58,970 nucleotides of DNA. It comes from Asterionella formosa. Taxonomy: Eukaryota. This document shows, piece after piece, positions 1 through 58,970 of this stretch (position 1 is its first letter; each line of letters opens with the position of its first letter). The position numbers were made by a program, and so were the translations under genes. A model generated the notes under the pieces. It was not told the DNA's origin. It worked only from the letters and a program-made list of their open reading frames with translations, and searched no databases. The stretch covers positions 1 to 58,970 of the forward strand of contig NKIB01013358.1 of NCBI GenBank assembly GCA_002256025.1. The letters are read 5' to 3'.

Positions 1-277
1 TTCAGAGAATGTTTACTTGGAAGTTGAAATTGAGGAGGAAGGGGCATTTCCATTGCATTTTCAGGGAGAAAGCCGGTGCGATCTTGAAAATCTGAATATT
101 GCATGGTTTCTGAATTCAACCCTTGGACAGTTTTTAGTCTCAATTGTTCATCCTGTTGTGACTGAATATTGTTATAAACTGAATCGTCGCTGTCGTCATG
201 AAGTGGATGATTGTGGTCACTTGATTCAAGGATAGGACACATAATCTTCTCTTGTCTAATGTAATTAGAAATTCGTT

Positions 278-350
278 TGCTGCATAAGTTTAAGCAAGAT
301 TCACGTGTGCTGCTTAAGTTTAAGCAAGATGTCAGTTTCCTGCTTAAGTT
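278..350. repeat. short degenerate tandem repeat (~30 bp period)
   Basis: tgctgc(a/t)taagtttaagcaagat occurs twice, followed by a partial third copy (tgcttaagtt). Confidence 0.6.
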
Positions 351-1066
351 AAAAGTTTCCTTGGTGGGAAGGCTGGTGTGGATGGTGCATTTTACCCTGC
401 CAGCCCATCCCAAAGGACGTTAATGTATAACGCCTTTAGTTTTTGTGGCGAATTTTGAAACTTGTGTCAAAAATTCAGTTCAATGTGTATAAGCACGTTT
501 TCCGTATGTCCCAGGTACTCACTCCGGTACTGGTACTCGAGTACCTGGTACCCTGGTACCAGGTACTGTTCATACCGGTACAGGCATTGCTAAACATAAT
601 GTGTGCTACATAGGACAGACCTTGTGATGAACCCGAATCCACTGATTCATTTCGTATCGGGCGAATGATTTGATTCGTAGATTGACGGACAAAGTACATA
701 CCAGTGTACCAGTATGTATGATGTACCCGGTGGTGTCCTGAAAATCAGAGACAACCACACACAGCCGTCCTCAACCAAAAAGTATGGTGGCAGCTTTATT
801 TGGTAGAAGCACATACTGGTACCCTGGCACCTGGTAGTCCCTACGGGAACTAGGTCCCCCGTTTTACATGGTGATTTACTCGTCAATAAAACAATGGACT
901 TCAGCTATAATCATCAGCCCATCTATTCTTGTTCCTCCTCTTCTCAACTGTTTCACACAGCGTGTTCTGATATTTTCCAGGAAACAACGAGAGGATAACT
1001 AAACTAGTTGCTGTGGTTATTTGTGAAAGACAAAGGGAGTCATCCATCCACATTTCGAATCACCAA

Positions 1067-2089
1067 ATGGCCAAAAAAACAGCAAGTGCTTCCTTGAAGG
1101 GCAAAAAGCCTGTCAACACGGCCAAAGTTCAACGACCAGTGACCCGCAATCCCGGTCATATCAACAACAAGCTTAAGAGAAGCGAGGTATACGGGAAGTA
1201 CCTTCAAGAAAAGGCACTACTCAAGAAAGAGGTGAAACTCCGAAAGCTGAAAGAGGCAGAGGCACTGGGAGAAGAAGCACCAGAAAAACTGAAACCCAAA
1301 ACTCTCGATAATACAAGAGAACTCGAGCCGACATTGGTCATTGACGATCCCGAAGTCTTGGCGGATGAAGGAGAAGACGAATTCGCTTCATACTTCAGCG
1401 ACAAAATCAGACCAAAAATCTTGATCACTACCCGGCCCAGACCTTCCCAACAACTTTTTTTCTTCATCGCTGACCTCCAAAATCTAATTCCCAACTTGCA
1501 TTTCTATCCTCGTCAATCTTATTCCCTTAAGGAAATTTGTAATTTTGCAGCCAATCGGGAATTTACCCATTTGATGGTTTTGTCAGAAAAGGCCAAGAAA
1601 TGCAACGGACTTACTGTCTCTCACCTCCAGCAACATGAAGGCCATGTCTCGGCTGGTCCCACGGCTTTTTTCAAGCTTTCCAATGTCATCACGGCAAAAA
1701 ATCTCCCCAAACATGGCCGTGCAACCTCTCATACACCAGAACTCAATCTTCACGGCTTTGGCACAAGACTCGGTCATCGAATCGGTCGCTTTTTGGGTTC
1801 CCTTTTTCCACATTGTCCCCAACACGAAGGCCGCCAAGTTGTAACCTTCCATAATCAACGTGACTATTTGTTTGTTAGGCATCATCGCTATGTTTTCTTT
1901 GAAGGCAAACAAGAAGATAAGGAAACAAAATTGTTAAAGACACGAGCACGACTGCAAGAGTTGGGTCCGAGATTCACTTTGAAACTTCGTTGGTTGCAGG
2001 AAGGGACATTCGACACTCATTTTGGAGAATACGAGTGGCACCACAAGCGAAAGGAAATGGATACCACGAGGAGAAAGTTCCATTTGTAA
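1067..2089 (+). CDS. RPF1: ribosome production factor 1 (Brix-domain protein)
   Basis: Intronless ORF from ATG 1067. Motifs PKILITT, PELNLHGFGTRLGHRIGR, RQVVTFHNQRDYLFVRHHRY, LQELGPRFTLKLRWLQEGTFD and C-terminal RRKFHL are typical of Rpf1. Confidence 0.95.
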   Translation: MAKKTASASLKGKKPVNTAKVQRPVTRNPGHINNKLKRSEVYGKYLQEKALLKKEVKLRKLKEAEALGEEAPEKLKPKTLDNTRELEPTLVIDDPEVLADEGEDEFASYFSDKIRPKILITTRPRPSQQLFFFIADLQNLIPNLHFYPRQSYSLKEICNFAANREFTHLMVLSEKAKKCNGLTVSHLQQHEGHVSAGPTAFFKLSNVITAKNLPKHGRATSHTPELNLHGFGTRLGHRIGRFLGSLFPHCPQHEGRQVVTFHNQRDYLFVRHHRYVFFEGKQEDKETKLLKTRARLQELGPRFTLKLRWLQEGTFDTHFGEYEWHHKRKEMDTTRRKFHL

Positions 2090-2256
2090 TACATTGGTCT
2101 CTACAGAGTTTGAATTTAATGCTCTGATACATATTGATATAATCGCATGACGAGTCATATAGGAACCTTCGTTGTGTCAAATACTTGTATTTTGTAAGTG
2201 TGCCTTTGTTACCTTTTATGTAGTGGCTCCGATGTAGAATCATTACTCGCAATACG

Positions 2257-3048
2257 TCAACCTAAATGATGCACTATTCCACTCAGACAAAGCAGCTCCA
2301 AGTGCCTTGCTGATCTCTCTATTTTTGAAGTCATCTTCCGTTCATGCCACTCTTTTCGTACCGTGTCCGCGAAGTCAGTCTCCCATGTCACATCGGAAAG
2401 TGGAACTAGTTTGGCCTTGGCATTATCGGCACCCAATATCCGTTGCAAGACGGCAATAGTAGATACTTCTTCTACGCCACTGACACCTGGACTGCCATCC
2501 CTTCCAGCATGCACACCATCCGCCACGAGAGGAAAGCCGGTTAAGGACAGCAATGGAACATTCCAAACACACAGAGTATTCCAGGGAGCTGTTCTACCAT
2601 TTAGGGGTTGAATTGTGTGAGGAAAATAATCGTGACCTGGCAATACTCCTCCAGCAACAAGTGTTGTCTCGTCGAGGTGAGCTAGAAGTTTTCCAACACT
2701 GGCTGGGCTCACAAACGTTTCGGCTGACACAATTAAACAGAAGTCCGATCCGCTAGCTTCTGATATAATGGCATTCAACGCTGGAACAAAATTATTCCAG
2801 GGTGTGACAGGGATGACTGTGATATTAGTGCATTCCGTTAGGGATCTCAGCACCTCGATTAGATCGTACCCATCAAATTTCGGGGAAGCATCTGCTGCGA
2901 TTAGCGTTTGAGTAGCATTGATCGATTCGCCAAACGACGAAAACGAATCAATAGTGGTCCGCAGATATTCGGAAGAAGGTGCCATCGCTGCATTTCCAAG
3001 ATGGATGCGAGTGGCCACTACGAGGTTCTTTGTTGTTGACGATGCCAT
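2257..3048 (-). CDS. hypothetical protein, possibly nucleotide-diphospho-sugar transferase (GT-A)-like fold
   Basis: 263-aa ORF from the likely ATG at 3048 (MASSTTKNLVVATRIHLG). Globular alpha/beta composition; FVPALNAII and PWNTLCVWN segments recall GT-A-like proteins. Function is not supported beyond that. Confidence 0.7.
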   Translation of the reverse strand: MASSTTKNLVVATRIHLGNAAMAPSSEYLRTTIDSFSSFGESINATQTLIAADASPKFDGYDLIEVLRSLTECTNITVIPVTPWNNFVPALNAIISEASGSDFCLIVSAETFVSPASVGKLLAHLDETTLVAGGVLPGHDYFPHTIQPLNGRTAPWNTLCVWNVPLLSLTGFPLVADGVHAGRDGSPGVSGVEEVSTIAVLQRILGADNAKAKLVPLSDVTWETDFADTVRKEWHERKMTSKIERSARHLELLCLSGIVHHLG

Positions 3049-4153
3049 GACGGATAAAATGTCGATAGTAAAAAAAATATTTATATGCATATATGCAAAA
3101 TGATTATTGAAGTGTACAGCCATGTCAGCTACCGGTATGCATCATTCAAAGAACATTTCTTGTTTCCATTTTCTTGCTTCTGCTATGATGGGGAATCAAT
3201 CATCTAATATTTTTGTTTTGTCGGCATAGTAATTAATTAACTCCCGGTAGGTTGGAAGTATGATACGGCTATTCTACATGGTCGTAGTGTAGTCTGCCTT
3301 TAGAGTATATATATCGAGAATTTATATATATATTCATTCCATAATATCAGTACATAGTAAAAACTAAATATTAAAAAAAGACAAACGAGCACGACAAAGT
3401 AACACGGCACAAAACATGGCATTCTTACCACCGGTAAATGCATTGTTGATAGAGTGATGATAGGGTGCTATCACTACATATGCATATGCAAGAGTTCGAG
3501 TGGAAAGTTCTGGTACCAGGTACCGTAGACAGTTGTCAAAGTGAGCTCATCTACTACCGGTATGCCTGTAGTTGTGACTCACAGTCGATTGAGTCGACTA
3601 TTGATGTACCAAGGCAGCTATCAAGAACCATACAATATTATTCTGCCATAATGAGCCGGACAATATAGACTAATTGGAAGACCAATAGTTTGAATCCAAT
3701 GATCATTGGTTATTAACCTATGATCAATGAGTGTGAGATAGACATGGGTCTATCTATGAATGAATGTTTCAACAAAATGGAAACAGCATTTGGAGAAATA
3801 GTTCCTTTGATTATTCAAACTGAACAAATCAAACTAATTAGGTAACTCACAATAATAATATAGAAACAAAAGAGAAATGGACATCTCTATCTATAGCATT
3901 TTTTGTCTAATGATAGATCTATTAAGTAAAAGGTGATATTTTAACAGACCCTCAGCTAGCTTGCGGCATGGTAAGCGTGAAACAAGCAACTGTCAGCATA
4001 GGCACAACTGAGTACGGTGAGTGCCCGCAGAAGGGCAACTTGGAAGGTATTGAATCAGTGAATAACACACACGCACAGCCTCCCATCCTATGCCACGTTA
4101 TTCATCTCACCATAACTGTAAACAGATGTAGAATATAGCTATTAGCAATTTTC

Positions 4154-4774
4154 TCAGCTGTTCTTCCTGGTCACTCCCTGTGCCTTTTGTAGCAGATAAT
4201 AGTCGAACGCTCGCTTCCACAACTCTTCACCTACAGTAGCTCTCAAATGCCTCATGGTGCTGGATGCCAAGTTTTCATACCCCGGTTCCTTAGCTTTGTG
4301 CTTTTCAGTGCAAACGTAAATGACGCCTCGACAAGTCTCATAGAGTGATTTGTGAGCCAACTGTCGAAGATAATTCATCAAGATCGGAGCAAATAATAAA
4401 AATATCTTGTCTTGCTTCGATGGTTTCACCAACGCAATATCGTCCATTACGTCAGATAGCTGTTGCTTCACGTGCAACAGAGCCATTTCAAAACCTTCCT
4501 TTTGTCGAATCTCGGTTGCTTTCTCGATGACCTTTAAAGCTTGTTTGTGGCGAAGCTTATCGTTTCGTTCCAGTGAATGAAGCACATGGCAGACAGAAAC
4601 AAATAGTCGTTGATGATCGACCAACAGTCGTGACCGTTCTAGTAAGTGTGGTGATATGGGCCAAGGCAAAATCCGATCGGGATTTTTACCTGTAACTGTT
4701 GACGCAATGTTGCTGATAACGTTTGCCGTTGGTGCTGTTGACTTCATTGCCTTCTTTGTAGGAGTTATGCACAT
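4154..4774 (-). CDS. hypothetical protein with one clear and one degenerate copy of a helical domain shared with the TAF4-like gene at 30908-33679
   Basis: ORF from ATG 4774. C-terminal FLLFAPILMNYLRQ...KAKEPGYENLASSTMRHLRATVGEELWKRAFDY aligns by eye with FLMFTRVLMKYLEQ...KAKEAGYESVTASMQARLRSTVGEPYWKRAETY. Confidence 0.75.
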   Translation of the reverse strand: MCITPTKKAMKSTAPTANVISNIASTVTGKNPDRILPWPISPHLLERSRLLVDHQRLFVSVCHVLHSLERNDKLRHKQALKVIEKATEIRQKEGFEMALLHVKQQLSDVMDDIALVKPSKQDKIFLLFAPILMNYLRQLAHKSLYETCRGVIYVCTEKHKAKEPGYENLASSTMRHLRATVGEELWKRAFDYYLLQKAQGVTRKNS

Positions 4775-4924
4775 AGTGTATCGACTTGCAATCGTGATGG
4801 CTTTTTCGATTGACAACAAGTACTACCGGTAAATGGGTCTCTGCAGTTGACTAACGTATACGTGGAAGAATATATGATTCATCAATCGGGTCGAATCAGA
4901 TTCGTTTGAACAGAAGATTCTTCG

Positions 4925-5280
4925 AAAGTACCGGGTGGCACCCCTGGTACTGTATGCATATGCAGTGCAGAACAATTGCATTTGAAGCAAGTTACTGGTA
5001 CCTGGTACGGTAAAAATGCCTTGGTGTACACAAAGCACCTGCTCCTGGTAAGCCGATGTTATACTGTACCAGTACCTGCTACATGGTACCGGTGCCCCCT
5101 GGTACCAGGACCATACTGTGAATGACGGTACCCTGGTACCAGGTACCTGGTACGGTACCTGGTAACACATGTAACGGTGCCGTAGTTCCTCTCCGGAGCA
5201 GCTGCTCCAGAGGTGGTACCGGGTACCACCTGGTACCAGGTATACATACACCTGCTGGTTCCACCCTACCGGTACCCCCC
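4925..5280. repeat. low-complexity field of palindromic TACCAGGTA/TACCTGGTA/TACCGGTA motifs
   Basis: Many overlapping GGTACC, CCWGG and ACCGGT words, e.g. ccctggtaccaggtacctggtacggtacctggta. Similar fields recur across the window. Confidence 0.85.
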
Positions 5281-5584
5281 TGAACTACTAAATATTATAC
5301 ATGCATAGGACATGTACTGTATTTAGTACGTACGACAGGAGCGCGCCATACAGTTTTTCTCCTTTCCTTTCGTGTCTGGCTCTGCCTGACTCGAATTTCG
5401 TCTCTTCGTAAACATGCATTGAATATACCGGCAGTCCATATTTTCCTCATGGTCAACTAGTAAGTATGTTCCGTAACAGGGACGGAGTGCATGAAATCCT
5501 CCGTGGTCCGAGAGAGGCTAAATCATAGACTACCAGGTACCGGAATGAACTACCGGTACCAGGATTGATTCGCCTTGGCAATCT

Positions 5585-8161
5585 CTAAATCTGCCCAACC
5601 ACAAGCACCAAGGATGTCAATAGTGTCTCTCCTTGTCGCTCTAGGGGGCCACCAGCAAGTCCAGTCTTGATATCTCGACATTGACAAGAAATGCTCTCTG
5701 CGGATTGACGAAGTGTCTCGGCCAGTCGAGTATCGCGCACTAAGGATAGTAGTGCCTCCATCGTGGAGGATTCCATGGCCAAGATATCTTGCTTCGCTTG
5801 AAAAAAAACTGTGTGGAGAATTAACGGCTCCTTGATAAACAACGATACAAGGGGTTTCATCAAGTAAGGAAATGCATCATGGAGTACACCACTACTGCTA
5901 TTTCCTGCAGTCGGGTACAAGAGAAACAGTTTAGTCACCGCATTGGTCATCGCTGCTTGCCAGTCAGGTATAATGCTCACAAGGCAAGATGACAAGGCGC
6001 TCAAGTCCAATGAAAAGTAAGTAAGAGTGTTCACTGCTGCACGAAAATAGACAAGACGAAGACCGAGATCCAATTCTGAATCGGCACTGAACTGCTCGAG
6101 CCACGACAGTATCACTGGCCAAACCAACGGAAGAACTTTGCTACTTCCACATCGAACGAAAGCTCGCGACGCTCGAAGGACTGCTGGATCATGTTCCAAT
6201 AGGCTCTTGACGTCGAAAGTTGGCGGGTTACTGGCGTTCGAAATCTTTTGCTTCCTTGGCTTTGGGAGACCCATACTGGTCACGATAAAGTTAAAGTAAA
6301 TCTGCATCGATACAGACCGTCTCACCATGTGCATGACATCTAGTGTATAGTCTGCAATGGCAGGCTCAATACGAGTGCAAGTGTAGCTCAAGCCGATCAA
6401 GGTCGCCTCTTTCGGACCTTGCATCAGAACCAGCAAGGATATGGCCTTTCGTTGCAGGGTATCGGGATAAGCCTCCAAAATGGCGATTGTCTTCTTGTTA
6501 CTGGTAAAGATAGGAATAAGATTTTCTCTGAGAGACTCCACCAACCCCTTCCGTTTCACGTCATTCACGTCAAGTCGTCGCACCACTTCGTGCAGAGTCG
6601 AAATAGCACAGCTACTTTCGTCTAAAAAGTCTCCCTTCCAAGCGCCAAGGTAGAGAGGTAGTTTCGAGAGCATCTCTGAAAGTTCTTCCATTGCATCTAT
6701 TTCAAAATTCCATTGGGCCAAAGTGTAATGAACCATTCGAGCTGCTCGTCGTCCGGCCATGGACCTTGCCAGGTCTGAAGAAACGTCGTCAAAGAATGAT
6801 GTCTTCAATCGCTCCAAAATCAAGGTTCGACTGGAAAGACTTAGTTTCGTGACCAAAAACTTGCTCAAAACTTTCACGACCGTCGCAGTCGGCGGGGACG
6901 TGAGCAAGTATTCCACAATCTTTTCTTCTTCATTTGAGGAAAGCTTCATAACCAGCTCACAAATATCTCCGTTCAAGGTTTCGTAGCGACTAGCGTGTTC
7001 TTTGGATGCAGCGTGAAAGGGAAATGCAGGCAGAATAATTTTGAGTAATTGGATATAGATTGAATCCTTGACGTTCACCAAAAATCCATGTAAGTGTCCC
7101 ACGATGCCAATCAGTATAAACACTTCCTCAACCTCCTGAGCCGGCAAATCTGTACCCCCAGAATCAACTTCAGTCCCTCGCTGAATGACTTCGATGAAAA
7201 TGTCTCGCAATTTGCTGAGCAAATCGGTCTCCATTGTTTCAACGGAAATGGAGTTTTCAGGTCTGCTATAGTCGGTAATCGTCCTCAGACTCAACATGTT
7301 GCTAATTGGTGCAATCGAATGCCGGTGTTCAGGAGCGGTCAGCAACACCACAGCGTGCTCGGCGACGTTCAGCACCTTTTCTAATTGAGCGGTCTCCTTG
7401 TTCTCGTGCTTCATTGCTTTACATAAAGAAAGCAATGATGCCAGAACTTGAAATCGCTTCCCTTCCCTGGATTCCTTAGATTTTTTCTTTCCGTGTTGAT
7501 GAGCACTTAGTTCATCACCCCTCATATCCGTCTTTCGAGGACCAAAATCACTCAACAGAGTGATGTAGGATGGAAGTATCTTGAGTATCATGTCCCGCTC
7601 CATCATGTCACCGACAACCCCACTGACGATCTCCACACCTTGACTCGAGTCGAATCGAATATCTCTATCCAAAGAATACAGTCCAGAGGAAATAAACGCT
7701 GTCAACAGAGGTAGAAAAGGTCTCATGGTAGCCTTGCACTTGGTCAAAACATTTCTCACGCACGACCATCCCAATTGTCTGACGATATCGCCTTCGTCCA
7801 ACGTACACTTGAGGACAGGAGGAAGCAGTATCGACAGGTGCGCCTCAAGGATTTCTGTGGCATGATTCTGACAAGTGGCCAAGTCCAACAGACCCTTACA
7901 GGCAGATATTCTAACAGGTATTGCTGGATGAGATAGTTGATGCGTTAACTCTGCAATAGACTTGCCCTTGCCTGAGGTGATTCCAGATGCTTGATGATGG
8001 CCAACAACAACGCTTTGGCTCCTCACTCCAACCGTGACGGACTTGAATTTCACGTTCGTTTCATTTGCTGGGGTCAGAGCGCGCTTTCCGACCTTGGCCT
8101 TGCGGCGTTTGAAATCAGAAGGAATATGGGTTTGTTTCCGTTTGGGGGCAGCTGTTGCCAT
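5585..8161 (-). CDS. TEX10: pre-rRNA-processing protein Ipi1/TEX10 (Rix1 complex), ARM/HEAT-like
   Basis: 858-aa intronless ORF. N-terminus DFKRRKAKVGK...NETNVKFKS...I.ELTHQLSH...R and the later LYSLDRDIRFDS segment match the Ipi1_N/TEX10 pattern. Confidence 0.88.
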   Translation of the reverse strand: MATAAPKRKQTHIPSDFKRRKAKVGKRALTPANETNVKFKSVTVGVRSQSVVVGHHQASGITSGKGKSIAELTHQLSHPAIPVRISACKGLLDLATCQNHATEILEAHLSILLPPVLKCTLDEGDIVRQLGWSCVRNVLTKCKATMRPFLPLLTAFISSGLYSLDRDIRFDSSQGVEIVSGVVGDMMERDMILKILPSYITLLSDFGPRKTDMRGDELSAHQHGKKKSKESREGKRFQVLASLLSLCKAMKHENKETAQLEKVLNVAEHAVVLLTAPEHRHSIAPISNMLSLRTITDYSRPENSISVETMETDLLSKLRDIFIEVIQRGTEVDSGGTDLPAQEVEEVFILIGIVGHLHGFLVNVKDSIYIQLLKIILPAFPFHAASKEHASRYETLNGDICELVMKLSSNEEEKIVEYLLTSPPTATVVKVLSKFLVTKLSLSSRTLILERLKTSFFDDVSSDLARSMAGRRAARMVHYTLAQWNFEIDAMEELSEMLSKLPLYLGAWKGDFLDESSCAISTLHEVVRRLDVNDVKRKGLVESLRENLIPIFTSNKKTIAILEAYPDTLQRKAISLLVLMQGPKEATLIGLSYTCTRIEPAIADYTLDVMHMVRRSVSMQIYFNFIVTSMGLPKPRKQKISNASNPPTFDVKSLLEHDPAVLRASRAFVRCGSSKVLPLVWPVILSWLEQFSADSELDLGLRLVYFRAAVNTLTYFSLDLSALSSCLVSIIPDWQAAMTNAVTKLFLLYPTAGNSSSGVLHDAFPYLMKPLVSLFIKEPLILHTVFFQAKQDILAMESSTMEALLSLVRDTRLAETLRQSAESISCQCRDIKTGLAGGPLERQGETLLTSLVLVVGQI

Positions 8162-8840
8162 TCTTGTTCAGTAATTGAAGCAGTGCTGGAAATGGTGAGA
8201 CGAGGTGATGGGTGTTGGGAGCCCGTCTACCTAGCTTGATGGCTATACATAGTAAAAGCGAGGAATTTAATTAAATCAAACTGTCTGTCCACCATCGATG
8301 TATTGATTGGCTGTTGTCACGAGAAATATACGGGTACATAGTAACTGAACGTGGCTACAAAGTGCGACAATGTGAGGTTTAAGACGGTTCTTACTTAAGA
8401 AAAACCAACAAAAACTTACACAGCAGTCAAGTACCAGTACCTGTTACCGCGGGACATTTCGGTGCCATGAAACAAAAGCAAAACAAATATGTACCGTGTG
8501 GTACAGTATTAGTAAGAATGGGTTATCTTGTACCGTTAGACTATAAGCAATCGATGACATACCGGTATAGAATGGAATTTTACATTTTACATTTTACATT
8601 TTTACATACATACCGGGTAATCAATTATCAATTTAGTCCGAGTGCAAGTACCGGTACTGGTAGTATACATACATATACATAAGAATATCTCCGTAGCATT
8701 ATGCTGTATTTTCTTAGTAATACCGGTATTTCTGTTTGTAGAGTGACTGCCGAATGAAATCTGATCCATACGTACGCTCCGGTATGATATGTTGGATACA
8801 AAACACTATGTACTCGGAGTACCAGGTACAATACAAGTGC

Positions 8841-8915
8841 GTTGCGGTAATTTTGCTGAAACTAAAGATTTAGCTATTTTTATCCAAGATTCAAATGTTG
8901 CAAAATGAGCGCAAC
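8841..8915. mobile_element. ~80-bp MITE-like hairpin element, copy 1
   Basis: gttgcggtaattttgc ... gcaaaatgagcgcaac terminal inverted repeat. Related copies at 45175-45267 and 45576-45668, with a partial end near 58612. Confidence 0.65.
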
Positions 8916-9070
8916 TGCCTTGCTCTGGTACCTGGTACTACACACACAATGCAACAACAAAGATAGAATCGTGAAGCAAGCATCATTTCCTAACCATAAC
9001 AAGACTTTACGAACAACCACAGCCCTCACTCTCCCTATTGGTACCAAACCGTACTACATCACACTCTATC

Positions 9071-10339
9071 ATGACGACCTATTGTTACGAATACAGCATT
9101 ACAAATGTTGAAGCGATTAACTTGGCGAAATCGAACCATTCCATATCCACAGGGATTGGCTTTTTCGATCATATGCTTGATCAATTCAACTCGCACGCTC
9201 AAATCGGAGTAGCAGTCAATGTGCTTGGACCTGCTGAGGAGGACATCAACCGAAATGCAAACGTTGATCAATCAGAATTGCTAGCTAAAGTAGGGCTGCA
9301 CCTCGGAGCATCCATCAAGGCGTTGTTGGCAGAAACACCTGTTGAGGCGACTTCTCGATTTTGCTGCCCTCTTGACGAGGCCCTCGTTGAATGCATCTTG
9401 GTACGATCTCAAGATGGACGATTGGAATCATTCACATTACCACCTTATGGTATTTACGGAAAGAATGGGAGAACCAAGATTGGACAGCTCCAAACACTTG
9501 CTGTCGAGAGCTTTTTCAAGGCCTTGGCAGAAAATTCGGGCTTGACAATCGCCTTGACCAAGATTCGTGGCAACAATGGTCATCACATTGTGGAATCGTG
9601 CTTCAAGGCCATCAGCCGGGCACTTCGAAACTTGCTGGACGGAACCAATGTGGATGTGACGAAGGGGCCCCACTTTGACCAGCTTTGGGGCGAACACAGT
9701 GATTCTCACAATCAATCATTGGCGCTCCAACGAACAGCGAAAGTCGACCGGTCGACTAAAGAAACATCCATTTTACTAGATATTGCTTTGGATGGAGGAG
9801 CCGGAGGTGTCACGGTCGAAAGTGGAATTATTATTTTGGATCGAATCATCACTGCACTGGCAACCCATGCGGGCATGTCCCTCACTTGCAAGTGCAAGGG
9901 AGACTTGTATGTAGATGAGCACCATTCAACAGAGGATGTTGGTATTGCAATTGGTCAGATATTGTCCAAGGCGTTTGGAACCAAAGCAGGCTTGAATCGC
10001 ATGTGGTGCGCCAGAACGACTGCGGGCGGTGCTACCGTGGAAGTGACAATGGATTTATCAAACCGTCCCTGCTTCACGGAAAATCTGAGCTTGTCCCAGG
10101 AAGAGTATGTTGTGGATGGACAAGTCTTGACAACGGAGATGTTTCATCATTTTTTCGAGTCTCTGACAATGAATGCTCATATGACTGTGCACATCTTGCA
10201 AATACAAGCTGGTGACAGCATGGAGGATCGGGCGATGGCAACAGCTGCAGCCTTCGGCAAGGCACTGAAGTTCTGTGCGGCAGTTGATCCTCGACGAGGA
10301 GGTAAGACGGCAAGCTCCAAAGGGACCTTAAGCGCATAG
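9071..10339 (+). CDS. HIS3: imidazoleglycerol-phosphate dehydratase with two tandem IGPD domains
   Basis: Domain 1 has STGIGFFDHML, PLDEAL and GNNGHHIVESCFKA. Domain 2 has RSTKETSI, GDLYVDEHHSTEDVGIAIG, DLSNRP and C-terminal SSKGTL. Confidence 0.93.
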   Translation: MTTYCYEYSITNVEAINLAKSNHSISTGIGFFDHMLDQFNSHAQIGVAVNVLGPAEEDINRNANVDQSELLAKVGLHLGASIKALLAETPVEATSRFCCPLDEALVECILVRSQDGRLESFTLPPYGIYGKNGRTKIGQLQTLAVESFFKALAENSGLTIALTKIRGNNGHHIVESCFKAISRALRNLLDGTNVDVTKGPHFDQLWGEHSDSHNQSLALQRTAKVDRSTKETSILLDIALDGGAGGVTVESGIIILDRIITALATHAGMSLTCKCKGDLYVDEHHSTEDVGIAIGQILSKAFGTKAGLNRMWCARTTAGGATVEVTMDLSNRPCFTENLSLSQEEYVVDGQVLTTEMFHHFFESLTMNAHMTVHILQIQAGDSMEDRAMATAAAFGKALKFCAAVDPRRGGKTASSKGTLSA

Positions 10340-10804
10340 TTGAAGAATAGGAAAGAAGCGGCTGCAGAGGCTCCATTTTTAATATTGGTTGCTACAGTGA
10401 ATTGAGCTTAAGCAAGCACACATCCAATGAGTGTCAATATGAATGCCAACCATGGTTCAAAAATTCGCTAGCTTCCAGGTCTATAGTAATTCGTCATTAC
10501 CGATACTTTGTGAGTGGAGCATGGTCCGCCTTGGCCAATGAAGTGACGACTCATCTGCACTCATATAATAGTATCAGAAATGTAATTTTCAACCCATTTT
10601 AGGGGTTGCAAGAGTAACAATATGTTTTGTCGATGAAGTGATGCTTCTGGGGCATTGAAACCTGCCTCTCGCTCGATCAGAGATTGATTGAATACATAAT
10701 ACAACATTTATTTATTTCTACTTATCTCCTCCCTGTATACGGCACAAATTTCGGATCTAGTTACGAAATGTCCCATCACAGTACGCAGTCAAAATCACAA
10801 AACT

Positions 10805-11687
10805 TTAGAAATTCTCACTATTATGCACTTTTTGCAAAGCCTGCAACGAAATTTGGCTCTCACAAAGCTCGCCTACAGTGCTGCATGCAACAACAGTTCC
10901 GAGCGTTGTCAATTGCAAAAATTGTTCATCCTTGTTGCAGGCACTACTGCGTTTGGAGAGCTGTCGAACCTTGTCATGAGGCATGTTCGCCGACGGTTTA
11001 TCACGCACAACTTTCGGCAACTTGGACTTCTTGAGCTGTCGTCGTCGATTTGACTTTTTGCTCAATTTTGGCTTCAACTGGATGTGCTGTCCGCATTGGC
11101 TTTGACTCGCCATAAGCTTGCAGTCTTGAGGCTTTGATCGCAGACTATTTTGTCGAGTTGTCACTTGTTGCACCAGTCCAGATGGGGGTACTGGAGCCTC
11201 AGCCTTGACGATGAACGGTTCCGCTCGAGTTAATTGAGGGGCAAAGCCGCGAATGCGATCCTCGTTGCTCATACCGAAGCTAGAGATGAAGGAAAATTTC
11301 TCAGATTTCATTCGTTGTCCAGCTGTCACTCATCGCAGCAGTCCGGGTGGGGGTACTGGGCCTCAGCGTTGATGGTGAACGGCTCACATCGCGTTAGTTG
11401 GGGAGCAAACCAACGAGTGCAATTCTCGCTGCTCGTGTCAACGCTAGAATTCAAGGAACGGACTGATTTTTCCTCGCCTTGTGTACAATTTTTAGGAGGG
11501 GCTTCGTCATTTTTGAAGCTCGGAACGATAGTTGAAGCTCGGAACGATAGTTGAAGCTCGGAACGATACGGCCCAAGTAAATGATCGCCTGAGTGTTTTT
11601 TTTCTTCTCTGGGGATTGTAAGCGTTTTGCGTTGCCTTCACTTGCATTTGGTTTCGTTATCACTCCACCCGTTGACAAATGGTTCAT
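10805..11687 (-). other. possible degenerate/hypothetical gene with internal repeats
   Basis: Broken ORFs (11451-11687, 10805-11329). A ~70-bp segment is duplicated at ~11176-11245 and ~11341-11410 (QLTRAEPFIVKAEAP vs QLTRCEPFTINAEAQ). No recognisable family. Confidence 0.3.
11513..11568. repeat. 19-bp tandem repeat x3
   Basis: ttgaagctcggaacgatag repeated three times, the last missing its final base. Confidence 0.9.
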
Positions 11688-11826
11688 AGGTCGAAATACC
11701 GTAAAGTCTACCCAGTACAGATATGATATCGGGTACTCCTTAGTACATAGTACCGGTAATACGATCTGTGTCTTGATTTCATCATTGAATTCGATCTGCT
11801 GGAGTGACGTTTCACTTGAATCTACG

Positions 11827-12093
11827 TGTTGGAGAAAATATTTTAGGAAAGAAAATCCCGGTATAAATTACCTACTACATATTGAATCGAATGAATCAAG
11901 AAAGAATATGGTACCAGAGAATTCGAAAACAATCTACGTCAACAGTAAAAACCCATAATTCTATTAAAACTCTTAGGAACGATTACAATCGATTACGGAG
12001 ACATCGTTGTTCATATCTACAGCCTATTTGGTCCCTGACGTGTCCTTACAGGATACAAGAAAGCATAGAGTGCTTTGGGACGCAATTTCAACA
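11827..12093 (+). repeat. 5' LTR
   Basis: tgttggagaaaa...atttcaaca; differs from the 3' LTR at two positions by eye. Confidence 0.96.
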
Positions 12094-12227
12094 GTTTTAA
12101 TAGAATTAGCCAGCCAGGAAGAGCCGTGATATCACAATCAACAACAGGTTGGACCGTTGAGAGTCCGGAGACAAGATCTGAGGGTACCAGACCATCCAGA
12201 GTCTGAAGAAGTCACACAAGGCGCATC

Positions 12228-15200
12228 ATGAGTGGCAAAGGAAAGTTTACCGAGAAGGCTCAAGCCAAGGGAGGGAGCAATGTTGCTTCTCACTCAATCA
12301 AGAAGTCAGTCAATGACTATAACTACTATCTCGGATCATCAAAGCAGGCATCTGATTATGAGACTACTACTGAGTATCTCATCAATCATATCAAGAAAGT
12401 GTTCGACTATGGCAACGACATAGGAACCGCGCTCGAGTTATTAGAACCAATGAGCACATTGGCATGGAAGCCAAGAATGCAAGTGAGCATTGCAACAACA
12501 GAAGAAGATGGCGCTGCAGAGAATCGACAATATGAGATTGAGTTCAAGGCTGACTATGACACCTACAGTAAAAGGGTACAGGCCTACGAAAATAATAATA
12601 CCAAGGCATATGTGTTGCTCTGGGAAAGATGCAACAAAGCCATGAAGAACAAGATCGAAGCAAGATCCAATTACAATAGGATCAAAAATAACCCAATAAC
12701 ATTGCTTATGGCAATTAAAGAACACGCATTAAATTTTCAAGAGAATCGATATTCAATGTCGATCATTTTAGATGCAATGAGAACGCTTTTATTCACAAAG
12801 CAAAAGAAGGAGAAAGTCTACAAGACTACACCAAGAGATTTCGTGTGGCATGAAATGTGCTCAAGTCACACGTGGGAGGACCCATTATCCTCACCAAGTT
12901 CGTTGAAGCCATGGATGGATACAATGAGAACGACATCAAGCAACGAGATAAATTTCGCGAACAAGCTTTCAGTCAATTTATGGCATATTTATATCTCGAT
13001 AATGCCGATAAAGCCAAATACGGATCAATTATGACAGGGCTGAACACTCAACAATCACTCGGCAACAATCAATACCCGAAGAGCATCACTGAATCAAATA
13101 ATGTTCTCAGCAACCATCGGTTTGACATAATAAATAAATCCAACTACAAGAAACCAGGAGATAATGATAAAGAGAGGAAACAAAAGGATGCAGGCAAGGA
13201 AGATGAAGATGTGAACTTATCGTTTGCACAGTTAGAAGGAAAATGTTACTGCTGCGGAAAAGCAGGTCACAAATCTCCTTCGTGCCGAGACAAGAACAAA
13301 CCCAAAGAGGAATGGGCTATCAACAGGGCCCAAAGCCATGCACAGACACAGGCTTCTATATCAGACACAAGTACAGTTACGTCTGTTAATTCCAACAACC
13401 CGCCGTCATCACAAGCTTCACAACAAGCAAATGTCAATCAATTTTGATGGGGGGGGGAGCTCATTTGAAACTACAATTTTACCAAGCATCTGAGATGCGT
13501 GACTGGATACTATTGGATAATCAATCAAGTGATGAAATTCTTGGAGAAGAAGACTATGATGAAATGACTCCGGATGAAATATATGAAGCAGAACAGCTTG
13601 AATTAAACAACAATACTCAAGAGGATGACTCTGAACCTGACGAGGGAAACAATGAGAATAATATTGAAATGGATGCAGATGAAATCCAAGATGAGGATGA
13701 AAGCCAGCAATGAAACTGAAAATGAAGAGGCAATGTTAGAATTCAATCCAAGCACTCAGGATGACTCAGACCCAAATGTTGGAACTACAAGGTCTGGAAG
13801 AGTCTCAAGACCACCGTCAAAACTAACCATGGTCCAAAATCATTTGCATACCCAAGCACACTGTCGAGAAGAATACACGACTGATAATGCGAAAGTGATC
13901 GCAAAGACAATGTGTTATATGAATGAGATGTGTATCGATAAAGAAGCATTTCACTTTGTTCAGTCATACAGCTTAAGGAAAGGCCTCAAGAAATTTGGCC
14001 AGAAAGGAAGAGACGCTGCGTATAAAGAAATGAAACAACTACATGATAGAGTTGTATTTGAACCAATTAGGATTGAAGGCCCAACTGATGTCGAAAAGCG
14101 ACGTGCAATGGAAAGTCTAATTTTTTTGGTTTAAAAGAGAGACAAGAGCATTAAAGGCAGAGCATGTGCCTATGGCAGTTCGCAACGTGAATACATGGAA
14201 AGAGATGAAGCAGCTAGTCCAACTACGATGACGGAATCTGTTATGATAACAGCAACAATTGATGCGAAGATGTTATGACTGCAGATATAACCAATGCATT
14301 TGTGCAAGTGGATATCGATGAGAAAGAAAAAGGGGAGCGAATCATTATGAAGATTAGAGGTTTGCTTGTCAATATGCTGACATAACTCAGCCCCAAGAAC
14401 TTATGAAAAATATGTTGTTTATGAAGGGAACAACAAGGTCCTATATGTTAGGATGATCAAGGCATTATATGGCATGTTACAGTCATCATTATTATATTAC
14501 AAGAAATTTCGGAAGGATATTGAGTCAATTGGATTCAAGGTAAACCCATATGATCCATGTGTTGCAAATCACATTGTTAATGGCAAACAGCACACAGTTA
14601 CTTGGCACGTAGACAATTTGAAATCAAGTCACGTGGACAGCAAAGTGAATGATCAATTTTTGGAATGGCTCAAACAGAAATACGCTTCTGACGAAATTGG
14701 TTAAGTCAAGGTCATGCGTGGAAAGAAGCATGATTATTTGGCGATGACACTAGATTACTCTCTTCCAGGAGTGTTGAGGGTGGACATGACCAAATATGTG
14801 AAATCAATGATTGATGATTTTCCAGTGAAACTTGAACGTGTTGGAAAATTTCCATGGACAGATAAATTGTTCACAGTTGATACAAAATCAAAGAAGCTTG
14901 AATATGAAAAAGCAAAAATATTTCATACTTTTGTTATGAAAGGAACGTTCCTATGTAAGCGAGGAAGACAGGACATTCAATCAGGAATTGCATTTCTGGC
15001 AACCCGAACTACCAAACTGAATGAAGGCAATTGGGCAAAATTAGTCAAGATCATGAATTTCTTGAAAGCAACTCAGAACGAGGTTGCATCTATGAGTGCT
15101 GATGACACTCAGAGCATTAAATGGTACGTTGATGCGGCGTTTGCAGTACACAAAGATTTTAAAAGTCACACTGGAGCTACATTGTCACTTGGAAACGGAA

Positions 15201-15580
15201 TTATTTGTTCTATGTCTCCGAAACAGAAAGTGAACACTAGAAGTTCGACTGAAGCAGAATTGGTTGGTGTCGATGACATTATATCAAAGGTGTTGTGGAA
15301 AAAATTATTTATTGAAGCACAAGGACACAAGGTGACTACAAATGTCATTTACCGTGACAACACTAGCGCAATGAGGCTAGAAGCAAATGGAAAAGCAAGT
15401 TCAGGAAAACGCACGCGACATTTCAACATCAAGTATTTTTATATTACTGATCTTATTGAAAGAAAGGAAGTTCAAGTCAAGTACTGTCCAACGGATGCAA
15501 TGTTAGCAGACTACATGACGAAAGCACTGGTTGGAACGAAATTTATTCATTTTCGTCAGCAAATTATGAATTCAAAGTGA
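12228..15580 (+). pseudogene. copia gag-pol pseudogene (gag, zinc knuckle, protease start, RT, RNase H; integrase missing)
   Basis: CYCCGKAGHKSPSC knuckle; WILLDNQSS protease; KALYGMLQSSLLYY and TWHVDNLK (RT, with DD changed to DN); WYVDAAFAVH, YRDNTSA and MLADYMTK (RNase H). Several stops and frameshifts. Confidence 0.93.
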
Positions 15581-15602
15581 GCATCCGTGTCCAGCAGGAG
15601 TG

Positions 15603-15869
15603 TGTTGGAGAAAATATTTTAGGAAAGAAAATCTCGGTATAAATTACCTACTACATATTGAATCGAATGAATCAAGAAAGAATATGGTACCAGAGAATTC
15701 GAAAACAATCTACGTCAACAGTAAAAACCCATAATTCTATTAAAACTCTTAGGAACGATTACAATCGATTACGGAGACATCGTTGTTCATATCTACAGCC
15801 TATTTGGTCCCTGACGTGTCCTTACAGGATACAAGAAAGCATAGAGTGCTTCGGGACGCAATTTCAACA
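15603..15869 (+). repeat. 3' LTR
   Basis: Direct repeat of 11827-12093. Confidence 0.96.
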
Positions 15870-16262
15870 CTACCTGGGTATCTGAGGAAATCAATTTTAT
15901 AACCACCCTTGTAGCGCGCTTCTTCCATCCCTCCACTACTGTTGACAACAAAGTGTTGCCTGATGCGGCATTGTCCATTGATTTGCCTGACAACTACAAG
16001 GCCAGCTGATTACTTGTACAGCTGCAACAGAAGAACAATACCGGTAGTCTGATCTTCGATTGCGAGTTGACCAATTCGAACCAACTGCACCCAGCTACAG
16101 TGAATTACTACTGACAGTAGTTTTCACCAGCACTGTAACAATTTGTACATGGTTGCATGCTTGCATAACATGAGTTCCGGTATACAACAGCCACAGCTAA
16201 ATTTTTATTCAGATGGTGTCCTCTGTTGCTTATTTTTTTGGTGCCTGATGATGTCACGAAAC

Positions 16263-16306
16263 TTAGCCCTAACCCTAAACTTGAGCGGATTAGGGTTAGG
16301 GTTTAA
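16263..16306. repeat. inverted telomeric-type repeat hairpin (CCCTAA)2...(TTAGGG)2
   Basis: ttagccctaaccctaa-11 nt-ttagggttagggtttaa. Confidence 0.8.
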
Positions 16307-16381
16307 CAATAACTCCATGACCAGTTTTATTGCATCACTAAGCATGCTCTACAAAACCCGAAAAGTACATGGAAATAACAA

Positions 16382-17354
16382 GGTTCCTACATTTGGACCG
16401 CCCCCTGTCGGGTTAAAAAATTATATTGAGTCAGACTAATCAAACACTTACTTTTCACATCTAAAATAAATGTGGACAACGCTCAATGGACGGGGGAATG
16501 GCTTCGTGGCTAGCATACCCTCTGCAGTGGTAGGTTCGATTTCTGTATTCTCCACCTCTCTTTTTCATCGTGTAGTCCTTAGGGTTCCGGGGGGTGCGGC
16601 TGAAGAAAAGACAGGTCGCTGCCATTGTACCGCACAGATAAATAAAACCGGTATTAATTGCTTCCATTGAGAATGTGGGCACAAAATTCCAGTTACATGA
16701 TTCTTGGAGCAAAGATGATGCTTGATAATAGGTTTCTTGTACCGTATAGCCCTGTTGCACACATTACAGACCTTTGATTTTACTCAATAGTCTAGTATCT
16801 TTCTAGTGTAGGCCTAACCACTAATACAGAATGCATGTCCACTTACGGAGCTGTACTTATTCCCACTGGATTGCTGCTGCCAGCCCATACTGTAACTAAT
16901 GGTGATCTGCGGCATATTGAGTACTGCCAAGCGTTCTGTACCAGATAGACAGAGTGTTCCACCACTCGAAAACTTGTCCTTTGTCAGCCCAATTGCCTTG
17001 TTCATGCACATTGAGTGTTTGAAATATTTCTTCCTCCCAACAAAACTCTTCCATAGTAAGAGCTGCGGTTGTCACTGCCACCTCGCCAACCACGTCTTCT
17101 ACGGCAGTGAAATTACCTTGGGTGGACCAAAATCCAACTGCAAGAGGTAAGTTCACGGCGGAACAAACAATGTCTGCATTAACAGGTCCCATTCCAGCTT
17201 TGTGACAACCAAGAATAAACTGCTGGTTGATTGCAAAATGTTTCGCTTCTATTTTCTTATTTCAAAATTTGCTCAAAAGATTCTTAGTTCCAGGGAATTT
17301 TGGCAATCCTAAGCAATGTTTTAATTTTTGCCTAGGGGTTCAAATGCAGGAACC
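16382..17354 (-). mobile_element. internally deleted Kolobok-like DNA transposon
   Basis: TIRs GGTTCCTACATTTGGACC / GGTTCAAATGCAGGAACC, followed by TTAA on the right (left flank ACAA). Minus-strand remnant FAINQQFILGCHKAGMGPVNADIVCSAVNLP...ITISYSMGWQQQSSGNKYSSVSGHAFCISG resembles the Kolobok transposase N-terminus and first catalytic-Asp region. Confidence 0.75.
16492..16782 (+). mobile_element. tRNA(Ala-like)-derived SINE, family 1, copy 1 (nested in the Kolobok-like element)
   Basis: GGGGGAATGGCTTCGTGG (A box) ... GGTTCGATTTC (B box) ... ATTCTCCA. Core shared with 47275-47485 and 54843-55194; possible short TSD ctcaat. Confidence 0.75.
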
Positions 17355-17441
17355 TTAAGAGGCTTACGTTACCTGGTATATATACCGGTAAACATATACT
17401 ATATGAATGGCATTTTATTTGTGCTGTTATGATACCCTTAA

Positions 17442-18615
17442 GGTTGTGGCCCCAGCTTAACCCTATTTTGGAGAAAATATCGCTAGGGTTGTAAAAACGG
17501 CATGGAACAGGAGGTTTCCTATTATGAATTGCCATGATTCGAGTCTCTATTTGAATATTTGAATTAAATATGAATCGGCGCCAGATTGATAGAGTTCCAT
17601 TTTAAACAAACAAAAGTGATATTTAAACATTTATACTATATCATCATTGCTGAATGTAGACATGATTTTGCTCAATGCCAAAACCATATATAAATCAGGA
17701 GTATGCCAACATGTATGCTCATGGTTCGTGTTTATACGTTATATTGAATATACGCTGCTGAATGTAGTTTAAATATTACTTGATGCATCAAATCAGTACA
17801 GTACCAGGTACCGAAGTAACAGAGTACCGGTACCGGTGTTCCAGTAGTACATAATCTTGGTTCATGATGATGGAAGACAGGATGAAACTAGTACCGGTGT
17901 ACCGGTACTGATTTTACCTGCTAGTGTACAGTACACCTAATACGTGTGGTTCAAGTGTGACTGGCGTGATTTTACAAGACCGGCGGGATACTTCAGCCAA
18001 TCTGGAGCAGGTGAGTAAATTCAATTCAACCAATCAGAATATGTGTAGTGATGCGGCAACTTACCCTGGAGTCTTTTCGGACTGAGCATTAAGCAGCAAA
18101 ACATGTCTACGCAAGACTCTAAGTCTACAAGAACGTTTTGTACATATAAATTCTGATTCCAATATTTTGGCGACTGTTGAAGAAGCCGATCGGGTCGACT
18201 TTTTGGAGGAGGATTGCTCTACATCTGCAGGGTTTCATCAAGATTAAAGTAGATAGCTTTGTACCCTATAACATCAGTAGTTAACTTCTGGAGAGAAACT
18301 GCAGTTATGTTTCGTAGATTTTTAGAAAAGCTTTGAAGCCCCCTTTTTGGACTATTTTTGCAATAGTTATGAATCTACAATACATAACTGCAGTTTCTTT
18401 CCAGAAATGAGGTCCTTACCATATCCGAAGATAGAACATACCCCTAAGTCAACCTATGACTGTATCTAAGCATATGCAAAGTGGTCGTATTGGTGAAAGC
18501 TAATTTTACCTTTAACTTTTTTATGTACTTGTACATAATGTGTGGATTAAGGTTCATCATAAAATTATTTTTGGAAAAAACGGACCTCGCAATGTGTAAC
18601 TGCAGGGCCGCAACC
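17442..18615. mobile_element. non-autonomous Kolobok-like TIR element with TTAA TSD
   Basis: TTAA|GGTTGTGGCCC ... GGGCCGCAACC|TTAA. Contains a ~35-bp-arm inverted repeat at 18286-18406. Left end repeated at ~20619-20965. Confidence 0.75.
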
Positions 18616-19349
18616 TTAAATTCTGTATGTATCCAAATTCGAATTATTGGGCCACCCAAATTATTAATCTGGGTGATCGAATTCACATGCATTCTCCTCA
18701 ATCCTCACTCTTCTCCTTGCACACGAGGGACAAAGTATTAAACAAAATATAAATAAGTGCTGAACATTTCACGACGAAAGCATATGCCGCCAGACACCGA
18801 GAAATACAGTTAGTTACCAATTGTTTACTTCTACTAATGTGAGATTATTTAAGCTCCACTGGTCAATACAATCATTCCACATGTACATGTACATGTACAT
18901 ACATGAAATGTACGTAATATAATACGTACATTACATATCTCATATGCACAACGTACATCATCATTTGTGTGTTATGTGTATAGCTGATCCCTTTCTCTTT
19001 ACTAAAAAGGATGGAGCAGTACGGTAATTTGTACTAGACTAGTAGAAATCGACTGATAAGAATAGAAAAGAGGTAAATCTGAGTATGGGAGAATACCAAG
19101 CCTTTTACTACAGAAGCATGTTCGTGCACCTGCAGTTACCAGTAGTGAATGAGTGCTGAGCCATGTTGCTTTATGAGTGAGAGCATCCCAAGAACCTTCC
19201 CATGGTCTTAGAAAGTACGAAATTAATGAAGATTTAGAATAGATTAATTTCAACATCAAGTATTTGTGGTAGATTTATAAAGGTATATGAGAATCAGAAG
19301 TATGAATTAATCATTACTACCAAGTTGTATGGCTTTGATGAAAATAGGT

Positions 19350-19755
19350 GAGGTAACATCGTATTGAGAATGGTACTTGTTTCGTGAATGATATATTGTA
19401 TGATAGTAGCTATCTTATTGTATACTATCTGGCATTGCAATGAGTCATTCGATATCATGCATTGACTGAATATCGATGTAGTTGGAACAAGCGTTAGCTA
19501 CCAAATGGTGTGGTTTTGTTATAGAATGATATAGGGACCTTATCTGGAGGATGGTACTTGTTGCATGAATGATATATTTATAGTACCTTCTTATATGCTA
19601 GTATCTGCCAGTGAAATGAGTCGCTCAACATCATGTGTTGGTTGAATATTGATGTAGTCATACAAGAATCAGGAGTTGGAAATAAGCATCATGAAATGGT
19701 GTGCGTGGTTTTGTTATAGTAATGGTATGGTTACCTCATCTTGAATGATGGGAAT
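19350..19755. repeat. degenerate tandem duplication, ~180-200-bp units
   Basis: atggtacttgt...gaatgatatatt...atgagtc...tgaatat(c/t)gatgtagt...gtggttttgttatag recurs at ~19370 and ~19551. Confidence 0.8.
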
Positions 19756-20319
19756 GTAACTGGCAGTGCGATGATGGATGATGTGATGAAGATAGTGAAA
19801 AAGAACTGGCCAGAACGAGCAGTATGGTTTATGGTATTTAGCACTGGTATTGTGCAATTTGGAGAAAATGAGTGAGAAAAATCAGCGATCCTTGATATTA
19901 CACTAGTATGTACTCCTAGCATGCTCTATTAGGTATACCAGTACATAGACATAACGATGTAAGAACAACAATATCCCTGTATTCTGTGAATATGTACCGG
20001 CTATCATATATTTCGGCACATATGATAGTACTAGCTACCTGGTACCAGAGTGCGCTGCACCTGTACCTTGTGCCAGTACAGGTGCGGTACTACCTGGTAG
20101 TACTCCTACGGTACCTGGTACTAAAACGAAACAGATGCATGCTGCAGGATGGAGGGATGATGGTGTGACAGAAACATGCTTCCTATGTATTTATTGTTTC
20201 ATTTCACCATTTAAACCTTCAGCGTCATCACACATGTAAAAATTCTACCTATAAGTGGAGGTAAATCACACATGTAAAAATGCTACCTAAATGTGGCGAT
20301 AAACAATAAGAGAAGAGTA

Positions 20320-20460
20320 TACTAACAACAACAACAAAACACAAGACTGAGTTGCTTTCCAACAATAAGAACAAGAGGAATAACAGCAGCAACATCAGTG
20401 ACAGTGACAATGGCAATGGCAATGACAGCAACAATGACGATGACAACAACAACACAACAT
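20320..20460. repeat. CAA/CAG/GAC-rich microsatellite-like tract
   Basis: aacaacaacaac... and gcaatggcaatgacagcaacaatgacgatgacaacaacaac. Confidence 0.6.
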
Positions 20461-20544
20461 GGAACTCATATATACTATACATAGAAAGAGGATGCATAAC
20501 ACAGAAGAGGATGCATCAATATGAAATTTTTTTTATAAATGAAG

Positions 20545-20609
20545 GAAAATGAAATTTTGTCCCCCTAACCCTAACCGGGTTAGCGTTAGGGGGACGAAAT
20601 ATCGTTTTC
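20545..20609. repeat. ~30-bp-arm hairpin with telomeric-type core
   Basis: gaaaatgaaattttgtccccctaaccctaa-ccggg-ttagcgttagggggacgaaatatcgttttc. Confidence 0.8.
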
Positions 20610-20618
20610 ATGAATTAA

Positions 20619-20965
20619 GGTTGTGGCCTCGGCTTAATCCTAGTCTGAAGTAAAACTTCGCTAGGGTTGTATAATCGGCATGAAACAGGGAGTTTGTTGC
20701 TGTGAATTCCCATAATTCGATTATACGTTTAAATATTTGAATTGTATAGTAATCGGCATCAGATTGATAGAGTTTCATTTCAAAGTATCAAAAATGACAT
20801 TTACACCACGTTTATATTGTATCTTTGTTGGTGAATGTAGATAAAATATTACTCCAACCCCAAAACTTATCTAAATCAGTGGTAGTATGCCAGAATATAA
20901 AATCATGGGTCTTCTTCAAACAAAAGAAATGCTATTTATCATTTATTTTGAATCTTTGTTGCTGA
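20619..20965 (+). mobile_element. truncated second copy of the left end of the Kolobok-like element at 17442
   Basis: TTAA|GGTTGTGGCCT..., colinear with ~17442-17770 (gctagggttgt, cagattgatagagtt, tgaatgtaga). Confidence 0.75.
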
Positions 20966-21014
20966 AGGTTAATCACTTATAACGCGCTTTCTAAGACCTC
21001 GTGATAACACGTGG

Positions 21015-21350
21015 TTTTTTCATAGCACGGCCTGCCAACAAGACCTATGGCTGCTTCCCTAGTTTTGTTAGCATGATAGCTAGGTGAGTCCCCAACCATC
21101 TTTTGTGAAAGGTGATCATCTTAGCTGCGGCGTTAGAGTTCAACTGCCTAGGAGAAGGCGGCACAAGCTGCTTGTAGGGGGGGGGGAAACCCTTTTTTCC
21201 TTGCAAACCAGACAAGACCACCATGCACATGGGACGGTAGACAGTGCCATGGGTGTTGAACCCAACAATTGCTTCTCAAAAATATTGCGGAAATCGAACC
21301 ACATAACCTCAGATCAAATGCAACATGCCCAACCAACTAAGCCATTCCCC
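21015..21350 (-). mobile_element. tRNA-derived SINE-like repeat, family 2, copy A
   Basis: Minus strand GGGGAATGGCTTAGTTGG (A box) ... GGTTCGATTTCC (B box). Body shared with ~22838-23190. Confidence 0.7.
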
Positions 21351-21479
21351 TTGAATATATATTTAACTATTATTTATAACAGTTGAATTATTATATCGAT
21401 GCACTCTTGAATGCAATGCCAACTCTTGATCATGATTATATGCATGAGTTCCATTTTTTCATCATTGTCAGTCACTGAC

Positions 21480-22660
21480 CATGTCAGCTTTCCTCTCATC
21501 TCCTGATTATGATAATGATGAAATTACCATCACATCGCTATTGTTTGCAATGTTCGATCTATCAGTAAGGCAACAAGATGCCATCGTTCAGTATGAGCTT
21601 GACTGTTGATGAGGTCAGAAGCAGAAGCGGCAAAATCCGGCTCCATGATGCACTACAGCTTCCATTGTCAAGTCCATTCTGGACTTTGTTCAACACCAAG
21701 CATGATGATACTGCCATCACTTTGTTTGGGTTCTACCTTGCTTTTTTCGAGCTCCTACGCACACCAGCTATTCAAGCCTTATTTTGATTCCTTTCCTCCC
21801 TTTGCTTGGAAGAAATACGGATTACATTGTTAGAAATTCAACAACCAAGAAAGGTAGGAAAAGATACCTCTGTTCCATCAGTTATCTGGCGCTTGGGTTA
21901 GCATGGACCAGGAATTGTGGTTCCTATATAATTCTTCAAATCATTTTTGGCTTTACTCATGGTTTCTTGAGTGTTTGGTTGAGGTTTTCAAGGGAATGAT
22001 TGTAAAGGTGCTTCTAATAAATGAAGAGGCCATTGAGAGGAGACTGCCTACTGTAGACAAATCTACCTTATTTACAGCCATGATCAATCAGAAATAAACA
22101 TTTATAATAAATTGTTGGGTAGCAATGGATGGTATGAAACTAACCCTGCAATGAGCTGGAAATGAAACCACAAAGCAGAAATGCTTCTACAATGGATGGA
22201 CTCGTGAACAATATGTGACAAACTTCTTGTTTCTTTTTTCGCCTCATGGCAAAATTCGCTGCTCTTATTTCAATACACCTGGTGGTCTCCATGACTCCAA
22301 CATGGCAATTCGGTCATCGATCTATGATCAAATTGAAACTGTTTACAGGGATACAGGTAAAAAGTACTTCTGGATTCAGCATTTGTACCGAAGAAATCAC
22401 ATGCATTGCTGAAATCGCATCAAAATAAGGTCGATGCAAATGGTAATCCTTGACAAAGATTTGGTGTGAATCGCCAAGCGACCTTAATCTGACATCTGTT
22501 GTTGGAATGGGGAATGCGAGTTCTTTAGGGATCATTTCCTAGGATGAAAGACAAAATTCGAGATGAAGAAAAAGGTAAGAGAAAAGCAATACTCCAAATG
22601 ATTGTATTTCTCTATAACTTTTTTGCTAGCAAAGTTGGTCAGAAATAAAATCATTGTTTT
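21480..22660 (+). pseudogene. PIF/Harbinger DDE transposase remnant
   Basis: Fragments AMDGMKL, FYNGWTREQYVTNFLFLFSPHGKI...NTPGGLHDS and EWGMRVL*GSFPRMKDK across frameshifts and stops match the Harbinger (DDE_Tnp_4) pattern. Confidence 0.85.
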
Positions 22661-22837
22661 TCCTTGATGGGGACTGAGTAACCCCAGAAACACCTGGGGT
22701 GCTTACCAGGCAGGTTTACCAAATTTGATCAACTCAAACACAAATTTTTGGGTTATCTGTACAACTATTTGCGTTATAAAAAATTGTGTAAAATGGCTGT
22801 TTTATAGCCCATTCGTACTCCCCTATTTTTAGGCAAG

Positions 22838-23190
22838 TCTTTCATTGTGCCAGCTACTTGCTGACAAGATCTGTGTTTCCCTTGTTTTGTTAGCATAGGT
22901 GAGTCCCCCCAACTGCTACCTTTCATGAAAGCTGGTGATCATCTTAGCCACAGCATTAGGGGATCTCTTCTCTGACTGCCTAGGAAGATGGCAGAAGCTG
23001 CTTGTAGGTGGGGGGGGGGGGGGAAATCAACATTTGATGGAACAAAAGGAGAGCCGGTGGGGGCACTACTGGTAAGGAGTTAAGGAGTGTGGGAGTTGAA
23101 CCCAACAATTGCTTCTCAAAAAATTGCGGGAATCGAACCACACAACCCTCAGATCTAAGGCACTGTGCTGAAAACCACTAAAAGCCATTA
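22838..23190 (-). mobile_element. tRNA-derived SINE-like repeat, family 2, copy B
   Basis: Direct repeat of 21015-21350 (aggtgagtcccc, ggtgatcatcttagc, actgcctagga, gttgaacccaacaattgcttctcaaaaa, aatcgaaccaca). Confidence 0.7.
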
Positions 23191-23351
23191 TTCGCGTACG
23201 ATTTGTGTGATGTAAAAATAATAAAATAATTTATTATTATCAGAGCGCGCCCATTATCGCCTCAAATTAAAACTTTCAGCTGAAAAGTTAGTGTTGCTTC
23301 TTTTCCTTTGCGCTTCGTCCTACGACAAGTGATCGTGCTCGTTTTCTTTCA

Positions 23352-26300
23352 ATGAATTCCGAACTAGAAGCCATAATGAAGCGTCGACGCCGACGAGCAG
23401 ACGGTTATCAATCACCAGGAAGGAACAAGTCGACAAGCGGAGACGAGGGTGACAGTAAGACAGGGGGTCGGAAAGGGAAAGGCTCTCGACGAAAAAACAC
23501 TCTCGAAAAGATCAAAACCATTTCCAAAAGACATCTTACCGATGAATATAGTGGAACAATAGGAGAGGTTTTTAGCATTGAAACGGAAGATCAAAAGCCA
23601 GCCGAAAATCTGAAATACAAAACGACTGGGTTGACGGACGACGAGTATTCCTCCAGTGAAGATGAAGCCGCCTTGGACCAGAACGGAGAAATTCCTGACC
23701 TTTCACCAGAAGATGTTGCTTCTTTGGAAACTGATAATTCTCCATCGTTTCTTCAAGATACCGATGACGATCCGAATTGGAACCTTCCAGTAGGTACTGA
23801 CGCTGTTCTCCCTCCACCGACTGATGACCAGGATTTTGCCAACTTTCAACCTGACTTTGATGCAACTTTTCCTTCAGAAAGTCTAGACGAAGACGAGGAA
23901 CCAGAATATGAACCGCCGCAATTTGAAGATTACGAACCGCCAACCTTTGACGTTTCAGCATTTCCTCAAACTATCGAGCCCATCGACCTTTCTCCGTTGG
24001 AGAACCCGCCTATTCGACCTCCCCCTGAAATTCGCCTTTCGCCTGAAACTTACTTGACAAATTTGAGCTCATGTGCACCAATAATTAATCCAATCACTGG
24101 AAATTTAATTGTCTGTCGCATGCGCAAACATACACTTGTGCTGCACGAAATGGATGTCCACCACTGCATGGAAGTCCTTTCAACGCCAATTTTGAACGGG
24201 GACATGCAGCGTAAGATCCATGCAACATATGGTCTTTCAGCAATTGGAATAACCCAGGTTGTTCGCCTGGCAGCAGGTCTTCATCAATCACAGGGCGTCA
24301 GTCGTGTACGATTGGCAGCTTTGGTTGATTTCGATGTTTTATCACCAAGTGGCAATAGAAAAGTACAAACATGTCTGGCTGTCTGGCAATGGGGGTATGG
24401 TCCGCATCGTCCTGTTGCATTGCAATCGCTTGTCTCGCCTCCAAATCATGCTGACTTCTCTTATCAATCGAATTCGCTTCTGATGGCAGATGGCCTTGTA
24501 TTCTTGAGTGGGTATGCACGATCCAAAGGACCTTGTGTATTTATTGCTCGGCCAACCATGAAAGTTACCTGGTCGGCTAATTTTTTGAATGCATCCCAGC
24601 AGTTGTCTGTCACATGCATGGCCGTGACACCTCATGCACACCGGAAGCACAAATTCCTTGGCATCGGTATGAATGATGGAACCTTGTCGGTGTGGACATA
24701 TGAACATTCCATTGACCGGAAACAAGGGAAAGAGGATTCCATGGTAATTCTTCCCCTCTGTCGATTAGAGGGTTCGAAGTTCATCGGTCAGCAAATACCG
24801 ACCCGTCTATCTGGTGATGATGAGTTGACTACCAAGAAAATTCCAGAAGAGGAGCAGGAAGTGAGATTTTGCACTCATCTCGAATGGAAGTCTCCAGATT
24901 CTAGTTATTCGTCCCTTTTGCTTCTGGTTGCTGCATTTACAGATGGGTTGGCAATCTTTCATGTTTCTTTGCCGATGCTAGTTGACACGACACCTCCTGA
25001 GGACTTGTCTGAACTTGGTAAAGAGAGCAGCAAGGGTAGTGGTATAATTCGGCCGCTGCCGACGCCAAAGAATTCAATGACATTGGAGAAAACCATAGCG
25101 TTGAACCCCTTTGTGGCGACCAGGTGGTCGATTCATATGGATCGCTGTGAAGTAAGCTGGGTGGATCTTGGGCCGCATATGCAACCTACTCTTGCAATCT
25201 GGTTGGAAAAGGCTGAAGTTTCGGCCGCGTGTTTGCTAGGCGTGATTGATTTGCCACCCATGGGCTCGTCTGAAGCGTTGAAACCCTTTAGAGTTCTAGT
25301 TGAGCATTTCTTGCCGTATTCGATAGGTGGCCTTCTGAATACATGCGCGCTGGGATCAATCTGGTGCTACGGGAACGGAAGCATTGAAACATTGACTCCT
25401 GACTTGTCCAACGACGGCTCATTTTTTATATCCTTGCGGAGCCCAACGACATCAGTTCCACACGGCTTAGACTCGGCCGGTTATGTCGCTTTACCGGATA
25501 CGGTGGGTGATCCTGAGGGTGTTCTTCATATATTCTCTGTCGTGCAATGTGGACGACAAGTCTGCCCTGAGCTGCCCTCACTGACACCCAATGCCACTCG
25601 TTTAGATTGGACCACTCCAGTTCTGCGGCACTGGCTTTGCCGCACTCGCGTTGGTGACACCAAGGGTGACCAAGAAATGATAGATGAAGATACAGAGACT
25701 GGTGGCTCCTCTGGTCGTCTCATTTGTGACCTGTCCTTCACTGGATTGACTCCTGTTCGTATCGTACGATGCAAGGGCAGCCCTATTTGCGCTGTGCTCT
25801 TCCAACCCTCCCTTGGAAACTCGCAAGGGATTTCTGTTGACCCCATCTCTTTCACGTTAGTGGATACCACGGATGGATCGATTTTGGACACTCGAGATGG
25901 CCGCGACATTGTTTTCCTCCCGATGGACAATCAGGGTTGTGAGAGAGCATTGGTTCTCGGCCAAGATGGAACTATCATGTACATGCTCCGTCGCCAAAAC
26001 ACTGACGACATCAGCATTGTTTCCTTTGAAGAAGGACCACCGTTCCGTCCGTTGTTGGGATTTGACGCAGGAGACAATTATATTGAATGCCGACGCTTGT
26101 TGGCAGTGTCCGAGAAAGGGAAACAAGGCCTTGTCTTGGCCGGAACTAGGGTATCTGATTCTCAAGTTTGTCTAGTTGCTGGGAATTTTTCTGAACCCGA
26201 CGAAAGCAGCCTTGGTGGATGGACCAGGATGATTCCTAATATGAAAGATGGCTACGTATTATGGTGCAAGCCCGGAGAAGAAATTTTGACGTTGTCAGAA

Positions 26301-29300
26301 CTCCCCCAGTACGAAGAAGGGCGGCGCTGTATTGCTGTTGCTACACAGAGGCGAGTAGCTCTTCTTTCAAATGCCATGACAATTCGGTCTGAGGCGAACG
26401 TGATGCTCTCATCCATTTCTCTGGCATCCATTGGTTCACATTGCGTGTGTTTCTGTTCTCGTGATTTCAAAGTGCGCTACCTCTGTTGCCTTGACGGAAA
26501 ATTTGCCCAGGGAATCATTGCAACATTGCCCACTCCTCGGTATGGTCATTCGCCCTACATGCTGATGGCAATGCGACCAGAACGCTTTCTATACTTCAAA
26601 TATCACGCAGGGACAAGGATGGTCGAAAGGGGCGAAAAGGAAGACTCGGTTGCGCTCCCAACTGCTTTGACGAGGCCTGCAATGTTACTAGAGCCCATGG
26701 TTGCCAATGCATTATGCGAGGCTGATAATCCAGGTGAATCTACCATCCTCCTTCGTGCCGTCGTAGAGAGATTTGGCCGAAAAGTGGGTGCTTTTCCTCA
26801 CGGTGACGACGAGGGGATTGGAAGTGGTGGAACGGGTCTGACGCCCCAAGTCTTGGAATTGTTCTCTGCCTACGGACATAAGCATCCTTCCTCGTGGCTA
26901 CTGACCGGAAACAGCCGATTCGACCGAAACGCGAATAGCAAAGTGCTACCTTCTTGGATGCCAATTGCAAATAAAGCCTTTGCTGCAATTAACTCAGACG
27001 CCAACCTCCATATTGTTGCAACTGGAGACCAATATTTTTCCGAGTACGTCAAATCTCCAGATACAAACATGGCAGCAACATTGCCACGTCAAAGCGACCC
27101 TTCGTCTATCTTTTGTCGTGAGCTTGCTGTGAAGGCAATGATGAATGGTGATGTTGCTGGCGCGCTGAAATTCTTAGATTTGGCTGGATCAGAATCATCT
27201 GATAGTGCGATACTGCAGCTAGTTCTTGCTGCACAGAGTGACCCCTTCGCTGATGTTACTCCTGCCTTAAAGGCTTTGTCGGGGTTCGGGGAAGAAGGAT
27301 ATGGTCGATCATCGTCCTTCAACCACAGTTCCGCCTCGCTAGCTGCGCTTGCTCTGGATCTCCGTACTCGGTCACAAAACGGGACACTTAAACTATGTAA
27401 TGGTGAATTTGAAAAGATGAATGATGCGATATCTCGTCGCTACATAAGACAACTCGCTCCATCAATTCAACGAAGCCACCGAAGTAATCGAGTCCGCCAT
27501 CGACTTATTGGCGAGGAAGCTGTGGATAAAGCCGTCACACGTAAACAAGAGACGAAGGACCCTGACAAGCTTTGGAGTACAGCATGCAATGAGTCCAGGC
27601 ATATTTGGAATGAAGGTCCTTTCAAGGACAAGGAAAATCTGCTTTTGCTGGACCGCATGGAAGAATGGCTGGGTAGGCGTCGCCCAACGATTCTTGGAAA
27701 AGAAGGCGCGGAAATGGCACTTGAGCGAGGTGAAAAGACACTTGCTGATATTTTGAATCGAGCAGACTATGACGATGATTCGTTTGGTGCACACAGCGAA
27801 GAAGGAACTATCGATAATAAAGGAGGCTGGGTTGATGGAATTGGTGAAGGCCGAACCGATGACGACATGCTTTCAGCCTACTTCCGAATGTCTGACGGGG
27901 CGGACGAAGATAGTGCCTGGAGGGCAGAAGGTTTGGCTGACCTCAGCAAGCATAAGAACAAAATAACTATTGTAGACCTTGGGAACACGAGACTGGAAGA
28001 GACAAACTCAAGTGTGGATGAAGGGGAAGCAGGAAAAGTTAAGCTCCTGTATGACATAGTTTTCGACGAACACCACATTGGTGACGCCCCGTCAGGTTTT
28101 TATATACAAGCAGATCGTGGAGGTAGCCTCGACGTTGGGATGCTACACGCCGCAGCACGGGATTCGAGAAAGCGTTGCACACTCGAGTTCTGGTATCACC
28201 TTCCCGCTGCCGATGATGTAACAGAGGAAATAATACTTGCTCGTCGATCGATCAGCTCGAATACGGACGAAGTATCGAAGCTTTGCATTGCCACGGACAG
28301 AGAGTTTGCTCTTTGGGAAGTGGCTGTAAAGCCAACAGGTGAATTGGAATTCAGAACCTGCGGAGGAACTCAGCTGAGCAGCCTCGAAGGCGATGATGAT
28401 GATTTTGGTGGGGGTGACATGATGGGAGATTTCGGCGATGACGACGGCAGCGTTGCCGATGTTAACAATTCCCTCGTCAACTGGGCAAGGAAAGACGGAT
28501 CTGGCGGAGGATGGAATCATCTGGCGATCACATTCAGTTCAAGGCACCAGGACGATATAACTGATTGCCTTGTCACCATTTTCATGAAGGGCATTCGTGT
28601 GGCAGCAACCATCGCGACAATTGACAACATTCCCGGAACCGAAGACGATTTTATTCCAAACAATAGCAATATTGATGACGCAATGCGCAAATCGGTCTTA
28701 ATTTTTTGCATAAACCCTGTCACCGGACTGAGATTCACTGAATTGCGCGTTTGGAGTTGCGAGCGCAGTGAGGATGATATCAAAATGATGATGTACGAAT
28801 ACCTTCGAGCGGCCGAGACCAAGCAAAAGTTCAAGGTTAAGATCCGGAGCAAGCAACGTGCTGATGCTATCGCGGAGAAGTCCCCAAAGAAGACTCGTTT
28901 TGGGTTGGCCCCTCCACTTATGTCTGGCGGGGGTAGATTGCCCCCTCCTCCTGGTGGCGGTACTAAAAGGGCTTTGCTAGCTCCTCCTCCAACTGACACT
29001 GTTAAAGCTGACGATGGATTCTCACCGCCAACCAGAAATTGGCTAAATGACAAGCAGACTGAGTCAGCACCTGCTGCCATGGGAGACGCATTTGGCGGCT
29101 TTCCTAACATGGAGCCTGTAGTACCGAGCAAGCGAGGCGGTGTTAAAGGTCAGCAAAGCTATAAAATGCAAATGGAAGACTTTGGCATGCCACCTCCTCC
29201 AGTCAAGCTCAAGTCTCCCCCTGGTTCGCAAGATAGCACATTTGACTCTGCTTTTGATCCATCTGCTAACTTCTTTCCAGATTTATCAGCCCAACCTATG

Positions 29301-30629
29301 CCTCTTCAATCTGATAGGAATCAGCCTCCTACGCAAGTTCAACTTCATCCTTTCGACCAGCGAAGCAACGAAAGTGGTAGTTTTGGCACTCAGGACTCGG
29401 CAAAAGGTAGAGTCGACATTTGGAAGTCGGGTATCCCGTTGTCAAAGCAAGTCCGCAGCAGCGCGGCAGCTGCCTTGGTCCGTGGTCCTCCAGCTACACG
29501 TCACTTTGGGGGAAATCGTGGAGGTTTGGCTACTTCAGTCGAATACGACCGAACGGTGAACGGAAGCGTTGGAGTGGGATCGATTGCCATTTGTGGTGCG
29601 GAGAAAACTGTTGTCTACAAACAGGATAGAGTACCTCCCGGGAAGACATATCCAATTGGAGCTTCAGGAGCCATTATAAGTGACGAAATGGACAAGGAAG
29701 GAAGCGAATATTTGTGCTGCTTCCTCGCCAAAGATAAGCGTATGGTAGTTTTTGAGCTTTCCACCAAGACTGTGGTCGTCGAGCTTCAAATGACCACGAA
29801 GCTCAATTTCTGGAGATACTTGCCTCCTCAAGCTCATGGCCATACCTTGGTGTTCATGTTGATCACTCCGGTTGGAGGATTTCACTGGATGCCTTTGGAT
29901 GAATCGCCCCGACCTCGTCAAGTCTGGAAGCGTGGTTCAGATCTCCAAGGGAAGAAGATTGTCACATACGAAGAGGGTGGATCAAATGGATTGGTCGGCC
30001 CATTGGCTCGATCGACTGTCGCTCTCTTGTTGGTCTCAACTGCATCTACCGGAACACCTATGGAAGCCTGGCTCATGCCTATATGTGGTGACTCACGAGC
30101 TGTTTGTGTGTCGCACAACGTCTTGGGAACTGCCTTGTTGAGACCATATGTGTTCCATGAAGCGTTCCTTCCTCTGTTGGTTACTGCTGACAAAATGAAC
30201 GAAAAAGATATTATTTTAGAAGTCGCTCCCTTGGTGGAACACATCGGCGGTAGTTCCTTGGGAGTAGGAGACGTTATTACTTGTGCAATTATCGACCAGC
30301 GAAAGGTTCGTAAAATTAACTTACAGCCACCTACCCTGGCTATGGGCACTTGGCCAGAAGTCTTTGTTTGTTGCCATGAGAACATGATTGTTGCTGCAAT
30401 CAGACGCAAGGGTTTGTTGGTGGCATACGAATTCAAGGAAGGTGATTTGTTGTTGATTCGGCAAGAGACTGTCGGTCATTATATTGTCGATGCGGCGATT
30501 CGTGGTGGCGTCGATTGCGATGAAGTCGAGGTCGTTTTACTGCTTTCGGATACAGAGAACACAAGAGATGGTCGTGCCGTTTCTATTACCATCGAGTTTT
30601 CTCAGGTATCGTCGAGGGGAAGCATGTGA
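23352..30629 (+). CDS. 2425-aa putative vesicle-coat protein: WD40/TTRAY(TWD40)-like scaffold + LamG/ConA-like domain + Pro-rich linker + clathrin-terminal-domain-like propeller
   Basis: Single intronless ORF. WD40-like strands (LGIGMNDGTLSVWTY), TWD40-like motifs (GRDIVFL, LLEPMV, LTPQVLEL), LamG-like TLEFWY...WNHLAITF...ELRVWS, and clathrin-like PIGASGAI...FWRYL...GFHW...LQGKKIVTY. CDS is secure; domain calls are by eye. Confidence 0.85.
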   Translation: MNSELEAIMKRRRRRADGYQSPGRNKSTSGDEGDSKTGGRKGKGSRRKNTLEKIKTISKRHLTDEYSGTIGEVFSIETEDQKPAENLKYKTTGLTDDEYSSSEDEAALDQNGEIPDLSPEDVASLETDNSPSFLQDTDDDPNWNLPVGTDAVLPPPTDDQDFANFQPDFDATFPSESLDEDEEPEYEPPQFEDYEPPTFDVSAFPQTIEPIDLSPLENPPIRPPPEIRLSPETYLTNLSSCAPIINPITGNLIVCRMRKHTLVLHEMDVHHCMEVLSTPILNGDMQRKIHATYGLSAIGITQVVRLAAGLHQSQGVSRVRLAALVDFDVLSPSGNRKVQTCLAVWQWGYGPHRPVALQSLVSPPNHADFSYQSNSLLMADGLVFLSGYARSKGPCVFIARPTMKVTWSANFLNASQQLSVTCMAVTPHAHRKHKFLGIGMNDGTLSVWTYEHSIDRKQGKEDSMVILPLCRLEGSKFIGQQIPTRLSGDDELTTKKIPEEEQEVRFCTHLEWKSPDSSYSSLLLLVAAFTDGLAIFHVSLPMLVDTTPPEDLSELGKESSKGSGIIRPLPTPKNSMTLEKTIALNPFVATRWSIHMDRCEVSWVDLGPHMQPTLAIWLEKAEVSAACLLGVIDLPPMGSSEALKPFRVLVEHFLPYSIGGLLNTCALGSIWCYGNGSIETLTPDLSNDGSFFISLRSPTTSVPHGLDSAGYVALPDTVGDPEGVLHIFSVVQCGRQVCPELPSLTPNATRLDWTTPVLRHWLCRTRVGDTKGDQEMIDEDTETGGSSGRLICDLSFTGLTPVRIVRCKGSPICAVLFQPSLGNSQGISVDPISFTLVDTTDGSILDTRDGRDIVFLPMDNQGCERALVLGQDGTIMYMLRRQNTDDISIVSFEEGPPFRPLLGFDAGDNYIECRRLLAVSEKGKQGLVLAGTRVSDSQVCLVAGNFSEPDESSLGGWTRMIPNMKDGYVLWCKPGEEILTLSELPQYEEGRRCIAVATQRRVALLSNAMTIRSEANVMLSSISLASIGSHCVCFCSRDFKVRYLCCLDGKFAQGIIATLPTPRYGHSPYMLMAMRPERFLYFKYHAGTRMVERGEKEDSVALPTALTRPAMLLEPMVANALCEADNPGESTILLRAVVERFGRKVGAFPHGDDEGIGSGGTGLTPQVLELFSAYGHKHPSSWLLTGNSRFDRNANSKVLPSWMPIANKAFAAINSDANLHIVATGDQYFSEYVKSPDTNMAATLPRQSDPSSIFCRELAVKAMMNGDVAGALKFLDLAGSESSDSAILQLVLAAQSDPFADVTPALKALSGFGEEGYGRSSSFNHSSASLAALALDLRTRSQNGTLKLCNGEFEKMNDAISRRYIRQLAPSIQRSHRSNRVRHRLIGEEAVDKAVTRKQETKDPDKLWSTACNESRHIWNEGPFKDKENLLLLDRMEEWLGRRRPTILGKEGAEMALERGEKTLADILNRADYDDDSFGAHSEEGTIDNKGGWVDGIGEGRTDDDMLSAYFRMSDGADEDSAWRAEGLADLSKHKNKITIVDLGNTRLEETNSSVDEGEAGKVKLLYDIVFDEHHIGDAPSGFYIQADRGGSLDVGMLHAAARDSRKRCTLEFWYHLPAADDVTEEIILARRSISSNTDEVSKLCIATDREFALWEVAVKPTGELEFRTCGGTQLSSLEGDDDDFGGGDMMGDFGDDDGSVADVNNSLVNWARKDGSGGGWNHLAITFSSRHQDDITDCLVTIFMKGIRVAATIATIDNIPGTEDDFIPNNSNIDDAMRKSVLIFCINPVTGLRFTELRVWSCERSEDDIKMMMYEYLRAAETKQKFKVKIRSKQRADAIAEKSPKKTRFGLAPPLMSGGGRLPPPPGGGTKRALLAPPPTDTVKADDGFSPPTRNWLNDKQTESAPAAMGDAFGGFPNMEPVVPSKRGGVKGQQSYKMQMEDFGMPPPPVKLKSPPGSQDSTFDSAFDPSANFFPDLSAQPMPLQSDRNQPPTQVQLHPFDQRSNESGSFGTQDSAKGRVDIWKSGIPLSKQVRSSAAAALVRGPPATRHFGGNRGGLATSVEYDRTVNGSVGVGSIAICGAEKTVVYKQDRVPPGKTYPIGASGAIISDEMDKEGSEYLCCFLAKDKRMVVFELSTKTVVVELQMTTKLNFWRYLPPQAHGHTLVFMLITPVGGFHWMPLDESPRPRQVWKRGSDLQGKKIVTYEEGGSNGLVGPLARSTVALLLVSTASTGTPMEAWLMPICGDSRAVCVSHNVLGTALLRPYVFHEAFLPLLVTADKMNEKDIILEVAPLVEHIGGSSLGVGDVITCAIIDQRKVRKINLQPPTLAMGTWPEVFVCCHENMIVAAIRRKGLLVAYEFKEGDLLLIRQETVGHYIVDAAIRGGVDCDEVEVVLLLSDTENTRDGRAVSITIEFSQVSSRGSM

Positions 30630-30907
30630 CTAATGTGATTATTGGCTTACATTGTATCCATTGAAAATATGTATACGTAACTGTTGTTTTCTCCATCTGG
30701 GGCAAGGTCACACACTAAACAAGTGCCTCGAGCTGTAAATAAAAGGTTTTATAAGGCAATACGAGTTTCATATATACTTCATTTCGATGCTTTCAATTGG
30801 CCCAACTATGGAGAATGAGGAAGTAAGGAATATAAAATACATTTTAAAATCCGGACGAAGGGCATTCTTTCTCTTTCTGATTCATCATTAAGGCAGAATT
30901 CCAAATT

Positions 30908-33679
30908 TTACAGAAAGTTGCTAGCAGCGACGCCAAACTGTTGATGTGCGAATGAGCTAAATTGCATACCCAATTTGAAATCATTCGTCTTGATCATGGC
31001 CTTCTTCGGCACCCTAAAGGGCGGGCCGCCCGTTTCCTTTCCTCCGTATATCTCGAACGACCGTTTGGCTTGATAATCGGCCTGTTCCACCGCCGAAGCA
31101 AGTGGCGCGTTCAAGGCCATGTCTGCCATGGATGAGGCTTCCGACCATGCATTTGGGTCATCGTTAATTGGTCGTTTCAGAGATCTATCAACTGCCTCTT
31201 CCATGCGCTGCACAGTCTTCGCTGCATTCCCCATACTTTGTGCTACTTGTCTATGCACCTCGCATCCTAGACGCAAAGATAATGGTGGCTTACTGGCACC
31301 ATGCTGCAAATGCCATAGTCGGACGCCTTGGATATTTTGACGTTGACGAGCACATGTGAGGCCCTTTTCCAATAGGTCCTTCAAGTAAACTTCGGTCGCT
31401 TCCGATAGCATCGCGCATGCCAAGTCTGATTCAGTGGCGTCTTCGTTGAACCAAATGGTTTCGGGCTTTTGCTGCTGTGCCTGTATACTGGTGTTTGGTT
31501 GCGATGGCAACGAAATGCCTTGCACAAGGGGAGCATTTCCAGCGGCAATGGCCCTTCGCTCATGCTTTTGCTCCGGCAATCGAATTCTTGCCCACGCTAT
31601 TCGAGCCGTGACAACATTTCGTTGCGACCACCCACGGGAGGCTGGGGCAAACGTCGGTTTTGGTGCGACAATACCTTCGCCATAGACCAGCGCGCGTTGC
31701 TCTTCTTCCAAATCGACATCGTTTTTGGAACTCAAAAGCAATCCAGTTGTTGTCCAGTCATAATCCACCATGTGATCCAATGAGTCCATAAATTCTGCGT
31801 ATTCCCTTGGTGGCTGCTGTTCGACATCTGCGGGCGATATCTTGGCCGTGACAGTGGGTGGCGTCGTGGTGGCACTGGACTTCCGACTTAGGCTGGGCTG
31901 AGGTAACTTTTTCGCAGCATCTACCTTATTAGATGTAGGAGCACCAGCCGCCTTTTGCTTGCTAGCAACGGCTGTGTTTGTTTGCTTGATGGTTTGAAGT
32001 TGAGCAGTCTGTTCATTTTGAATCTGGGCCAATTTTTGGGCTGCTTGCTGTTGTTTTTGAAGATTCTGCTGTTGCTTCGCTATGTGTTGTTTCTGTATGG
32101 CTCGTTTCTGTTCGTCTCGTTTCTTTTGGGAGAGAGCGGCATTTTTGGAAGCCTCATTTTTCTTTTCGGCTTCATCGACTTGTTGCCGGGTGAGTTCTCG
32201 TGAAGAAGCAGATATAACCACTGTTGCTGCTGGTTGCTGTATTTGCGGTTGAGGCTGTTGTTGAGGAGATGGTCGAGGGGGAAGTTGCTGTGGTAGCTGT
32301 TGTAATTGCTGCTGTACGTGCTGTTGCGATAAGGCACTTGAAGGCAAAACATCAGACACAGCAGCCGCCGCCTTTTTCCTTTTGGCCAATTCCACTTCCT
32401 TTTGCTTCAAAAAGTGGTTCAAATACGTTTCTGCTCGCTTCCAATATGGTTCGCCGACCGTCGATCGAAGTCGCGCCTGCATGCTCGCCGTGACACTTTC
32501 ATACCCCGCCTCCTTGGCCTTGTTCTTTTCAGCACATTCTCGAATAACACTCTTGGCACGAGCATGCATGGCTGGGTCCTTTTGCTCCAGGTACTTCATC
32601 AAGACTCTAGTGAACATGAGAAATTTTTCCTTGCGTTGTTTGGCTTCTCGCTCCAATTTGGCGCGTGCGTGAGCCGCATTGGAGGATGAGGATAATGCAG
32701 TAATGTTACTAGTTCGGACCGTACTTGCAGTGGAATTGGTGGAGGGCGGTCGGTTGGCCTGAAGGGGTGGGGGGAGCTGTGATGTTGGGTTGGGTAAGGA
32801 ATTAGGGCGTGTTGGCACATACTGCTGCTGAGAACTAGGCATTGTTCTCTGTTGTTGTTGAATATGCTGCTGTTGGGGAATCATTGCTCTCGATTGCTGC
32901 TGTTGTTGAACATGTTGCTGCTGCATCTGTGGAGTAATGGCTCTTTGTTGTTGTTGGGGCGGCATAGTCCTCTGCTGTTGCTGTTGCTGTGGAGGTATGG
33001 ATCTCTGTTGTTGCTGTTGTTGTGGAGCATGATGTTTTTGCTGCTGCTGCTGTTGAGAAGAGTAGTGTTGCTGCTGCTTTGGAGGAGCATACTGTTGCTG
33101 TTGTGAAGACGGAGGAGCAGAATGGGGATACTGTTGTTGTTGTTGTTGTTGTTGCTGCTGTTGCTGAGGAGGAGGTATCGTTCGCTGAGTTTGATGCTGC
33201 TGCACTGAATGAGATGATTGCGGTGGAAAGTGCTGTTGCGGAACAATTGACGGTACTTGTGACTGCATTGTTGGCTGTACCATTGTCGTGGAAGGTTGTC
33301 TCTGGATCATAGTTGTGAGTGGGGTGGGCTCAAATGGATCCGGCGGTCTGGTACTGGTTGCAGCTGCATTATTTGTCGACTGAATTAACGCACTTGGCAT
33401 TTGCTGTCTCGGAGGCAGGGGAGCTGGAAGGCGAGAGGCCATTGCTGCTGCGCTTGGTGGCGGCATACTCGCAGACGCAGATGTTGGCGATCGGCTCAAT
33501 GGGGCAGTAGGAGGACGGGGTGCATTATTGGCAGGGTTGTATAGCGACTTGAGACGACCCAACAGGTCGGATTCGGACATATTAGCATCGACTGGAGGTG
33601 GCGGAGCTGGTGGAGCTGCAGCGTTGGTGTCGTCGTCGCTGTCGCTGTCTGCCATGAGCATGGCTTCCATGTCTGCCAT
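30908..33679 (-). CDS. Gln/Pro-rich nuclear protein, TAF4-like (helical RST-like domain + histone-fold-like segment)
   Basis: ORF from ATG 33679 (MADMEAMLM) with polyQ tracts, a helical domain at ~32400-32640, and MLSEATEVYLKDLLEKGLTCARQRQN resembling the TAF4 histone fold. Confidence 0.7.
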   Translation of the reverse strand: MADMEAMLMADSDSDDDTNAAAPPAPPPPVDANMSESDLLGRLKSLYNPANNAPRPPTAPLSRSPTSASASMPPPSAAAMASRLPAPLPPRQQMPSALIQSTNNAAATSTRPPDPFEPTPLTTMIQRQPSTTMVQPTMQSQVPSIVPQQHFPPQSSHSVQQHQTQRTIPPPQQQQQQQQQQQQYPHSAPPSSQQQQYAPPKQQQHYSSQQQQQQKHHAPQQQQQQRSIPPQQQQQQRTMPPQQQQRAITPQMQQQHVQQQQQSRAMIPQQQHIQQQQRTMPSSQQQYVPTRPNSLPNPTSQLPPPLQANRPPSTNSTASTVRTSNITALSSSSNAAHARAKLEREAKQRKEKFLMFTRVLMKYLEQKDPAMHARAKSVIRECAEKNKAKEAGYESVTASMQARLRSTVGEPYWKRAETYLNHFLKQKEVELAKRKKAAAAVSDVLPSSALSQQHVQQQLQQLPQQLPPRPSPQQQPQPQIQQPAATVVISASSRELTRQQVDEAEKKNEASKNAALSQKKRDEQKRAIQKQHIAKQQQNLQKQQQAAQKLAQIQNEQTAQLQTIKQTNTAVASKQKAAGAPTSNKVDAAKKLPQPSLSRKSSATTTPPTVTAKISPADVEQQPPREYAEFMDSLDHMVDYDWTTTGLLLSSKNDVDLEEEQRALVYGEGIVAPKPTFAPASRGWSQRNVVTARIAWARIRLPEQKHERRAIAAGNAPLVQGISLPSQPNTSIQAQQQKPETIWFNEDATESDLACAMLSEATEVYLKDLLEKGLTCARQRQNIQGVRLWHLQHGASKPPLSLRLGCEVHRQVAQSMGNAAKTVQRMEEAVDRSLKRPINDDPNAWSEASSMADMALNAPLASAVEQADYQAKRSFEIYGGKETGGPPFRVPKKAMIKTNDFKLGMQFSSFAHQQFGVAASNFL

Positions 33680-33889
33680 TTTGCCGTTGTGTGCCTTTTT
33701 GTTGCACTGCTGCAGATAGATTTTGGAACGGGGATGAGTCGACAAAACCACTGAACCGCGTAGTGAAGTGAACTGCGCTTTTCTGCGGAATCAAAGATAG
33801 ATCGACAATGATCGAAGGATGCTAATGAATCAAAGGAAGGAACAAACAATATTTGTCTGATGAACGAAAACGTTCATGAAATGCTCGAG

Positions 33890-34880
33890 CATACCGGTAG
33901 TGCCAGGTACTCTAGGTACAATCTACCGGTATGTACCGTACTACCGGTAAATCGGTATATAAGAAACCGGCATCCTGTGGAAGGATAAAGACAAACGTGC
34001 TGTTAATTTAGTCCTGATGGTGTACATAGCTGGTATACCAGGTACCAGGTACCCAACTAACGCTGGTACCATGGTACCGGTAACGGTATCATAGTACCTG
34101 ATACCCCGGATAACGTTTTGTACTCCAGTATACGGTAAAAACATTTTCTATAATATACCGTATTCGGTTATGAAAAATAATGTATATGTATGTATATATA
34201 TATGTATTTGTTAATGTATGTTTTTATCGGTAGAGGAAGTATTGTATGTATCTGCGTCGTCTTTTTACCCACAGAATACCGATAAACATATCTTTATACC
34301 GTTATGTAGTAGTGATTAGTAAGTATTAGAATACCTTGTACCGGTTGTCTACCTAGTACTGGTACCAGGGGTACCGGTAAGTAGTCTAGTCTATAATTAT
34401 GTGATGGTGCACGTAAGAATAGTTTTTACCAGTACACAGAACCTGGTAGTACCTGGGACCATACCAGTTACTGTGCACCCCTGCACAGCCATAAGATACG
34501 AACCAGAGTCTGAGTACATATGTACCGGTATGACTGTTTCGAGGGCAGCGAGCACAGCCATACGACTAGCAGGGCGGGCTCAAATCACAAAAACACGACG
34601 ACAACCAAGGCAAAGCAATATGACAACAAACGACGTTCTTTTCTACATACGCCTATCATAGCCTTAAACGACATGTACCGGTAGCGCCATTGATGCTGAA
34701 CAAACCCATCATTGTGCTTAGCTACCGGTCTGTTGTACCGGTAGTACCAGGTACCAGGTACCATGGTATCACCTCCTGCGCGCCTGGACCTGGTTCTGGA
34801 ATAAACACGGTACCTGGTACGTGGTACTCGGTACCAGATACACTACCAGGTAGGTACCTGGTACCGACCAGTACTACGGT
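33890..34880. repeat. TACC(W)GGTA palindromic motif fields between two divergent genes
   Basis: Repeated ggtaccaggtacc, taccggta and acctggtac words at 33890-34130, 34340-34380 and 34720-34880. Confidence 0.8.
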
Positions 34881-34938
34881 AAACTTGCTGGCATCCAGCT
34901 TCCTGGCATTTGTGCCGATCCATAGTCAGCCACTCACC

Positions 34939-37900
34939 ATGCCCGCCCCCAAGAATGCCAACGAGACTTACTGTACGTTCACACTCGGTTCCGATGTGAC
35001 AGCAGGAGGTCTTCCATCGGAGGCAGAGATTGCCAAGGATTTGGAGTCCAACGATGACAATGTCAAGGTGTGTAGACGATGAAGACCCGGAGGTCGACGA
35101 TATCCTTTCATCAAGACAACGACTGCGCGATAGAAATGGAAGGTGTATGGATGAATGTAGCAGGAAGTGGTTGCAGTGTACGAACTTGATCCAATTATCT
35201 GCTCATGTGCTTGGAGTGATGATTAGATTGCGATGAGATGGCTCTATGGGTGCAACGGCGATCGCTTACAGCTCGTGCGGCTGACCAAGACGAATTACTA
35301 ATGCATTCTGTTTTCCAAAAACACGCTACAATGGCGAACAACAGATTCTCGCTCTTCGAGCCGCAATCATGGCTATGCTGGGCGGCGAGGCCATGCCTCG
35401 CATTCTCATGCAGGTCATTCGCTTTTGCATCAATTCTAACAACAAGCAACTCAAGAAGCTCTGCATGCTTTACTGGGAAGTAGTCCCAAAGTACCAAGAA
35501 CCTACGTCGGAAGAAATTTTGGCTGCTGCTGGGGGAAACGTTCCTCGCAAAATGCTTCCGGAAATGTTGCTCGTCTGTAACTGCCTCATGAATGATTTGA
35601 ACCATCCTAATGAATATGTTCGTGGAAGTATGTTGAGATTCTTGTGCAAGGTCAAAGATGAGGAAATTTTGGGACCACTCATTCCTTCCATCAAGGCATG
35701 CTTGGAACACCGTCACCCTTATGTTCGCAAGAATGCTGCGCTGGCCGTTTTTCATGCACATCGTCTCCATGCTGATGTCTTGATTCCAGATGGACCGGAA
35801 CTCATGGCTGCCTTTTTGGCCTTGGAAACTGACATTGCAGCACGCCGCAATGCATTTCTCATGATGTTTAACGAAGCAGAAGATTTGGCGATTCAATTCT
35901 TGGCTACTCATTTAGATCAAGTTGGAGAGTACGGCGATGGATTCGCGCTGCTGGTTCTGGAATTGACCAGGAAGATTTGCAGACGGGATCCTTCGCAGAA
36001 GTCACGCTTTGTCCGTGTCTTGTTTCAAATGTTGGCTTCCACCTCTCCAGCGGTCAGCTACGAAGCAGCTTGGACCCTGGTCAGTCTCTCAAGCGCACCC
36101 ACTGCTGTCCGAGCGGCAGCAGTCACTTATACGACACTTCTCAATAGTTCACAGGACAACAACGTCAAGATGATTGTCCTGGAACGATTGGAGGACTTGA
36201 AGGGTAAACACAGCAAGGTTTTGCAAGAATTGCTCATGGATATCCTTCGGGCCCTTTCGTCGCCCAATCCAGACATTTGCAAAAAAGTTCTGGAAGTTGC
36301 CATGGACGTTGTCACGTCCCGAAATGTTCAGGATGTTGTCTCCACGCTCAAGCGTGAAGTCACCAAAACTGCAGCAGAACAAGACAATAATGTCGAAGCC
36401 AAGGGTACTGTTTACCGAAACATGTTGATCCGTGCCATTCATAGCTGTGCCGTGCGATTTCCAAATGTGGCGGAATCTGTTGTTCACACATTGATGGATT
36501 TCTTGAGCTCGGACGGAGGTATGCAAGTGGTCATTTTTGTTCGAGGTATCGTTGAACAGTATCCAGAATTGCGTCCTGCTATTTTGACCAAATTAATTAA
36601 CGTCTTTGATGAAGTTTCATCCAACCAAGTCATGTGTGTGTGCTTGTGGATTTTAGGAGAGTATTGCGAAGATGGTGTCAAGATTGAAGAAGCTTTCGAT
36701 GTAGTCGTGGGCCAACTCGGCGAGCCCTCTTTTGTCCTCAAGGCCGAAGAGCAAGAAGCTGCTAAGGCTGCAGCTGAAGCGGCGGCGGCACCAAAGAAGA
36801 TGGTGACAAAAAATGTTGTCTTGGCGGATGGAACGTATGCAACGCAGACAATTTATTCTGAGCCACCCAAGGTTGAAATTAACAGTACCACTCATCTTCG
36901 CAAAATGTTGATTGGTGGCGACGTCTTTTTGGGAAGTCTTGTTGGGTCGTGTTTAACCAAACTGTGTCTTCGTGCGGGTGATATTCCTCCCTTTGATCAA
37001 GTCAAGTTGAAGAAAATGACTGTTGATGCCCTCTTATACATGTGTGCCATTGTGAAAATGGCGGAATTGACGGTTTCGGCCCAGCGTTCATCCTTGGCCG
37101 ATTGTTCCGAGCGCATATCCCTCCTGTGTCGTGTCTTGCTCGATCCCAAGGCCAAGGCATTGCTCAAACATACCATTCTTGTAGAAACCCGGGTTACTTT
37201 CGGACAATTTTTAGCAACATTGAAGGAAAAAGAAATTAAGGACAATAAAAAGGAAGAATCTGAAGAGATTACCACGCAAGCGGACGACTTGATTCATTTC
37301 CGTCAGCTTCGTTCCATGGCCGTCCAAGGTGGGGATGTGGATCTGGATGATGGTGCAGATTTGGCACGTGCTACTGGTTACACTGATTCCGGGTCCAGAT
37401 TGGAAACGGAATTGCGCCATGTCTATCAGCTATCTGGGTTCGCGGATCCTGTGTATGCCGAAGCCCTGGTTACTGTTCATGATTATGATATTGTCTTGGA
37501 GATTTTGGTGATCAATCGTACCCCTAGCACATTGGCAAACTTGACTGTTGAGTTGTCGACAATGGGCGATATGAAGATTGTTGAACGCCCTCAGTCTCAC
37601 AATATTGGTCCATTGGATCAATTGACAATTCGTGCATCTATCAAAGTTTCCTCCACCGAAACTGGCCACATCTTTGGAACGATTGTCTATGAAGACACGG
37701 CTACTTTGGAAAAGGGGTACATCAATTTGAACGACATTCACATGGACATTATGGACTACATTCGACCTGCTACGTGCACGGATGAATCGTTTCGCGCGAT
37801 GTGGGCTGAATTTGAATGGGAAAACAAGGTGGCAATTTCGACATCCATTCCCGACTTGGTCACATTCTTAGCGCACATTGTGTCTTCTACCAACATGACG

Positions 37901-38378
37901 TGCTTGACACCTCATGATCCTAATGAGAAGGGATCCTTCTTGGCTGCAAACTTGTATGCCCGCAGGTGAGTTTTATGTTGTTCTTTCGTTTTGAGTGTGC
38001 TTTCCCGGACTTCGTGTTGGATGTTGCGCCAAATATCAGGGCCCTTATCCGTTAATTCCGGGGCAAATTACTACTTCCTTTGGGTGAATGTAGATGCCGT
38101 CAAGGCATCCGTTCATCTGCTTTGTCAACCCTATTGCAAACATGATCTGCTTGTCGGTAGTTGATTGTGTATCGTGTGTCTGACACAAGTTTTGTTCTGT
38201 CTCAAGTGTTTTCGGTGAAGATGCTCTTGTGAATGTGTCCGTTGAGAAGAAGGATGATAATGATGGCAAGCTTGCTGGTTACATTCGCATCCGTTCCAAG
38301 ACACAGGGCATTGCCCTGTCTTTGGGAGACCGTATCACGGGTGTCCAGCGAGGATTATCTATGAACAAGAAGAATTAG
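34939..38378 (+). CDS. COPB1: coatomer subunit beta; exons 34939-35067, 35345-37965, 38207-38378
   Basis: [67 protein letters not shown] and [16 protein letters not shown]. Two GT-AG introns restore the frame. Confidence 0.97.
35210..35289 (+). ncRNA. candidate intronic box C/D snoRNA in COPB1 intron 1
   Basis: CTTGG-A-GTGATGA (box C) ... CTGA (box D)-CCAAG with a 5-bp terminal stem; ends ~55 nt upstream of the 3' splice site. No target identified. Confidence 0.35.
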
Positions 38379-38488
38379 TAGAACACGTGGGTTTTAGTGA
38401 TTAAGGATAATTTCTAAAGTGAATTAATGATACCATTCAAATCTGACTTTTCGTCATGGCGTATTCTGGGGAGCTTTGTCGTTGCGCG

Positions 38489-39325
38489 TTATGACCTTTT
38501 CGCTCTCAACCAAGTCGTGGCTTGGGTTGATGCAACTCCACCGAAATGCCCGTTAGTCGACCCTGTTAAGCCTGTCATGTTGAATGTGCTACTTCTCTTC
38601 TTTGTGAGGCCTTCGATTGCAAATATACTATATTCGATATCTTCACAGTCACCTACACATGCCTTGCGAAGCAAAATTGAAGTGACACCCATGCCTTTCA
38701 ATTCCTTAGCCCGTTCCACTTCGGCGTTACCGCCTTGCATGGCATGTACGGCAGCAATAACAACTGAGCCGGATGGGATTGATCCAAGAATTACTTCAAC
38801 ATCCGGAAGATCTGCATCGACCAAGAATGCATCGCCGCCACTGACTTTGGCCACTTCATCGACCGATTCGACTCGACGAATGACTGCAACATCTCGTGTT
38901 GCAACGTCAACACCAGCCTTGACCACAATTGCCGTAACTCCACCCTGAGCTGCTGCACATACATTGTCTCCAGTGTAAATCACTGGGCACGGACCGGGAA
39001 AGTTTCCTTGGGCCGAACCTTGTTCTTTGGCAAACTCAATCGCGGCAAGAAGTTCGCTGGTAACCAAGGCGGATGCCTTGCATTGGCGAAGCTGCATGGA
39101 AAGTGTCTGCAGTTGGGATGGTGAAGCAACTTCAATTGGAGCATATTCCAGTGCAACAGCCAAAGTTTTGCTGTTCTTTCTCATGGCATCAATTATGACT
39201 TGGTTCGAAACGCTCATTGTGGACATGGTAAGGCGCGAACTGTATTCAGGCTTGGGAGGTAACAGAACAAACGCCGTGGTTGTCACCACCAATGAAGCGA
39301 CAATGAGAGATTGAACGTGTATCAT
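38489..39325 (-). CDS. plastid-targeted TIM-barrel protein, indole-3-glycerol-phosphate-synthase-like (degenerate)
   Basis: MIHVQSLIVASLVVTTTA-FVLLP signal peptide with +1 Phe. AMRKNSKTLAVALEY...SMQLRQCKASALVT and FPGPCPVIY resemble the IGPS N-terminal barrel strands. Confidence 0.75.
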   Translation of the reverse strand: MIHVQSLIVASLVVTTTAFVLLPPKPEYSSRLTMSTMSVSNQVIIDAMRKNSKTLAVALEYAPIEVASPSQLQTLSMQLRQCKASALVTSELLAAIEFAKEQGSAQGNFPGPCPVIYTGDNVCAAAQGGVTAIVVKAGVDVATRDVAVIRRVESVDEVAKVSGGDAFLVDADLPDVEVILGSIPSGSVVIAAVHAMQGGNAEVERAKELKGMGVTSILLRKACVGDCEDIEYSIFAIEGLTKKRSSTFNMTGLTGSTNGHFGGVASTQATTWLRAKRS

Positions 39326-40249
39326 GACGCTGTGATGACGTGTGATCAATGTTGAATGAATCAATGAGAAAGTAACACTTCGATTGCAACAAGAAGGAGG
39401 ATGTTGATTTGTAGGGATACAGAGGCAATTGGTATTGTCATGATTACCGGTCTGCCGATATGCTTCTTTCTGTTCAGCAAAACGACGTACGTGCGCCATC
39501 CCGCTCGCGGCTCACATTCTCCTTGTTGTGCGTTGGTTTTTACCTGTCGTGCTACTTACGATTCCCTCGAGTATCTGGTACATGGTGTGACCTGGTAAGA
39601 AGTAAAAACCTGCCATGACCCATTGACTTGGGTATTTGTTTCTCTCCTCCAACTGAAGGGAAATTCTACCAAATTGCAGACCCATTTGTTTGATAGTGTC
39701 AGAGAAGGATGGATCAATCAAGCTGTCATGTTAAAATTCTCATTGAATGATCTCTTCAGAAGATACGATGATTATGAAACAGCTAAAATGTGATTTCAAT
39801 GATGATGGGTCACAGCAGTATATACTTTTTTCTAAATAAATTTGTTTACATTTTCGAGGATGGATTAGGCCATGTTTTAAAGCACTTGTCAGAGCATTGC
39901 CACCTCACCGAAAAATCCAAAGCCAATCGCAGTTGAAAATATCAATACATGTCACTTGGTCAAGAATTTTTTAATCAATAGTCGAAATTTTAAAAGATTT
40001 CCCACTGCATCAACCAAATCCTATAATAGTCAAAACTCGCGACTAAATTTTTAGCCAAAAAATAAAGGTAGACTGTAGTTACATGTGTAATACCCTTAAT
40101 TCATGAAGCAGCTGCACACTTACCTTATCCTTACATAGCTAGCAATGCGCTTATCTGGCACTGCCCATAAAAATACTATGACTATGTACTTGAATATTGG
40201 TCAAAGAGAATAGATCACTTTTTTGCTGCTTTTGTCCCCATGGGATGCC

Positions 40250-40644
40250 GCAACTCTATTAACTCAGACCCTTCTTTGTGATGTGCTGTTAATCTTGGAT
40301 ATATCCACACCCACCCTTCCACTTTGGGGCTTCCTTCAGAATTCGCAAACACCCTTCAAACATGAACTCTCTAACCAGTTTCCTTCCTTTTCCCTCTTAT
40401 TTAAATAGCTCCCTAGCTTCTTCAAGGTAGTTGTAGTCTGTCCATCCAGACTTAGCAATTGAAGTAACCTGTGAATAGAGGCCGCAAAACTTTGTCACAT
40501 CTTGAATGATTTCTCCCCATTGGGTAGTGCACACCATTGAGGTGCTATCCTTCCTATCTGGGATAAGCTCAAGCAACATGAATACCCTGCCCCGAAACTT
40601 GCTTGCTTTCTGACCAGTCCCAGTGATTGCGTCGCCACTTGCTG

Positions 40645-40681
<37 letters not shown>

Positions 40682-41170
40682 TGACAAGGAGAGGGTAAGG
40701 CGCAACAAGCAGGAATGGTGGCTGCTGGTTGCCTTGCTGATTGGTTTTCATGAATCTGGTAAGCAGTGCCGCCATGATCTAGTTTGTGGGGATGGTGTAA
40801 GTCGCCTTGGCGGCTATAACATCACACCATTGATCTTAAATCTGTCACAGACATCGGTTCATCTATTTTTCTTTGTTCCTTCAAAGCCAGAACTTTCATT
40901 TCAAGGGTCGCAAATCCTTGTGACTTTTTACTTCTTTCGCATGTATCATATCATCTTGCCTTTTCTTCCATTCCTGAGTGGCAGCCAGAATATTGGGTCC
41001 AAGTGCAAACAATTTAGCTGGTGCTAGTAGACCAGCAGTGATCCTCTTCTAATGCCCCTCAATGTGCGAATCTGTTGTTTCTTTTCGGTTTATTTATTGC
41101 TTGCCCTTCCTGGTCAACTCCATTTCGGATCATCATGCATGCTTCTGTTGCTTCTTTCAATGTATCTTGC
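40250..41170 (-). pseudogene. Harbinger-associated Myb/SANT (NAM-associated-like) ORF remnant, containing a (CAG)n tract
   Basis: Minus strand QWGEIIQDVTKFCGLYSQVTSIAKSGWTDYNYLEEARELFK*...REFMFEGCLRILKEAPKW matches the W..I...V.KF.G.Y...SG...A..LF...F.F..C..IL...PKW pattern. Confidence 0.65.
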
Positions 41171-41214
41171 AAATCAACAAATAAGATCAACAACAATAAA
41201 TTTTCAAAGTTTAG

Positions 41215-41935
41215 GCATTGATACATACATCGTTCCTTGTCTAGATAGATATAATCGAACCAAAATAGCAGTACAGAATAACGAAAACGACAGAAGCGAT
41301 CAAAATGTTCTATGGAAGCAGCTATGAAATCGCAAGTTGGCTGGACAAATAGCAGCTACATTTGTTCCACATGCAGTGTTTCACTGTCATACTTGCCAAT
41401 CCGCTCTAACTAACATAACAAGCAGACATAACAAGCAGCAGACAATGGTATCAAGAAAAAGTTGAAAGGTCCCAGTTACAATCCCGAATTGAAGAACGGT
41501 AGGCAGGATAGAGTGAGAATTATCATTGTGAGGACAAAATCGGGCATATGGTAGGAAAAATCAATGAATATGTAAACTACATAATTTAACATTATGGTCT
41601 TGTAAAGATAATACCAAGTTTACAGGATAAATATTTTAACATGTTCAAAGTACACAGTAAAGTTTAGTTGAAACCAGCATGCATGGTTGTTTCTAGTACC
41701 ATGCGTGTGTAGACTAGCTAAATGACTAGAATATCCGTTAAGCAAATAAATGACCAGCGCAAAAGCTTTGCCAACATCAGATTTATTGGAATCATCATTT
41801 GTCCAAAAAATATGTACAATGCGACAACATGATAACCACGAGAAGAAGAGCAATCCAACAACCAACCACATCTATTTGACAACGAATTGCTACATGCATC
41901 ATCATTGAACTCGTTTCGATTCAGACTGGGCAGTG
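41215..41935 (-). repeat. dispersed repeat, inverted relative of 53160-53870
   Basis: Colinear diverged match, e.g. aacagatgcggttggttgttggattgc, atatgcccgattt(c/t)gtcctcacaat, ctcactctatcctg, ttttgatcgcttc. Confidence 0.85.
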
Positions 41936-42500
41936 TGTTGTATACTGTGTAAGTACAATGCGACGGAAATGGTCTGTCTGGATCGGATTTGCATGTGTAG
42001 ACATTGTCAAAAGCTTTACTCAATTTAATGATGTTGTTGGTTGGATTTTGGTCATTTTGGTCTATCCCCATGAGTTTCTTGTCGATTCCTGTGGTTCTCT
42101 CATCTGCTTGTAGCGTGTTTTATACTTTGTAGGTACCGTGCAACGGAAACGGTCTGTTTGGATCTGATTTGGATGCTTGGATAGTATTGTCAAAAGCCTT
42201 ACTCAATTTAATGATGCTGTTAGTTGGATTTTGATCATTTTGGTCAATCTCCATGAGTTTCTTGTCGATTCCTGTGGTTCTTTCATCTGATTGTAATGTG
42301 TTGTATACTGTGTAGGTAAGGTTTGATAAAAACGGTCTGTCTGAATCTGATTTGGATGCTTGGATAGTATCATCAAAAGCCTTACTCAATTTAATGATGC
42401 TGTCAGTGGGATTTTGATCATTTTGGTCGATCTCCATGAGTTTCTTGTCAATTCCTGTGGTTCTCTCATCTGCTTGTTGCGTGTTGTATACGTTGTAGAG
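41935..42500 (-). repeat. three tandem 180-183-bp units (60-61-codon in-frame repeat)
   Basis: Anchor tatac recurs at 41941, 42121, 42304 and 42487; translates as repeated ERTTGIDKKLMEIDQNDQNPT.SIIKLSKAFD. Confidence 0.9.
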
Positions 42501-43153
42501 GCAGTGGTGCTGAAATGGACTCAGTTGATGGTGCAGCTGTAAATAAACATCATCCTCCATTGTGAGAGGGGGTGCTTATCAGTGCTAGTACTAGTAGTAG
42601 GATTGCTGTAATAGTATTAGCATTTTTTCTTCTAATTTCATTTGGGTGCTTCGACAAAATTGTGCGCTAATACCGCTATTACTATCTACTAAATAAATTA
42701 TAACTGAGATAAACAATGTCATATGTTGGCTACAACTCGAACCATAAGCCCGAAATTCTTCAATGATGCAAATACCAGTGTTAGTACCAGTTACTGAAAA
42801 TTGAGCGTTCTAGTACAGAAGAAGCATGTTACCAGGTACCAGGGACAACCCTTTCGATCACATATCACGAGAATGATAATTTAAGGGTAATACCAAGATT
42901 CGATCGTTGTGCTTGCAGATTTTATTTGAGTTGAAGTTCAGCCCTCGATTAATTTGCTGTCATCCCAGGAAGACATGATCAGAAAAAGTTCACGAGAAGA
43001 TCGATACAACATACATGTAGATACGGGGAAAATAGTTGAACAGGAAGGTCACATTCCTTCAAATAAATTGGAAAGAACTACGTAGCTCCATACGAAATAA
43101 TGCTAGCTTACGGTACACTATTTCACGAGACGTTGTTAAAGGGCCAAACGGCA

Positions 43154-44684
43154 CTAGTAGACCTCGACGTGCCACTGCTTTTTAGCCTTTAGCCCCTTCA
43201 ACCACTCCTCGTAATCCAATCCCTTGGACTTGGCCACAACCTCCAACATGTCTTGAATACCTGGCATCATTCCCTTCAATCCACAAAAGTAAATATGAGC
43301 GCCATCGTCCAACTTCTTGAAAATTTCGTCAGCGTACTCCTCAACCTTATCTTGAATATACATTTTTCCTCCCTTCTTGTTATCCTGTTCACGAGAGAGT
43401 GCGTAGTCGAGACGAAAGTTATCAGGGTACTTCGTCAAGACCTCTTGCCACTCGTCATCGTACAACAAGGCGTCACTATTGGCAACACCAAGGAAGAGCC
43501 ATGCTTGCCCCTTGTAAGCAGCTGCAGCTGGAGTTTTTTCGACAAAGAGACGACGGATAAAGCCACGATAAGGAGCTATTCCGGTTCCAGTAGCAACCAT
43601 AATGAAATCAGTGGAAGGATCTTCCTCGGGCATCAACATGACTTTTCCGGCAGGGCCTGTCATATCGACCTGGTCACCTGGCTGAGTGTCGCACAAAAAG
43701 TTTGAGCAAATACCCTTCTTTGCAGGATCGTCGGCCTTGAGTTCGGGATCCCAGTATGTCGCGCGACGGACACAGAGAGATCCTGTTTTTCCAGTCATGT
43801 CGTCCCCATAACGGGTGGAAGCAATGGAATAAAGACGGACAGAATGTGGTTTTCCGTCCTTTTCACGGACACCAGGAGGGATAACACCCCATGATTGTCC
43901 CTCCCAGTAAGGGAAGTCACCCTTGTGATCAATGACAATGTGGCAAGTCTCACCAGTAGCCTTGGGTCCAACAATACGCTTGGTAGAAACCACCTTCCCA
44001 GCAAAAGGCGCCTTATTTTTGTACACATTCACAGGAACTGCCGATTGGTCCCAATATGGGGACGCCTCCAAAAAGTCTTGCTGTTTTGATGATCCCAAAA
44101 ACTTGATCCCAGCCGCACCAACAGCGAGAACACCTGCACCGATTCCGAGCAAATTCTTGGTGTTATCAACAGTTTCAACAACTTCGACGACTTTTTTGGC
44201 GGCGAATGCCGCTGAAGGGACAGCGGAAGTGGAGATGGCAATTGTTGCAAGGGCAGAAGCTGTGCGCTTCAAAGTCTTCGAAACATACGAGAAATGTATG
44301 CGTTAATATGGTTCATGACTAGAATTCGAAATATATCCGAAACAGCTTCAATTGTCAACCCAAAATATTGTCCACGTACCTTGAATGCCAACTTTCGCTT
44401 CCAACCTTTCTCGACTGTCATACTCAAGGACACATCTTTGACACTGTCATGAACGGAAAGAAGAGGTGAGCATCGGATCAACCATGAGCATCAAATTCTT
44501 TGTTGGCGTTTGCTCCACAAAAGTTGGTCATCATTGAACAATCCCTCCTTTCTCATCCGGTATCACGTTTTGAATAGGTGTTGGCTTCAGCTACGTACCG
44601 GACGTATTGTGCTTGCTGAAGGGTAAATGAAAAAGCAGTGCCTACGAGAGCAAAGCTCAAGGCAATAGAGCAAATCTTCACCAT
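43154..44684 (-). CDS. petH: plastid ferredoxin-NADP+ reductase; exons 44684-44599, 44443-44380, 44275-43154
   Basis: [35 protein letters not shown] and C-terminal WHVEVY. Upstream exons give [23 protein letters not shown] (signal peptide, +1 Phe) and splice in frame via GT-AG. Confidence 0.95.
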
Positions 44685-45008
44685 AATGCTACGTATTGAT
44701 CAAATATATTCAACAAGGAGAATGGATGGAAGGAGGCGACAACAAAAGCGGCGAGTAGCTGTGGCAACTGCAGAAAGGGCTACGTATGTTGGACCGGCCT
44801 TCTCGTTTGATGGTCGTCAATCCATAATTCCCCCTACATACGTGCAAGTGGAGTATGCCTTTTTTTCATGCGTTCTTGCTTCTGCTTTTGCTTTGATACA
44901 CGTCCGTGTGCGTGGTACATCAGACTCAGGAGGCTAAAAATTGGCAGAAATGAATACCGACCAGCATATAATGGATATGTAAGCATATACTGGAATACCG
45001 GTAACATA

Positions 45009-45111
45009 ATTTTGAAGCCGACACAGGGTTGAACACGTACGTGAGCGAACTTCAGGATCATCATGGAATTTTGAAGCCGACACAGGGTTGAACACGTACG
45101 TGAGAGAACTT
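45009..45111. repeat. tandem duplication, 58-bp period
   Basis: aattttgaagccgacacagggttgaacacgtacgtgag(c/a)gaactt occurs twice. Confidence 0.85.
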
Positions 45112-45174
45112 TACATGGATCCGACTACCGGTACCAGGTACCTGGTATCGGTCCCAGTCTCCTTTGGTACCAGG

Positions 45175-45267
45175 TACCAGCAAGTTGCGGTAATTGTGCT
45201 GAAGTTGAAGATTTTTAGTTATCTTTATTCCATTTTAAATTGTATGCTTAGGCAAAATTACCACAAC
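45175..45267. mobile_element. MITE-like hairpin element, copy 2
   Basis: taccagcaagttgcggtaattgtgc ... gcaaaattaccacaac. Confidence 0.65.
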
Positions 45268-45575
45268 ATCGAGCAAAAATTGCACTAATATGATGATGCA
45301 ACAATTTGGACATATATTTGTAAGATATTTACTCCAGCTGATCCAATACTTTGAGAAAGAAATAAGCTCACCAACTCTTATATCCATTATCTTCCATTCT
45401 TTGTGGCACTTCCATTCCTGGCATGATCTTTTTGAAACATTTTCGCTGGAATTTGATTTGGCTGGAAATATTCAGGTGAAACTCAAACAAGTTTGCAGTA
45501 ATTCTACTTGAGCAAACATTTAAGATAAGGACAGCAAAGATAGCTAGGCCTAAACCAGTAGCTCCAGTGTTATAA

Positions 45576-45668
45576 CCAGCAAGTTGTGGTAATTTTGCTG
45601 AAACTAAAACTTTAGCTATCTTTATCCCCTATGAAATCGTTTATTTAAGCAAAATGACCGCAACTTGC
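45576..45668. mobile_element. MITE-like hairpin element, copy 3
   Basis: ccagcaagttgtggtaattttgc ... gcaaaatgaccgcaacttgc. Confidence 0.7.
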
Positions 45669-46549
45669 AGAAATGCATAGGTTGCAGTAATATTATTGCT
45701 GAAACTGTCAAAACATTAGCTTGATACTGATACCATCTTCCTTCTTGGGGCCTTTGCCCCCCCCCACATCTCAACTTTCAACAAAAGTCAATTACAACAA
45801 ATTTGTCGTAAATGAGAATCGGATTACCTCAGACTCCCTTGGTACGTACCGTGTATTTGTTGCGTAACAGCCTCTTGACAATCTTCATACATAGAATATG
45901 TGTGTAGTAATACAACACTTGCTGGTTATGAAGTTGCATCATCATTATGACCGGTGGGTGGTGGTGTTGATTGGCAACGTTATGATAATTTGGAGAGTAG
46001 TTTAAATAGATAAATATTGAAGTATACTAAAACATTAAAAAAATTGTATTTAATCTCTTGTCGATAATGGTACATCGTAGAACAGCGCATACGTTCGAAA
46101 ATTTCGATTCTTGATGTGACAACAGGGAATGGAGAATTTGTTGTGGCAGCGCAATTGTGAGTTTTCGAATTTACCTACTATTCACGTGATTCATAGACTA
46201 ACATGCTAGAGAGTAATCTATTCTACTTACTTAATAATGTACTTATAATAATGAAATGACATCATGCTAGACTATCAAAAAATTCTATTGTTTCAATGAT
46301 TGTCATGATAATGCCGGCCAAGGTTGGATTGAACCAATGTGCCTATATATATTTGTTTGTGTGAAACAACGGTTATTATTATTATTTTTACCTGCTACAT
46401 GGTGTAGACCCATACAAAGTAAAGAGCTGCCTACATATCTGTAACAAGGCAGATCATGATCGACAGTTGCAAGATGTACAACTAATTTTCAATAATCAAA
46501 GCAGCCAATTGAAATTTTCTTCTATCAATTTCAAAGATATTCATTTAAT

Positions 46550-47850
46550 ATTTAATTTGATGAATCCAGGAGACATTTGACATATCACTATTCCAAATAC
46601 TCTTTTGGATAATATTATTAAGCGATATCATGATATGTGTTAGCTCATTTGGGAATGATGTGATTGAATGCTTCAGTTGCTACACATTCTTATTATCCGC
46701 TATTAAAGCATGAGTGAAAAATCTATTTAATACATGCAAAGCGTGTCAAAGTACAAAATCACCTGGTATCTGTCGCTGCTATTATGGCGGAATTCCACCT
46801 CGTGATGCCTTATTTACTACCATGATGATCAGAAGTTGCAGTGGATTTAATTGGTCCATGGAAGATATCAGTGGTTACCAGAACACTTGAATTTCTTGCA
46901 TTAACATGTATCAATACCATCACTAACTTGTAGAAATTTCAGGTATTAATAAAAAAGCCTCAACATTTTAAGATTGATTGGTTGGTATGATATCCATGTC
47001 CAGAACGTTGTATACATGACAATTGTGGATAATTTACAGGTGTTCACTTCATGTGTATGATGATCTTTGATGGGATTTAAGATGTTACTATTAGTAGCAA
47101 GAATACACAAACAAATGCTATTTGTGAATGATTACATCAATCACTTAGCGACAGTCTATGACTGATGCTAAAAACTCATCTCCTGAATAACCAATTCCAA
47201 GCTCAGAATATTGATAATACATGTTCAGCTGCTGCTTCCTATGCAGCTACTAGAGCCACTATTCATAGTACACTCCGGGGAATGGCTTAATTGGTTATCA
47301 CACCTCATGATGTGGCGGGTTTAATTACTCCATTCTCCACCTTTCTTTCTTTTATTTAGTCCCTAGGTTCCGGGGGGTGAGGCTGATGAAGAGACATGTC
47401 CCGTTGTACCGTGGTACCGACAAATAAAGCCGGTACTAATTGTTTCCATTTCAGTGGGCACAAGTGCGATTATTGGATAGCTTTACATAGTACACTTCGT
47501 ATTTCTCCAGGAGCACTGGTGTTCCAACATGATATGATACTAAATATTCCTCTGAGCACAGAATTATAATATGATATCAACATTGTCAAGTGATTATTGA
47601 CAAACGTCTTCATCTTACTACTTACCGTCATCATTTTTGTGATTACAAGTTTAGGAATGAGATTTTGGTACTTTTGGATAATCCAAGTAGATTGGATGAT
47701 GATCATGGAAAAGATCCTCAAATTTTGATTCAAGTACATGCTAATGGCACAGTGCCTTTCAGCATACCATGCATATTAACAAACAAATTAATATTTTTCA
47801 TATCTAACCTTTTCATTGGTAAATTTTTCCTGTAATGTGGGAGAGTGATT
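46550..47850 (+). pseudogene. Ty3/gypsy integrase remnant (heavily decayed)
   Basis: Fragments IPNTLLDNIIKRYHD, CKACQSTK, YGGIPPRDA, EVAVDLIGPW, YPCPERCIHDN, NAICE.LHQ and IHSTL|RISPGALVFQHDMILNIP; purine tract gggagag-tg near 47840. Confidence 0.85.
47275..47485 (+). mobile_element. tRNA-derived SINE, family 1, copy 2, with 11-bp TSD
   Basis: GGGGAATGGCTTAATTGG...ATTCTCCA head, flanked by catagtacact at 47264-47274 and 47486-47496. Removing it restores the integrase frame. Confidence 0.85.
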
Positions 47851-49050
47851 AATCCCAGGTAACTGTATTGCATTCTATATGCATGGTTAGTATTATATCA
47901 CAAATATCAGAACTCAATATCTGTGCCCATGTTGAATGATGGAATTATTCAATGAACTTACCTTCATCTGTTTAGTTTTTAGGTTGATACACAACCTAAC
48001 TGATAATCTCATATATTCAATAAATACTGCTACTTCTAGTTAGATAGTATTACTTCAGAGGGACTGATGTTTATAGAAAGTCAACAGAAGGTTGTGACAG
48101 GAACTGATTTGGGGCACCACAGACAACACTGAGATGTTTTAGGGACTCCCCTCCCCTTCCACATTCTCAGTATGCTGCTGATGAAATTGTTTTATGAAAA
48201 TGAATAATGGGGTGTATACTAGAGTACGACCGGTGGTATATTCATTTTTACAATTTTATTATAGACTTTCTAGAATATCTTTATTTGAAAAATGTCATGA
48301 CGATATACCCTGTCATCATGACATGTTCGTACTACACATGTGTGGCACCAGGTACCACCAGGATACCTGGTACCGGTACGTCCAGATACCGACCAGCACA
48401 TCAGGTACGCACACTTGTACTCTCTATATCCAGGCATATCACCATGGCTGATGTGCGTAACTGTTAGGTGAGGGAGTGACCAAGGGAGTACCAGGGTACC
48501 AGGTACCAGGTAACAGGTACCAGTACTAGCAATGTAGAGTAACCAATGTACCTGGTACCAGTGCTTGCTTATACCTGGTGCAGGAGGCCGCACAACCCCC
48601 TCCAAATAAAACATGAAAAACACAAAATGCACGCCGAGCAGCGAAACACTTGACTATCAACACGAGCGCATGTGAAAGTGGCTTGACACTTCCTTTCAAA
48701 TTGTAAGTACCGGTATTCAACAACTGGAAATGATCTTTCTTGCTTAGCAATGGTTGCTGATTGGTTCCAACGTCGGAAGCAATTTGAATAGGAGCCGAGG
48801 TGCTGTGTTTTGCCAAAACGAACGCTTTTGGCCATTTGGTTCATATCTCCCTATTTTGGCCCATTTTGCATTTTTCAAATTATTGTCTCACGCCCTCTCC
48901 TTTCGCCTCGGTGTCTGCTTGAACATGTATGGCGATATACTTCTCTTTTCGCAGTTCCGTTACTAGGGACTCTTCATTAAACGGTACTCCTACCCGTAAG
49001 CAAGTTGAAAGAAATATCTCCTTCAGTTTTCGCCGGTAATTGCCGCTAGC

Positions 49051-50212
49051 ATGGCATATAATGAGGACTCCTCAGCTTCAGGGCACGACGAACCGTGGAT
49101 TCAGTGGTACGAAGCTATGAACACACAGTGCGCAATCCTTTTTAATTTTTTCTGACACTCGACTTCGATGCCAGGTTTTGCGGGCTGAAGGGACACGAAA
49201 TGTTTTGTGAAGTGGAGAGGTCGTACATCGAAGATGGTTTCAACTTGTACGGACTCCGGGCATGCGTGTCCAACTTTTCGGACTGCTTAGACCTGATACT
49301 GGACAGAATCGGCCCAGATGATTCCGATGATTCGCACCTAACTCAGAATGCATGTACCTTGTACGGACTCATTCATGCCCGATACATTATTACTGCTCAT
49401 GGCCTCGATGCTATGTACAACAAGGTAAGCAGGGCCAATTATTATTGGATGCGCCTTATCTTGACGAATGAATCTGACCCATGTTATTTCTAAAGTATGC
49501 TGCCAAAGAATTCGGGACATGTCCCCTGATGCAATGCTACGGACAGCCTGTCCTTCCTGTTGGTCCGAAAGACGAAATTGGTGCTGACACGGTGAAAATA
49601 TTTTGCCCCAAATGTCAATCTGTCTACCACTCACCTCCAGCAAGATCCAGAAGTAGCAACCATCATAGCTCGAGTGCAGGAGTCAGTGGGGGAGTGGATG
49701 GTGCTTCGTTTGGAACAACCTTTCCGCATCTCTTTTTAATGACCTTCAGCAACCTCGTGCCAGACCCTTTACCTCCAGATTCTGCGTATATCCCGCGAGT
49801 CTTTGGATTCCGTGTACACCACAGCGCAAGACAGCGGAATAGCGGTAACTCTGTCTCATCACCAACACAGATCGTGTCATCGAGAAGACTGGATTTCGTC
49901 GATGGTGGTGATTCAAAGCGTAACGGCACCGACAGGGAAGATAAGAAAGAAACGGCTTATGTTGAAACCTCTATACCTTCCCCGCAAGTTGAAGCTGATG
50001 AAGAGGAAAGTAATGAAAAAGGTCGAACTAAGGGTGCTAACAAGCGATCTAACCGAGCAAGCGACGACGCTTCCAAACAAGAAAGCGAGAGACCGAAACG
50101 CAAAGCCGATGGAGCTGAAGGGGGAAGGAAAGCTATGGTTGAGGACAATACGGGAGTTGGCGAAGGCCCCATAAAGAGAAGAAAGAGGCCTGATAGTGCA
50201 GATGGGTCGTAG
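49051..50212 (+). CDS. CSNK2B: casein kinase II regulatory subunit beta; exons 49051-49106, 49175-49424, 49496-50212
   Basis: WIQWFCGLKGHEMFCEV, YIEDGFNLYGL, LYGLIHARYI, FGTCP..C.GQPVLPVG, VKIFCPKC, DGASFGTTFPHLF and YIPRVFGF. GT-AG introns restore the frame. Confidence 0.95.
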
Positions 50213-50411
50213 GCATCTTTAAGTAGTTCAACCTTTGGTTTTAGCTGGGATGGCGGGGCACTTTGCTTTTTAGATCATCTAGAGTACCGGTAGCTACATG
50301 ATAGACCATGCTAGGAAGCTCTACTGAACTGTTGCACAACTTCAATGCTGGCTGACATTGAGGATGAACCTTATAATGCTTTTCAAGGCCAATTCTAATT
50401 ATTTCAGTCAT

Positions 50412-51961
50412 CTATTCCATTGACTTAACACTCTTCTCAATAATGTCAAGACATTCATCAACCTCTGCTTCAGTAATTGTCAGAGGAGGAGCGAATCGAA
50501 TAATGTTACCATGAGTTGGCTTGGCAATAAGTCCATTCTCCATCATTCGCACGCAGAGTTCGTATGCTTTACCAGTGTCCCCGTATCCTCCCTTGGGTTG
50601 GTTGATCACCATGGCATTCAAAAGACCACGTCCACGGACTGACTCAATGACAGATTTCCCAACCATACTGGAAAGTCCAGCGCGGAGCTGTACGCCACGA
50701 ATGTCAGCGTTTTCAGACAGTTTCTCGTCTCTCAATACTTCCAAAGCAGCAGTGGCAACCTTGCAGGCAAGGGGATTTCCTCCGTAGGTAGATCCGTGCT
50801 CACCTGGTTTGAGAATCATCATGACTTCCTCGGAAGCAAGAACCGCTGACACAGGTAGGACACCACCGGAGAGCGCCTATTTGTAGTTAAATGATGAGAA
50901 TCTACTGAGGACGAATCAATCAACACATAAAAGTATGCATCTGTGCCCACTCACCTTGCCGAGAATAACAATATCAGGCTTGCAATGGTCATGATCAACA
51001 GCGAGCTCGTATCCAGTTCTTCCCAAACCTGTCTGAACCTCATCAGCAATCAAAAGGACGTTGTACTTAGTACACAACTCCCTAACTTTGGTCATGTACC
51101 CGTCCGCAGGAACGACAACGCCAGCTTCACCCTGAATAGGCTCCACCATGAAAGCACAGATATCTGGATCTTTCTCAAACTCAGCTTCCAACATGTTCAA
51201 ATTATTAAAGGGAACATGTGAAAATCCAGGCATATACGGCCCAAAGCCTCGGTAGGCACTTGGGTCATTGGACGACGAAATTGCTGCCAAGGTTCGTCCC
51301 CAAAAATTTTGATTAGCAAACACGATACGCGCCTTGTTCTCATCAATGCCCTTGACCTCGTATCCCCACCGACGAGCAAGTTTGACGGCCGTTTCTCCTC
51401 CTTCTACTCCAGTGTTCATCGGCAATACGCGATCGTAGCCAAAATAGGAGGTAATAAACTCCGCGTAGGGCCCGAGAGCGTCATTGTAGAACGCACGTGA
51501 TGTCAACGTGAGGAGGTCAGCTTGATCCTTCAATGCGCTGATAATCTTGGGGTGGCAGTGGCCTTGATTCACGGCGGAATAGGCAGACAAAAAGTCGTAG
51601 TAACAGTTGCCATCAACGTCCCAGACACGAGTTCCTACAAGGCAGAGGTTTCGGAGCCGGTAAGAGAAAATGGCACAGAACGAAGCGGATAAAATGTGTC
51701 AATGGCAGGTAGGCAGGAATGGTCGGTTTAGCACTGCAAACAAAGGTGCCCTTCAGTTCCACCAGAAGCTGCACAGGATCAATTCTTACCTTTGCCTTTG
51801 GCGAGGACTACTGGAAGTGGCGCATAGTTGTGCGCTCCATATTTGTCTTCTTGCTCGATGAAATTCTTTGTTGCATCGGATTGGTTGCCGGAAACAGGCA
51901 GGGCCGAGAGTTGACGGCGAGATGTGGCTCGGGCGGCGTGGGTAATGGTTGTCTTGAACAT
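50412..51961 (-). CDS. OAT: ornithine aminotransferase, mitochondrial; exons 51961-51790, 51634-50955, 50876-50412
   Basis: [63 protein letters not shown] and [10 protein letters not shown]. Arg-rich N-terminal presequence; spliced length is a multiple of 3. Confidence 0.97.
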
Positions 51962-53159
51962 GATGTACTATTTGTAACGAGACACTTATGGTTGTCGCTA
52001 TTATGATTCAATTTACAGGCTCGTACAAGTTATACATTAGCAATCTTGTGAATATGGTAGAATGGTAACAGATTGAAATAGGAATCCTCGGCACAATTTC
52101 ATCTACAAGCAAGCCACAAGATGATGAGCGGTGTATTTTGATTGAATTTTTACGCAAGTTGACACAGTATTGATGCCGCTGCTTCACAGTGAACATAATT
52201 TTCATTGTTCCTGTGGTCGGCGTCACCTGATGGTGTGTGTGTAGTATGTCTTTGTGCCTGTGATTCTATGTAGATGCCAGTAGACTCCGGTGCCAGGTAC
52301 CTGGTACGGTACCATATTCTTTAGACTGTACTGCTAGCTACAGTACCTATGTACCAGGTACCATTCACCACCATATACATACTGGGACTTTGTACCGGTA
52401 CCTGATACCAGGTACCTGGTACCAGGTACTAGATATCATGTGGTGTGGTGCCTTGCTTGTTGCTTTTCCTCGCTCCTTGCCTGTTTTCATCATGATTGAT
52501 TCCCGTTTGGTGCAACTGTTACTACCGTAAGCAGAGGGAGTACCTGGTACGTCATTATAGCGAATAGCAACTGCCCTACTCTTATGTAGCTCGGACCAGA
52601 TACGAATGTATATTACAATATATAGGAGTTTGTTTGCAATCCCACCTTGTGAAGAATGGATAGAACTACCAGTAATATAGTAGGGAATGAAGCAACAACA
52701 CCTCACACTCATTTCCCACACAGCATGCAAAATTTTGCTGAAGGCAAGACATGCCTGAGGTGGTCTCTTGCCTACGAGTACACATGTATACGAGAAGGCA
52801 AGGGTATTGTTGAGGCAATTCACAAACTAGCTATAGTCGAGCATCATGTAAAATAAATATATTTGGGGTATTTCCTATCTTCACATAAAATCTTGCCGAA
52901 GGTCTGATATTGCCCATCATTAAAAAATATTTTTTTATACATCTTATGTTCACATTTCGGCAAGACAATTTATGCCAATTGCCCCTAGCTAGGTTTTCCA
53001 GCCCTGGGATTGCTGAAATCAGCAAGGGGTCTACGTAAGGAAACCATATTATATACTCCACAGATTTGATTAAAATATATCTAGTATTCACCTCATTTTT
53101 GTTTGTCGCCTGAAAATTGACTCTGGCAATTCACCTTCACCATGCAATCATCGTCCATT

Positions 53160-53870
53160 AGTTATGCCCAGTCTGAAGCGAAATCAGTTCAGTGATGATG
53201 CCAGTAGCGATTCTTGGTCGAACAGATGCGGTTGGTTGTTGGATTGCTTGTCTTCTCATGGGATTCATGTAGTCACATCATCCATAATTCTTTGGACAAA
53301 CGATGATATTGGTATATATCTGATGTTGGTGGCAAGTTTTTGCTCCGGTCATGTATGTGATGATGCTTAATTAATGGATATCCCAGTCATAATTGCCTGC
53401 ATACGTATGTGGTACTAAAAACAACCATACATGGTTTAAGCTAAACTTTAATGCTTAGTTTGAATACGTTATGATATTATCGCTGTAGATTCAGTATTAT
53501 TTTTACGAGACCAGAATGTTAAATTGTATCATTCACATATTGATTGATTTTACGTACCATATGCCCGATTTCGTCCTCACAATTATCCTTCTCACTCTAT
53601 CCTGTCTGCCATTACTCTATTCGGGCTTGTAACAGGCAACGTTCGTCTTTCTTATGAGCCCATCGTCTGCTGTGCGTTACGCTTGTTAGAGCGGATCGGT
53701 GAGTACATTTGTCAAACACTGGATGTGATCGTAGATACTTATTGTCGAATCTCCGATTTGATTGCTTCCATGGTCCGTTTTGATCGCTTCCATCGTTGTT
53801 TGTCGTTCTGCACTATCGTTTTGTTTCGATTGTATCTATCTACATAAGAACCAATTTATTTATCGATGAC
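53160..53870 (+). repeat. dispersed repeat, inverted relative of 41215-41935
   Basis: See 41215-41935; the ORF-track peptides SNRCGWLLDC occur at both loci. Confidence 0.85.
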
Positions 53871-54842
53871 TACTATAGCTAGTTGTTTACCATGATGTCA
53901 ATATTGCCGCCAAGCAATGCTTTTCTTTTACTTACGCGGTTTGCTACATTTCTACTATGAGTTCGTATCACAAGCTATGTATATTCAGCTAGAGGGAGTC
54001 AATAGTGCTAGCAGCCTGGTGATCATACTCAATCAGAATAGATTGGAATGGAATGATTATCGGGGTTGTTCGGTGGGAGGAAAAACTGTGGGCGGAAGGA
54101 CCGCCACTCATGTCAGGCTACTACAGCGATGGTCATGGTTGCAGCAACCAGATCATCTATGCTACATCACGATGCAGATCTCAATTGGGTTCAGCTTTTC
54201 TTCTTTCCTGTTTTATTTCGCTCTTCGATGATGGTGTGATGGAAATTTGCCTGTGTAAGTACTAGAATGCATGTGTCTCCACTAAAACTCTTATTTTTTA
54301 CTTTATTTCTAACCCAAAACAATATTTTCTATTTCTCATTTGACGCTACTTATTACATTGCATAACATACTTTAGTTGCTCCAAACATCATGTTCAATTT
54401 CTATTGATAATGCATGTTACAATCATTCTTGCGTGTTTAATGCTTGTTTTGCCGGTTCTATGTATATTACCATTATTCTGGCTGTCATGCTAAAATCTGT
54501 ATTTTATTGCCGAAAAATTCGATGTGCCCCATATTGCCCCTATATAAGAATTACTTAAGAAATTACTTAGAGCCTAAAAATTACTTAGAAGTACCCAAAT
54601 GGCAAGGCGATAGCTGGAGCGGGAATTTCTATGGCACTCCTACCATCCACCGCTATTTACCATAGCATATTATATTGTAGGGGTACCTGGTACCAGGTGA
54701 ACGATCCCACACAACAATGCATGTCTATATAGGATTAGGGTTGTAGCAAGTATATCAGAACTCGATTATGTGAGAACTTGACTAACACCTATTGAATACT
54801 TTGTCATCAACTTACTAGTGGAATCGGTTTGATATAATGATA

Positions 54843-55194
54843 ACCAAAATTTTAACTTCTCTTATTTTAAGCGCATTAAGACTACTCATTTGCTAGTATG
54901 GTTGACTGTGTATTGCGTCCTGGCGCTGCCAGCCCTGATGTTCATGTACATATGTACTTACCAACCTAGGATCATCCCAACAAACGCGGTGACTTCCGGC
55001 GCTGGTGCATGGGGATTAGTACAGGTTTTAAATGTCTGTATGGTACAACAGGGACCTGCATTTTTAATTCATTAGCTAGCTGCATCGCTCCCGAAACCCT
55101 AGGGACTACATGAAAAAGAAAGACAGGTGGAGAATACGGGAATCAAACCTGCCTCCTATGAAGTCATGCATGCTAACCAACTAAGCAATCCCCC
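54843..55194 (-). mobile_element. tRNA-derived SINE, family 1, copy 3
   Basis: Minus strand GGGGGATTGCTTAGTTGG...GGTTTGATTCCCGTATTCTCCA...tgtagtccctagggtttcgg...aggtccctgttgtacc. Flanks atataatgata (54832) and atacaatgata (55195) match at 10/11. Confidence 0.75.
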
Positions 55195-56883
55195 ATACAA
55201 TGATACCTACTAAGCTCCTATATTCAACAATACAACCACTTCTAGTTAGATACTTCACTTTGAATTCAAAAAGAGTCAAATTAGAATTAACAATGTTGAT
55301 TTTTTCTCGAGTCCCAGTTGTCCCATTGATCAAGGATTTCAACCTACTAAACATCAAGAATAGCACCTTTCATGCATTCCTACCAGTTCGATGTCTTGAG
55401 CCTTTCAACCAAGATGAGATTCATGGAAGCTCAGTGGAAGCAAGCTTTGTTGATTGCTCTGAATTGCTTACCTAACCTCCAGCAAATACCTTCTTCTAGT
55501 AATGCAAAGGTACCTTACAGAAATCGTCCTGTCTGAATGGATGAACATTGAAGTAATCCCAGTTGATCAGCACTATAACAGTTTTGATCACACCATGGTG
55601 ATATGCATGGTTGGAAGACTAGCTATCTTCTTCAGGAAAGCTTTCAGTGTCAGCATCAGTGGATACTCTGATACTTGACAAAACCATTTAGCATTTTTAT
55701 GGACTTTGGATCCTGTATCAAGACCAGGAATAGACTCCTCAAGCTTGTGTATCATCCAGATGATCAAGTGACCTTGTCTAAGGAAGATTTGATGGTGATT
55801 GTAATTCGCTCGATGCCTTAAGTGTGGCAGCAAGAGTTTGAATTGTAGAAAGAAAACAACACAGACCAAACAATTTGCTCGGTTTTGACTTACTTTGAGA
55901 GTCAACAATCATTCAAAGGTCGTCTCAATCACATCCCCAAGCATGGGTTCAACCATAATACAAGATTGTCTTCGCATCTGCCTTGCTTAAGGCAATTGTG
56001 TTATGTATCAAGAAACCGCGCGTGTCAGCCGTAAATTTATAACACAAGATCGTCTTCGCAAAGCTGAAAGCAATCGTCTGATGCATCAAGAAAACAAACG
56101 TGTAACTCGAAAATTTGTACAGTATAATTTTACACTAAGTGGTTGTGTCAGGGCACATGCAATAGTGATCACAGCCAGCCATGCATGCAGTCGTGAAACA
56201 AGGGTCTAACGTAAGGCCCTTCAAGCTATCATCGTACTAACTACACACATACTCCGGTAATCCATTTCCTTTTCCTCTTGCGTGGAAATTTTGAACAGAG
56301 CGAGCTCCATTGAATTTAATTCCCATGTGATTAGGAACCCCCATAATTGGTGGATGCTGTGCATATTCATTAAATAATATGAGTGTTTTTGTAACTGGTT
56401 GGTCCCTATCTTTGACAAATGAACTCCTGGTACCAGGTACCTCAGGAGGCTACTAAAGTTCACCATCTATCAAAATTTACAATTAATATTTACCAAATCT
56501 TACATTAGACCTGTCACTATTAATAGGTGACCTACAGAAGCGTAAAGTCTAAATCTTTTCTTTTTAAGGACAACCAAAATCAAAAATGCAAATTCATCGT
56601 GAGAGTACCAGGTAGTGTGGTAGACCAGTTTTCGCCATGCAGAAATAGTAGAACTTTTCGATTCTTGACAATACTTACCATCAGTGTAATACGAGATCAG
56701 CTCTCACAATGGACCAAAGGAATGGAAATCATATCAGTACTTTATGAGTAGAAAGAAATGAGAAGCAGAGAATGTGATTGCAGGATGGTTGATGACACAG
56801 ATGGGCGGAAAATTCTTGGAATCTTGTGATCCACATGTCACATGCTGTCAGTATCTGCTAGAAGGAAACAATGTTTCACCTCA

Positions 56884-57717
56884 TCACAGGTGGCTATTGA
56901 CCAACTGCACAATTTGGTCCCTCGTCAAGGCCCCTTCTACTCGTTCAACCTCCTTTCCCATTCCATCGAAGACTATTACAGTCGGAAAGGCACCAACCTT
57001 GAGTTTGGACGACCACTGAGGAAACTTGTCCGAATCTATCTTGGCAACACGGACTGCTGATCCCAGTTCCTTGGCTGCTTGATCCAGTTGCGGAGCCATC
57101 AACTTGCAAGGTCCACACCATGTAGCGTAAATATCCAAGATCAAAGGAGTTGACGCACCACCTGATAATTCCATATCTAGCTCCTCTCCAGTAACCATGC
57201 CAACTTCGCCTGGAGTAAGTGCTCCACTGACCGAAAATATTGCAGACGCTTCCATCGACGTCAATAGCGCTTTTACCAAATCATCCTTTTCAAACATATT
57301 TGCCCACCGAATCCTACGATTGGCAAGTTCAGTTCGCAGCTCAGCAACTCGCATAGAACGAAGCTTTGCCAACGTATTTTCTCGATCGAATTCGGATGCA
57401 ACCCGCGGGGCTGGAGCACTCTCAACAGCTTGGCTTGTGGGGTTACTTTCATTTTTCGATGCAGGTTTAAATGTCCCGTTCCGTGCTTCAACCAAACGAG
57501 CCACAAGGCTTTCCTTGTCGAAACAGTCACCGAAGCTCACTTGTCGTTCCTTCAACTCGGTCTGGATCTCCTTCAGTCTCATACTAGAAATCTCTGATAT
57601 TTCTGTGTTTGACATTCCAAAAGTGGTCGAGAGTGGCGTACGCCATGGTACCGTAAACGAAGTTGCAGGTGACAGAAGAGCGAACACGAGATAAGTGATT
57701 GGTGGAAACATGTTCAT
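56884..57717 (-). CDS. plastid-targeted thioredoxin with two N-terminal SAP/LEM-like helical repeats
   Basis: WCGPC active site in DIYATWCGPCKLMAP; signal peptide ...LLSPATS-FTVP; two repeats MRLKEIQTELKERQVSFGDCFDKESLV and MRVAELRTELANRRIRWANMFEKDDLV. Confidence 0.88.
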   Translation of the reverse strand: MNMFPPITYLVFALLSPATSFTVPWRTPLSTTFGMSNTEISEISSMRLKEIQTELKERQVSFGDCFDKESLVARLVEARNGTFKPASKNESNPTSQAVESAPAPRVASEFDRENTLAKLRSMRVAELRTELANRRIRWANMFEKDDLVKALLTSMEASAIFSVSGALTPGEVGMVTGEELDMELSGGASTPLILDIYATWCGPCKLMAPQLDQAAKELGSAVRVAKIDSDKFPQWSSKLKVGAFPTVIVFDGMGKEVERVEGALTRDQIVQLVNSHL

Positions 57718-58192
57718 CTTGCCGCACGCCTTTTATGCATGCTGATTGTTGTGGAAGAGGCGCAGCATTCTATGCTTTTCGCTTTGTGGCGTTCGTGTTA
57801 CCTTTTGAATGTATGTAGACTACCGGTATGTATGAAACCTAAGAAATCTACCGCCGGCATGTTTTATATACCGGTATGCTGTTTATAGTAGGTAATAATG
57901 TCGTAAAAAAAATTGTGATGACACTAATATTTGCAACGGAAATTGAAGTTGTCAATGGCGCATTTCTTCACGTAGTTTAGACGACACACAATCCAAAATG
58001 ACTAAGTTGCAACGGCCAAGATTTACCACTTTCACAGCATACAATATGCTACACTACATTAATCTGTAGGGCAAACCAAATTTGGTTTGATTCTTTTTTT
58101 TTTTACAAATCAATTAATAGTCCATTGATATCTTCAAAATGACTCTTTTGTTTACGAGTGCTGATCCAGTGGTTATTGACTACTGGCAAATA

Positions 58193-58335
58193 CGACCAGA
58201 AATTTGCTAACAATGACTAGAATTTGCTGACTGCAAATAGAACTTGCTGATTGCGACTAGAACTTGCTGACTATGACTAGAATTTGCTAACTACGACAAG
58301 AATTTATTTGCTGACTACGGCTAGAAGTTACTGAG
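58193..58335. repeat. ~20-bp tandem repeat, about 6-7 degenerate units
   Basis: Consensus gactagaa(t/c)ttgctgacta(t/c). Confidence 0.85.
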
Positions 58336-58798
58336 CGATTTGTGAACTCTATAACCTAACCGCCTTCTAGTTCCTGAATGCTGTCAGCTGTATAAGTGGT
58401 AGTTGAACAGAATTTCGATGATCAGAAGACGACTTGGATTTAATGAATGATAATTCAACGGCGTAGGCTAGGAAGTTAGTACTTAAGAGAGTTTGGAATG
58501 GAAAGCCAGCCTAACCCTTACAGTAGGCATGACTGGGACGAATCATTGGGAGTGAGTCGAAACTGAAAAACAGAGCATAGAAGGTGCACTACCAGACCTT
58601 CCAGGTACCAACAAGTTGCAGTCATTTTGCTGAAATTGATGACTTGACCCAGGACAGGCGTTTATCTACATAGAAAAAGTCATCAATTCACTCTTTAAAA
58701 TCGTCTGTATGCATGTGATAAAATATATGGAATCCAACGAATTGAGAATCAATATTCTTAGTAGTGATTAGAAACCAAGACCCAAAAACATCTCGTCA

Positions 58799-58970
58799 TT
58801 TATTGACAAATGACTGGAGATGTTTACTTATTGACAAATGACTGGACTGGAGATGTTTACTTATTGACAAATGACTGGAGATGTTACTTATTGACAAGTG
58901 AATCAGATGCTCACTTATTGTCAAAAGAATAAGTGCTGCTCACTTATTGTCAAATGAATATGCTTACTTA
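58799..58970. repeat. tandem repeat array (~24-33-bp units) running off the window end
   Basis: ttattgacaaatgactggagatgtttac x3, then ctcacttattgtcaaa variants. Confidence 0.85.

Follow-up and report, generated by a model that had tools for sequence, protein, structure and literature searches.

A two-domain IGPD of the diatom Asterionella formosa whose halves retain complementary sets of active-site residues

We have identified a gene of Asterionella formosa that encodes two IGPD domains, D1 and D2, in a single chain of 422 amino acids. The gene lies on contig NKIB01013358.1 of assembly GCA_002256025.1, in a stretch of 58,970 nucleotides that is the whole of the DNA analyzed and is called the window here. 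We confirmed that, across 195 full-length two-domain relatives, every known catalytic residue of the enzyme is invariant (193-195 of 195) in exactly one half of the chain and degenerate in the other half. Judging from these residues, the gene is likely to encode the IGPD of the cell, which would work as an obligate pseudo-heterodimer within one molecule and have a single live di-Mn site per chain. IGPD (imidazoleglycerol-phosphate dehydratase; EC 4.2.1.19) converts imidazoleglycerol phosphate to imidazole-acetol phosphate in the sixth step of histidine synthesis and is a target of herbicides and drugs. The enzyme is a Mn-dependent particle of 24 subunits with 432 symmetry, in which each active site is common to three identical subunits.

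The coding sequence occupies positions 9071..10339 of the forward strand, on which all features described below lie, and runs from an ATG at 9071 to a TAG stop codon, which is included. It is intronless, and a single frame spans both domains. The ATG at 9071 is the only one within 9006-9075, and a protein identical over 422 amino acids (P0002) is found in public collections. The gene is transcribed, a point on which an earlier note on this DNA had in part let its reading depend: poly-A RNA contigs from three studies cover the whole reading frame unspliced and with 0 differences from the DNA, and no splice joints were seen in the mapped RNA contigs. These contigs span 8958-10800 (X1), 9014-10502 (X2), 9014-10318 together with 10355-10720 (X3), and positions from 9011 onward (X7). 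The approximate mRNA is 9011..10720, with RNA contigs starting at 9011-9014 and one ending at 10720, and these ends are hints only because the evidence consists of contigs. The contig that ends at 10720 carries a short A run absent from the DNA (loose end AAAAAAAA). An Rfam scan of 8000-11500 gave no match.

Both halves belong to the IGPD family. Two stretches of the chain match PF00475 (IGPD; 224.7 bits vs a cut-off of 27; E 5.9e-67), and two of the 13 NCBIfam HisB equivalog models listed exceed their cut-offs (NF002111, 251.2 vs 231; NF002114, 215.8 vs 189), with the remaining 11 falling below. AF2 predicted the IGPD fold for both halves of the whole chain (pLDDT 95.4, pTM 0.94), and the duplicated beta-beta-beta-alpha-beta-alpha fold of about 190 residues is present in the predicted models of D1 and D2, with strand beta1 missing from D1. 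D1 (aa 1-190, 9071..9640) gave an HMM match over aa 6-200 (E 9.1e-32). Its AF2 model (aa 1-205, pLDDT 95.2) aligned with 8qax_B in VIA-align at Z 23.1 and rmsd 2.5 over 173 residues, placing model residues 5-202 on A. thaliana residues 19-193. D2 (aa 219-422, 9725..10336) comprises the full IGPD fold and the C loop, with an HMM match over aa 215-420 (E 1e-45) and a phmmer match to 2f1d_A of 3.4e-37. In VIA-align, its predicted model aligned with 6fwh_A at Z 29.7 and rmsd 1.4 over 196 residues and with 4mu4 at Z 28.9, the closed-form 4mu4 being matched up to chain residue 207. The linker (aa 190-220, 9638..9730) stands in for the C loop of D1; it is a structured region in the AF2 model, where short helices occupy 200-206 and 211-218 and the pLDDT is 95-98 over the block. 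Mean pairwise identity is 0.298 in the linker, 0.52 in D1 and 0.57 in D2.

To describe the residues we use the numbering of A. thaliana IGPD, mapped by alignment of each half, and conservation is counted over 195 full-length two-domain relatives. D1 carries the motif GIGFFDHMLDQFNSH (aa 28-42, 9152..9196), in which H34, Q38 and H42 are the equivalents of H47, Q51 and H55 (193, 194 and 195 of 195). In its SRFCCPLDEAL motif (aa 95-105, 9353..9385), D102 and E103 correspond to D108 and E109, each kept in 193/195, and R96 resembles R99. This R99-like Arg is found in 156/195 relatives, so some role-C feature survives in D1. The segment GNNGHHIVESCFKA (aa 167-180, 9569..9610) provides H171, H172, E175 and K179 as the equivalents of H169, H170, E173 and K177, each in 195/195. 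On the other side of the partition, NVDQSELLAK (aa 64-73, 9260..9289) is a relic of the first DxHHxxE motif that has lost the H73, H74 and E77 equivalents; the canonical residues occur there in 1/195, 3/195 and 21/195 relatives, and HH in that region in 0/195. In AVESFF (aa 144-149, 9500..9517), a Ser occupies the H145 position and the ligand is lost, His being found in 6/195. D1 also lacks DLSxRP and the C loop.

D2 shows the reverse pattern. Its RSTKETS motif (aa 227-233, 9749..9769), in the turn between beta1 and beta2, holds E231, equivalent to E21 and a Glu in 195/195 relatives, and VDEHHSTED (aa 281-289, 9911..9937) supplies D282, H284, H285 and E288 as the equivalents of D71, H73, H74 and E77, each in 195/195. 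GLNRMW (aa 307-312) and DLSNRP (aa 328-333), together at 9989..10069, contribute R310 and R332, the equivalents of R99 and R121 (195/195 each), and H360 of MFHHFF (aa 357-362, 10139..10156) is the H145 equivalent (His in 194/195, Glu in 1/195). The C loop DPRRGGKTASSKGTLSA (aa 406-422, 10286..10336), which ends in SSKGTLSA, contains the phosphate-binding S415, S416 and K417 (195/195, 194/195 and 195/195). LDRII stands where canonical IGPD has DHML, and a degenerate TAGGAT between GLNRMW and DLSNRP replaces PLDEA, with Asp at the D108 position in 2/195. In the relic of the second xHHxxE..K motif, GDSMEDRAMATAAA (10211..10252), SMEDRAM replaces xxHHxxE, and H169, H170, E173 and K177 are lost (canonical residue in 2/195, 1/195, 12/195 and 30/195); in 176/195 relatives, Asp or Glu takes the place of H170. 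The motifs that the earlier note had named for the two halves were all found where it had placed them.

Each of the eight Mn ligands occurs exactly once per chain, H47, H169, H170 and E173 in D1 and H73, H74, E77 and H145 in D2. The catalytic and substrate-binding residues are also found once per chain, D108, Q51, H55 and K177 in D1 and E21, R99, R121 and the C-loop Ser and Lys in D2. In the opposite half, the canonical residue is present in only 1-30 of the 195 relatives. Neither D1 nor D2 unites two (D/N)xHHxxE motifs with all eight Mn ligands, and the alignment revealed in neither half a full ligand set, the presence of which the earlier note had named as evidence against its proposal.

This division follows the published contributions of the subunits. 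According to PMC6029752, chain A of Acanthamoeba IGPD provides the equivalents of H47, H55, D108, H169, H170, E173 and K177, chain A' those of H73, H74, E77 and H145, and chain C those of R99, R121 and the C-loop Ser and Lys. These labels agree with the subunit assignments of PMC10978614, in which one Mn is held by H73, E77, H145 and the H170 of a neighbor, and a third subunit supplies R99 and R121. The proposal of the earlier note that the halves split along the boundary of subunit contribution was borne out: D1 keeps the A set in 193-195 of 195 relatives, and D2 keeps the A' and C sets together with E21 in 194-195 of 195. The match to the published chain labels also lends support to its idea of an obligate pseudo-heterodimer. 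The sole residue at odds with a published label is E21, which the earlier note had not listed and which is kept only in D2. PMC4509728 describes E21 and the C loop as essential in canonical IGPD, and its Fig. 2B legend labels Glu21 as chain A. We think, however, that E21 sits beside H73 and H74 of its own subunit: it is located at the start of beta2, adjoining the end of beta4, and the residue related to it by pseudo-symmetry, D108, carries the chain A label together with H169 and H170.

In canonical IGPD, each subunit fills three roles, A, A' and C, at three different sites. Role A consists of H47, Q51, H55, D108, H169, H170, E173 and K177, role A' of H73, H74, E77 and H145, and role C of R99, R121 and the C-loop Ser and Lys. 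D1 retains role A alone, and D2 roles A' and C plus E21, so that neither domain by itself could build an active site and a complete di-Mn site would form where the A-face of D1 meets the A'-face of D2. Such a live site would lie across the pseudo-twofold axis, with a further D2 contributing the Arg pair and the C loop that close it, and the twofold-related site, with D2 in role A and D1 in role A', would be dead. Catalytic activity is predicted from the residue set, with two rather than four Mn expected per chain. Domain-swapped units, composed of the N-half of one domain and the C-half of the other, were also considered and were dropped because no such pairing unites E21 and H47.

For the assembly, we infer that 12 chains probably form a cage of 24 domains with tetrahedral instead of octahedral symmetry, in which D1 and D2 trimers would alternate and 12 sites would be live. 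It is rather unlikely, in our view, that the composite site is real and that the chains nevertheless form a smaller or different oligomer, e.g., a trimer or hexamer of chains. In favor of a different oligomer, the surfaces of D1 differ from those of a canonical subunit: beta1 is lost, helix 2 is preceded by an insertion, and an extra hairpin is present at aa 117-131. However, R99, R121 and the C-loop Ser and Lys, which serve role C, are invariant in D2, and in canonical IGPD they act on a site that two other subunits build, so three or more domains, not all of one chain, have to come together; moreover, both domain models superpose closely on IGPDs that form the cage. The complex prediction for two copies of the chain (0.75, control 0.59) counts for neither side.

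Two-domain relatives were found in diatoms, in Symbiodiniaceae dinoflagellates and in one haptophyte, and they include complete transcripts in MMETSP. The partition holds in named diatoms, in the dinoflagellate Effrenium and in the haptophyte Prymnesium. The earlier note had called for a survey of HIS3 architecture in stramenopiles; the two-domain form does occur there, in the diatoms, but it is not confined to stramenopiles. Several longer relatives (P0178, P0179, P0200, P0171 and others) were considered as extra fusions, and this was rejected: they are taken as merged gene models because their Pfam matches are to IGPD alone or to segments that have nothing to do with it, e.g., nucleoporin FG repeats. 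In the tree, the D1s form one clade (22/23 rows, support 99) and the D2s another (22/23, support 100), and the inner groups of the two clades mirror each other. Because these clades are separate and well supported, the split predates the copies of these lineages.

With regard to origin, one IGPD would have been duplicated, one of the two D1-D2 interface sites would have died, and complementary decay would have followed. The head-to-tail duplication stated in the earlier note is compatible with the tree, as D1 and D2 in a single clade were not rejected by the AU test (p-AU 0.649), but it is not proven, because the fusion of two separate paralogues would yield the same tree. In that other history, two paralogous IGPD genes would have come to encode an obligate hetero-oligomer before they were fused, with no in-frame tandem duplication; we regard it as a minority possibility. 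The tree fits both histories equally, and P0203, a D2-type protein of 210 aa with a Met start among the representatives, could be a free-standing D2. Against this, all five of the short D1-type proteins inspected are truncated or mis-spliced pieces of tandem genes, and a search with D1 alone gave no complete free D1 among the 120 matches listed.

It is very improbable that the gene product is a non-catalytic relative, a pseudoenzyme or regulator, beside a separate canonical IGPD that makes histidine: although the ligand set is incomplete in each domain and two IGPD ORFs are reported for P. tricornutum, exactly one full set of eight metal ligands is invariant in 195 proteins from three algal groups, as are the residues of acid-base catalysis and every phosphate binder, which fits selection for catalysis and not decay, the gene is transcribed, PMC3901274 reports a single IGPD gene for T. 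pseudonana, and no single-domain canonical IGPD of a named diatom was present among the matches listed in homology searches designed for other ends.

Compared with known systems, the diatom chain belongs to the same family as canonical IGPD (bacterial HisB, yeast HIS3, plant HISN5/IGPD; PF00475; 2F1D, 4MU4, 6FWH and 8QAX), and both halves have the same fold. The same eight Mn ligands, E21, D108, Q51, H55, K177, R99, R121 and the C-loop Ser and Lys are present somewhere in the chain, and the two-domain chain presumably catalyzes the same reaction. However, a canonical subunit is about 200 aa long and combines all ligands with both (D/N)xHHxxE motifs, whereas each domain of the diatom chain has a single HHxxE motif and roughly half the functional residues. 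The domains are fused, D1 is without the C loop and strand beta1, and no more than half of the sites would be live. In a survey of 535 IGPDs, HHxxE was found in all sequences analyzed, according to PMC7284861. In the literature searched, we found no description of a two-domain IGPD.

IGPD is likewise a domain of a longer chain in the bifunctional histidinol-phosphatase/IGPD HisB of bacteria and in eukaryotic multi-enzyme histidine fusions (PMC10978614 and PMC6029752), for example in NCBIfam NF003937 and in P0241, which consists of HisD, an aminotransferase, a HAD domain and IGPD. These fusions combine different enzymes with one complete IGPD domain, whereas the diatom chain combines two IGPD domains that have decayed in a complementary manner. 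The monomeric herpesvirus dUTPase is a duplicated enzyme with complementary motif loss, and the trypanosomatid deoxyhypusine synthase is a pair of paralogues that share active sites and in which one partner is dead. Both follow the same principle, in which an enzyme with inter-subunit sites is duplicated, one interface site dies and the copies become mutually dependent, but their folds and chemistries are unrelated to those of IGPD. In the diatom enzyme, whose parent was a cage of 24 subunits with three subunits per site, the decay was constrained by all three roles simultaneously.

A wider picture can be drawn only tentatively, and as a whole it is somewhat more likely to fail than to hold. 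Diatoms, haptophytes and dinoflagellates of the Symbiodiniaceae type would make histidine with a 12-chain IGPD cage that has passed from octahedral to tetrahedral symmetry, with four D1 trimers alternating with four D2 trimers. Mn would occupy only 12 of the 24 sites, and the 12 dead junctions would be held by metal-free contacts, e.g., through the Asp or Glu that replaces H170 in D2. The tandem gene would have arisen once and then spread as a unit with or between red-plastid lineages.

In summary, the two-domain IGPD is an unusually clean natural record of subfunctionalization at shared active sites, replicated over 195 sequences and checkable against the chain labels of crystal structures. 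Each residue decayed or stayed according to its subunit role, after one twofold-interface site would have died. The partition also provides independent evidence, drawn from evolution, on which residues act in concert, and it assigns E21 to the subunit of H73 and H74, contrary to one published label. If the reading of a 12-chain tetrahedral cage is true, the enzyme would be a natural and datable case in which the complementary decay of shared active sites turned a homomeric cage into an obligate pseudo-heteromer. Our study indicates that ecologically dominant phytoplankton have an IGPD whose stoichiometry, and probably also symmetry and assembly, are unlike those of the plant enzyme used for inhibitor design, a point of relevance to the possible action of triazole-type inhibitors on algae.

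We found the two-domain imidazoleglycerol-phosphate dehydratase (IGPD) in a single ORF at 9071..10339 on the + strand, with 422 codons and a TAG stop. An in-frame stop closely precedes this ORF, and the sole ATG within 9006-9075 is that at 9071. The IGPD family of Pfam (PF00475) matches it in two stretches with 224.7 bits (cut-off 27), and our own profile of ten canonical single-domain IGPDs matches residues 6-200 (E 9.1e-32) and 215-420 (E 1e-45). Among the NCBIfam HisB models, the best match falls on residues 220-420, and two of the 13 listed models exceed their curated cut-offs. In MAFFT alignments, domain 1 (D1, about residues 1-190) and domain 2 (D2, about residues 219-422) are identical in 37 of 187 columns (19.8%), and each shows 29-35% identity to canonical bacterial IGPDs. 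The DHM motif lies about 30 residues from the start in the window's protein (P0001), as in most relatives, and no obvious N-terminal targeting extension is apparent from the sequence of P0001 or of most relatives. The flanking ORFs (Brix, Ipi1, coatomer beta, NAD-binding oxidoreductase and thioredoxin) are ordinary eukaryotic nuclear genes, with no histidine gene among the neighbouring ORFs.

To place the catalytic residues in A. thaliana numbering, both halves were mapped by phmmer alignment to 4mu0 and 2f1d (chain index + 2 gives the published numbering) and by MAFFT with canonical sequences. On the one hand, D1 keeps H47, Q51 and H55 (H34, Q38 and H42 in the protein itself), D108 and E109 (D102, E103), and H169, H170, E173 and K177 (H171, H172, E175, K179), and has lost H73, H74 and E77 (to S, E, A), H145 (to S), the DLSxRP arginine and the entire C loop, which is replaced by the linker. 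On the other hand, D2 keeps E21 (E231), D71, H73, H74 and E77 (D282, H284, H285, E288), R99 (R310), R121 (R332), H145 (H360) and the C-loop SSK (415-417), and has lost H47 (to R), Q51 (to A), D108 and E109 (both to G), and H169, H170, E173 and K177 (to E, D, M, A). The motifs that the earlier note listed as kept or lost in each half were thus all correct.

In canonical IGPD, three subunits, in the roles A, A' and C, share each di-Mn site. The structure section and Fig. 3c legend of a paper on Acanthamoeba IGPD give explicit chain labels, in a numbering equal to that of A. thaliana minus 7 (PMC6029752). There, Mn1 is bound by H74 from chain A' and by H47, H169 and E173 from chain A, and Mn2 by H73, E77 and H145 from chain A' and H170 from chain A. 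D108 of chain A holds the Mn2 water. The phosphonate pocket is formed by K177 of chain A, by R99 and R121 of chain C, and by H55 of chain A via water; the Ser and Lys of the C loop come from chain C, and the sites adjoin the molecular twofold axes (PMC6029752). The available text on Medicago IGPD concurs, with one Mn bound by H73, E77, H145 and a neighbour's H170, R99 and R121 supplied by a third subunit, and adjacent sites 27 Å apart over a twofold axis (PMC10978614). Taking these labels with our mapping, D1 keeps exactly the chain A set, and D2 exactly the A' and C sets. The proposal that the halves have split along the subunit-contribution boundary is therefore borne out residue by residue, as far as the labels of PMC6029752 extend, with the exception of E21.

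This single discrepancy arises from the Fig. 2B legend of PMC4509728, in which Glu21 is labelled chain A, whereas here D2 carries E21 invariantly and D1 lacks it. The residue is positioned in the beta1-beta2 turn, and D1 is predicted to lack strand beta1, its model beginning where A. thaliana IGPD has residue 19. Considering the strand order 1-2-4-3 reported for IGPD (PMC7284861), this turn adjoins the end of beta4 and so adjoins H73/H74 of its own chain. D108, the pseudo-symmetry mate of E21, is labelled chain A along with H169/H170. On these two grounds, we infer that E21 belongs to chain A'.

The conservation of this partition was counted among relatives. Three homology searches and, in part, one exhaustive profile-free search gathered 336 proteins, from which P0002, an identical copy of the window's protein, had been excluded beforehand. 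Before counting, we set aside HisB fusions, fragments and single-domain proteins of the canonical kind; in the 195 retained, the C-terminal IGPD domain is full-length and IGPD matches upstream of it extend over the greater part of a domain. These 195 were aligned with MAFFT. In D1, H55, H169, H170, E173 and K177 are each present in 195/195, Q51 in 194, and H47 (two gaps), D108 and E109 in 193 each. In D2, E21, D71, H73, H74, E77, R99 and R121 are each present in all 195, H145 in 194 (the remaining one is Glu, as in many bacteria), and the C-loop S, S and K in 195, 194 and 195. The exceptions in these columns come from five proteins: two with N-terminal gaps, the long-branch P0216, and two with PH for DE. 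In the losing halves, the canonical residue is found in D1 at E21 in 21 of the 195, H73 in 1, H74 in 3, E77 in 21, R121 in 13 and H145 in 6, and in D2 at H47 in 2, Q51 in 2, H55 in 15, D108 in 2, H169 in 2, H170 in 1, E173 in 12 and K177 in 30. An HH pair occurs in neither degenerate motif region of any of the 195. The first 136 proteins had earlier been aligned with more care, and that alignment shows this pattern too.

Given an alignment of 110 sequences (A1), AF2 modelled the full-length chain with a mean pLDDT of 95.4 and a pTM of 0.94. For the linker (residues 191-221), it predicts an ordered stretch containing two short helices; accordingly, D1 and D2 are predicted to stand in a fixed relation. 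Superposing the D2 model (219-422) on 6fwh_A gave Z 29.7 and rmsd 1.4 over 196 residues; on 4mu4, a closed complex with substrate, it gave Z 28.9 with the C loop included. D1 modelled alone (pLDDT 95.2) superposes on 8qax_B with Z 23.1 and rmsd 2.5 over 173 residues. Foldseek ranked only IGPDs at the top (TM 0.81-0.94 on the target), followed by unrelated structures.

We consider that the live site would form where D1, in role A, and D2, in role A', meet across a pseudo-twofold axis, closed by R99, R121 and the C loop of a further D2, and that the twofold-related site would be dead. If canonical packing is kept, colouring the 24 positions according to the octahedral group's tetrahedral subgroup would make unlike domains face each other at each edge twofold axis and would group like domains around each threefold axis. 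Such colouring would give a particle with 12 chains and 12 live sites, built from four trimers of each domain, and would demand that chain C be a trimer mate of A'. In the simplest history, one mutation would have killed one of the two D1-D2 interface sites, after which the residues serving that site alone would have been free to decay. The putative dead half-site is non-random at the D2 H170 column (residue 386 of P0001), where 176 of the 195 relatives have Asp or Glu; this acidic preference hints that the dead junction has a conserved contact made without metal.

The gene is represented in RNA data. Sequence from 8600-10800 is present in 14 listed runs (13 recorded as RNA) from 11 studies, and four of these runs were aligned to the window; the data are contigs, whose ends can be taken only as hints, and carry-over of DNA is formally possible. 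A poly-A transcriptome contig spans 8958-10800, and metatranscriptome contigs span 9014-10502 and 9014-10318, all with 0 differences. Contig pieces of another study start at 9011, and one contig terminates at 10720 with an eight-A tail missing from the DNA. The contigs of the four aligned runs show no joint that would mark an intron, and together they depict an mRNA of about 1.7 kb, unspliced and covering both domains. P0002 in public collections is a 422-residue protein identical to that of the window, and many of the relatives are complete ORFs from MMETSP transcriptomes. Considering the RNA contigs over the ORF and these MMETSP relatives, the case of an unexpressed gene, which the earlier note had named as counting against its reading, does not hold. 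Just upstream, at 8841-8891, RNA contigs from three runs match about 35-50 nt; their depth is very high, in the hundreds to thousands, and they continue into unrelated sequence on either side. GGTACC-type repeats lie nearby (about 8818-8830, 8928-8940 and 9039-9046), and this stretch may be a short element common to other abundant transcripts.

Elsewhere in the window, Pfam gave no match at E 1e-5 for two very long ORFs, 23352-30629 (+, 2425 aa) and 30908-33751 (-, 947 aa). The region 12001-16000 is A+T-rich, with AT skews of 0.265 and 0.143 in two 2-kb bins, and its ORFs at 12228-13034 and 14714-15580 have no Pfam match. The 32-34 kb bin shows strong strand skew (GC skew 0.233, AT skew -0.235), and a tandem repeat at 41935-42498 has a 183-bp unit in 3.1 copies with 86% matches.

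Named relatives come from diatoms (Thalassiosira, Skeletonema, Cyclotella, Mediolabrus, Cylindrotheca and Mayamaea, besides MMETSP names), dinoflagellates (Effrenium, Symbiodinium, Durusdinium and Polarella) and the haptophyte Prymnesium parvum; six diatoms, together with Effrenium and Prymnesium, were checked by name and carry the residue pattern. A quick IQ-TREE search was run on 23 D1, 23 D2 and 40 canonical domains; six tandem proteins that we wanted to include failed the full-length criterion and stand outside this tree. It recovered a D1 clade and a D2 clade, each holding 22 of the 23 domains (support 99 and 100), with the long-branch P0216 as the outlier to both. Diatom, dinoflagellate-like and haptophyte-like inner groups recur in the two clades alike. 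Therefore, the split occurred once, before the copies of these lineages diverged. D2 nests within canonical IGPDs and D1 lies on a long branch. Forcing D1 and D2 into one clade improved the likelihood slightly over the free tree, by 8.74 log units, and was not rejected (p-AU 0.649), a result that long-branch effects could favour. The tree fits in-frame tandem duplication and later fusion of two genes alike. Two further proteins from the searches differ in architecture. P0203 (210 aa) is a lone Met-starting IGPD of D2 type, with H47 and the second HHxxE lost and the C loop kept, and represents either a D2 gene on its own or an exon that was called wrongly. P0241 (1401 aa) joins histidinol dehydrogenase, a class I/II aminotransferase, a HAD phosphatase and an IGPD domain in one chain; this domain falls in the canonical group, adjoining the D2 clade.

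Proteins of the two-domain type are already named IGPD in databases. The literature searched makes no mention of the form, and subscription journals or supplementary files may contain one. In the accessible text of these sources, HHxxE is reported in all 535 IGPDs analysed (PMC7284861), phosphatase fusions are the only ones noted among 12,710 family members (PMC10978614), and diatom IGPD genes are listed without comment on architecture (PMC3901274). In summary, we file the two-domain IGPD as a known enzyme family in a form new to the literature searched, and our counts showed that each chain carries one complete catalytic residue set, split by subunit role and held under strong purifying selection.
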